DNA from: Planctomycetota bacterium
Lineage (GTDB): Bacteria; Planctomycetota; JAJSAM01; JAJVHW01
DNA length: 64,000 nt
Reading direction: 5' to 3'
Assembly (NCBI GenBank): GCA_965248445.1
Contig: CBDFJG010000002.1
Coordinates: 32,001 to 96,000, forward strand
Below, one piece after another: positions 1 to 64,000 of the stretch. The position numbers and the translations under genes were made by a program. Position 1 is the first letter of the stretch. Every line of letters starts with the position of its first letter. The notes below the pieces were generated by a model, which saw only the letters and a program-made list of their open reading frames with translations, was not told where the DNA came from and searched no databases.

Positions 1-46
1 GCTTGGACGCTCCGCGGCTGTAGGATGAACGCGCCCTAGGGCACTC

Positions 47-1429
47 ATGGACGAACTCGTAGGAAGTAGATGCGGGCCGGCAGGACCGGCTCACCTGAAC
101 CTCTTCGCGCAGGATGCGCTGCTCTCCGCACAAGACGGGGTGGTTGCGGGCGACGGCCTCGCTCTCGTCATCGTCGTCGCGCTGGTCGTCGTCATCCTCT
201 CGTTCCTGGCGTCCATGACCGAGGCGGCGTTCCTGTCGCTGCCGCGCTTGAAGGCGACGACGATGCGCGACAGCGAAAGCCGCATCGACCGCATGGCGGG
301 GAAGATGCGGCTCGCGTTCGGTCGGCCGCTGGCCACGATCGTCATCATCAACAACCTGGCGAACGTGACCGGCTCGGCTCTGTTCGGCCTCACCGTGGCG
401 CGCTGGCTCGGGAACGGCGAAAACGCCGACGTCGACGCGGGCGTGTGGATCGGTTCGACCATCCTGACGTTCGTCGTGATCGTCGCCGGCGAGATCATCC
501 CGAAGACCATCGGCGAGCGCTACTCGCCCACCGTCACGCGGATCATGGCACCGGTCATCCGCGCGCTGACGATGGTGCTCTTCCCGGTCGTCTACCTGGT
601 CGGGCTCGCCCAGAAGCCGTTCATGCGCGTGAGCATGCGTCACGTCACATCGGAGGAGGAGATCGCGCGCCTGACCGAACTGGGCCGGGAGCAGGGAGCG
701 ATCGAACCGGACGAGGGGGAGATGATCCGACGGGTCTTCCGCCTGAACGACATCAAGGCCGAAGACATCATGACGCCGCGCGTCGAGATCGTCTCGCTGC
801 CTGCGGACAAGACGCTCGGTGAGATCGCCGCACAGCTCGGCGAGATCACCCGCTCACGGATTCCGCTGTACGGCGACGACGGCGACGACGTGCTGGCGAT
901 GCTCGACCGCAGCGACGCGCTGCACCAGCTCGCCCTGGATCGCATGGACGTCCCGGTGACCGACGCGAGCGTGTCGTTCAAGCCGTTCTTCGTGCCCGAG
1001 ACGATTGCTGCCGACGATCTCATGGTGACGCTGCAGCGCCGCACGAACCCGATCGCGATCGTGGTCGGCGAGTACGGCGACACCGTCGGCGTCGTGACGC
1101 TCGAGGACGTCATCGAGGAGATCGTGGGCGAGATCGTCGACGAGGGGGACCTCGCGAACGCCGAAGACCTCGAACGAGTCGGCGACGACGAGATCGTCTG
1201 CGACGCGCGCACCGAGGTCAACGCGATCAACGACGCGCTCGGCACCAGCATCCCGAACCACCGCACAGTGGCCGGCCTCCTGCTGGACGAACTGGAGCGC
1301 ATCCCGGCCAAGGGTGCCGAGTTGCTCCTGCGCGAGGTGCGGATCCGCGTCGAGGACGCCAACGACCGCGCGATCCTCTCGGTCCGCGTCACGAAGCTCG
1401 TGCCGGAGGAAGACGACGACGAGCAGTAG
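47..1429 (+). CDS. CNNM/hemolysin-family (DUF21-CBS-CBS-CorC) membrane protein
   Basis: N-terminal TM helices with 'EAAFLSL' and 'GEIIPKT', CBS pair ('IMTPR', 'VVGEYGDTVGVVTLEDVIEEIVGEI'), CorC-like C-terminus ('TVAGLLL'). Start uncertain. Confidence 0.9.
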   Translation: MDELVGSRCGPAGPAHLNLFAQDALLSAQDGVVAGDGLALVIVVALVVVILSFLASMTEAAFLSLPRLKATTMRDSESRIDRMAGKMRLAFGRPLATIVIINNLANVTGSALFGLTVARWLGNGENADVDAGVWIGSTILTFVVIVAGEIIPKTIGERYSPTVTRIMAPVIRALTMVLFPVVYLVGLAQKPFMRVSMRHVTSEEEIARLTELGREQGAIEPDEGEMIRRVFRLNDIKAEDIMTPRVEIVSLPADKTLGEIAAQLGEITRSRIPLYGDDGDDVLAMLDRSDALHQLALDRMDVPVTDASVSFKPFFVPETIAADDLMVTLQRRTNPIAIVVGEYGDTVGVVTLEDVIEEIVGEIVDEGDLANAEDLERVGDDEIVCDARTEVNAINDALGTSIPNHRTVAGLLLDELERIPAKGAELLLREVRIRVEDANDRAILSVRVTKLVPEEDDDEQ

Positions 1430-1480
1430 GGGCGGGCCGCTGCGCCCGCCCGCGGGTGGCCGAAGCGGTACGACAGGGGG

Positions 1481-1934
1481 ATGAGTGCCGTGCCGCTGCT
1501 GAAGTGGTTGTTCACCACTTCAGCCCCCTCGTGCGCTGACGCGCGCACTCAGGTCGCGCCCGGCGGGCTGAGACCGCCGGGGAGTTCCCGTGGGTCCGCC
1601 CGGCGCCTGGCGCAATCGCGGGTCATTGTGCCGAGCAGCACTCCGCGCGAGTGAGTGCCGTGCCGCGGCTGAAGTGGTTGTTCACCACTTCAGCCCCCTC
1701 GTGCGCTGACGCGCGCACTCAGGTCGCGTCCGGTGGGCTGAGACCGCCGGGGGAGTTCCCATGGGTCCGCCCAGCGCCTGGCGCAATCGCGGGTCATTGT
1801 GCCGAGCAGCACTCCGCGCGAGTGAGTGCCGTGCCGCGGCTGAAGTGGTTGTTCACCACTTCAGCCCCCTCGTGCGCTGACGCGCGCACTCAGGTCGCGC
1901 CCGGTGGGCTGAGACCGCCGGGGAGTTCCCATGG
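1481..1934. repeat. Tandem ~170-bp palindrome-rich repeat (about 2.7 copies), REP/BIME-like
   Basis: Near-identical units start at 1481, 1651 and 1822; each holds the hairpin GCTGAAGTGGT-tgttc-ACCACTTCAGC plus other GC stems; lies between convergent genes. Confidence 0.9.
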
Positions 1935-1998
1935 GAAGGAGACAAATGCATCGGCCCCACGACGCTCATTTCGAACGCGGTGCGGGTCGTGGCGGTCT

Positions 1999-2571
1999 CT
2001 AGCCCACCCCCTCCAGCAGCCTCACCTTGTGCTTGCTGCGCTCGGCCAGCACCGCGGAGCGGACGGCCTCGTGGACCTCGCGGGCGCCGTGGATGCCGCG
2101 GAGCACGATCAGCTTCTCGCCGACGTCCATCGAACGGACAACCAGGTCCCCCGCCGAGCGCAGGCGCAGGAACAGCGGCTCCCGCAGTTCGAGGTCCTGC
2201 ACGCGGTGTAGTTCGACCGTGCGGCACTTCTTGTCGAGCACGCCCGTCTCGAACGTGATCCGCTGCGTCGAGATCCGGTAGCGGTTGTCCCAGCGGCGCA
2301 CGAACAGGGCGACCGCGGTGACTCCCGCGGTCAGGAGCGCCACGAAGAGCTCGGGGAAGGACTGGACGACGAGCGGCCGCAGGTCGTAGAGCCCGCGCTC
2401 CTTGTCCGCCGGTGACGGCGCCAGCCCGGCCGGAAGCTCGGGTTCGGGCTCCGCGGGCTCCACCGGCTCATTGCCGGTCTCGCCCGGGAACGCGCGGCGG
2501 CAAGCCCCGCAGAAACGGGCGTCCCAGGAGCCCTGCTTCCCGCAGATCTCGCAGTACTTCAGCGTCAGCAT
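1999..2571 (-). CDS. Bacterial PH-domain (bPH_2-like) membrane protein with N-terminal zinc ribbon
   Basis: CxxC...CxxC N-terminus, one hydrophobic segment, then 'YRISTQRITFETGVL...VELHRVQDLEL...GDLVVRS'. Confidence 0.75.
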   Translation of the reverse strand: MLTLKYCEICGKQGSWDARFCGACRRAFPGETGNEPVEPAEPEPELPAGLAPSPADKERGLYDLRPLVVQSFPELFVALLTAGVTAVALFVRRWDNRYRISTQRITFETGVLDKKCRTVELHRVQDLELREPLFLRLRSAGDLVVRSMDVGEKLIVLRGIHGAREVHEAVRSAVLAERSKHKVRLLEGVG

Positions 2572-2759
2572 CGGTCCTCACTCCCCACATCGTCCGGCAG
2601 GTCGCGCTTCGCCAGCCTGCCCCCGGCACGCGAGCGCCGGGACGGCCCGGATCGCCTCCGCGGCACCCCTCCCGCGCAGTAGACTCTGGGGCTCGCGCGG
2701 GGCACCGGCCGAAGGGACGCCGCACCGCCCCGCGGACCCCCTCTGGAGCGCCCTCGCCC

Positions 2760-3926
2760 ATGGCCGAACCATCCCTGGCTGCCGACTCTCTGGGCTCCGG
2801 CCCCCCGCCGAGCGAGGCCGACGTCGTCCGCGTGCTCCCCGCGACCGGCGACGCGGGTGGCGAAGTCAGCCACGACATCCCGGAGGACGATCTCCTGCGG
2901 ATGCACCGAATGATGACGCTCACGCGAGCCCTGGACGACCGCGGTATGCGTTATCAGCGTCAGGGCCGCCTCGGCTTCTACCTGCCCTCCTGGGGCGAGG
3001 AAGCCCTGCAGATCGGCAGCGCGTACTGCTTCTCGGACGAGGACTGGATGTTCCCGCACTACAGGGTGCCCGGCGTGGCACTGTGGCGCGGGGCCGATCT
3101 CGAACAGATGGTCGCGAACTGCTTCGGCAACGCGGACGACAACGGGCTCGGCCGCCAGATGCCCGTGCACTACACGATGAGCGAGATCAACTTCGTATCG
3201 ATCAGCTCACCGCTCGGCACCCAGATCGTCCAGGCCGCCGGTCTCGGACGCGCCCTGCAGATCAAAGGCGACCCGCGTCTCTGCGTGACGTACTTCGGCG
3301 ACGGATCGACCTCAACGAACGACTTCCACACCGGAATGAACTTCGCGGGCGTGTGGAAGGCGCCGGTCATCTTCTTCTGCAACAACAACGGCTGGGCGAT
3401 CTCGACCCCGATCGAGCAGCAGTGTGCGGCAGCGTCGCTCGCTGACAAGGCGATCGGCTACGGGATGCCGGCCATCCGCGTCGACGGCAACGACGTTCTC
3501 GCCGTGGTCGAAGCGACGCAGCGGGCCGTACGGCACATCAAGCTGAGCGGCGGCCCCGTGTTCATCGAGGCGCTCACCTACCGGATGGGTCCGCACAGCA
3601 GTTCGGACGACCCGACGATCTACCAGCCCGAAGAAGAGCGCGAGGAGTGGAAGGCGAAGGACCCGATCCTGCGCTTCCGCGCCTACTTGAAGGCGGCGGG
3701 AGTGATCACCGACAAGGAGATCGCTGCGATCGAGGAGGAGTGCAAGGAGCAAGTGCTGTCGTCGTTCAAGCGCAACGAGAACGTCGCCAAGCCCTCGCTC
3801 GAGTCGATGTTCGAGGACGTCTACGCCGAAATGCCAGACGCCATCCGTGAACAGCAGCAGTTCCTCGTCGCGTTCGAAGGCGGCGAGGTGCGCGAAGACA
3901 CCAGCGGAGCCGAGTTCCCGCTCTAG
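2760..3926 (+). CDS. 2-oxoacid dehydrogenase E1 alpha subunit (BCKDH/PDH type), copy 1
   Basis: 'QRQGRLGFY', 'GRQMPVHY', TPP motif 'GDGSTS...NN', 'YRMGPHSSSDDP'; ATG at 2760. Confidence 0.93.
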   Translation: MAEPSLAADSLGSGPPPSEADVVRVLPATGDAGGEVSHDIPEDDLLRMHRMMTLTRALDDRGMRYQRQGRLGFYLPSWGEEALQIGSAYCFSDEDWMFPHYRVPGVALWRGADLEQMVANCFGNADDNGLGRQMPVHYTMSEINFVSISSPLGTQIVQAAGLGRALQIKGDPRLCVTYFGDGSTSTNDFHTGMNFAGVWKAPVIFFCNNNGWAISTPIEQQCAAASLADKAIGYGMPAIRVDGNDVLAVVEATQRAVRHIKLSGGPVFIEALTYRMGPHSSSDDPTIYQPEEEREEWKAKDPILRFRAYLKAAGVITDKEIAAIEEECKEQVLSSFKRNENVAKPSLESMFEDVYAEMPDAIREQQQFLVAFEGGEVREDTSGAEFPL

Positions 3927-3956
3927 CGGGAGGCTCTGGCGCAGGAGACCGACCAA

Positions 3957-4934
3957 ATGCCCGAGATGACCGTTCTGCAGGCCGTCAACGACGCCCTCAG
4001 CTATGAGATGGGCCGCGACGAGGACGTCGTAATTCTCGGCGAGGACATCGCGCAGCTCGGCGGAGTGTTCCGCGCGACCGACGGCCTGCTCGACAAGTAC
4101 GGCGAACTGCGCGTCATGAACACGCCGCTCGCGGAGAGCGGGATCATCGGCACCGCGGTGGGGATGTCGCTCTACGGATTGCGCCCCGTCGCCGAGATTC
4201 AGTTCCTCGACTTCATCTATCCGGGCTTCGACCAGATCGTGTCCGAGGCCGCGAAGATGCGCTACCGCTCCGGCGGCCAGTTCACGTGCCCGATGGTGAT
4301 CCGCAGCCCGTACGGCGGCGGCATCCGCGGCGGCCACTATCACAGCCAGTCGAGCGAGGCGTACTTCGCGCACACGGCCGGGCTCACGGTCGTGATCCCC
4401 GCGACGCCGGCTGACACGAAGGGCCTCCTGCTCGCGTCGATCCGCCACGGCGATCCGGTCATCTTCCTCGAGCCCAAGGCGATCTACCGCTCGGTCAAAG
4501 GCGAGGTGCCCGAGGGCGACTTCGTCGTGCCGATCGGCAAGGCGCGCATCGCCAAGGAAGGCAAGGACCTGACGCTGATCGCTTGGGGCGCCATGCTCCA
4601 CGTCGCGACCAAGACCGCCGCGCAGGCGGCGGAGAAGGGGATCGACGTCGAGGTCATCGACCTGCGCACGATCTTCCCGTGGGACCGCGAGACCGTCCTG
4701 GAGTCGGCGAAGAAGACCGGTCGCGTCGTGATCCTGCACGAGGCCCCGCGAACCGGTGGGTTCGGGGCAGAGATCTCGGCGACGATCGCCGAGCGCGCCA
4801 TCGACTCGCTGCGCGCGCCAATCCTGCGCGTGACCGGGTTCGACACGCCGTTCCCGTACGCGCTGGAGCACGTGTACATGCCCGACGCGCGCCGCACGCT
4901 CGCCGCGGTCGAGCGCTGCTTCCATTTCGCATAG
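3957..4934 (+). CDS. 2-oxoacid dehydrogenase E1 beta subunit
   Basis: 'GEDIAQLGGVFRAT', 'TPLAESGI', 'EIQFLDF', 'HSQS', 'EVIDLRT'. Confidence 0.95.
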   Translation: MPEMTVLQAVNDALSYEMGRDEDVVILGEDIAQLGGVFRATDGLLDKYGELRVMNTPLAESGIIGTAVGMSLYGLRPVAEIQFLDFIYPGFDQIVSEAAKMRYRSGGQFTCPMVIRSPYGGGIRGGHYHSQSSEAYFAHTAGLTVVIPATPADTKGLLLASIRHGDPVIFLEPKAIYRSVKGEVPEGDFVVPIGKARIAKEGKDLTLIAWGAMLHVATKTAAQAAEKGIDVEVIDLRTIFPWDRETVLESAKKTGRVVILHEAPRTGGFGAEISATIAERAIDSLRAPILRVTGFDTPFPYALEHVYMPDARRTLAAVERCFHFA

Positions 4935-4962
4935 TGCCCAATATCGTGATTAGGAGTCAGAC

Positions 4963-6363
4963 GTGAGCGTATTTCAGTTCCCGCTGCCGGACATCGGAGA
5001 GGGCGTCGCCGAGGGCGAGGTCGTGGAGTGGAAGGTCAGCGAGGGCGACGTCGTCGCGGAGGACGACGTCCTCTGCGAGGTCATGACCGACAAAGCGACC
5101 GTCGAGATCACGAGCCCGCTGCCGGGAACGGTGACCAAGATCCGTGCGGCCGAAGGGGCGGTCACGCCGGTCGGCGCGATCCTGCTCGACATCGAGCCGG
5201 CCGCGGGCGCCCACATCCCGACCGTCGCGCAGCATGGCGACCACGCGCCCACGAACGACGATCCGGAGCCGGCGCCGGCAGCGCCCGCCGCGGTCACGTC
5301 TACCGCCTCCGGCGGGGCGACGTCGGAACTCGAGGTGGAGCGCCCCGAGGGTCGCCGCGCGCTGGCGACGCCGCACACGCGCAAGGTCGCGCGCACGCTG
5401 GGCGTGGACATCGAGCGCATCCGGGGCTCGGGTGACGCCGGCCGTGTCACCGAGGCGGATGTGCAGCGCTACGCCACGGCCGCCAACGGCGGGGGCGGCT
5501 CAGCTGGGGGTATCGCCGCGGCGGGAGCCGCAGCAGCCGCTGGCATCGTGGCCGGCGACGACAGCGGCGTGATGGGCCGCGGCGGCTTCGTGCCGGATCT
5601 GCCCGACCTGCCCGCCATCCCCGCGGCGCCGCCCGCACGGAAGGGCACGCCCTCGGACGGCCCGCTCGAGACACGCATCCCGATCAAGGGAGTGCGCAAG
5701 AAGATCTCCGAGCGCATGCGCCTCAGCAAGTCGATGGCCGCGCACTTCACGTACGTCGACGAAGTGGACGTCACCGAACTCGTGGCACTGCGGCGCTCAC
5801 TCAAGGCCGAAGCCGCCGAGGCGGGCGCGAAGCTCACCTACCTGCCGTTCATCATGAAGGCGGTCATCTCGGGACTGCGCAAGTTCCCGACGCTGAACGG
5901 ACTGACCGACGACGCCAAGGGCGAGTTCGTCGTGAAGCACTACGTAAACCTCGGCGTCGCGGTCGACACCGACAACGGGCTGATGGTTCCCGTGGTCAAG
6001 AACGCCGACCAGCTGACGATGCTCGACCTGGCCCGTGAGATCAGCCGCGTTGCAGCAGACGCGCGTAACGGGAAGTCGAAGCTGCCGGACCTGCAGGATG
6101 GGACGTTCACGATCACGAACGCCGGCAACATCGGCGGTCTGTTCGCGACGCCGATCATCAACTACCCCGAGGCCGCGATCCTCGGCGTACACGCGATCAA
6201 GCAGAAGCCGTGGATCGTGGACGGCGAGATCAAGGTGCGCGACATCATGTACCTGTCGATCTCGATCGATCACCGCATGAACGACGGCGCCACGGGTGCG
6301 TACTTCATGAACCACGTCGTGCGCCTGCTCGAGAACCCCGGCCGCATGCTGATCGAGATGTAG
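4963..6363 (+). CDS. Dihydrolipoamide acyltransferase E2
   Basis: Single lipoyl domain 'EVMTDKAT', peripheral subunit-binding domain 'ATPHTRKVAR...GSGDAGRV', catalytic 'DHRMNDG'. Confidence 0.95.
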   Translation: MSVFQFPLPDIGEGVAEGEVVEWKVSEGDVVAEDDVLCEVMTDKATVEITSPLPGTVTKIRAAEGAVTPVGAILLDIEPAAGAHIPTVAQHGDHAPTNDDPEPAPAAPAAVTSTASGGATSELEVERPEGRRALATPHTRKVARTLGVDIERIRGSGDAGRVTEADVQRYATAANGGGGSAGGIAAAGAAAAAGIVAGDDSGVMGRGGFVPDLPDLPAIPAAPPARKGTPSDGPLETRIPIKGVRKKISERMRLSKSMAAHFTYVDEVDVTELVALRRSLKAEAAEAGAKLTYLPFIMKAVISGLRKFPTLNGLTDDAKGEFVVKHYVNLGVAVDTDNGLMVPVVKNADQLTMLDLAREISRVAADARNGKSKLPDLQDGTFTITNAGNIGGLFATPIINYPEAAILGVHAIKQKPWIVDGEIKVRDIMYLSISIDHRMNDGATGAYFMNHVVRLLENPGRMLIEM

Positions 6364-6366
6364 CGC

Positions 6367-7557
6367 GTGGGGAGGGACACGGCTGAGGACCAGACGCCAT
6401 CGCTCTTCGATCGCCCGGCAGGGGCGAGCGGAGGGCCGGCCCCGGTACCCGACGACCTCGGGCTGTTCCGTGTGTTGCGCGACGACGGCACGGCCGACCC
6501 GCGGGTCGATCCGGGACTCTCCGAGGACGAACTCGTGCGGTTGTACGAGCACATGCAGCTCGTGCGCGTCCTCGACACGCGATGCCTGCGCCTGCAGCGG
6601 CAGGGACGCATCGCGTTCTACGGCACGTCGCTCGGCCAGGAGGCCGCAACGGTGGGCAGCGCCGCGTGCATCGAGCCGGATGACTGGCTGTTCCCCGCAC
6701 TGCGCGAGGGAGGCGCCGCGTTGATGCGCGGCATGCCGGTCTCGCGCTACATCGCACAACTGATGGGCAACACGCACGACGAGCAGAAGGGCCATCAGCA
6801 GCCCATGCACTTCTCGTTCCGCGCCGCCAACCACGTGTCGCTCAGCTCGCCCATCGCGACACAGGTGCCTCAGGCCGTCGGCGCGGCACGCGCGATCCAG
6901 GTCCGCCGTGAGCCGCACGTCGTCCTCGGCTACATGGGCGACGGAGCGACGAGCGAACACGACTTCCATGTGGCGATGACGTTCGCCGGCGTGTGGCGCG
7001 TACCGTGTGTGCTGTTCTGTCAGAACAACGGCTGGGCCATCTCGGTGCCCGTGTCGCGGCAGACGGCGTCGAAGACGATCGCAGTCAAGGCGCGCGGCTA
7101 CGGCATGCCCGGCGTGCGCGTCGACGGCAACGACCTGCTCGCCGTCGTCAAGGTGACGCGCGACGCGGTCCGGCGCGCCAGGAGCGGCCTCGGCCCGACG
7201 TTCATCGAGGCGGTCACCTATCGTCGCCAGGGTCACAGTTCGAGTGACGACCCGACGATCTACCGCGACCCGGCCGAACTCGCGGAGTGGGAAGCGAAGG
7301 ACCCGATCGACCGCATCCGCCGCCACATGGACGTGCGCGGCATCTGGAGCGACGCCCGTGAAGAGAGGCTCCAGGCCAAGCTGAACGACCTGGTCACGCG
7401 CGAGATTCGCGAGGCCGAGAAGGCCGGCCCGCCGGCCCTCGAGACACTGATCGAAGACGTCTACGCGGCGCCGCCCGCGATCCTGGTGGAACAGCTCGCC
7501 GAGGTGCGTCCGCACTTCCAGGAAGGCGAGACCGCCGAAGGCGAGTTCCCGCTCTAG
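6367..7557 (+). CDS. 2-oxoacid dehydrogenase E1 alpha subunit, copy 2
   Basis: 'QRQGRIAFY', 'GDGATSE...QNN', 'YRRQGHSSSDDP'. Confidence 0.92.
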   Translation: MGRDTAEDQTPSLFDRPAGASGGPAPVPDDLGLFRVLRDDGTADPRVDPGLSEDELVRLYEHMQLVRVLDTRCLRLQRQGRIAFYGTSLGQEAATVGSAACIEPDDWLFPALREGGAALMRGMPVSRYIAQLMGNTHDEQKGHQQPMHFSFRAANHVSLSSPIATQVPQAVGAARAIQVRREPHVVLGYMGDGATSEHDFHVAMTFAGVWRVPCVLFCQNNGWAISVPVSRQTASKTIAVKARGYGMPGVRVDGNDLLAVVKVTRDAVRRARSGLGPTFIEAVTYRRQGHSSSDDPTIYRDPAELAEWEAKDPIDRIRRHMDVRGIWSDAREERLQAKLNDLVTREIREAEKAGPPALETLIEDVYAAPPAILVEQLAEVRPHFQEGETAEGEFPL

Positions 7558-7621
7558 CCCCCCCCCCGTCCCACGAAGGACAATCCCGACGCGCATCGCT
7601 TCTCGGCGAGCGCAGGAGGTC

Positions 7622-9025
7622 ATGCAGATGAAGAAAGCTGATGTCGTCGTGATCGGAGCCGGTCCCGGTGGTTACGTGGCAGCGATCCGTGCCGCGCAGC
7701 ACGGCAAGAAGGTCATCTGCGTGGAGCGCGAGTTCCTCGGCGGCGTGTGCCTGAACGTCGGGTGCATCCCGTCGAAGGCGCTCATCAACGCCGGCAAGAC
7801 GGCAAGCCGCGCGAAGAAACTCTACCCCGACATGGGCCTCGACTTCGGCGAGGTGAAGATCGACATCCAGAAGATGGTCGCGTGGAAGCAGAAGGTCGTC
7901 GAGCGCCTCACGGGCGGCGTCGGCTTCCTGTTCAAGCACCACAACATCGAGCACGTGATGGGAACCGCAGCCTTCGTCGCGCCGACGACTCTCGAAGTCA
8001 CGTCGAGCAAGGGCACGGAGAAGATCGAGGCAACCGACGTGATCATCGCGACCGGCTCGCGGCCGATCGAACTCGGTGCGTTCCCGGTCGACGGCAAGCA
8101 CGTCCTTGGCTCGACCGAAGCCCTCGCACTCGACAAGCTGCCTAAGAAGGTGCTCGTGATCGGCGGCGGCTACATCGGCCTCGAGATCGGGACCTTCCTG
8201 CGCAACCTGGGCGTCGAGATCGTGATCGTCGAGGCGACGTCCTCGCTGCTGCCCGGTCAGGACCCGGAACTCGTCAAGGTGGTCCACCGCGCGCTCAAGA
8301 AGAAGAAGGTGAAGATCCTCACGGACTCGCTCGCGGAGAGCTTCGAGCCGGGCGCCGACGGTGTCGTGGTGAAGGTCAAGACGAAGAAGGGCCACGACAC
8401 GATCGAGGCGGACTGGATCCTCTCGACGGTCGGCCGGCGCCCGAACTCCGAGGAGTTGGGGCTCGACGCGATCGGCGTGACGGTCGACGGCCACGGTTTC
8501 ATCGTCGTGGACGAGAAGCGCCGCACGACGGCCGAGCACGTCTACGCAATCGGCGACGTGGCCGGGCAGCCGATGCTCGCACACAAGGCCAGCCGCGAGG
8601 GGATCGTCGCGGCGGAGGTCATCTGCGGGCTGCCGACCGAAGCCGACTACCGCTGCGTCCCCGAGGTGATCTTCACCGACCCGGAGATCGCGTCCGTTGG
8701 CCTCGACGAACAGGGCGCGAAGGACGCGGGGTACGAGCCGATCGTCGGCAAGTTCCCGTTCTCGGCGAACGGGCGCGCGCTCTCACTCGGCGAGTCCGAG
8801 GGGTTCGCGAAGGTCGTCGCGGACAAGGCGACCGACGTGGTCCTCGGTGTGCACATCGTCGGTCCGGAGGCGAGCGAGTTGATCGCGGAAGCCACGCTCG
8901 CGATCGAGATGGCCGCACGGGTCGAGGACCTGGCCGCCACCATCCACGCCCACCCGACGCTCCCCGAGGCCATCATGGAAGCCGCCGAAGCGGTCCACGG
9001 CAAAGCGATCCACGCGGTGACGTAG
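7622..9025 (+). CDS. lpdA: Dihydrolipoyl dehydrogenase E3
   Basis: 'GAGPGGYVAA', redox 'GGVCLNVGCIPSK', 'GGGYIG', C-terminal 'HAHPTLPE'; start 7622 or 7628, AGGAGG upstream. Confidence 0.96.
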   Translation: MQMKKADVVVIGAGPGGYVAAIRAAQHGKKVICVEREFLGGVCLNVGCIPSKALINAGKTASRAKKLYPDMGLDFGEVKIDIQKMVAWKQKVVERLTGGVGFLFKHHNIEHVMGTAAFVAPTTLEVTSSKGTEKIEATDVIIATGSRPIELGAFPVDGKHVLGSTEALALDKLPKKVLVIGGGYIGLEIGTFLRNLGVEIVIVEATSSLLPGQDPELVKVVHRALKKKKVKILTDSLAESFEPGADGVVVKVKTKKGHDTIEADWILSTVGRRPNSEELGLDAIGVTVDGHGFIVVDEKRRTTAEHVYAIGDVAGQPMLAHKASREGIVAAEVICGLPTEADYRCVPEVIFTDPEIASVGLDEQGAKDAGYEPIVGKFPFSANGRALSLGESEGFAKVVADKATDVVLGVHIVGPEASELIAEATLAIEMAARVEDLAATIHAHPTLPEAIMEAAEAVHGKAIHAVT

Positions 9026-9026
9026 C

Positions 9027-9452
9027 TCGCTGCGTCGGTCACGAGGATCGCAGAGCGATCCTCCCGCCCTCCTGGCTCGCGTATTCCCTCCTACGCGGTC
9101 TCCGACCGCTACGGAGGAGGCTCACTGCGGGGCGTCACGTGGCTCGCGTTGCGACCCCCGCGCCGCTCCTCGTTCGCGGCGGCGGTACCGCTCTATGACG
9201 AGAGACGCGGCGCCCTCCCACAGGGGACGACGCCACTTCCGAGATCACCGGGTGGTCGGTTCCGCGGACGGGCAGCGCCCCGCCCCTACAGCGTGCTCAC
9301 TCCCGAGCTGCGAATCGCGAGGGCGCGCAGGTTACGGAGCAAGCGGCGTGACCGCAGCCCTCCGTAGCGGTCGGAGACCGCTACGGAGGGAGACACGATC
9401 GCAAGAAGGGGCGCGAGGATCGCCTCGCGATCCTCGCGACGCGCCGCAGCGA
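9027..9452. repeat. Long degenerate inverted repeat filling the convergent intergenic region (BIME/MITE-like)
   Basis: 9027-9117 aligns with the reverse complement of 9359-9452 (shared GAGGATCGC-N3-GCGATCCTC and GCGGTCTCCGACCGCTACGGAGG); weaker similarity continues inward. Confidence 0.8.
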
Positions 9453-9791
9453 TCAGCCGCCGCAGCCCTTATCGCCACAGGCCTTGTCGCCGCCGCAGGA
9501 CTTCTCGTCGCCGTCCTTGTCGTCGGCACCGTCCTTGTGGTCGTCGCCGTCGGTGTCGCCGGCGTCACCTGCGCCGTCCTTGTCGCCGCCGCAGCCCTTG
9601 TCGCCGCCGCATTCGGTGCAGCCAAGGACCGCATGCATTTCGCACGACGTCTCGCCCGCGTTGTCACCGCTGCCCGCGGCGTCACCGTCGGTAGTGACCT
9701 CGGCAGTGCAACCTGCGAGCGCGAGCCCGCCGGCGACGAGCGCGGCCAGCGTGGCCGTGCGGAGCGTCTCGAAGATCTTGTCTCTCTGCAT
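9453..9791 (-). CDS. Small Cys-rich acidic lipoprotein with (D/E)KxCG repeats
   Basis: Lipobox 'LALAGC', 8 Cys, C-terminus 'EKSCGGDKACGDKGCGG'; AGGAGA RBS upstream. Confidence 0.8.
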   Translation of the reverse strand: MQRDKIFETLRTATLAALVAGGLALAGCTAEVTTDGDAAGSGDNAGETSCEMHAVLGCTECGGDKGCGGDKDGAGDAGDTDGDDHKDGADDKDGDEKSCGGDKACGDKGCGG

Positions 9792-9977
9792 CACTGTCTC
9801 CTGCCGCCCTCGCGGCCCAATGTTCGTGATCGCCCAATGTTCGCGATCGGTCGTGGTCGGGAGCCCCGCCGGCTCCCGCCGCGGACCCGTCGGAACCCGG
9901 GTCTACGCGCTGAACAGTCTGCCAGCACCGGGCATTCCGGGGGCAGGAGAGATCCCCGGGGCCGCCGGAGACCGCCC

Positions 9978-12475
9978 TCAATCCGGACGCCACCACCTGG
10001 CCGGGATGTCGCGGTGGTCGTCGAGGCCGGCTGGGGTCCAGAACACGCGCAGCACGGCACTTCCCTGGCCGTGGAAGTGGTAGATGTCGATCACGTGCTC
10101 GCCGGGCGCGAAGTCGATCCAGGCGCTCTCCTCGTGCTGCGGACGCAGGGGCGGCTGGCTTCGCCGGTCCCGGCCGTCCACGCGCATGAGGAACCCGCCC
10201 TCGGCCTGAATCAGGAAGCCGATCCGGCGCGCCACCGGCATGTTGATCCTGGCCCGCAGGTGAAGCGCGGTGTTGCGGTGCGGGAACGGGAGGTTCCAGT
10301 GCGTCTTCTTCGTGCGGTCGAGGCTTGTCTCGACGCGTGTCAGGTTGATGGCTCGATTCGTCAGTGCATCCGGCGTTGCATTCGCGATCAGCTCGGTCTC
10401 ATTCGAAAACACGTAGTACTTCGCGGTGAACCCCATCGGCGTGGTCCGCTCGAAGCGCACCGCATTGCTGCTCAGCACACCGACGTCGACGCGCAACTTT
10501 CCGGTGTCCGCGCCGTCCGGGACCTTCACGGTGAGTGAGTTGCCATCGACGCGCTGTGGCCGCACCCACACGTCCCCGGGGAAGCGCACACGGACGAGAC
10601 CGATCTCCCCGCCGAGCGCGATGCCCTTGATCGTGATCGTCTCTCCCACCTCGCCGGACAGCCGCTTCTTCGCCAGCCGCGGCGCCGGGCGGCCTGCAAC
10701 GTCCTCGGGGGGGAACAGGAAGCCGCGCGGAATCACCTGCCGTTGCAGGTCGCCCGGCCGTTGCCAAAACAACCGCAACCGCGCGACTCCGCGATTCTCG
10801 AAGAAGTGAATCGCGATCGGATGGAAGCCCTTCGTCAACTGGGCATCGCCCTGCCGTTCGCGGTACGAGTGCAGCCCGGGGTCGTCGATGAACGTCTCGC
10901 CGTCGAGTTCCACGCGCGTCCCGTCGTCACTGCCGAGAGTGATGGTGTAAGTGTCGTCCGCCGGCACGTACAGGTAGCCCGTCATCCGCGCAGCGAACAC
11001 GTCCGGCTCATACGGCAGGTTCCACAGGCCGTCCTGGTGGTAGTCGAGCGGACCGTCGAGGCGCACGAAGTAGGGCGTATGCTCCGTCAGGTCCGGGTGC
11101 TGAGTCAGGTTGCTACCGATCAGGAAGTACTCGGCGTAGAGACCCTGCAGATTCTCGATCTCGAAGCGTCGCGGGAGGCTGGAGAGCGGTCCGACCTGCA
11201 CGAGCACGTCCCCGGCCTCCGCACCAAGCGGCACGACCACGCGGAGCGTCTCGGCAGTCGCCTCGAGGACCTCGGCCGGCACACCGTTGAACGTGACGTG
11301 ATCGAACAACGCCTCCGACGAGAACCCCAGCCCGGTCAGCACGACCTCGTCCCCCACTCGCGCTGATGACGGTTCGACCGACGTGACGTGCGGCCGGAGG
11401 ACGTCGGCCACGTCCTGCGGCGGCGCCAGAGCGGACGACGGCACGATTCGCCGTTCGAACGACGGACCATCCCAATAGAGGCGGCACAACGCGAACGTCA
11501 GGTTCTCGAAGAAGACGATCTCGATCGGATGCCGCCCGGCGGTCAGCTGGATCTCGCCGTGCGACTCCGCATGCGCGCGCAGGCTGGCATGTTCGAGAAC
11601 GACTTCCTCGCCGACCTTCAGCCGCACGCCGTCGTCCGAGCCGATCGTGAACACGTACTTCCCCGCTTCCGGTGCTGTCAGGAAGCCCCGCCACAGCGCG
11701 GCGAACGTCTCGGGATAGAACGGCAGGCGGAACTCCTCGTCGCGCGAGAAGTCCACGGTCAGGTCAATGCGCGTGAAGGTCGGAGGGATCGTCGCGAGGT
11801 CGGGGATGTTGCGGAGCTGCCCGTCCAGGAAGTCGTAGTAGTCGCCGCGCAAGCCCTGCCGTGCAACGACGGCCGCTTCCTCCTCCCGCGCCAGCTGCCG
11901 TTCGCGGTCCGTGCGGTTGCGGCGTTCCGGCCGGCGCCGTGCATCGAGATTCGGGCGGCCGGCGCCGACCCGCACAAGGGGTGGTGATGCCACGACCGGC
12001 TTCACGTCCGTGCCGCTGTTGCGGGCCTCCACGACTCCATCCCACGCGGGCGGACGGACCGCGGGCCTGCGCGGCGGCGGGCGCGGCGCGACGACGGGCG
12101 GGCGAGCCGGCGGCACGGGCCCCCACCCGGCAGTGCGTTCGTCGTCGGTCGCCTCCCGCCACCCCCACGGTCGCGCACGAAGACGCGTCCGTCCGGGGTG
12201 ACCAGCCGGCGGCGGCCGTCCCGCTTCGTCCCCGGCGGGAACGGGGTCCCGTCGCTCATCGCGAGAGGCGCCCCGTTTTCGTCGAGCAGAACCTCGGCTG
12301 CCTCCGCCAGGTTCACGTCGTCGAGGACATCTTCACCATTCACGGCCTCGACTGCGTTCGGAGACGGCTCGTCAGTCGTTCCTGTGTCGCGCAGCGCGAG
12401 CCAACCGGCGGCGACCAGGAACCCGCCGACGAGACCCAGCGCGAGAAGGAGCGGCAACAGCTTGCGGAGTGCCAC
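9978..12475 (-). CDS. Membrane-anchored protein with about three PA14 and two IPT/TIG domains; apparent 1-bp frameshift near 12120
   Basis: PA14 motifs 'GLRGDYY...GSDDGVRL...HPIEIVFFE' repeat; 'VTSVEPSSARVGDEVVLTG' is IPT-like. The N-terminal anchor (ORF 12002-12475) is in a different frame from the body (9978-12116). Confidence 0.75.
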
Positions 12476-12517
12476 GGCGTCCCCACGTTACTGCACCGCG
12501 GGTGATAGGCTTCGCCG

Positions 12518-13192
12518 GTGACCGACGGACGACCTGCCGCCGACCCGTCGCCGCAGAGCGGTTTCTGGCGCACGCTAGGGCGCATCCTGATCGTGCTCCT
12601 CCTGCTCGGTGCGGCGGTCCTGGGTGGAGCCCTCGTGACAGCGGGATGGGGCATCTTCCGCGGACTCACGTCGAACGAGGACCGCACGGTGCATCGCCCG
12701 CGCGCGAGCGTCGTGCTCGCGGTGCGCGAGCTGTCCCGGCTCGAGACCGTCACGTTCCACATGGAGCGGGTGGTCGACATCGAGGACGAGCAGACGTTCC
12801 TCGGGGGGCGTCTGAAGGCCAGCGACGCGCTTCTGCTCGTGGCCGCGGCCGACATCACCGCCGGCATCGACCTGGCTCAGCTGAGCGACGACGACGTCCA
12901 GGCGGACCCGGAGACCGGCAAGGTGACGATCACCCTGCCGCCGCCCGAGGTGCTCTCGACCCGCATCGACAACGACCGCACATACGTCTACAGCCGCGAG
13001 ACCGACGTCCTGGCCCGCCGCAAGGAGGACCTCGAGTCCCGCGCCCGCGCCGAAGCCGAGCGCCGGCTGCGTGAAGCCGCGACGGAGGCCGGAATCCTCG
13101 GACGCGCGCAGGAAGGCGCGCGGCGCACGATCGAGACGCTCCTATCCGGGCTCGGGTATGAGCACGTCGACGTGCGGTTCCGCCCGCGCTGA
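12518..13192 (+). CDS. DUF4230-like domain protein
   Basis: N-terminal TM; 'VRELSRLET', 'ITAGIDL', 'VTITLPPPEVL', 'GILGRAQEGARRTI'. Confidence 0.75.
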   Translation: MTDGRPAADPSPQSGFWRTLGRILIVLLLLGAAVLGGALVTAGWGIFRGLTSNEDRTVHRPRASVVLAVRELSRLETVTFHMERVVDIEDEQTFLGGRLKASDALLLVAAADITAGIDLAQLSDDDVQADPETGKVTITLPPPEVLSTRIDNDRTYVYSRETDVLARRKEDLESRARAEAERRLREAATEAGILGRAQEGARRTIETLLSGLGYEHVDVRFRPR

Positions 13193-13242
13193 CGAACCTC
13201 TCGGCGCTCCGGCTGACTGTTCGTATTCTCCGCCGCGTGACG

Positions 13243-13929
13243 ATGAGCGCCACACTACGGACCCCGCTGCTCGTGCCCATGCATCTCACACTCCTCGCAG
13301 CGTGCGCGTCCACGCCGACGGAGGACCTCGACGCTCGCGCGCGGAACGACCACGCCCTTCGCAACGGTGTGCCCTCGGCGCTGGTCGTGATCGTCGAGAA
13401 CGGCAAGCTGTACGAGGCCGAAGACCTCGACGCGGCATACGCGACGATCATCGAGGATCGGCATCGCTACGTGTTCAGCCCGGGCGAAGAGGGCGACCGC
13501 GGCTTCACGCTCGCCTACCTCCCCGCCGGGGGCATCGTGGCGGGCGATGCGTTCGCAGAGTCTCTCGGGCTCGACGTGCGCGAGGACGCGAGCGGCCGCA
13601 TCACACTTGCGCGCGGCGACATGACGGTCGCGACCAACGCCGACCGCACGATCGCCGTGACGCTCTCGGCGCCGAGTGGCGCGCGGAGCGAATTGGTCCG
13701 CGTGTCCATCGATCCGCGGGCGCGCGGATCGCTTCTCATGCCGAGCGGCGTGGCGCTGCGTCTGCTCGCACCGCTCACCTCGATTCCCGGGACGACTCAC
13801 GTGGAGGTCGCGCTCGGTCGTCCGTTCGCGGCGCACCGCGCGCGCCTGCGGGTGGAGCTACCGGAGTTGGACGCCGAGGCGTACGTCGAGATCGCGTATC
13901 TCGCACCGGCGCCGGAGACCGGCAGGTGA
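13243..13929 (+). CDS. Hypothetical lipoprotein
   Basis: Lipobox-like 'LLAAC'; stop overlaps the next start (GTGA). Confidence 0.6.
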   Translation: MSATLRTPLLVPMHLTLLAACASTPTEDLDARARNDHALRNGVPSALVVIVENGKLYEAEDLDAAYATIIEDRHRYVFSPGEEGDRGFTLAYLPAGGIVAGDAFAESLGLDVREDASGRITLARGDMTVATNADRTIAVTLSAPSGARSELVRVSIDPRARGSLLMPSGVALRLLAPLTSIPGTTHVEVALGRPFAAHRARLRVELPELDAEAYVEIAYLAPAPETGR

Positions 13930-14480
13930 GCCGCCGTAAGCCGACAGAGAGCGCGCTGCTCGTGCCCGTACCGGGCGCCGAGCCCCTCGTAGAGGGCTGG
14001 CGTTCGCTCTACGACCCGTCGGCCACCTGGGGCGTGCCGGCACACGTGACTCTCCTGTATCCGTTCACGCCGCCCGATCAGATTGACGACGCGCTCCTCG
14101 TGTCGCTCAGCGAGATGTTCTCCGATGTGGATGCGTTCGACGTCACGTACGCGAGCGTCGCGCACTTCCCCGGAGTGCTGTACCTCGCACCGACGCCGGA
14201 CACTCCGTTCCGTCAGCTCACGTCGCGCATCTTCGAGGCATTCCCCGAGCACCCGCCCTACGGCGGCGCGTACGACGACGTGGTCCCGCATCTGACGGTG
14301 GTGGATGTGCGGGAGCGGCTCGACCTTGCGCTCATGAAGCGTGCGCACGACGAGCTCTCGCGGAGCGTCCCGGTGTCCTGCCGCGCCGCGGAGGCCTGGC
14401 TGATGGTCGGCGACCGCCGCCGCTGGAAGGTCCACACCAAGTTCCAGCTGCGCAACGGTCTCGACGTCCAGCCCGGTTAG
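13926..14480 (+). CDS. 2'-5' RNA ligase-like 2H phosphoesterase
   Basis: Two HxT motifs: 'PAHVTLLYPF' and 'VPHLTV'. Confidence 0.85.
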   Translation: MSRRKPTESALLVPVPGAEPLVEGWRSLYDPSATWGVPAHVTLLYPFTPPDQIDDALLVSLSEMFSDVDAFDVTYASVAHFPGVLYLAPTPDTPFRQLTSRIFEAFPEHPPYGGAYDDVVPHLTVVDVRERLDLALMKRAHDELSRSVPVSCRAAEAWLMVGDRRRWKVHTKFQLRNGLDVQPG

Positions 14481-14558
14481 CGCGGGCCTGCCGCCGCGGA
14501 GACCTGGCGCCCAGATCACGGCGCACCAGATACCCCGAACACCAGATACCCTTTGTCG

Positions 14559-15026
14559 ATGCGGCTCTACCTGGTGCGCCACTGCGACGCGGTCCACCCG
14601 CTCGAGGACTCCGAGCGCCCCCTCTCCGACCGCGGGGAGGACCAGGCGCGGAGTCTGGCCGCGTGGCTCCCCCGGGCGGTGGGCACGGTTCGCGAGATCC
14701 GGCACAGCGGCGTGCTGCGGGCCAAGCAGACGGCTGAGCTCCTGGCGGAGTCGGCGCAGCCGGAGAACGGAGTGCGTGCGGTCGAGGGCCTCCGGCCAGG
14801 CGACTCCCCCATCGCGGCGGCCGACGGGCTGCGATACGAGACGGACTCCGTGATGGCCGTCACCCACCTGCCACTCGTCAGCTTCGTGACGTCCCTCCTG
14901 CTGACCGGCCGTGCCGACCTCGAGCCGGTGGTCTTCCACACGGGCTCGATCGCCTACCTGCACGGCGAGGGGGCCACGTTCGCCCTCGATTGGCTGGTCC
15001 ACGCCGACCTGCTGCCCAGCCTGTGA
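14559..15026 (+). CDS. sixA: Phosphohistidine phosphatase SixA
   Basis: 'LYLVRH', 'RPLSDRG', 'HSGVLRAKQTAE', 'VTHLP'. Confidence 0.85.
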   Translation: MRLYLVRHCDAVHPLEDSERPLSDRGEDQARSLAAWLPRAVGTVREIRHSGVLRAKQTAELLAESAQPENGVRAVEGLRPGDSPIAAADGLRYETDSVMAVTHLPLVSFVTSLLLTGRADLEPVVFHTGSIAYLHGEGATFALDWLVHADLLPSL

Positions 15027-15043
15027 TCCGGCCCAATTGAGCG

Positions 15044-15070
15044 TGAACGCCCGCCCGGCTCGTGCGTCCA
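15044..15070 (+). promoter_or_regulatory. Candidate ECF-type promoter, possibly giving a leaderless sigma-factor mRNA
   Basis: TGAAC (15044-48), 16-nt spacer, CGTCCA (15065-70); ATG follows after 7 nt with no RBS. Confidence 0.5.
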
Positions 15071-15077
15071 ATTCAGC

Positions 15078-15641
15078 ATGAGGATCGTGGACGAGCAGAC
15101 CGGGGGCGGCGACGAGGCCGCGCTGCTGGCGCTCGCCCGGGCCGGAGACCGCGCGGCCCTCGGCACGCTGTTCGAGCGCGAGGTGCCGCGCGTCGTCCGG
15201 GCACTCCTCCTCCGCACCCTCGGTCCGCGCGTGGCGCTCGACGACCTCGTCCAGGATGTGCGCGTCAAGGCTGTACGGGGGATCGAGGGGTTCCGTGGCG
15301 ACGCGTCGTTCGGGACCTGGCTGCACCGGATCACGATGAACGTCGCGATCTCGACTCTCAGACGGATGCGGCGCACCGACGCCCTCCCGGACGAGATCAC
15401 GTCGAAGGGACCTGGACCCGCGCTGCAGGCCGAACGCACCGAGCTGCGCGAGCGGCTGGCTGCCGCGGTCGAGCGGCTGCCACCGCTGATGGAGGAGGCA
15501 TTCCAACTCAAGTACCAGGAGGGATTCGACGCCGTCACGATCGCCGAGCGTCTGGGCGTACCCGCCGCCACCGTCCGCACCCGCCTGTTCCACGCACGCA
15601 GGCGACTCAGGGAGGCACTCGATGACCTCGTGTCCGGGTGA
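15078..15641 (+). CDS. ECF RNA polymerase sigma factor
   Basis: Sigma2 'DDLVQDV...FRGDASFGTWLHRI'; sigma4 'IAERLGVPAATVRTRLFHAR'. Confidence 0.92.
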   Translation: MRIVDEQTGGGDEAALLALARAGDRAALGTLFEREVPRVVRALLLRTLGPRVALDDLVQDVRVKAVRGIEGFRGDASFGTWLHRITMNVAISTLRRMRRTDALPDEITSKGPGPALQAERTELRERLAAAVERLPPLMEEAFQLKYQEGFDAVTIAERLGVPAATVRTRLFHARRRLREALDDLVSG

Positions 15642-16236
15642 GTCCCGCCTGATCCGTCTGATCGACGGCGACCTCACGTCGTCGGAGGAAGCGGTGGCCG
15701 TCGATCACCTCGCCGCGTGCGACGAGTGCCGGGCGCTGCTCGGACGAAGCGAGGCGGCACTGCGGTACGCGCTGGGCGGGATCGCCGACGCAGAGCGCGC
15801 ACCTGCATCTGCAGCCGCGGCCCCGGCACCGCGCCGTCCTGCGCGCTTCCGCGTCGCGGCGCTCGCGGCCGCGATGCTGGCGTCCGCGACCGTCGCGGGC
15901 GTGACCTGGAAGACCGTGCAGCACGCACGGCGCCCTGCGCGCGCAGTGCCGACCATCTGCGTGCTCCCAGCAGTGACTCCCGAGATGATGCGGGAGGTCC
16001 GGCTCGACGCGCTGATACAGCAAGCCGAGAGCCTGACCGTGCGCGAGACGTCCCGGCTCTCGGAGGAGCGCGATCTGCTCGCTCTCGGCGCACTGGCAGC
16101 AGCCGAGACGCGCGGCGACGTGCTCGGCGCCGCACCGGAGCGTGCCGGACTGCGCAACGTCGTCGCGATGTACCCGGGCACTTCGGCGGCCCGGGTGGCC
16201 GCGGCGCGGCTCGCAGAGGGCGCGGAACCGCGATGA
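15622..16236 (+). CDS. Zinc-finger (HxxxCxxC) anti-sigma factor with TM helix
   Basis: 'HLAACDECR', TM 'VAALAAAMLASATVAGVTW'; overlaps the ECF gene. Confidence 0.8.
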   Translation: MTSCPGESRLIRLIDGDLTSSEEAVAVDHLAACDECRALLGRSEAALRYALGGIADAERAPASAAAAPAPRRPARFRVAALAAAMLASATVAGVTWKTVQHARRPARAVPTICVLPAVTPEMMREVRLDALIQQAESLTVRETSRLSEERDLLALGALAAAETRGDVLGAAPERAGLRNVVAMYPGTSAARVAAARLAEGAEPR

Positions 16237-17270
16237 GGGTGCTCCTCGTCGCCGTCCTCGCGAGCGCGCTGGCCGCACCGGCCCTGGCCGCCACCGGCTG
16301 GACGTCCGTGGATCTGGTCTACGCGTCCGACGACCCGGCCAGCGCGGCGAAGATCGACCGCGACATCGGCCACCGCATCGACCGCATCTGGAGGACGATG
16401 GACGCGGGCTCGCGCTGGAGCGTGGCGCAGGCCGGCCCGTTCGGGCTGGTCAAGGACGGCGCCACGATCGAGCACAGCCCGAAGGGCTCCGGCCGCATCC
16501 TCATCGAAGTGAGCGTCACACCGCGCGCGGCGGTGCCGTCCGAGACGGTTTCCTCTGACGCGCTGATGCAGAGACTGGTCGATCTGCTGCGCAGCGATGT
16601 CGAGGGAACGCTCGCGTCACTCCATCAGTCCGCCGTCGCCGAGAGGCGCGCCGAGCTGCGCGAGGCGCAGTCCGCCACGAAGGCCGCCGCGCAGCAGGTC
16701 CACCGGCACGTCGCCCAGTGGGGCGACTTGGAGACGGAGCGGGACGTCGCGACGTCGCGCCTGCGCGAAGCGGCGGCGGATCTTGCGAACACGCGGATCG
16801 AACGCGCGGTGACCTCGCACCGGCTCGACGCGGTGCGCGGCGCCGTCGAACGCGCCGCGAAGGCCGCGGACCTGCGCGAGCAACTCGACGCTCTGGAGAC
16901 GGAGATCGCGAACTCGGACCCCGACCCGGACACGCTTCAGCGTGCAAAGTTGGAGGAGTTGCGCCGGCGTGTTCTCGAAGCAGAGAAACGGTCGCCGCCC
17001 CTCGAGACGGCGCGGCAGCGGGTGTTCGACTTCGAGGTCGAACTGGTCGGCCTGGAGGCGCGAGAGGCGCTCCTCGAGCCGGAGGTCGAGACTCTCCGCG
17101 CACGCACGTCGGAAATCGCCGCTGCGCGCCGAAAGGCGGCCGAGCTGAAGCGTGCAGTCGACTCCGCGCGCGGGCGCGAGGTCGAGCTGGAGTCCGTGGT
17201 TCGCAAGGCGGACAAGGCCTCGCGCGGCACAGGACTCGTGGTCGTCCGTCATTCCACGTCGTCACGATGA
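16233..17270 (+). CDS. Exported coiled-coil hypothetical protein
   Basis: Signal peptide 'MRVLLVAVLASALAAPALA', long E/R/A-rich helical region; ATGA overlap. Confidence 0.65.
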   Translation: MRVLLVAVLASALAAPALAATGWTSVDLVYASDDPASAAKIDRDIGHRIDRIWRTMDAGSRWSVAQAGPFGLVKDGATIEHSPKGSGRILIEVSVTPRAAVPSETVSSDALMQRLVDLLRSDVEGTLASLHQSAVAERRAELREAQSATKAAAQQVHRHVAQWGDLETERDVATSRLREAAADLANTRIERAVTSHRLDAVRGAVERAAKAADLREQLDALETEIANSDPDPDTLQRAKLEELRRRVLEAEKRSPPLETARQRVFDFEVELVGLEAREALLEPEVETLRARTSEIAAARRKAAELKRAVDSARGREVELESVVRKADKASRGTGLVVVRHSTSSR

Positions 17271-17299
17271 AGGCGGCACGAATCGAAAGGGGAAGAGTG

Positions 17300-18007
17300 A
17301 TGAGAAGAACGGTTCTGGTGCTTTCGGGCGCGCTGGCGCTGACAGCGTGCGCATCGACCTCCTATGGGCCGGAAGCAGATTCCGGGATGGCGGCGCGCAG
17401 CGTGGCGGAGGTGCACGGCGACGTGCCCCGCCTGAACTTCGCCAAGCAGAACCAGCTCACGCTTCCGGCGAAGGTGGCGGTCGCAGACGTTCGGGACGGC
17501 ACGCCGGCCGGCCCCGGACCGCGTGTGGCGCAGCTCGTCGCCGTACTCTCCGAAGATGGCGAGACGTACACGGACGTCGTGTCGCTCGCGAGCGCGCTCT
17601 CCGGCAGCACGCCCACCGGCAATCAGCTCGTGGAGAGCCTGCGCGAGCACGCCAGCCGGCACCACGCAGATCTCCTCGTGATCGCCGAGCGCAACGAGCG
17701 CGTCATCGAAGAGACGAACGCGCTCGCATTCCTGAACATCCTGCTCCTGCCGATGCTCTTCGTGCCGACGCAGAGCGACGACCTCGACGTCTCTTTGCAC
17801 GCGACCGTCTACGACGTCCGCAATGGTCTCGCGTACACGACGCTCGACAGTCACAAGAGCGCTCACGTCAGCGCGAGTTCTCTCGCCGAGGACGGTGCCG
17901 TGCGCAACGCGCTGAGCGAGTTGTATGCGCAGTGCACCGAGGACCTCGCGAAGCAGCTGGGCCCCAAGCTCCGCGGCGTCGAGAAGCAGAGCGTCCTCGC
18001 GCGCTGA
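17300..18007 (+). CDS. Lipoprotein (weak resemblance to rhombotarget-lipoprotein-like family)
   Basis: Lipobox 'LALTAC'; internal hydrophobic 'LAFLNILLLPMLFVP' followed by 'VYDVRNG'. Confidence 0.6.
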   Translation: MRRTVLVLSGALALTACASTSYGPEADSGMAARSVAEVHGDVPRLNFAKQNQLTLPAKVAVADVRDGTPAGPGPRVAQLVAVLSEDGETYTDVVSLASALSGSTPTGNQLVESLREHASRHHADLLVIAERNERVIEETNALAFLNILLLPMLFVPTQSDDLDVSLHATVYDVRNGLAYTTLDSHKSAHVSASSLAEDGAVRNALSELYAQCTEDLAKQLGPKLRGVEKQSVLAR

Positions 18008-18036
18008 CCCGCCGCACGTGACAATCCCGGGCGCTC

Positions 18037-19101
18037 ATGCCGGGTGAGAACGTCGTGCTGATCGTGTTCGCCGTGCTGCCCGTCGCGATTGCGGCGGTTC
18101 TGTGGTGGTTCTTCCGAAGGCTGCGCCGTCGCAACGACGGGGCGCGGCCGACCCGGTCCCAGCTCGTGACCGGCAACGCGCTGGTCCTCGTCTTCCTGCT
18201 GACACTCGGTGTGCTCGCCGGTGAGTGCTACTTCCGGTTCATCTTCGACAGCACCGACACGTTCGGACTGTTGCGCACGTCCGACCGCTGGTTCGAGCGC
18301 CACTACCACAGGAACGCTGACGGCTTCCGCGACGACGTCGAGTACCAGCTCGGCGCCGTGCCGGCCGGCCGGCGCCGTGTGACCTTCGTCGGCGACTCGT
18401 TCACCGCGGGTCACGGCGTGCGCGACGTGGCGGACCGGTTCGCTAACCGGGTCCGGGCAGCACAGCCGGACTGGGAGGTCCACGTGTTCGCGCGCAACGG
18501 CTGGGACACGGGGGCGCAGGCCGACTTCCTCGCCGATCGGCTCCCGTCGTACACGCGGGGGCAGTACGAAACCGATCTCGTGGTGCTCGTCTATTGCCTG
18601 AACGACATCGTGGATGTGCTGCCGGAGGTCGGGGAGATCGGCCGGCGCCTCGAGGCGGCGCGGGACAAGGGCTCGCTCGCGCGATCGAGCTACCTCTTCG
18701 ACACGCTGCGGTTCCTGTGGATCCGCCACACCAACGACGACATCGGCGACTACTTCCCGCGGCTCTCCGCCGCATACGAGGGCGAGGCCTGGCGGGCACA
18801 GCAGAAACGCCTCGGCCGGATACGGGGCGCCGTCACGTCGCAGCGGGGCCGGCTGGCCGTGGCCACGTTCCCGATGATGCACCGACTGGGCGACGACTAC
18901 CCGTTCCTCGCGGCTCACGAAACGCTCGACGCGTTCTGGACGGGGCTCGACGTGCCGCACCTCGACCTGCGCGAGTCGTTCGCGGGCCGTCCGGCGTCCG
19001 ACCTGATCGTGGGCACCTTCGACGCACACCCAAACGAGGAGGCGCACGCGCTGGCCGCCGACGCCCTCGTGCCGTTCGTGGAGCGAGCGCTGGCTAGATG
19101 A
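18037..19101 (+). CDS. Membrane-anchored SGNH/GDSL hydrolase
   Basis: Two N-terminal TMs, 'VGDSFTAG', 'YCLND', 'DAHPN'. Confidence 0.85.
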   Translation: MPGENVVLIVFAVLPVAIAAVLWWFFRRLRRRNDGARPTRSQLVTGNALVLVFLLTLGVLAGECYFRFIFDSTDTFGLLRTSDRWFERHYHRNADGFRDDVEYQLGAVPAGRRRVTFVGDSFTAGHGVRDVADRFANRVRAAQPDWEVHVFARNGWDTGAQADFLADRLPSYTRGQYETDLVVLVYCLNDIVDVLPEVGEIGRRLEAARDKGSLARSSYLFDTLRFLWIRHTNDDIGDYFPRLSAAYEGEAWRAQQKRLGRIRGAVTSQRGRLAVATFPMMHRLGDDYPFLAAHETLDAFWTGLDVPHLDLRESFAGRPASDLIVGTFDAHPNEEAHALAADALVPFVERALAR

Positions 19102-19113
19102 ACCCGCCCCCTG

Positions 19114-19211
19114 ACCGGGTCTAACTAGTCAACTTACGAGGCTGACTCCGAATCTGGATGTCGCGGAGCCTCGGCAGAGTTGAGGCTGAAAGTGAAGTAG
19201 TTGGACCCGGT
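19114..19211. repeat. 98-bp element with 14-bp terminal inverted repeats (MITE-like or structured RNA)
   Basis: ACCGGGTCTAACTA (19114-27) vs TAGTTGGACCCGGT (19198-211), 13/14 complementary; two internal hairpins; lower GC than flanks. Confidence 0.5.
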
Positions 19212-19223
19212 GTTGGGGAGGGG

Positions 19224-20414
19224 CTAGATGACGCTGTGCTTCCGGCCCACGCGGGTGAACGCCGCGAGGGCGTCCTCGATCTGCTGCATCGAATGGGCAG
19301 CGCTGATCTGCACGCGAATGCGCGCCTGCCCCTTCGGCACCACCGGGTAGCTGAACCCGATGACGTAGATCCGCTCGCCGAGCAGGTCGTCCGCGATGTC
19401 GGTGGCGAGCCGCGCGTCACCGAGCATCACGGGCACGATCGGGTGCTCGCCGGGCCGGATGTCGAACCCGGCGGCCGTCATGCCCTCCCGGAAACGCGCC
19501 GTGTTCGCCTGGAGCTTCGCGATCAGGTCGCTTCCTCCGGCCAGGATGTCCAGACACGTGATCGACGCCCCGACGATGGCCGGCGCGAGTGTGTTCGAGA
19601 ACAGGTACGGACGGCTGCGTTGGCGCAGGAGGTCCACGATCTCCTTGGGCGCCGCAGTGAAGCCGCCGCTCGCACCGCCCAGAGCCTTGCCGAGCGTGCT
19701 GGTGACGATGTCCACCCGCCCCATCACGCCGCAGTGCTCGATCGAGCCGCGGCCGGTCTTCCCGAAGAAGCCGGTCGCGTGGCAGTCGTCGACGTGGACC
19801 ATCGCGTCGTACTTCTCCGCGAGTTCGCAGATCTCGCGAAGCGGAGCGACGTCGCCGTCCATCGAGAAGACGCCGTCCGTCGCGATCAGCCGCATGCGCT
19901 TGTCCTGCGTCGCCTGGAGCTTCGCCTCGAGGTCGGCCATGTCCGTGTGCAAGAATCGGTGGCGCTCGGCCTTGCAGAGCCGGATGCCGTCGATGATCGA
20001 CGCATGGTTCAACTGGTCGCTGATGATCGCGTCTTCGGGACCGAGCAGCGTCTCGAACAGCCCTGCATTCGCATCGAACGCGGCCGCGTACAGGATCGAA
20101 TCGCCGGTGCCGAGGTACTCCGCGATCTTTCGTTCGAGGTCCTTGTGCGCGGTCTGCGTGCCACAGATGAAGCGCACGGACGAGAGGCCGTTGCCCCAGC
20201 GGTCGAGCGCTTCCTTCGCGCCCTGGATGAGGCGCGGGTCGTCGGCGAGGCCCAGATAGTTGTTCGCGCAGAAGTTCACGACGGGGCCCGGGCCTCCCGC
20301 CACTTTGATCTCGGCGCTCTGCTTCGTCGTGATCTCGCGCTCGCTCTTCCAGAGTCCCGCCTCGCGGATCTCGTCGAGCACTCCCTGCACGTGTCCCTTC
20401 GCCGTACCGAACAT
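19224..20414 (-). CDS. kbl: Glycine C-acetyltransferase (2-amino-3-ketobutyrate CoA ligase)
   Basis: '[10 protein letters not shown]', 'SVRFICGTQ', 'DGVFSMDG', '[12 protein letters not shown]', '[11 protein letters not shown]'. Confidence 0.96.
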
Positions 20415-20511
20415 CGCTCCGCCTCCTCTGGTCAGCCGCACACGGTACCAAGCACGGCTTCCACAGCAGGGACGTGTTCCTCAGTGAGGACGGGGGTGGC
20501 AGACTCTCCGC

Positions 20512-22110
20512 ATGAGCAGACGGCGCGCAGTGCAGGTCTTCGGCGTCCTCCTGGCGCTGCTGCTGCTCGCGCTCGGTCTCTGGGTGCTCTTCTTCCGGGC
20601 GAGCGAGCACGGCTCCCGGCCGAGCGCCGCCTCCACGACTCCGACGGACTCTGCGCCTGAAGTGGGGCCGGGTGTCGAAGCGGAGTCCGATGCACCTCCG
20701 GGCGCGCCTGACCAGCGCGAACGAACTCGCGTGCGGCCGGCGGACACGCAGTCCGCCGGCGACTTGCCACGGCTCGAGGTGCTCGTGACGGACAACGGCG
20801 CGCCGGTCGCCGGCGCGAGAGTTCTGGTCATGCCCGAACTGGCGATCCGCACGCGCAAGGGCGGCGATCTGCAGAAGCCTGCCGCTTGGCTCGCCGAGGG
20901 GAGAACGGGCGCTGACGGCACCGCAACGCTCCCATTCGTGTGGTACTGGGCGATCCGCGTCGTTGCAGTCAGCGGCACCCGCGCCGGCGTGTCGGGACGC
21001 GTGCAACCCGCGAAGACGGGAACCTCGAAGACCGAGACGAGACTCGCCGAGGGTGTGCGCGCCCGCGGCGTCGTTGTCGCGGCTACGGACCGGCCCGTCA
21101 GTGGCGCCGAGGTGTCGATCTCACACGTCGGTCCGTGGGTCGGCATGGGGAACCGTTACGGGAACGGCTTCACCGCGATCACGGACGAACAGGGGAGATT
21201 CGATCTCGGCACGCTGCCGATCCCCACCGGCCAGGACGGCTTCGTCATGCGCGTGCGCGGCGACGGATTCGCTGACCTCGACGGCGAGCTCACCGTCGGC
21301 GATCTGCGCAAGGACCCGGTGATCATTCGCGTGAGCGGTCTGGTCAGCGTGCGCGGCGTGGTGCGCAGGCGGGACGGCGGTCCGGCCGTTTCCGCACGCG
21401 TGCGGCTGCTCGGACGGGAGACACACACGGACGACGGAGGCGCGTTCGCCTTCGACAACGTGCAGGCCGTCGGCGGCACGCTGCACATCCTCGGCCGCTT
21501 CGCACGTGCCAGTCACACCACCGTCGGGCCGTTCACCGAGAAGGACAACGACCTCGGCGAACTCTGGCTCGACGTGTCCGGCGTCATCGCGGGAACACTG
21601 CGACACGAGAACGGCGATCCGGCACCGGGCGTCCGGGTCGGCGCCGGTTTGAACGCCGGGGACTGGCGATGGACGAAGACCGACGTGCTGGGCCGCTTCG
21701 AGATCTTCGACGTCGCGGCCGGAGAGCACAGGATCGATGTCAAGGCTCCCGCGAGGACGATCTGCGTCCGCGAGGACGCCACCCTGACGGCGACGCCCGG
21801 TGATCCCGCACTGGAGCTGATCCTCTACGCGATAAAGCGCCCGAGCGGCGTGAGCGTGCGCATTGTGCTCGACCCGCCGCAGCGCGAGGACGTCGCCGTG
21901 ACGTTCAGGTTCGGGCCAGTGAGGAGCATCTCGATGGCCGGCTTCGTGCACATGATGACGGCCGTGAAGGAGTACCACTTCGGCGCCGACGGCGCCGGGG
22001 AGTACACGGTGTCCGCCCACGCGAAGGGATGGACCGGAGCGACCGAGACCGTGGACGTCCCCGCCGAAGGGTTCGTGGACGTCGACCTCGTCCTCACGCC
22101 TGAGGACTGA
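20512..22110 (+). CDS. Membrane-anchored protein with carboxypeptidase-regulatory-like beta-sandwich repeats
   Basis: N-terminal TM; repeated 'G.V...D.PV.GA.V...TD..G.F' units. Confidence 0.7.
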   Translation: MSRRRAVQVFGVLLALLLLALGLWVLFFRASEHGSRPSAASTTPTDSAPEVGPGVEAESDAPPGAPDQRERTRVRPADTQSAGDLPRLEVLVTDNGAPVAGARVLVMPELAIRTRKGGDLQKPAAWLAEGRTGADGTATLPFVWYWAIRVVAVSGTRAGVSGRVQPAKTGTSKTETRLAEGVRARGVVVAATDRPVSGAEVSISHVGPWVGMGNRYGNGFTAITDEQGRFDLGTLPIPTGQDGFVMRVRGDGFADLDGELTVGDLRKDPVIIRVSGLVSVRGVVRRRDGGPAVSARVRLLGRETHTDDGGAFAFDNVQAVGGTLHILGRFARASHTTVGPFTEKDNDLGELWLDVSGVIAGTLRHENGDPAPGVRVGAGLNAGDWRWTKTDVLGRFEIFDVAAGEHRIDVKAPARTICVREDATLTATPGDPALELILYAIKRPSGVSVRIVLDPPQREDVAVTFRFGPVRSISMAGFVHMMTAVKEYHFGADGAGEYTVSAHAKGWTGATETVDVPAEGFVDVDLVLTPED

Positions 22111-22120
22111 TCGCGTTACG

Positions 22121-22969
22121 GTGCGCGCCGACGTGTCCGACACCGAACGCCGGCTGAAGTACCGCCGCTTCAATCTGCGGCTCGTCAACTCGTGCACGGA
22201 CGCCGAAGCGTGCGCGCTCGTGGACCTCGCTCTGGGCGCGTCGGGCGACCGTGTCGGCGAGATCCGCAGGCGGCCGGGGACGGCCCGGCCTGCAGACGGC
22301 GAGCGGCCGCCGCGGGTGTACGTGAAGGCGGAGTTTCGCCGCCCGACGCAGCCGCTCGGGCGGCGCATACGTCGCGCACGGGCGTTCGCAGAGGGCGAGG
22401 GCTATCGCGCGTTCGCAGCCGCGGGACTCGCCGTGCCGGAGCTGCTCATGTTCGGCGAGCAGCCGCGCTGGCTCATGAGGGGTGGCGCCATCGTCGCAAC
22501 GGTCAAACTCCCGGGCCAGAACGCGGCGCATACGTACATCGAGACGCAGGACGACGAGATCATCCTCGACGTCGCACGGATGCTGGCCGCGATCCACCGG
22601 CGCGACCTCGTCCACGGCGACGCCGTGATCCGGAACTTCGTGCGTGTGGACCGCCGCATCTACGTCATGGACTTTCCGAGCTGGGGCGACTTCTCCCGCA
22701 AGGGCGCAGAGATCGACTTGGCAAGACTCATCGGCTCGGCACGTGTCCGCGGCCTCGGCGACAACGGCGCCCTGGCCGTGCTCGACACGTACGTGACCAC
22801 GTGGCCGGACGCCGTCCGCGCACATATCGTCGGGTTCCAGGGCCGCGTGCTCTCAGAGGCAACAAGGTACGCCGACTACATAGTGGAGCGCGACCGCACA
22901 CGCACCGCACGGCACGCGCGGTTGCGCGCAAGGCTCAAGCCGTCCGAGCGCAAGGGAGACGCGCGCTAG
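22121..22969 (+). CDS. Kdo/WaaP/InaA-like kinase
   Basis: 'VYVKAE', 'RAFAE', 'GLAVPE', 'HRRDLVHGDAVIRNF', 'VMDF'. Confidence 0.7.
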   Translation: MRADVSDTERRLKYRRFNLRLVNSCTDAEACALVDLALGASGDRVGEIRRRPGTARPADGERPPRVYVKAEFRRPTQPLGRRIRRARAFAEGEGYRAFAAAGLAVPELLMFGEQPRWLMRGGAIVATVKLPGQNAAHTYIETQDDEIILDVARMLAAIHRRDLVHGDAVIRNFVRVDRRIYVMDFPSWGDFSRKGAEIDLARLIGSARVRGLGDNGALAVLDTYVTTWPDAVRAHIVGFQGRVLSEATRYADYIVERDRTRTARHARLRARLKPSERKGDAR

Positions 22970-24057
22970 CCCCTGACCGCGCGAAGGGCCTTCCGCGTCA
23001 TCGACGAGACGCCGAAGTCACGCAGGTCGTGGCTGCGGACCCACGCGGTGCCGCTGCCGTCTTCCGCCACGTGCGCCGCACCGAGCGGCGCCTCGTGCAC
23101 GTGCACCGTGATGCGTCGATTGGTGATGGTGTGCCGGAAGCTGCCGCTGGGCTCCGCGGACACGTCCACCGCACGGCCGACCGCTGTGGCGATGCGGTCC
23201 CGGAGCGACGCGACGTCGCCGTCCTCGGACGTCGTCGGGAGTTCCCACATCCCGGAGAGCAGCGTTCCATCCGGACGCTGCACGAGCAGGAATCGATCAC
23301 CATGCGTCACGAACGCCATGTGCAGAGTGACCTCGCGCGTGGGCGCCTTCGATTTGCGTCGCGGAAGCTCGGCCGTCATTCCGGCACGGTGCGCCATGCA
23401 ACTGCGCCGCCATGGGCACTCGTTGCAGCGCGGTTCGCGCGGCGTGCAGACGAGCGCACCGAGCTCCATCACCGCCTGGTTCCAGTCGGCCGCTCGCAGA
23501 CCCTCCGGCGGCTCCATCGCGGCGGGATCTTCGCCCACGAGCGCCGTCACCAACCGGCGAGACGCCTCGGCGAGAGTGCGCTTCCGTGCGGCCGACGGCT
23601 CGCGGTCGTCAAGCAGCAGGCGACACAGCACGCGCTCCACGTTGCCGTCGACGACGGGCACCGCTGCGTCGTACGCGATGGATGCCACGGCTGCGGCGGT
23701 GTACGGACCGACTCCCGGGAGCGTCTTCAGCGCGTCCGGGTCCGCGGGAACGACGCCGTCGTGTAGCGCAACGATCTGTTGCGCCGAGGCGTGGAGCGCA
23801 CGGGCGCGGCGGTAGTACCCGAGGCCCGACCACGCCGCGAGCACGTCATCGACATCTGCCGCTGCCAGGTCCGCGACGGACGGCCACCGGACGATCCACC
23901 GCTCGAAGTACGGCAGCGCAACGTCCACCCGTGTCTGTTGCAACATCATCTCGCTCACGAGCACGTGGTACGGGTCGCGCGTCGTCCGCCACGGAAGCTC
24001 TCGCTTGTTCCGGTCGTACCAGCGCAGCAGGCGGGTTCGTAGGGACAGGACGCGCAC
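22966..24057 (-). CDS. mutY: A/G-specific adenine glycosylase
   Basis: 'RELPWR', 'VSEMMLQQT', 'WSGLGYY', HhH-GPD 'LPGVGPYT...VDGNV', Fe-S 'CTPREPRCNECPWRRSC', NUDIX-like C-terminus. Start uncertain. Confidence 0.93.
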   Translation of the reverse strand: MRVLSLRTRLLRWYDRNKRELPWRTTRDPYHVLVSEMMLQQTRVDVALPYFERWIVRWPSVADLAAADVDDVLAAWSGLGYYRRARALHASAQQIVALHDGVVPADPDALKTLPGVGPYTAAAVASIAYDAAVPVVDGNVERVLCRLLLDDREPSAARKRTLAEASRRLVTALVGEDPAAMEPPEGLRAADWNQAVMELGALVCTPREPRCNECPWRRSCMAHRAGMTAELPRRKSKAPTREVTLHMAFVTHGDRFLLVQRPDGTLLSGMWELPTTSEDGDVASLRDRIATAVGRAVDVSAEPSGSFRHTITNRRITVHVHEAPLGAAHVAEDGSGTAWVRSHDLRDFGVSSMTRKALRAVRG

Positions 24058-24092
24058 CCATGTCCCGACGAGGTCGAGACGGTCGGCGTCAG

Positions 24093-24428
24093 TCAGCCGC
24101 CACCCGCGGTCTGCGATGCCGCCACCAGGTACAGCGTGACGAGTTGCTTGGCCCTCGCGTTCAGCTTCGCGCGTTGCGCCATGTCCTCAACGTAGTCGGG
24201 CCAATCGCTCGGTGACTCGGACGACGGCAGGGGCAGGTCGTGGCAATGGCCGCAACGGGCCTCGAAGTACTGGCGCCCGGCGGTGGCGCCCTCGAAGTCG
24301 CGCGTATCGACCGTGTCGCTCGTGCCGCTGCCGCCGTTGGTGCCGCTGCTGCCGCTGCTGGTCGCGCAGGCGGCGACGAGGCAGAGGACGCCGAGGAGTG
24401 CAAGCGAACGAGCAGTCATGACGGTCAC
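24093..24428 (-). CDS. Small mono-haem c-type cytochrome lipoprotein
   Basis: Lipobox 'LVAAC', S/G/T linker, 'CGHCH', distal 'W...V..M'. Confidence 0.8.
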   Translation of the reverse strand: MTVMTARSLALLGVLCLVAACATSSGSSGTNGGSGTSDTVDTRDFEGATAGRQYFEARCGHCHDLPLPSSESPSDWPDYVEDMAQRAKLNARAKQLVTLYLVAASQTAGGG

Positions 24429-25678
24429 CTCGGGGGCAAGTGCGAGAACAGAGTGCTCTTCTCGCGCTCGTAGAGCACGCGCCCGCTCACGATCGTGACG
24501 TCGGCCATCAACCGGTAGTCGAACGGATCGCCCTGATAGATCACGATGTCTGCGTCCTTGCCGGCCTCGAGCGAACCGATGCGGTCCTCGACGCCGGCCG
24601 CCTCAGCAGCGGTCAGAGTGATCGCTCGCAGTGCAGCGTCGCGACTGGCGCCACCACGGATCGCGAACGCGCCCTCGACGGGATACGTCAACAGGTCGCG
24701 CCCGGCGATGCCGTTGAGCGAGATGCCCGATCCGCCGCCGCCGAACCCGCCGGGCGGAAGGATGCAGAACGACGCACCCGCCTTCTCGAGGGTTGCGACG
24801 GCGTCGATGCGCGAGCCACTCTCGCCTTCCATTCCCGGCCGCGGCCAGCGGCGCTGACGCGGCTGCACGATCGCGATGGCGCCAGCGGCGGCGATCTCCT
24901 CGGGCATGGTCCACGCTTCGGTCGCGTTCGTCAGGACGAGCCGCAAGTCGTACTCGCGCGCCAGTTCGAGAGCGCCCCGGATGTCGCGCTTCGTCGAGGC
25001 GGAGATGCGCACCGGCACCTTGCGCTCGAGCGCCGCGATCAGCGTTCCGCTTCCCGGCTGACGGCCCTTCTTGCCGCCGCGGATCCACTTGCGCGCGCTC
25101 GCTAGTGTCTCGCGCAGAGAAGCGCGGGTCATGCCGGACTGCCCGGCCCAACGCACATCGAGCGCGGCGGGCTCCTTGACGATCATCAGCTCGGGCGCGA
25201 GGTACGCGGGCTTGACCACGGCATTGGTGTCGCTGTACGGACTGCGCGACCGGCCGGAGGCGACGTACGCGGTGATGCCCGCCGACAGCGCCAGTTCGCA
25301 GTACGTGCTGTCTGCCTCCAGGCACTGCGAGAACTTCTCGCCCTTTCGCGGACGCCCGCGCCGAATGCCGAAGTTGTTGCCCTGCGGCGCGACGAATCCG
25401 GGCAGGACCCACTTGCCCGTCGCATCGACGATGTTCGCGCCCTCGGGGATACGCAGATCGACTCCCACTGCCTCGATCTTGCCGTCCCGGCAGAGCACGG
25501 TCCCGCGCCGCAGGACGCGGCCGGTGCCGGTGTGCACCTCGCCGCCGACGATCGCGAGCACGTCCTCGCCGCCGACGGGCCGGCGGGACTCGCGCTCCTG
25601 GGCCGTCAACGAAGACGAGGCCACGGCGGCCGCCGCAAGCGCCGTGAGTGCGAGGAGCAGGTTGCGACGGACGTTCAC
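24425..25678 (-). CDS. Exported amidohydrolase-fold protein 8 (metal ligands degenerate)
   Basis: 'DATGKWVLPGF-VAPQ' (no HxH); 'RIGSLEAGKDADIVI..GDP'; signal peptide 'VRRNLLL'. Confidence 0.85.
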   Translation of the reverse strand: MNVRRNLLLALTALAAAAVASSSLTAQERESRRPVGGEDVLAIVGGEVHTGTGRVLRRGTVLCRDGKIEAVGVDLRIPEGANIVDATGKWVLPGFVAPQGNNFGIRRGRPRKGEKFSQCLEADSTYCELALSAGITAYVASGRSRSPYSDTNAVVKPAYLAPELMIVKEPAALDVRWAGQSGMTRASLRETLASARKWIRGGKKGRQPGSGTLIAALERKVPVRISASTKRDIRGALELAREYDLRLVLTNATEAWTMPEEIAAAGAIAIVQPRQRRWPRPGMEGESGSRIDAVATLEKAGASFCILPPGGFGGGGSGISLNGIAGRDLLTYPVEGAFAIRGGASRDAALRAITLTAAEAAGVEDRIGSLEAGKDADIVIYQGDPFDYRLMADVTIVSGRVLYEREKSTLFSHLPPR

Positions 25679-26907
25679 GGGGTCTCCTCCACCGTCACAC
25701 CGTCGATCCACGTGCGCAGCAGGCGCGTCGTAGGAAGCAAGGGATCACCCGAATAGAGCTGCAGGTCGGCGCGGCGGCCGGTCTCGACGGTGCCGCAGTC
25801 CTCGCCCATCCCCAGCATGGTCGCCGGTCCGACGGTGGCGGCGCGCAACGCATCCCGGCTGCCGAAGCCTGCCTCCGCGGTGACCGCCAGGTAGTGAGGA
25901 AACGAACGCAGTCCGTCGCGTGAGTCGTTCCACGGGAGCAGCACGACGCGCAGTCCCGCGTTCCGCAGCATCACGGCGGGGCAGATCGTGAGATCCGTCC
26001 CGGGCCAGGAAGCCGTGCCGACGCGGATCACGCAAGTGGCGCCGAGGTCCGCGAGCTCCGCTGCGGCGTTGTACGCATCGCCGGAGAGCAGCGCGTAGAG
26101 CCGCAGCTTCTCGCCGCGCACCCGCTCGTCGGCCAGCGCCGCGGTGAGCGCGGACGCATCGGCCGCGTCGCTGATCTCACACAGCAGCGCCGTCTCTCCT
26201 TCGAGCACGCGGCGGAACGCCGCAGCGTCCTCCTTGCTCTTCGGCTCGGCGGGCTCCTTGGGCGCGTCCTTCTTGGCCTTTTCGGCCGCGGCCTTGTCCT
26301 TCTCCCACTTCGCGTGCGCCTTCTTCCACTTCTCGGTGGCATCGAGTTCCTTGCGCGCGGCGGCGAGCTTGCCGCCCAGCGTTTTCGCGAAACGCGGACC
26401 GGGTTCGGCGGTCACGCGCAGGAACGCGTGCTCGGAGCGGAGCATCGTGTCGACGTCCTCCGCCGCGGTCCGGACGGCCACGCCCTCGCCGCCGACGATC
26501 CCGCGACCGGGCAGCAACCCGAGTGTTGCGAAGCCGCTGCCCGCCGCGTAGCGGTTCGCGGGGTTCCACGGATCGAGATCGTGCAGGGCCGTCCCGGTGT
26601 CGCCGCCGCTCCCGTTACCGCGAAGGCCGATGCGCGACGCGGCGTGGACGAACGACGGCATCAAGACCTTGCCCGACGCGTCGATGGTCTCGACACCCTT
26701 CGGGATCACGACGTCGGCACGCGGCCCGACGGCCTCGATGCGGCCCTTCTTCACGACGACGACACCGTCCGGGACGTCGTCCCCAGCCGCGGTGATCACG
26801 CGCGCCCCGACGATGGCGAAGTCGGCGGGCGGCGCGGTCTCGTCGGCGCACACGGGTGACGCGAGCGCGAGAAGCAGCAGGGCGGCAGACAGGCGTGTCA
26901 GAACCAC
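25675..26907 (-). CDS. Exported amidohydrolase-fold protein 7 (degenerate)
   Basis: 'DASGKVLMPSFVHAAS'; 'GTVETGRRADL..YSGDP'; signal peptide. Confidence 0.85.
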   Translation of the reverse strand: MVLTRLSAALLLLALASPVCADETAPPADFAIVGARVITAAGDDVPDGVVVVKKGRIEAVGPRADVVIPKGVETIDASGKVLMPSFVHAASRIGLRGNGSGGDTGTALHDLDPWNPANRYAAGSGFATLGLLPGRGIVGGEGVAVRTAAEDVDTMLRSEHAFLRVTAEPGPRFAKTLGGKLAAARKELDATEKWKKAHAKWEKDKAAAEKAKKDAPKEPAEPKSKEDAAAFRRVLEGETALLCEISDAADASALTAALADERVRGEKLRLYALLSGDAYNAAAELADLGATCVIRVGTASWPGTDLTICPAVMLRNAGLRVVLLPWNDSRDGLRSFPHYLAVTAEAGFGSRDALRAATVGPATMLGMGEDCGTVETGRRADLQLYSGDPLLPTTRLLRTWIDGVTVEETP

Positions 26908-28148
26908 CGGCGGTCCACTCCCTCTGCGTAGGCTTCCTTGCCGTTGATCAGCACGAACAGCACCCGCGAACGCGGGTCGAGCGGCGGGCCGTCGCGTATG
27001 ACGATGTCCGCGTCCTTACCCGCTTCGAGCGATCCGAGCCGGTCTCCCATGCCGACCTGCTCGGCCGGCCGGATCGAGAGTGCCTCGAGGGCCTTCTTCT
27101 CGCTGAGACCGAAGCGCACCGCCATCGACGCTTGCGTCGTCAGCTCCTCGGCGGGAACGACGGGGCAGTCGGTGTTCAGGGACAGGTCGGCGCCCGCTTC
27201 ATCCCAGAGTGTCGGGATACCGAGCACGCGACGGGTCTCGCGCTCGTAGTGGATGAGCCGCGGACCGACGTTCACGGGCAGATCGCCACCGACGATGACG
27301 TCGGCCGCCTTGTACGAGTCGAACGTCGCGTGCGTGACGATGACGTCGAGCCCCATCTCGTCCTTGAGGATGCGCTTCGTCGCCTCGACGCCGTTCACCC
27401 AGACCGTGTGCACGATCACCGGGAAGTCCTTCGCGAACAGCCCGCGGAAGTTGTCGAGACGCGCGTCGAACTGCGGCGGCTCGGACGTCTTCTCCCGTTC
27501 CCACCGGCTCCAGGACTCGGCGTAGTCCCGCGCCTCCTCGAGACGCTCCCGAATCAGGTAGTTCATGCCCATGCGCGAGCGGCCGACGTCGCCGGCGCGT
27601 CGCTCGGGGTTGCCGAGTTGCGCGATCTTGAGCGCGCCGGGGAAGCGGATCGTCATCTCTTCGACGGTCTTACCCGCCGTCTTGACAAGCGTGCCGAAGC
27701 CCGACATGTTCGTGCCGGAACCGGGGATGAAGAGCATCGTCGTGGTGCCGCCCTGACGCGCGGCCTGCAACTGCCAGTTCTCCGGCACGATCGTGTCGAG
27801 GTTCCGCAGCTCGGGATTGGTCGGATAGACCATGTCGTTCAGGTCCGTGCCGGCGACGTGCGCATGCAGTTCGACCCAGCCCGGCGTGGCCCAGCCGTTC
27901 TCGAACTCCTTGACCGCGTAGCCGGCGGGGATCTCGATGTCAGCCGCCTTGCCGACTCTCTCGATCTTCCCGTCCTTGACGAGGATGACGCCGTCGTCGA
28001 TGGGTGCGCCGACAACGGGTACGACGCGCTGCACGCGGATCGCGTACCGCGTCGGTTCCGCATGAACCGCGTCGTCGGCGGCGTGCACCGGCGCAGGGAT
28101 CACGAATGCAGCGACCACCAGCATCGAGAGGATCCGATCAGCGCGCAT
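26898..28148 (-). CDS. Exported amidohydrolase 6 (apparently intact metal site)
   Basis: 'PGWVELHAH', 'ALKIA', 'VIVH', 'IVTH', 'NTDCP', 'GSLEAGKDADIVI'; signal peptide. Confidence 0.9.
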   Translation of the reverse strand: MRADRILSMLVVAAFVIPAPVHAADDAVHAEPTRYAIRVQRVVPVVGAPIDDGVILVKDGKIERVGKAADIEIPAGYAVKEFENGWATPGWVELHAHVAGTDLNDMVYPTNPELRNLDTIVPENWQLQAARQGGTTTMLFIPGSGTNMSGFGTLVKTAGKTVEEMTIRFPGALKIAQLGNPERRAGDVGRSRMGMNYLIRERLEEARDYAESWSRWEREKTSEPPQFDARLDNFRGLFAKDFPVIVHTVWVNGVEATKRILKDEMGLDVIVTHATFDSYKAADVIVGGDLPVNVGPRLIHYERETRRVLGIPTLWDEAGADLSLNTDCPVVPAEELTTQASMAVRFGLSEKKALEALSIRPAEQVGMGDRLGSLEAGKDADIVIRDGPPLDPRSRVLFVLINGKEAYAEGVDRRWF

Positions 28149-30735
28149 CGTCGCTCACCTCCTCTCCGCCGACGAACACGCCGCGCACCCCGGCGCCCTT
28201 CGTGAAGGGTGCGCCGGAGAGCAGAACCAAGTCGGCGTCCTTGCCGGCCTCGAGCGTCCCGATCCGGTCCGACACTCCGAGCAGCTTCGCTGCGTCTCCG
28301 GTGACGAGGCGCACCGCAGCCGACGGCGAGAGGCCGTGTCGCACAGCGAAGGCGAGCAGCTCCGGGATGTCCGCTCCGCCGAGGTAGGACTCGCTCGCAA
28401 GCGCCGACGAGACGTCGCTCAGCGCGAGTTCGCGTAGGAGGTTCGTCGTTTCTCCGCGCTCCTGGGTGAGGATCTGCGCGCCTGCGATCACGCCGACATT
28501 CGCTTTCGCGAGTCCGTCGAACATCCGCCGCGCGTCGCCGCCCCCGAGGATGACGATGTCGAGCTTCTCCTTCTTCACCAGCACGCGCAGCGCCGTGCGC
28601 AGTTCGGTGACGTGGTTCGCGCGCACGACGAGGGGCGCCTTCTTGTCGAGTACCGCGGCCCAGCCCTCGAGTGCGTCGTCCTTGGACGGCTTCTTCGGCT
28701 CCGTCAGCTCCTTTTCCGGCTTCTTGGCGCTCTTCTTCGGGTCCTTCTTGTCAGCGCCCTTCTTGTCGGCGCCCTTCTTCTCTTCTGGCGGCGCACCGTC
28801 CTTCTTCTCGTCACCGTCCCTCTTCTCGTCGCCATCCTTCTTCTCGTCGCCGCTCTTCTTCTGGTCACCGTCCTTCTTCTGATCTGGCTTTTTCTCTTCC
28901 TCCTTCGCCTTCTCCTCGGCCTTCTTCTTCTCGGCGGCGGCCTTCTTCTTCTTCCACTCCTCGTACGCCTTCAGGTCCTTCTCGTACTTCTCGAACTTCG
29001 CGCGATAGTCCTTCGCCTTCTTGACGGCTGCGGTGATCTGTTTCACCGCCGCCTGAAGATCACTCTCATCGCGCAGGCGGAAGACCATCCCCGCGTCCTT
29101 CTTCACGACGCGCGTTCCCGGCCAGGCGCCCTGCGTCTTGATCACGGAGGCGCGGCCGGCGATCCGGTCGTTGCCGGTCGGCGCGCAGAGGATCGACGTG
29201 ACACCGGCTTCGGCCAGCAGCGCGAGCGCCGGATCGCCGGGATCCACCGCGTCCGACGATGCCATCGACGTTGCGAGTGACGACGCCGGCTTCCCATCCG
29301 ATCCGGCGAGTCCGGCGGACGAGTGCGCGTCGATGAAGCCCGGCACGACAGCGCCATCCCCGAGATCAACGATGCGCGCACCTGGCGGCACGCCGACGGT
29401 GGGCCCGACTTCGACAATGCGCCCGCCCTCGAACGCGACCTCGCCGGGCGCGAGCACGCGGCCGTCTCCGATGTGCACCTGCGCCGCGCGGATCACCACG
29501 GTGGTCCCGGCGGCGACCCGCTGCCAGACGATCCGGCCGTCCACGATCGTGCTGGTCGGCACCGCCCGCAGATCACCGGGGAGTCCGGACAGGAGCACGA
29601 GGTCCGCGTCCTTGCCGACAGCGATCGAACCGACACGTCCCGCGACCCCTGCGATCGCAGCGGCCTCTGACGTCACGGCGGAGAGCGCCACGTGTTCGTT
29701 CAGTCCGGCCTGAACGGAAGATGCCATCGCGAAAAGGAGTTCGTGCAGCGCGTCGTCACGCTCTGTCGTGAGAGCGAAGCGGACGCCGGCGTCGGCCAGG
29801 GCCTTTCCGCTCGCCCGCGAACGCACGCGGAACCGCTCGGCGTCCACGTCGGTCGACGATGCGAGGCCTCCCGGCGTGCCGGCCCATGTGAGGACGACGG
29901 GAACGCCGCTCGCCGCGATGCGCTTCGCGTCACGGCGCGCGGCCAGAGCCCCGACGATCACCGCATCCAAGCCGCTGTCGTCGAGCAGGTCGAGCGCCGC
30001 CGCAACGTCTCCTGCGGTGCGCGCGCCGAGGAAGAGGCGTGCGTCTCCGCTTGCGACGTCACGGAGGGGAGCCGCGCCCTCGCGTGCGGCATCGATCAGG
30101 CGGCGCAGCACGAGCGAGGAGCCGGCGCGCGTCGCGGGGAGTTGCGGCCGATGCGGCGGCAGGGGATCGTCCGTCGCGTCGGGCAGATCAGGTGCAGCGA
30201 GCGTCGCGGGAGGCGTCTGCACGGCGTCGCCCAGGCCGGCAACCACACCGGCATCCGCCAAGAGCGTCCGAGACGCCTCGTCGGCGCCCGCAGTCTTCAC
30301 GACCGCCGCGCGGCCGGAGACGACCTGAGTCACACCCGGCGCCAGCAACACCGTGGTGACGCCGCCCGCGAGCAAGCGCGCTTCGTCCCTCGCGAAGTCG
30401 TAGCCGTCCAGTGCACGAACGTCCGGCGTCACGTTCTCCGGGTGCCGGCCCTTCGCGCTCGTGTGTTGCGAGAACGCTGCGACCAGGCCGGGGATCACGC
30501 TGCCCGAAGGGCCCGCGTCGAGGACGCGCGCATCGGCCGGCACCGGCATGTCGCCGCCGACCTGCGTGATCTTCCCGCCCTGCACGACGACCACGCCCGG
30601 GCGGAAGACCTGCCCGGTGCCGGTGTAGACCGCGCCGGCGCGCACGACGAGCATCTCGTCCTGTGCCCGGGCCGAATCTCCGGGCAGGACCGCCAGCGCC
30701 GTGGCGACGAGTGCGGCCGCGAGTGCGCGTCTCAT
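28138..30735 (-). CDS. Exported double-domain amidohydrolase-fold protein 5 with Lys-rich insert
   Basis: Two domains ('PGLVAAFSQH'; 'PGFIDAHSS'), each ending 'GKDADLVLLSG'. Confidence 0.87.
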   Translation of the reverse strand: MRRALAAALVATALAVLPGDSARAQDEMLVVRAGAVYTGTGQVFRPGVVVVQGGKITQVGGDMPVPADARVLDAGPSGSVIPGLVAAFSQHTSAKGRHPENVTPDVRALDGYDFARDEARLLAGGVTTVLLAPGVTQVVSGRAAVVKTAGADEASRTLLADAGVVAGLGDAVQTPPATLAAPDLPDATDDPLPPHRPQLPATRAGSSLVLRRLIDAAREGAAPLRDVASGDARLFLGARTAGDVAAALDLLDDSGLDAVIVGALAARRDAKRIAASGVPVVLTWAGTPGGLASSTDVDAERFRVRSRASGKALADAGVRFALTTERDDALHELLFAMASSVQAGLNEHVALSAVTSEAAAIAGVAGRVGSIAVGKDADLVLLSGLPGDLRAVPTSTIVDGRIVWQRVAAGTTVVIRAAQVHIGDGRVLAPGEVAFEGGRIVEVGPTVGVPPGARIVDLGDGAVVPGFIDAHSSAGLAGSDGKPASSLATSMASSDAVDPGDPALALLAEAGVTSILCAPTGNDRIAGRASVIKTQGAWPGTRVVKKDAGMVFRLRDESDLQAAVKQITAAVKKAKDYRAKFEKYEKDLKAYEEWKKKKAAAEKKKAEEKAKEEEKKPDQKKDGDQKKSGDEKKDGDEKRDGDEKKDGAPPEEKKGADKKGADKKDPKKSAKKPEKELTEPKKPSKDDALEGWAAVLDKKAPLVVRANHVTELRTALRVLVKKEKLDIVILGGGDARRMFDGLAKANVGVIAGAQILTQERGETTNLLRELALSDVSSALASESYLGGADIPELLAFAVRHGLSPSAAVRLVTGDAAKLLGVSDRIGTLEAGKDADLVLLSGAPFTKGAGVRGVFVGGEEVSDDAR
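28801..28880. repeat. Imperfect 18-bp coding tandem repeat (D-G-D-E-K-K-like units)
   Basis: CTTCTTCTCGTCACCGTC-like unit about 4.5 times; encodes 'KKDGDQKKSGDEKKDGDEKRDGDEKK'. Confidence 0.75.
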
Positions 30736-31979
30736 CGTTCCTTCTCCCGGCCGACCTGGATGCCCTCTAGCAGCCGCTTCAGCTTGCGGTCCTTTCCGCG
30801 CTCGTAGATCAACTCGCCCTCGAGGAACACCTGATCGACGTGGTTCGCGGTGTCGAGCGGATCGCCGGACCAGATCACGAGGTTCGCGTCCTTACCCGGT
30901 GCGATGGAGCCCACGCGATCCTCCACGCCAAGCACACGCGCCGGATTCAGCGTGACCGCGCGGAGCGCTTCCTCGCGGGTGAGGCCCTGCGCGACGGCAA
31001 CGGCCGCCTGGTACCAGAGCGACCTCATGCCGTAGGGCGACGCCTCGTTCGCCTGGATGACGACGGGAACGCCCGCAGCCTTGCACTCGCGTGCCAGCTC
31101 CCGGCGGCTCTCTTCACCAGTCTCAGCGTCGCGCTCGACCGGCTCGATGTCGTCGGGGAGCACGCACGCCGTGCCCTTCTGCTGAATCAGCGGGAAGGCG
31201 CGTCGGGCGCTCGGACCGAGGGTCAGGAACCCGGTCAGCGAGAACTCCTTCATCAGGTTCAGCGCGTTGCGCACGTCCACCGCTTCGTCGCATGCGAGCA
31301 CCGCTGGGAGCGTTCCGTCCAGAAGGGAGGCGAGCGCCTCCGCGCGCGGGCTGCGCGTTGGGTTGTCCGGGTTGCCGGAGACGCGTCGCGACTCGCCTGC
31401 CCGCGCATCCGTCAATGCTCGCCGCAGTTCGGCGACCTGCGCCATGCGGCTCGTGCCGCGGCGCGGGGAGAGAGCGAGCTTCAGGCCCGCCTCGCGCCGC
31501 ACGATCATCTCCTCCGCCGTACGCCCGAGGGGCTTCAGCACGAGGCCCTGCCCGCCGATGAGCGTCGCGTTCCCCGGCACGACGAACACCGTCGTCACAC
31601 CATCCCGGATCAGATTCTCGAAGTACGGCGAGAGCGGGTCGAGCCCGTCGAGCACGGATACAAAGGGCGTGTTCGGCGCCTGTTCGTTCCCGCGATCGAG
31701 GCCGCCCTGCGAGTGGCTCTCGACCATGCCGGGAAGCAGCCAGGCGTCCTTGCGATCGACGACCTCCGCGTCCCATGGATTGACGTAGCCGCCCCGCACG
31801 TCCTCGATGCGTCCCGAGCGGACGTACACGGACGCGCCGTCGGTGTACGTCTCTCCCTCGACGGTCACGACCGTGCCGGCATGCAGGACGAACGTGTCGT
31901 CCCCCGCGCCCGCGGTCGTCGCCGCCGTGGCGACGAGAGCCGCGATCAGCGCGAGAGAACATCTCTGCGACGATTTCAT
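30732..31979 (-). CDS. Exported amidohydrolase-fold protein 4 (partly degenerate)
   Basis: 'LLPGMVESHSQ' (HxQ); 'VGSIAPGKDANLVIWSGDP'; start 'MKSSQRCSLAL'. Confidence 0.87.
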   Translation of the reverse strand: MKSSQRCSLALIAALVATAATTAGAGDDTFVLHAGTVVTVEGETYTDGASVYVRSGRIEDVRGGYVNPWDAEVVDRKDAWLLPGMVESHSQGGLDRGNEQAPNTPFVSVLDGLDPLSPYFENLIRDGVTTVFVVPGNATLIGGQGLVLKPLGRTAEEMIVRREAGLKLALSPRRGTSRMAQVAELRRALTDARAGESRRVSGNPDNPTRSPRAEALASLLDGTLPAVLACDEAVDVRNALNLMKEFSLTGFLTLGPSARRAFPLIQQKGTACVLPDDIEPVERDAETGEESRRELARECKAAGVPVVIQANEASPYGMRSLWYQAAVAVAQGLTREEALRAVTLNPARVLGVEDRVGSIAPGKDANLVIWSGDPLDTANHVDQVFLEGELIYERGKDRKLKRLLEGIQVGREKER

Positions 31980-33199
31980 CGTTTGTCCTTCCGGGTCCTG
32001 TCGAACACGACGCTCCCGTCGATCACGACCATGAGCATCCGCGAAGTCGGCTTGAGCGGATGCCCGCTCCACAGCACGACGTCCGCATGGGCGCCGTCCG
32101 CGATCCGTCCGCGGTCCTTCAGACCACACAGATCCGCGGGGATGCTGGTGAGCGCGGCGAGCGCTTCGTCCCGCGAGAGTCCGTACCGGACGGCGAACAT
32201 TCCCTGCTCGCGCAGCCACCGGGCGCCGCTGTTGCCCGCGGTCAGCGCGACCTTCACGCCGGCCTCGTGCAGCATGGTCGCGTTCGTCAGCGCTGTGTCC
32301 GTTCTGTCCGGGCCGGCACCGGTTCGGATGTCGGGGAACGGTCCGACGACCACGGGGATCCCGCGCTTGGCCAGTTCGTCGCGGCGCAGATACGCCTCCT
32401 CCGCGTTGTCGAACGCGACCTGCATGTCGACCTCGTCCGCCAGCCGCAGCACGGCGTTGACATCTTGCATGCGATGCACGGACACGCGCAGAGGTCGGCG
32501 CCCGGCGATGACATCCTGGTACGGCGTGAGATCCGCGGCGTTCGGTGGCTCCTGCACGCCCTTGGCGGCCAGGAACGTCTGGCGGAGCAGCCAGACGACT
32601 CCCATGCGGGTGGTCGGACGGCGCGCGTAGATCGACGTGGTCGGCCCGAAGCGCGGCGGAAAGTTGCCGGTCGATGGGAACCGCGACAGCGCCGCGTGCA
32701 GCGACGACGGCGCCGAACGGATCGGAACGGCCCGCCCGGTCTTCGACCACGAGTGGTGTGCCTGCGAGAGGCCACCCACGACGTTTCGCGAGCCCGGCAC
32801 GAGGACGATCGTCGTGCAGCCCTCCCGCGCACCCTCGCGAAATGCCTGGTGCCGCGGGTTGGCGAGATCCCGCGCGCTGACGAGAGCCGTCATCTCGCGC
32901 GTGATCTCCGCTTCCTGTGACGCGTACCCAAGCCGGCCCGACGACTCGATGAACCCAGGCGCGAGCACGGCGCCGGGAATGCTGATCGTCCTCGCCCCGT
33001 CGGGTGCGCTGCCTCCGATGCGGCCGTTCGCGACCACGACGGTCGCCGAGTCGGTTGCGCCGCCGACACCGTCGAGCACCGTCACGTCGCTGAACACGAG
33101 CGACGCACGTTCGCTGTCCTGTGCGTGGACGTTCGCACCGGCGAACGTGAGTCCGCCGATGGCGAGGACGGCCAGCGCCAGCGTGCGACCGGCGCTCAT
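31976..33199 (-). CDS. Exported amidohydrolase-fold protein 3 (degenerate)
   Basis: 'LAPGFIESSGRLG'; 'GRIADGAHADVVLWSG'; signal peptide 'MSAGRTLALAVL'. Confidence 0.85.
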   Translation of the reverse strand: MSAGRTLALAVLAIGGLTFAGANVHAQDSERASLVFSDVTVLDGVGGATDSATVVVANGRIGGSAPDGARTISIPGAVLAPGFIESSGRLGYASQEAEITREMTALVSARDLANPRHQAFREGAREGCTTIVLVPGSRNVVGGLSQAHHSWSKTGRAVPIRSAPSSLHAALSRFPSTGNFPPRFGPTTSIYARRPTTRMGVVWLLRQTFLAAKGVQEPPNAADLTPYQDVIAGRRPLRVSVHRMQDVNAVLRLADEVDMQVAFDNAEEAYLRRDELAKRGIPVVVGPFPDIRTGAGPDRTDTALTNATMLHEAGVKVALTAGNSGARWLREQGMFAVRYGLSRDEALAALTSIPADLCGLKDRGRIADGAHADVVLWSGHPLKPTSRMLMVVIDGSVVFDRTRKDKR

Positions 33200-34392
33200 C
33201 GCGCGTCCTCCCGGGCGGCATCCTGAACGATGCGTCCACCGGACAGGTGCAGCAGAACGCGCGAGCGTGGCTCCCACGGCTCGCCGTCCATGACGAGCAA
33301 GTCGGCGCGCAGGCCCTCGGCAACGCGGCCGACACGGTGCGCGACGCCCAGCGAGCGCGCGGCGACGTTCGTCACGGACGGCACGGCGGAATCTTCCGGA
33401 AGGCCGGCCGCTACCGCCAGCGCGAGGGCATTGCGGAGCGAGTCGGCCGGACGGGCGGGTGCGCCCGACGTGATGGCGACTGCGACGCCGGCTCGCGCCA
33501 GGCGGCCGGGCAACGCGAGCACGTACAACGCGTCCTCGGCGTCGAGCCCGCTCACGATGCACGGCGCCCCGATCCCGGCCACGCCCGCGGGATCGTCGGC
33601 GGCGCGCGTCAGGCCCACGAACGTCGGACGAAGGCCGCGAGGCGCGAGAGTCTCGGCCGCGATCTGCGCCGACTCCGGTGTGTCGACGTACACGAGCACC
33701 TGCTCTCGCCAAAGCGCGGACATCACGCGCAGCGCCCCCTCGCGCACCGGCGGGTCGATCTCGGTAGGAGTCCGCCACGGCCGGCCGGCGAAGGCCGCCG
33801 TGAGTACCGCGCGGGCACCCGCGAGCGTCGCGGGGACACGGCTCGCGGAGAGCGCGGGGGAGCGGAAGGAGAACACCTGGGGTCCGCGCCGGGTCAGCAG
33901 CGTGGCCGTGCCGTCCGCGTCGATCGACGCAGCGGCGGCGCGACCGGCGACGAGGTTGGCCGGTGCCGGCAGGAGCCCGACGGTCGTCGTGCCGCCGCGC
34001 AGCGCAGCGCGCAGCGAGCGGTGTTCGCCGTCGAACGCGTCCGCGGCGCGCACGCCGGGAGTCAGCGCATCCGCGGACTCGGCGGCGGCGCCGTCCAGCC
34101 CGAGGGCCGTCACCGCGTCCACGAGACCGGGCAGCGCCACTCCGTTCGCGATCGTGCGGACGCGGACGCCCTTCGGCGGCGCATCGGTGCCGGCCGTGAC
34201 GAAGCGATCACCCTCGACGAGGATGTACGCGTTCTCGATCACCTGGCCATCGCCGACGTGCAGCTTCGCGACGCGATAGGCACGCCGCATGTCGATCGCG
34301 CCGTTCTCCGCGCGGGCTGTGGCTCCGTGCACGACGAGCAGGCAGATGCACGTGAGCGCCCCGAGCCCGAGCAGACGGCTACTCGATCGCAC
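33196..34392 (-). CDS. Exported amidohydrolase-fold protein 2 (degenerate)
   Basis: 'LPGLVDAVTALG'; 'VGRVAEGLRADLLVMDGEP'; GTG start. Confidence 0.83.
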   Translation of the reverse strand: MRSSSRLLGLGALTCICLLVVHGATARAENGAIDMRRAYRVAKLHVGDGQVIENAYILVEGDRFVTAGTDAPPKGVRVRTIANGVALPGLVDAVTALGLDGAAAESADALTPGVRAADAFDGEHRSLRAALRGGTTTVGLLPAPANLVAGRAAAASIDADGTATLLTRRGPQVFSFRSPALSASRVPATLAGARAVLTAAFAGRPWRTPTEIDPPVREGALRVMSALWREQVLVYVDTPESAQIAAETLAPRGLRPTFVGLTRAADDPAGVAGIGAPCIVSGLDAEDALYVLALPGRLARAGVAVAITSGAPARPADSLRNALALAVAAGLPEDSAVPSVTNVAARSLGVAHRVGRVAEGLRADLLVMDGEPWEPRSRVLLHLSGGRIVQDAAREDAR

Positions 34393-35803
34393 GGTGTACC
34401 TCACGTCCGGCGACGAACACGCGCAGTGCGCGCGTGCCGATCGCGAGCGGATCGCCGTTCCAGACGACGATGTCCGCGCGCTTGCCCTCGTCGATCGATC
34501 CCAGCTCCTTGTCCACGCCGGCGGACTCCGCCGCCCAGAGTGTGATCCCGCGCAGCGCATCTGCGGGGTCCATGCCGGTCCCGACCTCGTGCGCCGCGTA
34601 GAGCCGCAGGAAACGGGTTGCTCCCGACCCTCCGGTCGCGAGCGCCGGCCGCAGGCCCGCGGCGACGAGCGACGCCCCCGCGCCCGCTGGACGGCGTGCA
34701 ATCGGACGGCGCTCGTCGGTCTCTTGCACGCTCAGATTCGTCAGGATGACCCTGGCTCCGGCCTTCTTGACCGCGTCCGCCCGCGTGACGAGGCCTTCGC
34801 CGCCGGCCAGAATCAGGTCGAGGCCGAACTCCTGGCCCATCGCCAGCGCCGCGTCGGTGTTCGGTGAGAGCTCTGCGCGGAACAGCGTGGCACGCGTGGC
34901 GGGCTGCGCGTCCTTGCCGTCACCGTGGGACATAGCCGTCAGCAGGATGTCCGTCGAGTCGTCGTCGCGAACCGTGCTGGGCGGCTTGGGCGACTTCTTC
35001 GGCTTCTCGTACTCCTTCGCGCGCCCCATTGCCTTGTACGCGGCTTCGCGCCACGCGGCGCGCTGCTCCGGAGTCCACGAGCTCATCCGCGCGGCGAGTT
35101 CTGCCGGGATGAGCAGACGCTCTGCATCCGTGTCATCGTCAGCGAGGCGTTTCTCCTCGTACTCCGCGATCTCGCGCCCGTAGCGCTCGAGCGCCTCGCG
35201 CCGTTCGACCGCGCGACGCAGCGTGGTGCGCAGACTCGCAGCCCGCGACGCGCCGGGCGCGCCGCCGGCCACCGTGCGCGTCGAGATCGAGAGTACGAGC
35301 GAGCCCTCCACGGACGCCGGTGCCTCCCCGGATGCGCCATCCCCAAGGGGCACGGTTGAGACCACGGCGGCCAGTCCGGCGACGAGTTGGTCGCGCGCGC
35401 CGCCCAGTTGCAGCGAGGTGACCCCGTTCGCGAGCGCCGTGCCGACGCGGGCGTCCCACGGATCGAAGGCCGCGGCGGCCCCCACGTACGCGCCGGGGAT
35501 CCGTGCGGTCGAGTCGGCGCCGTCGAGACCGAGTGTGCTGTCCGCATCGATCAGCCCGGGCGTCACGACCAGCCCCGAGCAATCGACACGCACGGCGCCC
35601 TCGGGCACGTCGACGGTGGCGCCGACGGCGCGGATGCGATCCCCCTCGATCACGACGGTGCCCGCGGGAATCACGTCCCCGGACGCCGTGTGGATCTCGC
35701 CACCCACCAGCGCGATCACCCCATCTTCGGCATGCGCCGCCGGCACCCTCAGCACGCACGGGAGCGCGAGGCACACGAGGGCGAGAAGAGGCAGTCGGCG
35801 CAT
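34379..35803 (-). CDS. Exported amidohydrolase-fold protein 1 (degenerate)
   Basis: 'VTPGLIDADSTLG'; 'LGSIDEGKRADIVVWNGDP'; signal peptide 'MRRLPLLALV'. Confidence 0.85.
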   Translation of the reverse strand: MRRLPLLALVCLALPCVLRVPAAHAEDGVIALVGGEIHTASGDVIPAGTVVIEGDRIRAVGATVDVPEGAVRVDCSGLVVTPGLIDADSTLGLDGADSTARIPGAYVGAAAAFDPWDARVGTALANGVTSLQLGGARDQLVAGLAAVVSTVPLGDGASGEAPASVEGSLVLSISTRTVAGGAPGASRAASLRTTLRRAVERREALERYGREIAEYEEKRLADDDTDAERLLIPAELAARMSSWTPEQRAAWREAAYKAMGRAKEYEKPKKSPKPPSTVRDDDSTDILLTAMSHGDGKDAQPATRATLFRAELSPNTDAALAMGQEFGLDLILAGGEGLVTRADAVKKAGARVILTNLSVQETDERRPIARRPAGAGASLVAAGLRPALATGGSGATRFLRLYAAHEVGTGMDPADALRGITLWAAESAGVDKELGSIDEGKRADIVVWNGDPLAIGTRALRVFVAGREVHRAIE

Positions 35804-35954
35804 GGGTTGGTCGAGGGGTGAGCGCGGAGTCGCTCGAAGCGGAAGAGAGTAGCGGCCTGAGCGCTCCCCCGCACGCACCAGACCTTGTTCGGAGGCAGGA
35901 CGTCCGCGGTTCGGGGCAGGGCCTTCTTGGGACCAGGGCAGGTTCGGCGCGCAG

Positions 35955-38774
35955 TCAGTCGGCTGGACGCAAGACGACCACCAGAAGCCCGTCATCACTG
36001 GCCGCGAACGGATCGTAGCGCGTGACCAGGACGATGACATCGCGAGGGGCGGCAACCACGTGGAGCGTCTCCGCGATACCTTCGACCTCGGGCGCCAGGA
36101 TCGGGACTTCCCCGAGCGGAGTGTCGCGTTCGTGGACACCGGAATCGCGCAACCGCACGCTCCGGACGTGAAGTTGAAGGGAGTGCCGGCCTCGCACGGT
36201 GCGGCCGAACGCGCGCATCGCGACTGCAAGTCCGGTCTCGACGACCAGCGACTCCGCGCGACCCCACGCCTCTGGGTCCCCGGGTCGGGAGTCGAGCTCG
36301 CTGCGATACGGATACCGCACGACGTGCCCGACGTGGTCCCGGCCGGTGGGCGGCGCGGCCAGCCGGTTCTGGACCAGCGGAATCCGCCGACCACGCGACG
36401 CCAGCAGCCGGTCGATCGCTCCCTGTCGCGACCGATCGGAGACGACCGTGTGCGCGACCACACCCGTCCCGCTCCTTCCCAGCGTGGGAACGAGGCGCAC
36501 GAGCTGCGCCGCGTCGGTCGCGTTGAGCGAGTGCACGGCGACTCCGAGCGTCTGCAACCCGCGCGTTGCCGCGATGCGCTTCAGGAAGGTCTCCACGAGG
36601 GAGTGCGCTTCGTCCGGCCCGACCACGCGCACACGATCGCCTCGCAATTCGACGGACGCGGCATTCACGGCCACTTCACGCAGCAGTGCCAGAAGCGCCG
36701 TCTCGCGCGCCGGGAACGGATCGCCCGCCGCCAGCAGCAGCGGCTCGCCCAGCTCGTCGAGGGATGCGACCGCGTGCGGAATGCGGTGCTCGGCGAATCG
36801 CATCCCGGCCGGCGCCTCGGGAGGAGTCTCTCCCCCCAGTTCAGGCGTCGGCAGCGGCGCCAGCCCCTCCGCGCGTCCGACGCGCACGAGGGCCGTGAAC
36901 GACTCACTGGCATCGGCGGGATCCAGTAGGCCCGTGACGAGCAGCGCTCCGCCGCGGGCAAGCGTTGCGCCGGCCGACACGGACGCGCGCAGCGGAGACG
37001 TGGTGGACAGCGCGCGGGGATTCCATTCGGTCGTGAGCGCGACCGCGGCGCCGGGCGGGTCCGATGCGACGGCCAGGACGTCGAGTGCCAGCACACGGCT
37101 GCCTTCGCGTGTCGTGAGCCGGAACGGTCGGAGGTGCGTCGCGCGGAACGTCGCACGTCCAAGAGTCTCTCCCGGCAGGTCGCCGTCCTCGCCCAGCAGG
37201 TCGGCCACGTCCGTCGCGGGAATGACGGCGCCTTCGCCCCCACCGGCGATCGCGAACGTCTCGATCCCGTCGGCACGAAGACGATCGAGCAGCTCCGACG
37301 GCGGTTCCCGCAGGACCGCGATCTCGACCTCCGCGGACCGCAGACCGGCGACGGCGGCGCGGGTCAGACGGCTCCCGAGCCGCGTGTGCGTCGCAGCAGG
37401 AGCAACGACCACGAGTGTCCGACCAACCAGGTCGGCAGCGGCTTCCTCGGAGGACAGCGCGGCGCGCTCGTCTCCGATCAGCCATTCCGCCACGAGCGGT
37501 GCCGGCTTCATGCCGCTTGCGCGCACGGTCCACCCGCGCGTCGGCGCCGAAAGCGGAACCGGCGGCAGTGCCGGCCGCGCGGACGGCATCGCAGGCGCGA
37601 GGTCGTGGAATCGGAGACCGAGCCCGCCGGCGACCTCCGTTCCGGCCTCCTCGAGGATCGCGAGCAGCGCCTGGCTCCAGCGCGCAGTGAGCGCGGAGGG
37701 TGGAGGTGGTGCTTGCGGTGCACGGGGCACACCCGCGGCGCCCGTGCGTCGCAGTCCGCGCAGGATCTCGTCTCGCAGACTCGCCGGTGCGCGCCGCGAC
37801 GCCTCCTCGGTGTCCACGAGGGCGAGCGCGCGCTCGAGAAGCGGCGCGGCGGTGGTCGGGTCCGAGTCATCGAGCGCCCGGCGAGCGCGCGAGACCAGCG
37901 TTTCGGCCTCGGCCGTCACGCGGGCGGCGCGCACCTCTTGCGCCAGCGCGAGGATCTCGCGGACGCGCAGATACAACTGCTCACGGTCGCCGAAAGGCGC
38001 CGCGACGCGACCGAGCAGGAGCTTCGCCTCTGCGTTCTCGGGATCGGCCTCGAGCGCGCGGTAGAGCGCGGAGCGCGCTTCGGCGAAGCGCCCCTCCCGG
38101 TGGAGCAGGCGGGCGAGGTTCGAGTTGATGAGCGAGTCGCGCTGTTCCTTGCGGCGCTGCTCGGCGACTTCTCTGCGCCGCAGCGCGAGGTACTCCTCCG
38201 GGCGCAAGTCGCCGGGCGGAAGCTCCGACTTCAACCGCTTGATCTCCTCGTCCTTCCCGCGCAACTCGATCGCGAGGTCGTCGAGGTCTTCGCGCGCGCC
38301 CTTCTCCGCCTTGATCGCCTGCTCGAGTCGAAGCCTCAGTTGTTCGGCCTCGTGTTCGAGTTCCCTCAGCGTCTCGGGATCCGCCGTTGGGACCGGGGAC
38401 TGCGCTCCCTCCGTCTCCACGGGCGGATGCGCGACGTCGAGATCCCGCACGACCGCCTTTGCCAGAAGTACGACCTCGTCCGGCACCGCGTCCGCGTCGG
38501 CCGGCGTCAACCAAGGCCGCGCGAGCAAGAGCGCCTTGCCGGTGTCGCCGGACCGTGCCAGGCAGCCCGCCGCTCGGATCTCCGCCCGCGCGCGGTCTGC
38601 TACACCCCCCGCCGCTGCGGCCGCCTGCTGGTAGAGCTCCGCGGCCGCGACGAGGTCGCCGAGCGAGCGCTCCGCGATCTCGGCCCGTCGCAACAGAACG
38701 CCGTGGTCGTCGGCCGCGACGGCACCCGGGGAGGCGCAGAACAGCACAGCCAGCAGAACGAGGGTTCGGCGCAT
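35955..38774 (-). CDS. Large exported protein: TPR/coiled-coil N-half, divergent secretin-like C-half
   Basis: Signal peptide; TPR-like 'ALEADPENAEA'; N3-like and beta-rich segments. The secretin call is by pattern only. Confidence 0.55.
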   Translation of the reverse strand: MRRTLVLLAVLFCASPGAVAADDHGVLLRRAEIAERSLGDLVAAAELYQQAAAAAGGVADRARAEIRAAGCLARSGDTGKALLLARPWLTPADADAVPDEVVLLAKAVVRDLDVAHPPVETEGAQSPVPTADPETLRELEHEAEQLRLRLEQAIKAEKGAREDLDDLAIELRGKDEEIKRLKSELPPGDLRPEEYLALRRREVAEQRRKEQRDSLINSNLARLLHREGRFAEARSALYRALEADPENAEAKLLLGRVAAPFGDREQLYLRVREILALAQEVRAARVTAEAETLVSRARRALDDSDPTTAAPLLERALALVDTEEASRRAPASLRDEILRGLRRTGAAGVPRAPQAPPPPSALTARWSQALLAILEEAGTEVAGGLGLRFHDLAPAMPSARPALPPVPLSAPTRGWTVRASGMKPAPLVAEWLIGDERAALSSEEAAADLVGRTLVVVAPAATHTRLGSRLTRAAVAGLRSAEVEIAVLREPPSELLDRLRADGIETFAIAGGGEGAVIPATDVADLLGEDGDLPGETLGRATFRATHLRPFRLTTREGSRVLALDVLAVASDPPGAAVALTTEWNPRALSTTSPLRASVSAGATLARGGALLVTGLLDPADASESFTALVRVGRAEGLAPLPTPELGGETPPEAPAGMRFAEHRIPHAVASLDELGEPLLLAAGDPFPARETALLALLREVAVNAASVELRGDRVRVVGPDEAHSLVETFLKRIAATRGLQTLGVAVHSLNATDAAQLVRLVPTLGRSGTGVVAHTVVSDRSRQGAIDRLLASRGRRIPLVQNRLAAPPTGRDHVGHVVRYPYRSELDSRPGDPEAWGRAESLVVETGLAVAMRAFGRTVRGRHSLQLHVRSVRLRDSGVHERDTPLGEVPILAPEVEGIAETLHVVAAPRDVIVLVTRYDPFAASDDGLLVVVLRPAD

Positions 38775-38927
38775 GCCGAGAGGTTGCCACACCGAGCGGC
38801 AGCGGTCACCCGGGGTTTCGCCCCGGGTTTCACGCCTCGGGCCCCGGCCCGCCGTGTTTCTCGCCCCCGGGCCCCCGCCCGCCCTCAGGGGAAGGACGCG
38901 GCGAGGCGCCAACCGGTTACATCCGCC

Positions 38928-39536
38928 TCACCGATCCAGGAGCGCGAGAATCCGCTGGCGCACGGCCGGCCACTCGCGGTCGATGACCGAGTAGTACGCG
39001 CTGTCGCGCACGTGGCCGTCCCAGACGAGCATGTGCCGGCGCAGAACCCCCTCACGCACAGCGCCGATGCGCTCCATGGCCCGCTGCGACCGGACGTTGC
39101 GGCCGTCCGTCTTGAGCTGCACGCGCACGGCACCCAGGACGTCGAATGCGTGGCGCAGGAGCAGATACTTGCACTCGGTGTTCAGCGCGGTGCGCTGGTG
39201 CCGCGGGGTGATCCAGGTCCAGCCGATCTCGAGCGAGCAGTTGGCGGGCTGGATGTCGATATAGCGGGTGGAACCCACCGCGGCGCCGGTGGCCCTGCTC
39301 ACGATCGCGAACGGCAGCGCGTACCCGCGATCCTGATCGGCCAGCGCGGAGCGAATCCACGCCTCCGCGTCAGCCGGCTCCTGCGGGCGCGGCGCCGGCA
39401 TGTAGTCCCAGATCGAGTCGTGCGACGCGGCCGCGAACAGCTGTTCCGCGTGCGCGAGCGTGAGCGGCTCCAGCCGCGCGTGCTCGCCCTCGAGCACGAC
39501 AGGAGCGGCGGTCAGCTCTCCTCTTCTCGCTTCCAA
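38928..39536 (-). CDS. GNAT (RimJ/RimL-like) N-acetyltransferase
   Basis: 'LEIGWTW', 'NTECKYLLL.HAF', 'RVQLKTD.RN.RSQ.A.ERIGA..EG.LR'. Start approximate. Confidence 0.9.
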   Translation of the reverse strand: MEARRGELTAAPVVLEGEHARLEPLTLAHAEQLFAAASHDSIWDYMPAPRPQEPADAEAWIRSALADQDRGYALPFAIVSRATGAAVGSTRYIDIQPANCSLEIGWTWITPRHQRTALNTECKYLLLRHAFDVLGAVRVQLKTDGRNVRSQRAMERIGAVREGVLRRHMLVWDGHVRDSAYYSVIDREWPAVRQRILALLDR

Positions 39537-40018
39537 TCCACACCCATCCAGCAGTTCGCGGTGTTGATCTCGTCGTTCCCCGCGGCCTTGCAGTAGAGGA
39601 ACAGTTGCATGCGATATGCACACATCCAGAGCAGCGAGAGGTCCAACAGAGCCTGGCCCAGCGTGACCGTGTTGCCCCACGGCAGCGTCGCCTCCTTGTT
39701 CGCGAAATCGTCATCGCTGATCTCTGCGAATGCCGCCTTCAGCTCGCTCTGCTGCCGCTCCATGGCCGCGGGAAACTCGTCCGGCCCCATCTCCGACGCA
39801 CGCGCCTCGAGCGCCTTGTACTCGTCCCACGTGCCCGTGACCATCGTGCGCGTCGCGGCGACGCCGCAGAATGATAGGTAGCGAAGCAACTCCAGCGTGT
39901 TGCGCTGACCTGGGGTCGGCCGGTACTCCAGCCCCCCCTCGGGGATCTTCGTGAACAGGTGAGCGCACACCTTGCACTCCCTCAGGATCGAGTCGAGCAG
40001 GTCGTTCTTGTCGAGCAT
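39512..40018 (-). CDS. DinB-like protein
   Basis: 'LEYRPTPGQRNTLELL', 'YRMQLFLYCKAAG'. Confidence 0.7.
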   Translation of the reverse strand: MLDKNDLLDSILRECKVCAHLFTKIPEGGLEYRPTPGQRNTLELLRYLSFCGVAATRTMVTGTWDEYKALEARASEMGPDEFPAAMERQQSELKAAFAEISDDDFANKEATLPWGNTVTLGQALLDLSLLWMCAYRMQLFLYCKAAGNDEINTANCWMGVDWKREEES

Positions 40019-40042
40019 GGGGTCCCCTCTGCCGTTCGGTTC

Positions 40043-40204
40043 TCAGTGGTTGTTCAGCATCATCGCGCACGGATACCCGATCATGACGCCGAGCAGTAGG
40101 CCGACGCCGCCGATGATCGCGAAGAACACGAGCGGCCGGCGGTTCTTGCCACGCTCGCTTCTGCTGCTGGGCGATTCCGGGCTGCTGGGCGGTTCCGACG
40201 TCAT
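40043..40204 (-). CDS. Small single-TM hypothetical protein
   Basis: 53 aa with hydrophobic 'LVFFAIIGGVGLLLGVMIG'. Confidence 0.45.
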   Translation of the reverse strand: MTSEPPSSPESPSSRSERGKNRRPLVFFAIIGGVGLLLGVMIGYPCAMMLNNH

Positions 40205-40235
40205 CTCACGCGCACGGTAAGCGCGCGATGACGGA

Positions 40236-40577
40236 CTACGCGAGGCTCTTCCAGACCCTGCGGAAGACGACGATGCAGCCAAGGCCGAGGAGCCCGCCGG
40301 CGACGTACGGCAGCCACGGGCTGTCGAGGGGGCCGCCACGCTGCGGCAGATCAGCGAGCTTCGTGGTGCCGGGCTTGCTGGGATGCGTGATGTACGCGTC
40401 GCGGATCGCGCCCTGCACACCGCCGTGCACCTGACCGCTCGCGCGGTTCATGCCCTCCATCTGGCGAGCGCGTACGGCTTCGGCCTCCTGCACCATGCGC
40501 ACAGCAGGATCCGTGTCCTGCGCGAACGCGGGGCTCGCGAGGGCCAGACTCAGGCAAAGGAGAAGCGTGCGTCGCAC
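40236..40577 (-). CDS. Small exported protein with C-terminal TM anchor
   Basis: Signal peptide 'RRTLLLCLSLALASPAFA'; C-terminal TM plus basic tail. Confidence 0.6.
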   Translation of the reverse strand: MRRTLLLCLSLALASPAFAQDTDPAVRMVQEAEAVRARQMEGMNRASGQVHGGVQGAIRDAYITHPSKPGTTKLADLPQRGGPLDSPWLPYVAGGLLGLGCIVVFRRVWKSLA

Positions 40578-40643
40578 GCTACCGGGATCGGGATTCCCGC
40601 CGGACTACCTGAGTGCGCGCCGCAGGCGCTCCCTGGACCGGAC

Positions 40644-43600
40644 TCAGCGCGGCTCACCGGCCAGCAGCCTCGCCAAGAAGCGTGCGTGGCGGATTCGCGC
40701 GACGCTGACGGCGCTGCGAACGACGTTCGTCTCGTCGAGCATCACCCACGCCACGTCGGTCGGCCCGGCGCCCGGCCGCTTCGCGTGCTCCGCAAGCACA
40801 GCGGACAGTCCTGCATGGCCGTGATGCATCTCGACCGAATCCGGCACGAACTCGCCGGTCCTCAGCTCGGCCTCGAGGGTCTCCGACGCCAGGTCGCTGG
40901 CCGGTACGGCCAGTCGAGTCACGTGGCTGGTCGCCAGTCCCGTGAACTGGGCGCTGAACCATCGAAGCGTGTACATCAACGACGCCGCGTCCCACGAGTC
41001 CTCCCCCGCATCCGCCGGGAGCCACAGCAGCAGCGTCCCGCCAGGGTGCGCAGGGAGCCCTTCGACCCGCCGTCCGATGATCGTGCGCCACGGGAACGTG
41101 TTCGGCTGCGCAAGACGCAGCGGCGCGTCCAGTGACCAGCCCATCGCTTCGCGGTCTGGCCCTATCGTGCGCTCGCGGCGCACTCGCGGCTGTTCGAATC
41201 GCACGACGCCCCGAGACAGCGCGAAGCCGACGTAGCCTTCGATCGGCGCGCCGGACCGCCGCCGGTGGGACACGCGCTCCTCTCCGTCGAGGAGCACGAC
41301 CACGTACGGCCCCGCGACGCGGATCTCGATGTCGAGGAACGCGCGGGGCTGCTCGAAGGTCACGAAGCGCACCATCGGCGACACGTAGCGGTCCAGGGGA
41401 CGGTGATCTGTCACATGGATGCCTGCGGACTGGAGAGGCGGGACAGCGTCCTTCTTGCCGGTCGAGTAGTCCCAGTCGCCCGCTCGGAAGCGCACCGAGA
41501 ACCCACGGTCTCTGGAAGTCTTGCCGAAGACGATTCTGCCATCGGCGAACGACGACAGGAAGCGGATGCGCGTGCGCAGCGTGTACGCGTCGTCGAGCCA
41601 CTCGGACGACCGCACGAACATGCGGCGCATCCCCGCATCGCGAATGAGACCGCCCGTGGTGTCGTCGGTCTTCGCCTGCCCGAGGACGATGTTCCCGGCG
41701 CCGTCGATGTGCCAGGGGATGCCTGGCTTCGAGTCGATCGGCGCCCAGCGCTCCTCGACCATCTCGCCTGCTACCACGCTCCGCTCCGCGGGACGCCACG
41801 GGGCGGCGGGGGGGCCGGCGGCCTCGGGCACCGGCACCGGCTTGTCCTTCGCCCCTGCGGCGGGCAGTCCGCGATGGGCAGCGATGCCGCAGATCGCGGC
41901 GATGCGATCGTGATCTGCACGCAGCGCTGAAGCGAGCCGGAGGCGCTTCTTGTCGTGCGCGGCGTCGCTCCACTTCGCCAGATGCGTCAGGTACGCGGCC
42001 ACGGCCCGATGCGCCGCGGCCAGCGTGCCCCCGGCTCCGCCCTCCGGCGCCGGATGCTCGTGAGGAGCGAGCCGGTGGAGCAACGCGCGGTACACCCATG
42101 CAGACGGGCCCTTGTGCGTGTCGTGCAGGTCCACCGCCTCTTGCAGTTCGGACGGATCGACATCATCCACGGCAACCGCCCAGTCGATGGCGGCCAGCGC
42201 TGCTCTCGGCCGGCCCGCCGCCGCGAGAACCCGCGCGGCCCGTCGGGCATGATCGAGTCCTCGCGCCGGCGGGTCGTGGCGATCGCGATCTCCCGGTCTC
42301 GGCGCGGTGTCCGTCGTCCACAGATCGCGTGGCGCCAGTTGCGTCCGCGAGGCGCGATCCTCGACGCGCAACTCCGCCACGCGGCGCTGCCACGCCTGCT
42401 TCCACGCGGCCCCCGGCTCGGCGCCCGAACCGCCCTCGCGGATGAACTGGCGGAACAGTTCGCGGAACCCCTCGAGCGTGTTCGGCCTCCCGGTCTTGCC
42501 ATCCACGAAGTGCTTCTCGAACCACGCGCGGGAGTCGGGCGCACTGCGTTTCGCGAAGCCGTCGAGATACGCAGAAACGCGATCCGCGAAGACGAACGCT
42601 CCTTCCTGGTTGCCATCGAACCCACGGAACCGAGTCAGGAACAACCAGAGCGAATAGCCGGAGTGGTAGTTGTCGCGGTAGTCCTTCGGCTTGCCGCCGA
42701 GCAGCGCGAGGAGGTTGTCCTCGTCGTGGTATCTCGCGTCGTGGGTCTCCCAGAGCTTCATCCAGTCTGCCGCCTCGACGACGACGCGACCGAGTCCGCG
42801 ACCCCAGCCGCCGGTCTCCACGAACACCGCACGTCCTTCGGCGAGCCACGCGGGCAGTCCGCCGAACGCGGCGTGGTCGAAGCGGTGCGTCAACTCGTGG
42901 ATCAGCGTGCCGTCGAGTGCGTCCCCGGAGCGGAACCGCGCCAGGACCGTCGTGCGATCACCGCTCTGGAACCCGCCGGCCCACCAGAACGGCGCGCCCT
43001 CGCCCTCGAGCTCCGCGTGGTCGAGGACGACACGGATCAGGCCCGGCCTTCCGTCGAACGGATCGGATCCGAACCACCCCGCGATGCGCGCGTGGAGGTC
43101 CTCGACGACCGACGTCACGTGCCGCAGCGTGTTCCAGCCGGCAGTGGTCTCGATCCGATACAGGCCGCCCGGAGAGACGGCGATGCCGGGGTGCTCCCAG
43201 GAGCGGTGCGCCGCGTTCCATCCTGCGACCTGGTCACCGGCGATCGCCTCCAGTTCCTCGAGCGTGTGCACGCGCGGCTCCGTGCCCGTCGCGGGCTCCT
43301 CACCCTCCGCCGGGGGATCCCTTTCCCGGGGCGGGGCGGCGGCGAGATGCTCCCGCGCGCGCTCGATCGTGTCGGCCGCTGCCCTCGCACTCTTGGACGG
43401 CGGAGCCGCCGCGGCCTCCTCTTCGTGACCCTGGCGGTCGATCCCGCGCAACAAGAGCCCCGCACGCAGCGCGAGCGGCCAGTCTCCATCCGCGGCAGCG
43501 CGTCTCATCACGCCCTCGAGCGCCGTGAGGACTGTCTTCTCGTCGGGACCGGCGTGCGCGCCGTCCACCGCAGCGTCGTGCCCCGCGACCAGGGTCGGAC

Positions 43601-44078
43601 AGTCGCTCCCGAGCACGCGCGACCACGACGTGAGCAGGCGTCGCGTCGGCACGTCTTGGGACTTCTTGAGGCGCGGGAACGTCTTGCGCACCACCTGCAC
43701 GGCCTTGGCGCGCAGGCGGACCGCCTGCGCCGCGGCCTCCGTCTCCGGCCCGTCGAGGGGAAGCCCGCGGGCGGGCTTCCAGCGGCCGTTCTCGTCCACC
43801 GCCGCACGCGCGAGCGCGAGCGTCCAGACCGCGCGCGCATCGGCGTCTTCGGCGTCCAGAGTCAGCAACTCGCCGAGCGCCTCGGCGGATGCGGGCGCGA
43901 GGGCCAACGCCTCCTCGAACAGGCGGCGCGCGCCATCCGTGTCGCCCGCGGTCAGCGCGCTGCGGCCCGAGGCGAGCACGCGGTCGGACTCGGCGTCGAG
44001 CCCGCCGGCGCGGGTCGCGGTCGCGCCACTGAGCAGGAGAGAGGCGGTGGCGACGACGAGGAAGAGCCGGCGCCCCAT
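40644..44078 (-). CDS. Large exported gluzincin-like metallopeptidase with TPR-like and beta-sandwich domains
   Basis: 'LIHELTH...PAWLAEGRA' (HExxH plus downstream E); signal peptide. Confidence 0.7.
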   Translation of the reverse strand: MGRRLFLVVATASLLLSGATATRAGGLDAESDRVLASGRSALTAGDTDGARRLFEEALALAPASAEALGELLTLDAEDADARAVWTLALARAAVDENGRWKPARGLPLDGPETEAAAQAVRLRAKAVQVVRKTFPRLKKSQDVPTRRLLTSWSRVLGSDCPTLVAGHDAAVDGAHAGPDEKTVLTALEGVMRRAAADGDWPLALRAGLLLRGIDRQGHEEEAAAAPPSKSARAAADTIERAREHLAAAPPRERDPPAEGEEPATGTEPRVHTLEELEAIAGDQVAGWNAAHRSWEHPGIAVSPGGLYRIETTAGWNTLRHVTSVVEDLHARIAGWFGSDPFDGRPGLIRVVLDHAELEGEGAPFWWAGGFQSGDRTTVLARFRSGDALDGTLIHELTHRFDHAAFGGLPAWLAEGRAVFVETGGWGRGLGRVVVEAADWMKLWETHDARYHDEDNLLALLGGKPKDYRDNYHSGYSLWLFLTRFRGFDGNQEGAFVFADRVSAYLDGFAKRSAPDSRAWFEKHFVDGKTGRPNTLEGFRELFRQFIREGGSGAEPGAAWKQAWQRRVAELRVEDRASRTQLAPRDLWTTDTAPRPGDRDRHDPPARGLDHARRAARVLAAAGRPRAALAAIDWAVAVDDVDPSELQEAVDLHDTHKGPSAWVYRALLHRLAPHEHPAPEGGAGGTLAAAHRAVAAYLTHLAKWSDAAHDKKRLRLASALRADHDRIAAICGIAAHRGLPAAGAKDKPVPVPEAAGPPAAPWRPAERSVVAGEMVEERWAPIDSKPGIPWHIDGAGNIVLGQAKTDDTTGGLIRDAGMRRMFVRSSEWLDDAYTLRTRIRFLSSFADGRIVFGKTSRDRGFSVRFRAGDWDYSTGKKDAVPPLQSAGIHVTDHRPLDRYVSPMVRFVTFEQPRAFLDIEIRVAGPYVVVLLDGEERVSHRRRSGAPIEGYVGFALSRGVVRFEQPRVRRERTIGPDREAMGWSLDAPLRLAQPNTFPWRTIIGRRVEGLPAHPGGTLLLWLPADAGEDSWDAASLMYTLRWFSAQFTGLATSHVTRLAVPASDLASETLEAELRTGEFVPDSVEMHHGHAGLSAVLAEHAKRPGAGPTDVAWVMLDETNVVRSAVSVARIRHARFLARLLAGEPR

Positions 44079-44221
44079 CGACGCCGGTTGCGCGCGTCCA
44101 CGTCGGCTGCCAACGTGGCGCGCCGCGTGATCCTCGTGCTCGCGCGACCTCACCGCGAGGCAGTGTACTTGTCCGGCGGGTCGTACCGGCGTAGGCCCGG
44201 TGCGGAACGAGTCGTGCGCCG

Positions 44222-44644
44222 TCAGGGCCCCTTGATCTCGCCTGCGGTGAGCACGAACAGACCGTCATGGCCCGGAGGGGTGCCGTCTTCGTGCGGCGTG
44301 CGGAACGTCGCCCAGATCGGAGTCCACTCGCGGCTCTTCTGCTCGCTCGCGAGCCCGTTCAGGAAGCGGGTGCGCTCGTCCGCGGTCCGGAGGCCCTCGA
44401 CATACAGGCTCGTATAGCTCTTGTGCGCCTGCGCCGCGACGTGGACGTCTGGAAGGACGAGCGCCGAGGCCGCCTTCTCTATCTCGTAGGCCGTGTCCTG
44501 ATCGCGCTGCGAGACCGTCATGCTCTTGCAGCCCCACCAGATCATCGCGACGAGCAGCGCGATGACGAGGGCAGCACCGATGACGATCCCGCCGCAGCCG
44601 AACAGGAGTCCCTTCGCGACCTCCCTGCCGGTCCTCCTCGACAC
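44222..44644 (-). CDS. Hypothetical membrane-anchored protein
   Basis: N-terminal TM; RBS-like GTAGGAG upstream. Confidence 0.55.
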   Translation of the reverse strand: MSRRTGREVAKGLLFGCGGIVIGAALVIALLVAMIWWGCKSMTVSQRDQDTAYEIEKAASALVLPDVHVAAQAHKSYTSLYVEGLRTADERTRFLNGLASEQKSREWTPIWATFRTPHEDGTPPGHDGLFVLTAGEIKGP

Positions 44645-44690
44645 CTAGTCTGCTCCTACCTGCACTGGAGACTGCTCGTGCCGCCTCGCA

Positions 44691-45389
44691 TCACTCTTCC
44701 ACGTCGAACAGGTAGCCGATGCCGCGGACGGTGCGGATGTACTTCGGCTTGTCGACGTCGTCGACCTTCTCGCGCAGCTTCTGGATGAAGTTGTCGATGG
44801 TGCGCGGCGTGCCGTAGTAGTCGTAGCCCCACACGCGGTTGAGAATCTGGTCGCGCGCCAGGACGCGGCCGCGGTTGCGGACCAGGAGGCGCAGGAGCTC
44901 GAACTCCTTCTTGCTCGTCTCGATCAGCTTGCCGTCGACGCGCACGGTGCGACCCGCGAAGTCCACCTCGGTCGGGCCGAACTTGAACGACTCGTCCTCG
45001 CCTTCGAGCGCGCGCTTCTTGCGGAGGAGGGCGCGCACACGCGCGAGCACCTCCTTCACGCTGAAGGGCTTCGTCACGTAGTCGTCCGCGCCGACGTCGA
45101 GTCCGAGCACCTTGTCCGTCTCGAGCCCCTTCGCACTGAGGATCAAGATCGCGACCGCCGGGTCGTGCTTGCGCACAGAGCGGCAGATCTCGAAACCGTT
45201 GACGCCGGGCAGCATCAGATCGAGCACGATCAGGTCGGGCCGCTCCTCGAACGCCATCTCGAGTCCGCGGTCGCCGTCGTCGGTCGCAACGACGGTGTAG
45301 CCCTCGTAGGAGAGGTTTTTCTCGAGACCCATCCGGATGCTCGCGTCGTCCTCGACGATCAGGATCTTCGCGTTCGTGTCGTCGCTCAT
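44691..45389 (-). CDS. OmpR-family response regulator
   Basis: 'ILIVEDD', 'LDLMLP', 'GADDYVTKPF', wHTH 'RTIDNFIQKLR...IRTVRGIGY'. Confidence 0.95.
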   Translation of the reverse strand: MSDDTNAKILIVEDDASIRMGLEKNLSYEGYTVVATDDGDRGLEMAFEERPDLIVLDLMLPGVNGFEICRSVRKHDPAVAILILSAKGLETDKVLGLDVGADDYVTKPFSVKEVLARVRALLRKKRALEGEDESFKFGPTEVDFAGRTVRVDGKLIETSKKEFELLRLLVRNRGRVLARDQILNRVWGYDYYGTPRTIDNFIQKLREKVDDVDKPKYIRTVRGIGYLFDVEE

Positions 45390-47542
45390 CCCCTGGCCTC
45401 TGCGCGCGCGGCCACGGCGAGCCGGCGACCCTCCGCCGCCTCGGGGAGGGTGACCCTGAACAGGGCGCCGCCCAGCTTCGGTCCCCGCCCGACCGCGATC
45501 TTGCCGCCGTGGGCCAGCACGATGCGCCGACAGAGCGCAAGGCCGATGCCCGCACCCTGCTTGCGCGACGTCAGCGACTCGTCGCCGCGGTAGAACTCCT
45601 CGAACACCAGCTCCCTCTCCCGCTCGGGCACACCTGTCCCGTCGTCCTCGACCTCGAAGCACACCCGCTGCCCGGCGGCCCGTACCGCCACACGGATGCG
45701 TGCCCCGTTGTCGCCGCCGTACTTCACGGCATTGTCAAGGAGGTTGAGAAGAACCTGAATCAGGGCGTCCTTGTCCATCAGAGCCTCGGGAAGCTCCGCA
45801 GAACCGCCCTCAGGGCCCTCGACCTGGACCACGGCGCCCGCCGCGTCGGCGTGGGACTGGAAGAGCTCCGCCGCCCGGCGGACGATCTCGACGGGGTCCG
45901 TCGAGCGCAGTTCGATGGGCGCCCGGCCGCGGCTGAAGGCCGCGAACTGCAGGATCCGGTCGACGAGAGTCGAGAGCCGGTCGGCCTCCCGCGCAATCAC
46001 GTCCACGTACTCCTGGGCCTCCGCGGCGTCGCGATAGCGCCGGTCCTGGAGCGTTTCGACGAACATGCGCATGCTCGTCAACGGTGTGCGCAGTTCGTGA
46101 GAGAGGTTCGAGACGAAGTCACCCTTCATGCGGGCGAGGCGCACCTCACGCATGACTGCGCGGACCGCGAGGAGGCTCGCTGCGAGCACCGCGAGTCCGG
46201 CTCCGACGAGGATCCACAGCCAGAGCGTGCGCGCACGGTTCGTCTCCCGCGCGAGCACCGACGGATCCGTCAGCACCGCCCCCGCCGACACACCGGGGAC
46301 CGCGGGGCTGAGTGCGCGGAACGGAACGAGTTCCGCACCCTCCATCGTGCCGACGACGGCCCCGCCTCCCGGGTCGCGGACCGCGATGGTGACGCCGGCC
46401 GGCGCGTCGATGCCGTCCGTGAGCGGAGCGAGGAATGCGTCGAGAACGCGGCGCCGCGGCGCCGCGAACAAGACGGCAGCCGCTTCGTCGCGGTCGCCCG
46501 CGGGGAGCGCGATGAGCGTGGCGGAGATCGCTTCCTCTCCGTCGCCGGAGGCGAGCCAGCCGCCGCCGCGCTCGAGCGCGCCTCGCAGATCGCTGTCCTT
46601 GATCGCCGCGACACGCGCTGACGCGCGATCTCGCTCGTCGCACCGCTTGATCGCATCGTCGAGATCCCGCAGGTCCGCCACGGGCAGGTGCAGTTGCGCG
46701 ACCTTGCGCAGCTCGCCGCACGCGTCGCGCTCGACCTGGTACGCGCTCTCACTCAGCAGATGCCGCATCCGCTGTGCGCGAGTGCGCCGTTCGATCACGG
46801 CATCCACGAATGCCGACGTATCCGTGTCCGCGGAGACGATCAGCGCGTCCTCCCAGATGTCGGTGATGACGGCCGAGGCAGACGCACCGAGGGGCGCGTG
46901 ATCCGCGCGCTCGCCGCGATCGTCGAGAACGGTCCCGAACTCGGCGACCACGCGCTCGGCCAGGGCAAGGGCGCGCGCCTCGTCGTGTTGCGCGCGGGCG
47001 GCGCGCCACGCGAACCGGAGCGCGAGCGCCTGCGCGACATTGTCCTCGCTGCGCCCGGCGAGTTCCTCTCCGCGTGCGAGTGCGGCCGCAGGGTCGGAGA
47101 TCACGAGCGTCTCGAGCTCGCGCAGCGCCGTGCGTGCCGCAGGGTCGACGGCCGTGCGCGGCGCCGCCTCGAGACGCGGTGAGCGGAACTCGTGCAGCCG
47201 CGGCCCGAGCGGATCGCCAGTCCGGACGATGAACGCGTGCGTGAACGCCGGCGCTTCGACCAACGCAGCAGCAATGCGGTCGCGCAGCGGACGATCCCCC
47301 CGCTTGAGCTCGTGTTCGGCTGCGCTACGCAGATCGGCAATCCGCGTGCGTCCCGCCCGGACGACCCCGCGATCGACGATGCGCTCGGCGCGCCCGCGCA
47401 GCGCCGTCTCCAACTCCTCCCGCCGCTCGTTCGTGCTCTTGAGCCCGAAGAACGCAAGCAGCCCCACCTGCAGGAGCGCAACGCCCAGCACCACGGCGGC
47501 GACCTTGGACTCACGGGGCACGCGGGAGAGGAAGCGCTTCAT
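45386..47542 (-). CDS. Sensor histidine kinase
   Basis: Two TMs; 'SHELRTPL', 'NLLDNAVKY', 'DDGTG', 'GAGIGL'. Confidence 0.93.
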   Translation of the reverse strand: MKRFLSRVPRESKVAAVVLGVALLQVGLLAFFGLKSTNERREELETALRGRAERIVDRGVVRAGRTRIADLRSAAEHELKRGDRPLRDRIAAALVEAPAFTHAFIVRTGDPLGPRLHEFRSPRLEAAPRTAVDPAARTALRELETLVISDPAAALARGEELAGRSEDNVAQALALRFAWRAARAQHDEARALALAERVVAEFGTVLDDRGERADHAPLGASASAVITDIWEDALIVSADTDTSAFVDAVIERRTRAQRMRHLLSESAYQVERDACGELRKVAQLHLPVADLRDLDDAIKRCDERDRASARVAAIKDSDLRGALERGGGWLASGDGEEAISATLIALPAGDRDEAAAVLFAAPRRRVLDAFLAPLTDGIDAPAGVTIAVRDPGGGAVVGTMEGAELVPFRALSPAVPGVSAGAVLTDPSVLARETNRARTLWLWILVGAGLAVLAASLLAVRAVMREVRLARMKGDFVSNLSHELRTPLTSMRMFVETLQDRRYRDAAEAQEYVDVIAREADRLSTLVDRILQFAAFSRGRAPIELRSTDPVEIVRRAAELFQSHADAAGAVVQVEGPEGGSAELPEALMDKDALIQVLLNLLDNAVKYGGDNGARIRVAVRAAGQRVCFEVEDDGTGVPERERELVFEEFYRGDESLTSRKQGAGIGLALCRRIVLAHGGKIAVGRGPKLGGALFRVTLPEAAEGRRLAVAARAEARG

Positions 47543-48342
47543 GCGACCGGGCGGACCTCGCGCGCGTGCTCGGCCTTGACATGTCGCACCGTGCCGTCCA
47601 CGAGGCGGAGCAGCAAGCCGCTGCGCGCACTGACGTCCTCGACGCGGCCGCGCACCGGTTCATCGCCGTCGAGCAAGTGAACGTCGACCCCGCGGAGGCA
47701 GGAGAGCGCTCGGTAGTTCTCTTCGAGGTCGGCGCACGCCCCGGAGAGCGCCTGATCGAGACGCGGCTCGAGCGCTGTGAGCACCGCTGCGAGCACCCCG
47801 CCGCGGTCGAGCCGGCGACCGGCCACCATCGCAAGGCTGGCGGCGTTCTCACGCAGCGCGGGCGGGAGATCGGCCGGGCGGTGATTGACGTTGATGCCGA
47901 ACCCCGCGACGAGCGCCGGCCGCCGTGGATCGAACCCGCGGGACTCGACCAGCACGCCGGCGACCTTGCGGCCGTTGTGCCAGAGATCGTTCGGCCACTT
48001 GATGTCGAGGTCGAGTCCCGTGGCGGCGCGCACGCCCTCCGCGATGCCCAGACCGACGGCCGCAACCACCGTGGTCGGACTCTCGATCTCCGACGCGCCG
48101 CGCAGCACGACCGAGACGTAGAGGCCCACACCCGGCGGTGACCACCAGTCAGCCCCCAGTCGCCCGCGGCCCCGAGTCTGACGATCCGCGACGACGAGCG
48201 AGCCGTGGCCGGCGCCCTCGGCCAGCAACCGCAGCGCCTCGTCGTTGGTGCTCGGTGTCGTGTCGAGCACCTGCGCAGTGGATCCGATCCACGCGCAGGA
48301 GGTCCGGACCGCCTCGACAGCCGCGCTGAGATCCGAGGTCAT
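47539..48342 (-). CDS. birA: Biotin-protein ligase (no HTH)
   Basis: 'STND', 'QTRGRGR', 'IKWPNDL', 'KVAGVL', 'GFGINV'. Confidence 0.93.
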   Translation of the reverse strand: MTSDLSAAVEAVRTSCAWIGSTAQVLDTTPSTNDEALRLLAEGAGHGSLVVADRQTRGRGRLGADWWSPPGVGLYVSVVLRGASEIESPTTVVAAVGLGIAEGVRAATGLDLDIKWPNDLWHNGRKVAGVLVESRGFDPRRPALVAGFGINVNHRPADLPPALRENAASLAMVAGRRLDRGGVLAAVLTALEPRLDQALSGACADLEENYRALSCLRGVDVHLLDGDEPVRGRVEDVSARSGLLLRLVDGTVRHVKAEHAREVRPVA

Positions 48343-49256
48343 CGCTGCGCGTCCCCGTCCCCGTTGCTGTCGGGCACGATCTTCATGTTGATATCGAGTG
48401 AGCGGGCGGAGTGCGTCAGCGCGCCGACCGAGATGCGGTCCACGCCGGACTCGGCGAACGCGCGCACCGTCTCGAGCGTGATGCCGCCGGACGCTTCGAG
48501 CGCGGGCCGCGAACCGTCGTCCGCACCATCGCGAATGCGCACGGCCTCGGCGCAACGCGCGGGCGTGAAGTTGTCGAGAAGGACGACGTCGATCCCAGGG
48601 GCGAGCGCGGCGCGCAGTTCGTCGTGGTCGGTGACCTCGACACCGACCGGCACGCCGGGCGCGTCCTCGCCGGTCAGACGGCGCACCAGGTCGGCCATCG
48701 ACGTCGCGTCCCCCGCTCGCTGCATCGCACGCAGGTGGTTCTCCTTCACCAGCACCCGATCGGCAAGCGAGAGGCGGTGCATGTCGCCGCCGCCGGCACG
48801 GACCGCGAGCACATCCAGATCGCGTAGCCCGGGGTTCGTCTTGCGCGTGGCGAGGATCACCGCACGAGTTTCCCGCACGGCGTCGACGTACTGCGCCGTC
48901 AGGGTCGCGATCCCGCTCATCCGCTGGACGACGTTCAGGGCGGTGCGCTCGCCCGCGAGGAGCGAGCGGCAACGACCCGTGACGAACGCCACGACGTCGC
49001 CGACGTCGAGATGCACGCCGTCCTCGGCCCGAGCTTCGAAGCCGATCTCCGGATCGATCGCCATGAGCACCTGCCGGGCGATGCCAAGCCCGGCCAGGAC
49101 CCCGGCCTCTTTCGCGCGGATCGCGGCCGTGCCGGTGACCTGCGGATCGACGAGCGCCGCGGCCGTGCAGTCTTCGTCCGCACGATCCTCGGCCAGCCAC
49201 GCGGCAATGCGCGTGGGCAGGTCCAGCGGATCCAACTCTCTCGGGGCCCCGTCCAT
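48339..49256 (-). CDS. nadC: Quinolinate phosphoribosyltransferase
   Basis: 'GERTALN..QRMSGIAT', 'TRKT.PGLR', 'HR..L.D..LVKENH', 'LLDN', 'EASGGI', 'ISVGALTHS'. Confidence 0.95.
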   Translation of the reverse strand: MDGAPRELDPLDLPTRIAAWLAEDRADEDCTAAALVDPQVTGTAAIRAKEAGVLAGLGIARQVLMAIDPEIGFEARAEDGVHLDVGDVVAFVTGRCRSLLAGERTALNVVQRMSGIATLTAQYVDAVRETRAVILATRKTNPGLRDLDVLAVRAGGGDMHRLSLADRVLVKENHLRAMQRAGDATSMADLVRRLTGEDAPGVPVGVEVTDHDELRAALAPGIDVVLLDNFTPARCAEAVRIRDGADDGSRPALEASGGITLETVRAFAESGVDRISVGALTHSARSLDINMKIVPDSNGDGDAQR

Positions 49257-49302
49257 GGTGCCGATGATGGCCGCTCCCGGTCGCGGTTCGGCAGCGTTTC
49301 CG

Positions 49303-49692
49303 TCACCGCGGGGTCTCCTCGGCAGCCTCGCTCTCGCTGTCGGCCACGGGTATGCGGACGTGCGGACGCGCACGAACCATGAGCTTGGGACCGATGCCGT
49401 GGACGCGCAGGAGGTCCTCTGCCGAGAGAAACGGCGCCCGCCCGCGCTCCGCGGCGATGCGGCCCGCGAGCACCCGACCCACGCCGGGGAGTGTCTGGAG
49501 ATCCGCGTCCGTGGCGGTGTTCGGGTCGAGCACCAGCGGCTCGAAGCGCGGGATGAAGACGCCCTTCTCCTCGCAGGCGGCCGGCAGGTTGGTGACGAGG
49601 ACCACCATCACGATCAGGAGCGCCGCGACGACGTCCCCGATCCGCTCCGAGGGCGGTGACGCGGCGTCACGGGGCAGCGAGGAGGACGGCAT
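49303..49692 (-). CDS. ComEA-like helix-hairpin-helix protein
   Basis: 'DPNTAT..DLQTLPGVG..LA.RI...R...F...EDL.RV.GIG'. Start uncertain. Confidence 0.8.
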   Translation of the reverse strand: MPSSSLPRDAASPPSERIGDVVAALLIVMVVLVTNLPAACEEKGVFIPRFEPLVLDPNTATDADLQTLPGVGRVLAGRIAAERGRAPFLSAEDLLRVHGIGPKLMVRARPHVRIPVADSESEAAEETPR

Positions 49693-49901
49693 CGGCACCG
49701 TTGAGGACGGTCGGGACCCCCGGGGGGTCGCACCGTGGGTCGCAAGTTGGGTCGCAACGTGTAGTTCGACGCCCACCGTGTGACCGAACCGTCCGTTCGT
49801 GCGTGCTCCTCTCGTGCGCGCGTCCCCCAGTTGGGGTGGGCGGGCGTATGGCGGGTGGGAGTGGCGACCGGTTGCCGGGGCGGCGAGGATGTCCGTCCGT
49901 G

Positions 49902-50735
49902 ATGCGTCTCACCCTTCCGATCGCGCTCCTGCTGCTCGCAGGCGGCGGTGCGCTCGGGCAGCAGTCGGATGCGCTCCGCGACACGCCCCGTCCGCCGCCC
50001 GGTGCGGCCAGCCTCCTGGGCGGTCTCTCGTCCCTCGCGGTGCACGCCGCGTGGCTCCGGGCCGATGCGGCGATCGCACGCAACGACGCGGCGGGCGCGC
50101 TCGTGCAGCTCGACATGATCAGACGGCTCGAGCCGCAACTCGTCGGCGGCGCGGACCTCATCGCGGACCGCATCGGCGGCACGCTGGCTGGAGACGAGCC
50201 GGATCCCGCGCGACGGTACGGGCTCGCCCGCGCTGGTCTCGACGTCCACGACAGCGCGGTCGAGCACAACCCCGGCCTCGCGACGCCGCTCGCGAACCGC
50301 GGTTGGTACTACCTGCTGCGCATCGCCGGCGACGCCGACCGCGCACGCCGCTTCGTGGAGGAAGAGAAGCGGACCCCGCACGCCGCCGCGCTCGAGGACT
50401 TCCGCGCGGCGATCTCGATGTCCCCCGACGACCTCGATGCGCTGGACGGAGCGGCCATCGCCGCGTTCTACGACGCGATCGGCGCCCTACGGGACGGCGA
50501 CGTCGGGACCGCGAGCGCGCTGATCCTCGAGTCCGCGCAGCTGCACGACCGGGGCCTCACGCTCTACCGCCGAGAGGGCGTCGCCCCCGAGAGCAAGGTG
50601 TTCAACTCCCGGGCCGCCCGCGGGCTCGCCTCGGTGCTCTCAGCGCCTCCGGCGGAGCACGGCCGGCGGTATCGCGACTACTACGAGGAGTTCGGCGGTT
50701 CCGACGGCATCCCGGGTCTGCCGCCGCCTCGCTGA
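49902..50735 (+). CDS. Exported helical/TPR-like hypothetical protein
   Basis: Signal peptide; 'LLGGL..LA...AWLRAD'; helical repeats. Confidence 0.55.
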   Translation: MRLTLPIALLLLAGGGALGQQSDALRDTPRPPPGAASLLGGLSSLAVHAAWLRADAAIARNDAAGALVQLDMIRRLEPQLVGGADLIADRIGGTLAGDEPDPARRYGLARAGLDVHDSAVEHNPGLATPLANRGWYYLLRIAGDADRARRFVEEEKRTPHAAALEDFRAAISMSPDDLDALDGAAIAAFYDAIGALRDGDVGTASALILESAQLHDRGLTLYRREGVAPESKVFNSRAARGLASVLSAPPAEHGRRYRDYYEEFGGSDGIPGLPPPR

Positions 50736-50922
50736 CCCTGAGTCGGGCGTCCGCTGCCCCGGCAGCCCTCAAAAATGAGCCCGCCGCCCCCTCGGCGGCT
50801 ACCTTCCGCGGATTCGACGCCGATCCGCGGTCCCCGGGGCCACGGCACGGCTGTCCCGGACGTGGAAGGAGGGCGGAGTGGACTCGGTAGTCGATTCCTT
50901 CGCCCGGCTCCTGGAGGAAGAG

Positions 50923-53097
50923 ATGAACACGTGGCTCCTCGCCTCTCTCGGTGTGGGCGTGCTCGCGCTGGTCTTCAGCTTTATGCTGCAACTGCGCATC
51001 AAGGGCATGGACGCAGGCAACGAGCTCATGCGCAAGATCGCCGACGCGATCCAGAGCGGAGCGATGGCGTACCTGCGCACGCAGTACACCATCCTCGCGG
51101 GCTTCGCGGTCGTGATGGCAATCGTGCTGTTCACGTTCCTCGACGACGACAAGACACCCGGCCGCAACGAGGGACTCGTCACGGCCATGTGCTTCCTCGT
51201 GGGCTGCCTGTGCTCGGGCCTCGCCGGGTTCCTCGGCATGCGCACGGCGACCACCGCCAACGTACGGACGACCCAGGCGGCGGCCACGACCGGCCTCGGC
51301 GCCGCACTGCGCGCAGCGTTCAGCTCGGGCGCTGTGATGGGCTTCATGGTCGTCGGCTTCGGAATCATCGGCATCACGTCGCTCTACCTCTGGCAGGGCG
51401 GCGGAGACGGCACCGGACTCACGGCGATCGGTGACCCGAACCTCGTGTTCGGGTTCTCGCTCGGCGCCTCGTCGATCGCGCTGTTCGCGCGCGTCGGCGG
51501 CGGCATCTTCACGAAGGCGGCCGACGTCGGCGCCGACCTGGTCGGCAAGGTCGAAGCCGGCATCCCCGAGGACGACGCGCGCAACCCGGCGTCGATCGCG
51601 GACAGCGTCGGCGACAACGTCGGCGACGTCGCCGGAATGGGCGCAGACCTCTTCGAGTCGTACGTCGGCGCCGCGCTGGCCGCCATGGCACTCGGCTACA
51701 TGACGCTGCACAGCCTGAGCCCGGAGATGAAAGCGGTCTTCGAGGACCTGCCGCTCGGTTTCGGGACGATCATCGTCTACCCGATCGTGCTCTGCGCCGC
51801 CGGCACGCTCGCCTCGATGGCGGGCTTCTTCTTCGTCAAGACCGACAACGAGCGCCGGATCATTCCGGCGCTGTTCCGCGGCCTGACGGTCGGCTCAGTC
51901 CTGTTCGCGGCCGCGGCCGTCGGCCTCACGTTCTACTTCGACCTGTTCGGCAAGGACGTCACCGCGGCGCTCACCCACGCCAACCCCGAGGACTGGCGGT
52001 ACACCGGTCCGGGCGGCGTGCTGTGGGCGATCCTGGCGGGACTCGTGATGGGCGTCGCCGTCGGCCGCGTCACCGAGTACTACACATCGGAGCAGAAGCC
52101 CCACGCGCGGGAGATCGCTCGGCAGAGCGAAACCGGCGCGGCGACCAACATCATCCACGGCCTCGCGGTCGGCATGCAGTCGACGGCCTGGCCGACACTC
52201 ATGATCGTCGGCGCCATCGGCATCGCGTACTACTGCAGCGGGATCTACGGCATCGCCATTGCGGCGGTCGGCATGCTCTCGACGCTCGGCATCTCGCTGG
52301 CCGTCGACGCGTACGGCCCGGTGGCCGACAACGCGGGCGGCATCGCCGAGATGGCGCACCTGCCGCCGGAGGTGCGCAACCGCACCGACGCGCTCGACGC
52401 CGCGGGCAATACGACCGCCGCCATCGGCAAGGGCTTCGCGATCGGGTCGGCGGCGCTGACCGCTCTCGCGCTGTTCACCACGTTCAAGCAACAGGCCGGC
52501 CTGGCGTACGCGGCCGAGGGCCGAGTGTTCTCGCTCGACATCGGCAACGTGCAGGTCACGATGGGCATCCTCCTCGGCTCGATGCTGCCGTTCCTGTTCT
52601 CGTCGTTCGCGATGAAGGCGGTCGGCAACGCCGCCGGGAAGATGGTCGAAGAGGTGCGACGTCAGTTCCGCGAGATCAAGGGACTGATGGAGGGCGAGGC
52701 CGAGCCCGACTATGAGCGATGCGTCGCCATCGCCACCAAGGGCGCTCTGCAGCAGATGGTGCTGCCCGGCCTCCTGGCCGTCGCCGCACCGATCGCAACG
52801 GGCCTTCTCCTGGGTCCCGAGGGACTGGGCGGGCTGCTCGTCGGCGCGGTCGGCAGCGGCGTCATGATGGCGATTTTCCAGTCCAACGCGGGCGGCGCGT
52901 GGGACAACGCGAAGAAGTACATCGAGAGCGGTGTGCACGGCGGCAAGGGCAGCGACGCCCACAAGGCCGCGGTCACCGGCGACACCGTCGGCGACCCGTT
53001 CAAGGACACGGCCGGCCCGAGCATCAACATCCTCGTGAAGCTGATGAGCGTGGTCGCGGTGATCTTCCTGCCGCTCTTCCTGAAGTCCATCTCATGA
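50923..53097 (+). CDS. hppA: Membrane-bound ion-translocating pyrophosphatase (K+-dependent type)
   Basis: '[40 protein letters not shown]', 'GNTTAAIGK', '[11 protein letters not shown]'; GGAGG RBS. Confidence 0.96.
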
Positions 53098-53534
53098 CCG
53101 ACCGCGCAGAACCGACGACCCAGCCCGAAACGGAGACGCAGTCCGACCGCATCAGCGGCCGGGAGCTCGCCGTCATGATCGCCCGGCTCGCGGACGAGAA
53201 GCAGGGCCGCAAAATCGTGGTGCTCGACGTCGAGGAGGCGCTGCAGGTCACCGACTACTTCGTGATCGTCGAGGGCCGCAACCGGCGGCATCTCGGTGCC
53301 ATCGCCGAGTCGGTCGCCGCCGAGCTCAAGAAGGACGGCATCTACCGCATGCACGGCACGAAGTTCAACGACGAGCACTGGGTCGTCCTCGACTTCGGTC
53401 CCGTCGTCCTGCACTCGATGAGCAGCGACGCCCGCGAGTTCTACGACCTCGAGAACCTCTGGGGCGACTGCGACGAGATCGAGTGGCAGGCCGCGCCCGA
53501 CGCGGCGCCCGTGGATCAGCCAGAGGCACCGTAG
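53094..53534 (+). CDS. rsfS: Ribosome silencing factor
   Basis: 'IVVLDV', 'DYFVI', 'WVVLDFG.VVLH', '[10 protein letters not shown]'. Confidence 0.93.
53450..53486 (+). repeat. 37-bp direct repeat copy 1 (within rsfS 3' end; att-like)
   Basis: CGAGAACCTCTGGGGCGACTGCGACGAGATCGAGTGG; 36/37 identical to 57615-57651. Confidence 0.9.
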
Positions 53535-53552
53535 GGGCGGACGCAGCCGAAG

Positions 53553-56500
53553 TCAGTCCTGCGCCGGGACGACGATGCGCACGTCGCGGTCTCCGACCGC
53601 GGCATTGACCCGGTGCTCGCGCTGCTTGTGAGGCTCGCGCGGGTTCACCTGCGGCTCGATCTCCCATCCGGTCGCCGGGTCGAGTCCGGTCATCTCGAAG
53701 CGTCCCGCATCGTCGCTGGTGGTGTGCGGAACGGTGCGCCACGTGCTCTTCGTCGACCGCGGGTGGAAGTACATCCGCATCCCGGCGACCGGCGCACCGT
53801 GTGTGTCGACGACCACTCCTTGCAGGCGCCCTTCGACCGTCGTCCTGACCAGGATTCCGCTCGCACCGCCGTCTGCGGACACGGCCTCCCTGAGCCGGCG
53901 CCACCTCCCGCCCACAGCGCCGGCCGGCTTGATCTCGTAGGAGCCCTCCTCGAGGTCACGGAACGCGAACGTCCCGTCCTCACCGGATGCCACGGAGTAC
54001 GACGAGAGCTGGCCGAAGCCCCCGACCCGCCTGGCATTCAGACTCAGGCCGCCGAGGGGCGCGCCCACGTCATCGACGACACGCCCCGCGAGCGTCTCCC
54101 CGGGGGTCAGTACGAGTTCGTGCTCGGTCTCGCCCGGAGAGATACCTCGGAAGACGCGCGTGGTGCGCGGCTCCGAGTACGCCGTCACACGCACGGCATA
54201 CGAGGGGTCCGCCATGTCGGGGATCCGAATCCGCCCGTCGCCGCCGGTGAAGTTCTGGAATCCGCCGTGGAAACCGCCCTCGGGATGCCACCGCACGGCG
54301 CCCTGTGCGACCGGTGAGCCGTCCGGATAGACCACGTGCAGACGCAGGGACGCGCGCCGGGGATCGTCCAAACGCAGGTCGAGTCCCTCTGCGCCGGCGT
54401 CAAACGGACCGAACGACGTCCCCTTCGCGCTGATCGCCCCGAAGTAGTCGGCGACGTCGGCGGCGCGGAACACGGTCAGCTTGCACGCGCCCTCCGGAAT
54501 CCCGTGGACGGAGAAACGCCCGTCGCTGCCGGTGAGAGCCTCGCGCGGGCGGCCTGGCATCGCACCACCCGCGCTCGGCGTCGAGTAGACGACCAGGCCG
54601 CCCCCGTCCCGCGTCACACCAGGGACGGCGATCACCGTGGCGCCGATGAGGGGCGACCCATCGACGTCGCGGACATGTCCCGACAGCCGCAGCGCACGCC
54701 GCACTCGGACTTCGACCGGATCGAACGATGACGACACCTTCGCGACTCCCTCGATGGTTGCGGCGCTCTCCGCGGAGACCCAGAGGGGTCCCGGGCCGGT
54801 CAGCGTGCACCGGAACCGCCCGTCGTCATCGGTCACGGCGACGATGGGGTCGTTCTGCCACTGGTCCTTCCGGCGCACCCCGCGGATGACGATCGGCTGC
54901 GTGCGAAGGAGGTAGACGCTCGCGCCGACCACGGGCCGACCGGTGGCCTCGACGATGACCCGCCCGGTCAGTTCGTGGCTGTCTCCGATCTCGGCCGGTG
55001 GTTCGCGCTGCTCGACGCGCACGACAATCGGATCCTCGAGACCCGCGGGCGGGACGTCGAGCCGGACGGCCCCAGTCGCAGTCTCGTCCGCTGTCGTGGC
55101 GGAGATCACACGCTTCTTGCCGGGACGCACGTGATCCAGGATGAACGCGCCCCCCGCATCGGTTCGCACGCCGCCGCCGAGCGCGCCCGAGTACGTGTTC
55201 GTGACGACGACGACGGCATCCACGACCGGCACGCCCGCCTCGTCCACGACGCTGCCACGGACGGGTCCGCCAGGAACGACGGCGAGATCGCGTGCGATCT
55301 CGCCGGACTCGGGAATCTCGACGATGAACTCCCCCGGCACGTCGCCCTTCTTCAGCGCTCGACCGACGTTCTCATCGAGGCCCGGCTGATAGAAACCGGG
55401 GTGTCGGACCTCGAGTGCCACGGGACCCGGAAGGTCCGGCGGGAAGCGGAAGCTCCCGTCGTCGTCCGATGTCGTCGACGCCCAGTTCTGGCCGAGGCGC
55501 GACGTGGCCCGCCAGCGCCAGATCTGCACGCCCGCAAGCGTTCCGTCGGGCCCCGTCACCGTGCCTGTGATCACGCCGCCGCGGATCAGCACGGCGTCGA
55601 CCGTCGTGGTATCGCCGGGGAGGATCATCGCCATGCGGCGCGTCGACCCGCCGCGACCCGGCTCGACGAGCTCGGAGCGTTCGATTCGCGGCCACAACTG
55701 CACGCGCTCGTCTGAGAGCACTCGAAACCTGGTAATCCGGCCCTGCGGAACGTCGATGAACTCGTAGCGCCCCTGCTCATCCGTCGTCGCGGTGGTGACG
55801 GTGTTCAGCACGCCGCTGACCTCGATACTCACGACCTCGCTGGCGAGCCCCGCTCCATCCTCGTCGGCAACGCGGCCGACGAGGCGTCCGGTCGGGGGCA
55901 GCGTCAAGTCGATGCTCGTGATGTCGGGAATCCGCACGACGGCAAGCTTGGTCCCCGGACCGTCTCGGCGATCGACCCGGAGCCCGACGTCGCCGAACGG
56001 GAGTCCGTCCAGGCTGAAGTGGCCGTCCGCGTTCGTACGCGTGCGGCTGGGTGCCGCGATCGCGGCTCCGATCTCCGCGTTCACGAGCACGTCCGGGACG
56101 GGCGAGCCGAGCGCGTCGAGCACACGTCCGTCCAGCGTTGCGAGCGGAGTCACGACGACCGTCGCACGTGCCTCCGACGCGCCGGGATAGGTCGACACGA
56201 ACGCGGACCGGTGCGTGCCCATCTCCGCGTCCGCAACGACGATGCGCCAGGACCCGCTGCGCACGTCCTCGAGCACGGCGTCACCGTGCGCACTCGAGCG
56301 CGAGAGCCGCGTCTCGACGACATCCTCATCCCACGCCGACATGCCGCGCAGGTAGCTGTCGACGTGCGCGCGCTCACCGGGCGACCGCCACAGAAGCGCG
56401 GTGACAGGCGCGCCCTCGACCACGTCGCCGCGCATGTCCTCGACGTGGACGAGCAGTCGCGTGCCGCCTGCGATCCAGATCGTCCCGAGATCGTCAGATG

Positions 56501-57509
56501 CGGCGGGGAGCGCGATCGACTCGGACAGGAAGCCCTCTGCGACGACGGCGAGGTTGCCGAGCACCCCGGCGGGCGCGTCGAGCGCGAAGCTCCCGTCGCT
56601 GGCCGTGGTGGCGTGCACCTCTCGCCCGCCGCGGGGACGAACGGAGACATCGACGTGCGCGACCGGAGCACCGTCGTAGCGGCGGCGCACGCGGCCGACG
56701 AGGGTTCTCGGCTCCGTCGGAGTCTCAGGGGCCTCGATGTCCTTCTCGGCCACGCCGGCGGAAGCGTCCGCCGGCTCGGGTGCGGGATCGTCGGCACTCT
56801 CGTCACTCAGCGACGACACGACCCCGGCGGCTCCGGCGAAGAGGAGCAGCGCGGCGACTGCGACGACGGCGATCTTGGACTTGGCGGACATGACGAGGGC
56901 TCCTGTAGCGATGCCTGTGGCGGTGGCCGTGGTGGCTGGAGACGGATCGGGAAGCGGCGTCGCAGTCGGGCCCAGCAGGGGCAGCAACGCGGCGCGCCAG
57001 CGGTCGCGCTCCCCCCCGAACTCGTCATCGAGTTGCTCGCGCAGCAGCGCGTGTGCGCGTCGCAACCGTGTCTTCACGGTCTCGCGCGGCACGCCGGTCC
57101 GCTCGCCGATCTCGGTCGGTGTGAGTTCCTCGAAATGACGCAGCAACACGGTGGTGCGATACGGCTCCGCGAGTTCCATCACGGCGGCGGCGACGGCCCG
57201 TTGCGCGTCGGCGCGCGCCACGAGATCGACCGTCGACGGCAGCACACTGGATCGCATCCGGCGCTCTCGCGCTGAACGCGACGCGTCTGAACGCCGGCGG
57301 TCGATGGCCCGACTGCGCGTGACGCTGGCGAGCCAGCCGCGCAGAGAGCGCACCGTCGGCGGTCGCCGGGTGAGCGCCGTGGCCAGCGCATCCTGTGCCA
57401 CGTCCTCGGCCGTGTGCTCGTCCGCGACCAGGCGCCGCGCAAGCCCCCTGATCCACTCCCTGTGCGAAAGCAGTTCCTCGGGGTCGAGTGGCCGTCCTGC
57501 CTCTTCCAT
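53553..57509 (-). CDS. ECF sigma factor fused to a TM helix and many carboxypeptidase-regulatory-like repeats
   Basis: Sigma2 'AEDVAQDA...LRGWL'; sigma4 'ETVKTRLRRAHALLR'; TM 'IAVVAVAALLLFAG'; about 1000 aa of 'GRV.D..G.P...TD..G.F' repeats. Confidence 0.88.
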   Translation of the reverse strand: MEEAGRPLDPEELLSHREWIRGLARRLVADEHTAEDVAQDALATALTRRPPTVRSLRGWLASVTRSRAIDRRRSDASRSARERRMRSSVLPSTVDLVARADAQRAVAAAVMELAEPYRTTVLLRHFEELTPTEIGERTGVPRETVKTRLRRAHALLREQLDDEFGGERDRWRAALLPLLGPTATPLPDPSPATTATATGIATGALVMSAKSKIAVVAVAALLLFAGAAGVVSSLSDESADDPAPEPADASAGVAEKDIEAPETPTEPRTLVGRVRRRYDGAPVAHVDVSVRPRGGREVHATTASDGSFALDAPAGVLGNLAVVAEGFLSESIALPAASDDLGTIWIAGGTRLLVHVEDMRGDVVEGAPVTALLWRSPGERAHVDSYLRGMSAWDEDVVETRLSRSSAHGDAVLEDVRSGSWRIVVADAEMGTHRSAFVSTYPGASEARATVVVTPLATLDGRVLDALGSPVPDVLVNAEIGAAIAAPSRTRTNADGHFSLDGLPFGDVGLRVDRRDGPGTKLAVVRIPDITSIDLTLPPTGRLVGRVADEDGAGLASEVVSIEVSGVLNTVTTATTDEQGRYEFIDVPQGRITRFRVLSDERVQLWPRIERSELVEPGRGGSTRRMAMILPGDTTTVDAVLIRGGVITGTVTGPDGTLAGVQIWRWRATSRLGQNWASTTSDDDGSFRFPPDLPGPVALEVRHPGFYQPGLDENVGRALKKGDVPGEFIVEIPESGEIARDLAVVPGGPVRGSVVDEAGVPVVDAVVVVTNTYSGALGGGVRTDAGGAFILDHVRPGKKRVISATTADETATGAVRLDVPPAGLEDPIVVRVEQREPPAEIGDSHELTGRVIVEATGRPVVGASVYLLRTQPIVIRGVRRKDQWQNDPIVAVTDDDGRFRCTLTGPGPLWVSAESAATIEGVAKVSSSFDPVEVRVRRALRLSGHVRDVDGSPLIGATVIAVPGVTRDGGGLVVYSTPSAGGAMPGRPREALTGSDGRFSVHGIPEGACKLTVFRAADVADYFGAISAKGTSFGPFDAGAEGLDLRLDDPRRASLRLHVVYPDGSPVAQGAVRWHPEGGFHGGFQNFTGGDGRIRIPDMADPSYAVRVTAYSEPRTTRVFRGISPGETEHELVLTPGETLAGRVVDDVGAPLGGLSLNARRVGGFGQLSSYSVASGEDGTFAFRDLEEGSYEIKPAGAVGGRWRRLREAVSADGGASGILVRTTVEGRLQGVVVDTHGAPVAGMRMYFHPRSTKSTWRTVPHTTSDDAGRFEMTGLDPATGWEIEPQVNPREPHKQREHRVNAAVGDRDVRIVVPAQD

Positions 57510-57614
57510 GGTCTCCAACACACTAGACGGAGCCCCACGCCCCCGAGGGTTCACGGAGTTGCGCGTCCCCCGCATGGCAGGCAGCTCGAAGCGTCCAGCG
57601 TGCGTGACCTGCTA

Positions 57615-57657
57615 CGAGAACCTGTGGGGCGACTGCGACGAGATCGAGTGGGCTTGA
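57615..57657 (+). repeat. 37-bp direct repeat copy 2 plus stop: displaced rsfS 3' fragment ([13 protein letters not shown])
   Basis: CGAGAACCTGTGGGGCGACTGCGACGAGATCGAGTGG followed by GCTTGA. Confidence 0.9.
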
Positions 57658-57714
57658 AGCGCCCGGGGGAGAGTAAGAGACCCCGTAGTAGCGGGCTGTG
57701 CTCAAGCCGCGCGA

Positions 57715-58227
57715 TCAGGCAATCAGGTCGCGACCGCGGAGCGTGAGGTCCGCAACGACCTGCGACGTCGCCGCCTCGTCGGCACTGTGCGTCGTTCGGG
57801 TCGGGCGCGTACAGACCTCGATCGTCCCCGTGATCGGGTCGATCAGCCATACCTCGCGCACGCCGCGGTCCAGGTAGAGGGCGGTCTTCTGTGTCCGATC
57901 GCGCCCTTCCGTCGCGCGCGAGAGGACCTCGATAACGAGCGCTGGGAGCGGCACGCGCTCGAGGTCCGGAGACAGAGCCTGCGTGAACACCGCAACGTCC
58001 GGTTGAACGACGTTGAACTCGTCGAGCACGACGTCGATCGGCGAACTCACCACGCTCTCGGCGCCGACAAGCTCGAGCAGCGTCTGCATCAACCGCGCGA
58101 CGACGCGCTGGTGTCGGTACACCGGCGCCGGCTCGCGGACGAACTCACCATCGATCAGCTCGCAAGGGAACCCCTCGGGGAGCCGGTCGTACTCCGCTCG
58201 CGTGAATTTCAGTTCCGTAGCCAGCAT
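57715..58227 (-). CDS. Uma2-family (DUF820) endonuclease
   Basis: 'ELIDGE...P.P...HQ', 'VVQPDV', 'LVIEVLS', 'D...K..LY...GV.EVWLIDP'. Confidence 0.92.
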   Translation of the reverse strand: MLATELKFTRAEYDRLPEGFPCELIDGEFVREPAPVYRHQRVVARLMQTLLELVGAESVVSSPIDVVLDEFNVVQPDVAVFTQALSPDLERVPLPALVIEVLSRATEGRDRTQKTALYLDRGVREVWLIDPITGTIEVCTRPTRTTHSADEAATSQVVADLTLRGRDLIA

Positions 58228-58336
58228 CTATGCATCTCCCAAGGACGCGCGAGACACACGTCAGGTTACATGGCGGCTCATGCCGTTCTGTGGTCGTGGC
58301 AGAGCGCTCAAGTGCCCAGGCCGCGCATTCCGCCGG

Positions 58337-59527
58337 CTAGAGGAACTGCACGTGAACGCCCTGGCGGGCCGCGACGATCGCCAGGGCTCGTGCGACGTGC
58401 CATCCATGGGTGCCCTCGAGAATCAGAGGCGACCGCCCGTCTTCCGTGACGAGACCGATGCCGGGATCCGCGGCATCCGGGTCGATCCCCGCATCCCGGA
58501 CAGCGTCGTAGAACGCGTCGTCAGACATGTCGACGCCGGATGCAGAGAGCGAAATGGCCGCCTGTACGAGAAGCCGACCGGGGAGAACGATCCCGGCGTC
58601 TGTCGCATGACTCGCCTCACGGCCGTGGTACGCGCCGAGGACGACTGCCGCAATATCGCGCCACGGGACGAAGCGCCCTGCGAGCCCAACCATCCTCACG
58701 CCACCGTCCTCAATCCGCAGTCGGCGCACGGCGCTCGGCAGTCGCAGTGAGACGAGGAACCAGATCACGAGCAGCACGGGTATGACGGTCAGCTTGAGTA
58801 TGAGAGGCGGCGGACGGTGGGTCTCGACAAGCATCGCGAAGATCGTGAGAACGATCACGCCGCTCCACAGGCCCCACCGCAGTCGGATGGACGACGCCGT
58901 TCGTGTGGTGGGCCGGAACACGGCCGGGAGGTCGAGGGGAGGCAGTGTGGCGCCGACTGGCCGGGATTCGTGTCGAGAGGCACCGTGGCCGTCGGCAGGA
59001 TCTCGCAGGAGCTCCTCCGGTACACGATCGAACGGAAAGCCGATCTCGGTCACGACATACGCGTCGCTCGCCTCGTCGTCTTGGAAGACCAGGACAGTCG
59101 TCTCGTTCAGATACACCGGCGGTCCGGTGTGCGGGGGGATCAAACAGCGCACTGCACGACGTGACTGCTCGAGACCGATGCGGAACTGACGGCCGAGCGG
59201 ACCGGGAACGTCCTCCAACACGGTCGCGGTGCCGGCGCAGCCGGACGCGGCGAGTCGACGCACGCGGTCGATGCGCCGGTTCTTCGTCGCGAGCGAGCTC
59301 CCCGCGATGGCGAGTGTGATCGACGCTGCGACGAGCAGGAAGAACCCGAACAGGCGTGCATCGCCAGCCGCGAACGCGATCACGGCGACGGCGAACGCTC
59401 CGCAGGCCACGGCACACGTCACGACGACCTGACTGCCCCTCCGGTCCCGGAACAGCGATCGTGCGGGACGGAGCGGCGTCAGCTCGCCTGCGCGATCTTC
59501 GATTCGGAGACGCCCGGGAGAGGTCAT
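58337..59527 (-). CDS. Hypothetical membrane protein (two TM hairpins)
   Basis: Two pairs of hydrophobic helices; no recognised motif. Confidence 0.55.
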   Translation of the reverse strand: MTSPGRLRIEDRAGELTPLRPARSLFRDRRGSQVVVTCAVACGAFAVAVIAFAAGDARLFGFFLLVAASITLAIAGSSLATKNRRIDRVRRLAASGCAGTATVLEDVPGPLGRQFRIGLEQSRRAVRCLIPPHTGPPVYLNETTVLVFQDDEASDAYVVTEIGFPFDRVPEELLRDPADGHGASRHESRPVGATLPPLDLPAVFRPTTRTASSIRLRWGLWSGVIVLTIFAMLVETHRPPPLILKLTVIPVLLVIWFLVSLRLPSAVRRLRIEDGGVRMVGLAGRFVPWRDIAAVVLGAYHGREASHATDAGIVLPGRLLVQAAISLSASGVDMSDDAFYDAVRDAGIDPDAADPGIGLVTEDGRSPLILEGTHGWHVARALAIVAARQGVHVQFL

Positions 59528-59580
59528 CGAACTCCCAACGCTCGGCAGTCTATCGGCTGCGTCTCTTCGACTCGCCTCGC

Positions 59581-60540
59581 CTACTCCGGTAGCGTCATCG
59601 GCGCGACGAGGGGGGCGTTCGTGCGAGAGGTTCCCGCGGGGCCGGGCAGGAAGCTGATGCGCTTCGCGCGCTGATCGAACGTGACGGCGAAGCGTTCGAG
59701 GATCTTCGTGCCGATGCGCGCCGGGCCGACGCCGACCAGCACCGGCGGGTTCGGGATCACATGCGAACCGATCCGCAGGTCGCCCTCGAGCAGGTGCATG
59801 CGCTCGTGCCAGGTGCCGTGCACCGTGTGGTAGACAACGTCCTTCCCGGAGACCGACAGCGCGAGATCGGCAGCGATCGTCTCCGGCACGGAGATGTGGC
59901 CGTCGAAGCCGCTGTCCACCGCAACGTGCACCTCCTTGTCTCCGAGGCGCACGCGGATCACCGGCACTCCGGCCTGGAACTGGAACGGTATGACCGTGGC
60001 GTGGTCGGGCGGCGGCAGCGAGCCCTCCGAGCAGCGCATCCGCCTGGCCGGGCCGTCGAGCGTCAGCAGCAGGTCGCCGAACACGGACAGGCCGAACAGC
60101 CCGGCGAACGCACCGGGCAGTGGGATGGCCCAGAAGTCCAGCTGCTCGAAGCGAATGTCACCGCGGTCCCCCACCACGACCATCTCGTCGATCGTGCCCT
60201 TGCGCACCATCGACCAGCGAGAGTCGCCGGCTCCGCGCACGTACCGCGGGGCGCTGCTCGTCTCGAGCGACAGGCGGCGCAACTGCGACGGAGCCAGCAC
60301 GCAGAGGCTCGATCCGGTGTCGAGCAGGAACGGCAGCTCGTCGCTGTCGTTGATCCGCACCGTCGCGACGAAGTCGCCACCGGACCATGTGAGCGGGACA
60401 TCGCCACCGCCGGACGGCATCGCGATGACCGCCGGTTCATGACGCGTCGTCGGGAGAGCGCAGCCGGTGAGAAGACCGGCGGCCAGCAGGACGGCGGCGG
60501 CCAGGAGGGCGACGGGACTGCGCGGCTGACTAGCCCGCAT
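59581..60540 (-). CDS. Two-domain retropepsin-like aspartyl protease lipoprotein
   Basis: Lipobox 'LLTGC'; 'FLLDTGS' and 'VAVDSGF'; 'GLFG'/'RIG' closing motifs. Confidence 0.85.
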   Translation of the reverse strand: MRASQPRSPVALLAAAVLLAAGLLTGCALPTTRHEPAVIAMPSGGGDVPLTWSGGDFVATVRINDSDELPFLLDTGSSLCVLAPSQLRRLSLETSSAPRYVRGAGDSRWSMVRKGTIDEMVVVGDRGDIRFEQLDFWAIPLPGAFAGLFGLSVFGDLLLTLDGPARRMRCSEGSLPPPDHATVIPFQFQAGVPVIRVRLGDKEVHVAVDSGFDGHISVPETIAADLALSVSGKDVVYHTVHGTWHERMHLLEGDLRIGSHVIPNPPVLVGVGPARIGTKILERFAVTFDQRAKRISFLPGPAGTSRTNAPLVAPMTLPE

Positions 60541-60768
60541 CGTTCACCAGGCTCACGCGCCGGAGCGGCCCAGAACGCCGATCTCTGCGTTGCGCCGCCT
60601 CCACAACCCGTTCGGGGGTGCGTTCGGCGGCGCGCCTACAGCTCGACACTCTGTCCTCGCTCTGGACGACGTCGGTGGGTGCGCGAGAGATCGCCGCACG
60701 CAGGCAGACACTGGACATCGTTGGTATGTCGCCACGAACCGCGCAAGCCTGGTGAACGAAGCGGGCTA
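60531..60768. mobile_element. MITE-like element with ~28-bp terminal inverted repeats and TA at both ends
   Basis: Left TAGCCCGCATCGTTCACCAGGCTCACGCG vs reverse complement of right TAGCCCGCTTCGTTCACCAGGCTTGCGCG (3 mismatches); no transposase. Confidence 0.65.
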
Positions 60769-61221
60769 AAGACCGGCAATGTCGGACTGGCTGACGACCG
60801 GGAACTTCACGTCGTCGAGCGCCGGATCGATCCCGAGCAAGCGCATGACGTTGCGCTGAAGGGAGTCGGTGGGCAGCCGCTCGAGGCGCGACTCCCGGCC
60901 CATCGCCTCCTGCTGGATGCCGCGCAGGACGTGATGCCGGTACGCAGTGCCGTTCTGGTCCACGAAGCCGACCTCCTCGAAGTCCGTGTCGTAGACGTAC
61001 TTCCAGGTGAAGGTCGGGCCGCCTTGCTCCGTGACGTCGAACACCTTGAGGAAGCCGACGTGGCCGGCGTGGGCCGCGTTGACCGCGTGATACGCACGCA
61101 GCTGACGCGACATCCGCGAGCCGCGGTCGACCTGCCGATGCTGGTCCTGCGTGATGGTGGTCCGGCAGGCAGGCGCCACGAGGGCGCCGAGCAGCAGGGC
61201 GAGAACGAGCGAGCGTGACAT
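60766..61221 (-). CDS. Hypothetical lipoprotein
   Basis: 'MSRSLVLALLLGALVAPAC'; GGAGG RBS. Confidence 0.65.
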   Translation of the reverse strand: MSRSLVLALLLGALVAPACRTTITQDQHRQVDRGSRMSRQLRAYHAVNAAHAGHVGFLKVFDVTEQGGPTFTWKYVYDTDFEEVGFVDQNGTAYRHHVLRGIQQEAMGRESRLERLPTDSLQRNVMRLLGIDPALDDVKFPVVSQSDIAGL

Positions 61222-61332
61222 ACCGTCCCTCCGAGGAACGAGGGATGGTAGCCACGCCTGATCCACGGCGTCCAGCCGGAAGGGGCCGTCCCGGCGCCTC
61301 CCTCCCCCCCGGAGCGTAGGATCTGCCTCCCC

Positions 61333-63273
61333 ATGGACGTCGACACCGTTCTCGGCCCCGGCGGCCTCGTCGCCGCGCGTCTCCCCGCCTACGAGGAGCG
61401 CCCGGAGCAGATGCAGATGGCCGTGGCCGTGGATCGGACCATGCGAGAGGGCGGACGCCTGATGGCCGAGGCCGGAACCGGTGTCGGCAAGAGCTTCGCG
61501 TACCTCGTCCCGGCGGTGGCTGCGGCCGCCGAGCGGGGGGAGCGGGTGGTCATCGCCACGCACACCATCGCGCTGCAGGAGCAGCTGCTCGGCAAGGACG
61601 TCCCGTTCCTCTCCGGGATCCTCCCGGCGGAGTTCAGCGTCGTTCTCGCCAAGGGCCGCGGGAACTTCCTCTGCCTCCGTCGGATGGGCTTGGCCGACCG
61701 CGGCGGCAAGCAGCTCTTCGAGAGCGGTGGCGTCGACGAGCAGCTCCAGCGCATCATCGACTGGGCGAAGACGACGCACGGCGGCTCGCTACAGGAGCTC
61801 GACTTCGTTCCGGATCGCTCGCTCTGGAACCGCGTCAACGCGGAGGCGGGCAACTGTCTCGGGCGCGCCTGCGACTTCTACGACCAGTGCTTCTACCAGG
61901 CCGGCCACCGGCGACTGCGCAACGCGAACGTGATCGTCGCCAACCACGCGTTCCTGTTCGCGGACATGGCGCTGCGCCAGGTCGGATGGAACCTCTTGCC
62001 CGACTACGAGCACCTCGTGCTCGACGAAGCGCACGCGGTCGAGGATGTCGCAGCGGACTGGATCGGCATGCGGGTTTCTCGCGGACAGGTGAACTACCTG
62101 TTCCGGCAACTTGCGAGCACACGTGCGAAGGGACTGCTCTACACAACCGCGGAGTCCGGGCGAGCGGTCGGCGCCGTGGCCGCAGCACGCGAAGAAGCGA
62201 AGGCGTTCTTCGATGAAGCCGGCGCCTGGCACGACGCCGCGAAACCGGAGAACCACCGGATCAGTGAGCCGCACCTCTTCTCGTCGCGGTTGCGCGACGC
62301 GCTCGACGCCGTCGGCCACGAGGTCAAGCAACTCGCCGATCGAGAGCCGACGAAGGAGAAGCGGCTCGAGCTCTCGGCCCGGGCCGGGCGAGCGCACGCG
62401 CTCTCCGAGGAACTCGGCTCCCTGCTCGCCCTCGCGAGGCTCGGACACGTGTATTGGATCGAGCGGGAGGGCCGCGACAACGTCGCGCTCCGCAGCGCCC
62501 CCGTGGACGTGGGGACGGACCTCTCGGCGCAACTGTGGGATCGGCTCAAGAGCGTGACGCTCACGAGCGCGACGCTGTCGGCAGGCGGCGAAGCGGGCTT
62601 CGCGCATCTCGCCGGACGGCTTGGTCTCAGCGGCGCCACGACGCTCGAGTGCGGATCGCCGTTCGACTATCGGAGTCAGGCGCGACTGATCGTCGACACG
62701 CGGGTCCCCGAGCCGTCGGAGCGGACGGCGTACGAGACCGCGCTGCCATCGGCCGTCATGCGGCACATCGCGCGTTCGGAGGGCGGCGTGTTCGTGCTGT
62801 TCACGAGCTACCAATCCCTCAACCGGTGTCATGAAGCGTGCGCAGGAGAGTTGCGGGCGCTCGGGCACACGGTGTTCAAGCAGGGCGACGGAATGCCGCG
62901 CGGGACGATGCTCGAACGCTTCCGCGCGGCGGAGTCAGGCGTGCTCTTCGGTACGGACTCGTTCTGGCAGGGCGTGGACGTGCCGGGGGATGCGCTGACC
63001 ACCGTCATCATCACGCGACTGCCCTTCGCGGTGCCCACGCAGCCGCTGAACGAAGCGCGCACAGAAGCGATCGAGGCGCGCGGCGGCAGCGCGTTCAGCG
63101 AGTACTCGCTGCCGCAGGCGATCCTGAAGTTCAAGCAGGGCTTCGGACGCCTGATCCGCCGCCGCACCGACCACGGCTCGGTCGTCGTGCTGGACCAGCG
63201 CGTCGTCTCGAAGCGCTACGGCCGCGCGTTCATCGACGGACTGCCGCCGGTCGAGTTGGAGGTCGAGGCCTAG
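61333..63273 (+). CDS. DinG/YoaA-family Fe-S ATP-dependent DNA helicase
   Basis: 'EAGTGVGKS', Cys cluster 'FLC...NCLGRAC...CFY', 'LDEAH', 'TSATL', 'FWQGVDVPG', 'QGFGRLIR'. Confidence 0.93.
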   Translation: MDVDTVLGPGGLVAARLPAYEERPEQMQMAVAVDRTMREGGRLMAEAGTGVGKSFAYLVPAVAAAAERGERVVIATHTIALQEQLLGKDVPFLSGILPAEFSVVLAKGRGNFLCLRRMGLADRGGKQLFESGGVDEQLQRIIDWAKTTHGGSLQELDFVPDRSLWNRVNAEAGNCLGRACDFYDQCFYQAGHRRLRNANVIVANHAFLFADMALRQVGWNLLPDYEHLVLDEAHAVEDVAADWIGMRVSRGQVNYLFRQLASTRAKGLLYTTAESGRAVGAVAAAREEAKAFFDEAGAWHDAAKPENHRISEPHLFSSRLRDALDAVGHEVKQLADREPTKEKRLELSARAGRAHALSEELGSLLALARLGHVYWIEREGRDNVALRSAPVDVGTDLSAQLWDRLKSVTLTSATLSAGGEAGFAHLAGRLGLSGATTLECGSPFDYRSQARLIVDTRVPEPSERTAYETALPSAVMRHIARSEGGVFVLFTSYQSLNRCHEACAGELRALGHTVFKQGDGMPRGTMLERFRAAESGVLFGTDSFWQGVDVPGDALTTVIITRLPFAVPTQPLNEARTEAIEARGGSAFSEYSLPQAILKFKQGFGRLIRRRTDHGSVVVLDQRVVSKRYGRAFIDGLPPVELEVEA

Positions 63274-63388
63274 GAGGTGGAGAGCTGGCGGCGCATCTCG
63301 ATGTAACCGACGGCCACGCAAGGGCGTCCTCCCCCTTGGCGGGCGGGTCGGCGCGCGCGGGTCGCCCGGGGGCGGCAGAACGGCTGGT

Positions 63389-64000
63389 CTAGACCCGCGA
63401 GACGCGGAGTGCTGCCTGGATCTCGCGGCGCGGAACGAGGGGGGCGTCGGGCCGAGAGCCGGCGGACCGCTTGGCGGGACGCGCTGCGCCGGACTCGGCG
63501 GACCGGCCGACAGCGAGGCGCATGCCGAGAGCCACGACGGCAACAGCGCCCAGCAGCAAGCCGATCAGGCCGAGCCGCGACTCGACAAGCGGCAGGAACG
63601 AGCACTCGAACGCGCGCCACGCGTCCACCGGCCGGGCGATGGCCGGCACGGCGATCACGCGACGTGAGAACGACCCGTCCGCGGCGACGGAGACGAGTTC
63701 CACGGTCGGGATCTCTTCATCGGTCGACCTGCTGGCGAACGTCGCGGCGACGGAACCCGCTACGGGCTCTGCGCCCGTGCACGAGAATGCGAAAATGGGG
63801 CCGCCGCCGGTCGCGACGCCCATGTCATCTCCGAAGTCGGAGGACTCGCTTCCTGCGCGGAACGTGCACCCGTATGCCGGGAACGCGAACGCCTCGGGAG
63901 TCGCGAGTGTCGTGTAGAGCAACGGGTCCAGTTCGTCGGCCGGATGCGACGGACAGGCCAGGTGCGCCACGCCCTGATCGTGTTCGGCGATGACGCGCGC
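63389..64000 (-). CDS. Hypothetical protein with C-terminal TM, 5'-truncated by the window edge
   Basis: Frame is open to position 64000; hydrophobic 'LGLIGLLLGAVAVVALG' near the C-terminus. Confidence 0.5.
   Translation of the reverse strand, partial: ARVIAEHDQGVAHLACPSHPADELDPLLYTTLATPEAFAFPAYGCTFRAGSESSDFGDDMGVATGGGPIFAFSCTGAEPVAGSVAATFASRSTDEEIPTVELVSVAADGSFSRRVIAVPAIARPVDAWRAFECSFLPLVESRLGLIGLLLGAVAVVALGMRLAVGRSAESGAARPAKRSAGSRPDAPLVPRREIQAALRVSRV

Follow-up and report, generated by a model that had tools for sequence, protein, structure and literature searches.

Why would a bacterium maintain a run of eight overlapping genes for apparently exported proteins of the amidohydrolase fold, when the residues of a binuclear metal site survive in just one of them? 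The question is raised by the array described here (g1-g8; Table 1), located in a window of 64,000 nucleotides, i.e., the whole stretch of planctomycetotal DNA that was analysed. A first-pass annotation had reported eight consecutive minus-strand genes with overlaps of 4-14 bp, a signal-like N-terminal peptide on each of them, and nine amidohydrolase domains in total, and these features were all recovered. The overlaps, from g1/g2 through g7/g8, measure 14, 4, 4, 4, 11, 10 and 4 bp; each of the eight proteins scored above the cut-off for Pfam Amidohydro_1 (PF01979), with g5 matched twice; and the eight N-termini each contain a 10-residue stretch with a mean hydropathy of 2.5-3.0. By this crude hydropathy test, which is not a signal-peptide predictor, an N-terminal hydrophobic stretch was present in 290 of 307 array proteins versus none of 34 stand-alone homologues, and the array proteins are likely exported. 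Identity among the nine window domains is 20-31%. A Lys/Asp/Glu-rich loop spans about residues 616-672 of g5, and the inserted segment of the g5b orthologues had no match above the cut-off in a Pfam search. Scanning the array for promoters and terminators returned nothing above shuffled sequences.

Table 1. Genes of the amidohydrolase array (positions in the window).
Gene	Coordinates	Strand	Length (aa)	Features
g1	35803-34379	-	474	Signal-like N-terminus; amidohydrolase fold, metal ligands absent; long charged insertion past barrel strand 4
g2	34392-33196	-	398	Metal ligands absent in window copy
g3	33199-31976	-	407	Degenerate amidohydrolase domain; Arg/Glu-rich residue set conserved
g4	31979-30732	-	415	Degenerate; first His and Lys kept, other four ligands lost
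g5	30735-28138	-	865	Degenerate domains g5a and g5b; linker of ~8 residues
g6	28148-26898	-	416	All six binuclear-site ligands, unique among members; predicted catalytic subunit
g7	26907-25675	-	410	Degenerate amidohydrolase domain
g8	25678-24425	-	417	Degenerate amidohydrolase domain; closes conserved block

The distribution of metal ligands was examined in the window and in orthologous loci. Alignment reproduced the residues read earlier at the HxH position (DADS, DAVT, ESSG, ESHSQ, AAFSQH / DAHSS, ELHAH, HAAS and APQG), as well as the assignment of g6 as the sole window member combining HxH with the Lys, His, His and Asp ligands. The six g6 ligands (H95, H97, K174, H247, H273 and D327) are invariant in our alignment (A1), and in the g6 model they fall on the expected barrel strands (HxH on 1, Lys on 4, His on 5, His on 6, Asp on 8). 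The remaining window domains, from g1-g5, g7 and g8, keep 0-2 of the six each. Among orthologues, at least five ligands were found in 141 of 141 g6 domains versus 4 of 626 domains from the other positions, all four being g2; since these 4 of 72 g2 orthologues, the window copy not among them, keep five or six ligands, the g2 seat was probably once catalytic; the g2 of L242 is one with an intact site. In g4, the best conserved of the degenerate members, the first His is retained in 67 of 82 orthologues and the Lys in 69 of 82. No degenerate orthogroup displayed a consistent alternative ligand set, a result that leaves the pseudoenzyme reading standing. The array is thus an enzyme-pseudoenzyme arrangement in which adjacent paralogues leave the metal site to one alone. 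The notion of a single catalytic member holds in this genome but not across the family, where the number of g6 copies runs from one to four and an intact g2 is met with now and then.

Both gene order and one-to-one orthology, which the first-pass annotation had named as checks to be made in other genomes, proved to be conserved. The order is identical in 58 distinct complete arrays representing at least 23 family codes within Planctomycetota, and each array position forms its own clade (support 0.94-1.0), with the exception of the divergent locus L016. An orthologue-level match to g7 was found in 63 of 301 sampled Planctomycetota genomes, roughly a fifth. Positions other than g6 showed no duplication in 106 loci; an apparent second g3 in L238 was rejected, the copy being g2. 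The arrays therefore hold a fixed single-copy set, g6 apart, that has remained orthologous seat by seat over long times, as in heteromeric rings of paralogues. None of the genes flanking the array is shared across families, conservation of the surroundings being confined to families or orders, and any substrate assignment is consequently a guess.

The closest known structure is 3OOQ from Thermotoga maritima MSB8, a structural-genomics entry for which a literature search found no function, and whose subfamily we take to be the one labelled cd01309 / Met_dep_hydrolase_C. It was the best sequence match to g6 (E 6e-47; runner-up 2e-8), its His, His, Lys, His, His and Asp positions align with those of g6, and the models of both g6 and g5 match its TIM barrel and composite beta-sandwich domain, with TM scores of 0.80-0.87 for g6 and, by target length, 0.80-0.81 for a g5 domain. 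The g5 model reached a pTM of 0.79 over 865 residues and a pLDDT of 87 (pTM of the single-domain g6 model, 0.84), although its confidence may reflect a likeness to 3OOQ that AlphaFold could have seen. The 3OOQ entry has ten chains, and a preprint that lists complexes with 10-30 chains labels it dihedral (bioRxiv 10.64898/2026.08.06.736029); the symmetry D5 is our deduction from that label and the chain count, not from the assembly record of the entry. 3OOQ is nevertheless a homo-oligomer encoded by one gene, whereas the array comprises nine different domains, eight of them without a site, and most array proteins carry the signal-like peptide that its stand-alone homologues lack. The nearest amidohydrolases with a titled function, by both sequence and fold, are the Cc2672 carboxypeptidase, Xaa-Pro dipeptidases and ochratoxin amidohydrolases (3MTW, 3BE7, 3N2C, 8IHQ). 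Because their identity to g6 is about 16-18% with a TM of about 0.56, and because g6 scores far below the NCBIfam equivalog cut-offs for Xaa-Pro dipeptidase / imidazolonepropionase (NF051886, 61.7 vs 500; TIGR01224, 41.8 vs 298), their substrates are not transferable to g6.

In contrast to the other positions, g6 varies in copy number, with 1, 2, 3 and 4 copies in 54, 15, 5 and 5 of the 79 arrays in which both sides of g6 were visible. Where several copies occur, a type with HTQ stands first and a type with H[TCS]A[GS] last in 21 of 25 arrays, the remaining four having copies all of one type. In the scaffold tree, two-type arrays, of which L198 and L217 are examples, turn up in three distinct clades, and three or four copies are confined to one well-supported clade. 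Duplication of g6 within lineages was rejected by the AU test (p 0.007, <1e-4 and <1e-4; LG+G4 with a quick tree and 5000 replicates, where the program advises 10000). These comparisons indicate an old split between the first and the last type, and since recent duplication was rejected, an ancestral array of ten domains is probable. L193, L194 and L201 share the family code f7 with L019, a member of the three/four-copy clade.

Considering the above, and by analogy with 3OOQ, we propose with a probability of about 0.6 that the nine domains build one exported, pseudo-D5 ring of ten seats, eight non-catalytic and two catalytic, with g6 occupying both of the latter in this genome. The number ten is suggested because the eight dedicated positions and the two g6 types add up to it and 3OOQ has ten chains; the 54 nine-domain arrays, that of the window included, would then need g6 in two different seats. 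Such a ring would derive from a 3OOQ-like homodecamer. Each chain would cross the inner membrane through its own signal peptide and then dock onto fixed partners, plausibly following the order of the genes, which would make every seat indispensable even though most have lost catalysis. g6 would bind two metals through its His-His-Lys-His-His-Asp set and hydrolyse an amide bond, most likely in a small peptide or N-acyl compound, as guessed from the nearest characterised folds, and extra g6 copies would act as exchangeable catalytic isoforms. The fixed-stoichiometry hetero-oligomer put forward in the first-pass annotation is, to this extent, well supported, albeit indirectly, with gene order, orthology, ligand loss and dN/dS in agreement. 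Also in favour of the ring are the fusions between adjacent positions described below, and two genomes in which the array is split, g1-g5 and the later genes lying on different contigs, away from contig ends.

A more ambitious version, which we regard as tentative and somewhat less probable than its contrary, is that of a fully asymmetric exported bacterial decamer with ring order equal to gene order, in which a D5 homodecamer was split into ten seats, catalysis shrank from at least three of them (g2 and the two g6 types) to one gene here, and the seats for catalysis turned into cassettes that can be exchanged. Simpler loci of the same subfamily consist of pairs and triplets of active and dead domains, live/dead pairs being common; if this version were true, singletons, pairs, triplets and arrays of nine to twelve domains would mark out, within bacteria, an unbroken natural progression that starts at a homo-oligomer and ends at a fully heteromeric machine. 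As versions of one, two, three and ten parts coexist, the question of adaptive origin versus neutral ratchet would be testable by reconstitution.

The proposed design has counterparts in eukaryotes. CCT/TRiC, the eukaryotic 20S proteasome and the RNA exosome core are rings that arose from homo-oligomeric ancestors and have their own paralogue in each seat; in the latter two, the majority of the seats lack catalytic activity. The array, whose assembly is inferred, resembles them in design only, as they have unrelated folds, are eukaryotic and cytosolic, and are not encoded in a single collinear operon. CCT comprises eight paralogues (PMC5413064). Bacterial precedents found in our literature search had two subunit types at most. 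AibH1H2, which we take to belong to the amidohydrolase fold, was absent among the sequence and fold matches listed for g6. This 2-aminoisobutyrate hydroxylase is reported to be a heterotetramer of two subunits, one with a dinuclear active site and the second with a mononuclear site that may be structural (PMC10401708); it differs from the array in its two subunit types and Mn/Fe oxygenase chemistry. In the bacterial metformin hydrolase MetCaCb, two paralogues form a heteromer whose binuclear metal cluster is bound by just one of the subunits, and each subunit by itself is inactive (PMC11271267). Its likeness to the array lies in a set of paralogues of which a single one keeps the metal site, whereas MetCaCb is a hexamer of two subunit types with the ureohydrolase fold and the array has nine or ten types of the amidohydrolase fold and predicted export. 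A mostly dead, paralogue-per-seat design was not found described for a bacterial hydrolase, nor was any paper on this array found, subscription journals and bioRxiv supplements being outside the search. Were the complex real, it would be a bacterial particle for which a single operon supplies nine or ten different subunits, all with the same fold, and the array points to a new, predicted hydrolytic activity in the periplasm of members of a phylum that is largely uncultured.

The strongest competing explanation, although unlikely in our estimate, accepts hetero-oligomers other than a single ten-seat ring, namely a twelve-seat particle (eight dead and four g6 domains) or smaller complexes of g6 with dead partners. 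Twelve seats are favoured by the g6 count, which reaches four and never exceeds it in the 79 bracketed arrays; arrays with three or four g6 copies, together with three-domain modules, fit 8+4 as well or better, since the triplets of two dead and one live domain (L031, L037-L040 and L252) have the 2:1 ratio of 8:4 and could not tile ten seats symmetrically. Against this, three or four copies occur in one clade while the two-type state occurs in three, and the nearest structure has ten chains. As for smaller complexes, the common one-live-one-dead gene pairs would fit them, yet simple pairs of g6 and a partner would not need the dead-dead fusions with very short linkers seen in the arrays. In these naturally occurring fusions the partners are always adjacent in the gene order (g5a-g5b, g1-g2, g1-g2-g3 and g7-g8), with a g5a-g5b linker of 6-24 residues across orthologues; within the array all are dead-dead, live-dead fusions being found in pair and triplet loci. 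A prediction that fusions would stay within five constant dimers (g1-g2, g3-g4, g5a-g5b, g6-g6 and g7-g8) failed on 60 new stretches, because g2 and g3 are fused in one lineage (L233 plus three loci nearly identical to it). What looked like fusions in L020 (g1-g2), L205 (g4-g5) and L196 (g5-g6) were dropped, their frames crossing assembly gaps. Inter-domain covariation in 53 complete arrays (effective number ~41) gave counts that tracked conservation, and the joined pair g5a-g5b was not raised.

Considerably less probable is that the dead copies act on their own in the periplasm, whether as binding proteins, as sensors or as enzymes of other chemistry, co-regulated with g6 but not assembled with it. 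The own signal-like peptide of each gene, the few intact or near-intact g2 sites, the His and Lys of g4 and the conserved polar residues of some orthogroups (21 in g4, 19 in g8, 15 in g3) would suit such a role. Nonetheless, g1, g2 and g7 conserve three polar residues each, consistent alternative ligands are missing from every orthogroup, and one-by-one gain and loss would be expected, yet the non-g6 positions were never duplicated and their order is constant; moreover, the genes next to the array include no conserved transporter or receptor. The sparse polar residues of g1, g2 and g7 and the lack of a conserved transporter also weaken the substrate-binding panel suggested in the first-pass annotation. 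In the ten-seat ring that we prefer, g4, g3 and g8 may additionally shape or gate access to the active site, a role suggested by their many conserved polar residues.

Finally, it is hardly credible that tandem duplication simply left the array behind, with copies that decay or hitch-hike: the dead copies do evolve faster than g6 (49-71% vs 73-81% identity to four same-family genomes), but the positional clades, the open frames, signal-like peptides and order retained across at least 23 families, the folded g5 model and the dN/dS values largely refute it. For the degenerate copies, dN/dS was 0.24-0.34 in one same-genus pair and 0.24-0.60 across all seven pairs tested, values that are probably overestimates given a GC3 of ~0.87. 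Every degenerate copy was thus below 1, relaxed selection, a possibility raised at first pass, was not supported, and codon comparisons indicate that the dead copies are under purifying selection.

The eight overlapping genes, g1 to g8, lie where the first-pass annotation had placed them, with successive overlaps from g1 to g8 of 14, 4, 4, 4, 11, 10 and 4 bp. All eight proteins scored above the Amidohydro_1 threshold of Pfam, g5 in two places (domains g5a and g5b), and pairwise identity among the resulting nine domains is 20-31%, so that they are old paralogues and no recent repeat. Elsewhere in the genome, no further genes of this subfamily were found, only short matches to other amidohydrolases.

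Features of the amidohydrolase array and its flanks (window positions)
Feature	Position	Strand	Remarks
TPR ORF	35955-38912	-	985 aa; signal-like start, TPR matches
g1	35803-34379	-	
g2	34392-33196	-	
g3	33199-31976	-	
g4	31979-30732	-	
g5	30735-28138	-	two Amidohydro_1 domains
g6	28148-26898	-	
g7	26907-25675	-	
g8	25678-24425	-	
CxxCH ORF	24093-24428	-	111 aa; lipoprotein-like, one haem motif
mutY	22966-24057	-	
HExxH ORF	40644-44153	-	1169 aa; signal-like start, weak TPR match

In the amidohydrolase superfamily, two metals are held at barrel positions matching H95, H97, K174, H247, H273 and D327 of g6, and these six residues are invariant among 20 aligned g6 proteins. The closest solved protein is the Thermotoga maritima amidohydrolase 3OOQ, to which g6 aligns over its full length (E 6e-47) and its predicted model fits with a TM of 0.80-0.87. 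The first-pass annotation had singled out g6 as the only member of the window with the full ligand set, which was confirmed, as the other eight domains keep 0-2 of the six. When domains of more than 330 residues were surveyed in all distinct loci, with a shift of one alignment column tolerated at four sites, at least five ligands were present in 141/141 g6 domains and in 4/626 others; these four are all g2 domains (loci L242, L015, L057 and L237), one of them with all six. In g4, the first His persists in 67/82 and the Lys in 69/82, the second His never. The view of the degenerate copies as pseudoenzymes also withstood a search for alternative metal ligands, since no orthogroup, across all distinct loci, had a consistent substitute set in its dead (ligand-losing) copies.

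Strong g6 orthologues were recovered phylum-wide in a search of 60 relatives; the named ones are Planctomycetota, among them genome bins from Gemmataceae (one) and Pirellulaceae (two), and g1-g5 are also present in one Chthonomonadales bin. The window was assigned to its phylum on the basis of these relatives. Our sample comprised 20 stretches around g6 hits, 20 around weaker hits, two scans of the collection that contributed 75 and 77 loci, and 60 stretches picked with a g7 alignment from a 301-genome search, of which 54 held array genes; removal of 5 duplicates by exact sequence match left 106 loci with array genes. Complete arrays were present in 58 of these, the window included, spanning at least 23 family codes, and g1-g8 order was kept in 58/58, although these are not independent observations because close relatives may remain among them. 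Furthermore, a tree of 206 domains resolved one clade per position (support 0.94-1.0), with the exception of six domains from L016, a divergent locus; the collinearity and one-to-one orthology that the first-pass annotation proposed to look for thus recur in other genomes.

The only array position with changing copy number is g6, found in 1, 2, 3 and 4 copies in 54, 15, 5 and 5 of the 79 arrays where both g5b and g7 were seen. Two old g6 types differ in the motif that follows the third His: 21/25 multi-copy arrays have the HTQ type as their first g6 copy and the H[TCS]A[GS] type as their last, the other four carry a single type, and the opposite arrangement was seen in 0/25. The two-type arrays occupy three separate clades in a tree built from dead subunits. 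First-type copies, with which the g6 of the window groups, cluster together (SH-aLRT 99; quick tree, 26 proteins). AU tests rejected within-lineage sisterhood of the two copies (p 0.007, <1e-4 and <1e-4) and did not reject monophyly of the last type (p 0.15). The simplest history would start from a ten-domain ancestral array, from which one g6 type was lost repeatedly. The 3OOQ structure has ten chains and is given as dihedral by a docking preprint whose set covers complexes of 10-30 chains (10.64898/2026.08.06.736029), which together suggest D5 symmetry.

We favor, with a probability of about 0.62, a single exported particle that would hold eight non-catalytic seats (subunit positions in a putative ring), each dedicated to one paralogue, and two catalytic seats. 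A twelve-seat version, or a division among several complexes, is appreciably less probable. The five or six ligands kept by g2 in the four loci named above suggest that the ancestral array probably had a third catalytic seat. In one genome, g1-g5 and g6-g8 lie on separate contigs, away from contig ends; a second genome is likewise broken after g5, its g7 being located on a different contig.

That the products act as independent proteins is unlikely. The g5a and g5b domains are fused in every array where both were seen, except L126, through a linker of 6-24 residues from the last strand of g5a to the first strand of g5b. True fusions also join g1-g2 (L012, L043, L219 and L238), g1-g2-g3 (L233 and three near-identical loci) and g7-g8 (L015). 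These show that gene neighbors can be tethered, but they are weak evidence for ring order, because adjacent genes fuse most easily anyway. A stricter model, in which fusions would respect five fixed dimers, was contradicted by the fused g2-g3 junction. In a covariation analysis between domains of 53 complete arrays, the counts tracked conservation and were not raised even for the covalently linked g5a and g5b, so that it carried no information on contacts. The g5 model (pLDDT 87) reached a pTM of 0.79, against a rough expectation of ~0.5 for two freely moving domains, and hence places both domains rigidly, possibly owing to likeness to 3OOQ. The segment after barrel strand 4 spans 62-272 residues (median 190) in g5b and 85-209 in g1; many g5b orthologues (e.g., L044:8253-9797 and L072:2670-4382) carry there a Gly/Trp-patterned insert without Pfam match, replaced in the window by a Lys/Asp/Glu-rich loop.

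Mere decay of the dead copies can be dismissed almost entirely, the proposed check for relaxed selection having found none: in one same-genus pair dN/dS was 0.24-0.34 for dead copies and 0.18 for g6, and more distant pairs gave 0.25-0.60 with dS saturating.

Simpler relatives place the array at the extreme of a series running from singletons via pairs and triplets. In Firmicutes and Actinomycetota, most loci have a single intact gene. In 19/20 weaker-hit stretches, a live (ligand-keeping) domain stands beside one or two dead domains, encoded separately or fused, the remaining stretch being a singleton; three domains are fused in L252. Such pairs, triplets and fusions of 3OOQ-like domains (L021-L040, L240, L243, L244, L252) often occur several per genome, alongside a long array. 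A strongly hydrophobic 10-residue stretch ahead of the first strand, a crude export test with well-separated controls, was present in 290/307 array proteins, 36/41 pair/triplet-locus proteins, 6/40 internal g5b domains and 0/34 stand-alone homologues with enough upstream frame; the live/dead division thus accompanies predicted export.

Amide hydrolysis at a binuclear metal site is the probable chemistry. That the substrate is a small peptide or an N-acyl compound is a guess by analogy, as the closest structures whose titles name a function (carboxypeptidases, dipeptidases and ochratoxin amidohydrolases) share 16-18% identity. In eukaryotes, CCT, the proteasome and the exosome are rings built from dedicated paralogues. 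Live-dead pairs are known in bacteria, as in MetCaCb (PMC11271267) and AibH1H2 (PMC10401708). Searches of openly accessible papers turned up no published description of the array operon and no function assigned to 3OOQ.

The flanking genes gave no help toward array function or substrate. The TPR ORF, which shares the strand of g1, is located 151 bp upstream of it, with homologues at the same position in L001, L002 and L005 (37-42% identity) and none there in other families. The CxxCH ORF has a 4-bp overlap with the g8 stop and no match in any fetched locus; the HExxH ORF has no NCBIfam match. The mutY gene likewise follows the array in L001-L004, L008 and L010, from two families of the order. 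In 16 loci, mostly from the lineage that carries additional g6 copies, g8 is followed by what we take from its sequence to be an anthranilate-phosphoribosyltransferase-like gene (e.g., L194:12690-13928).
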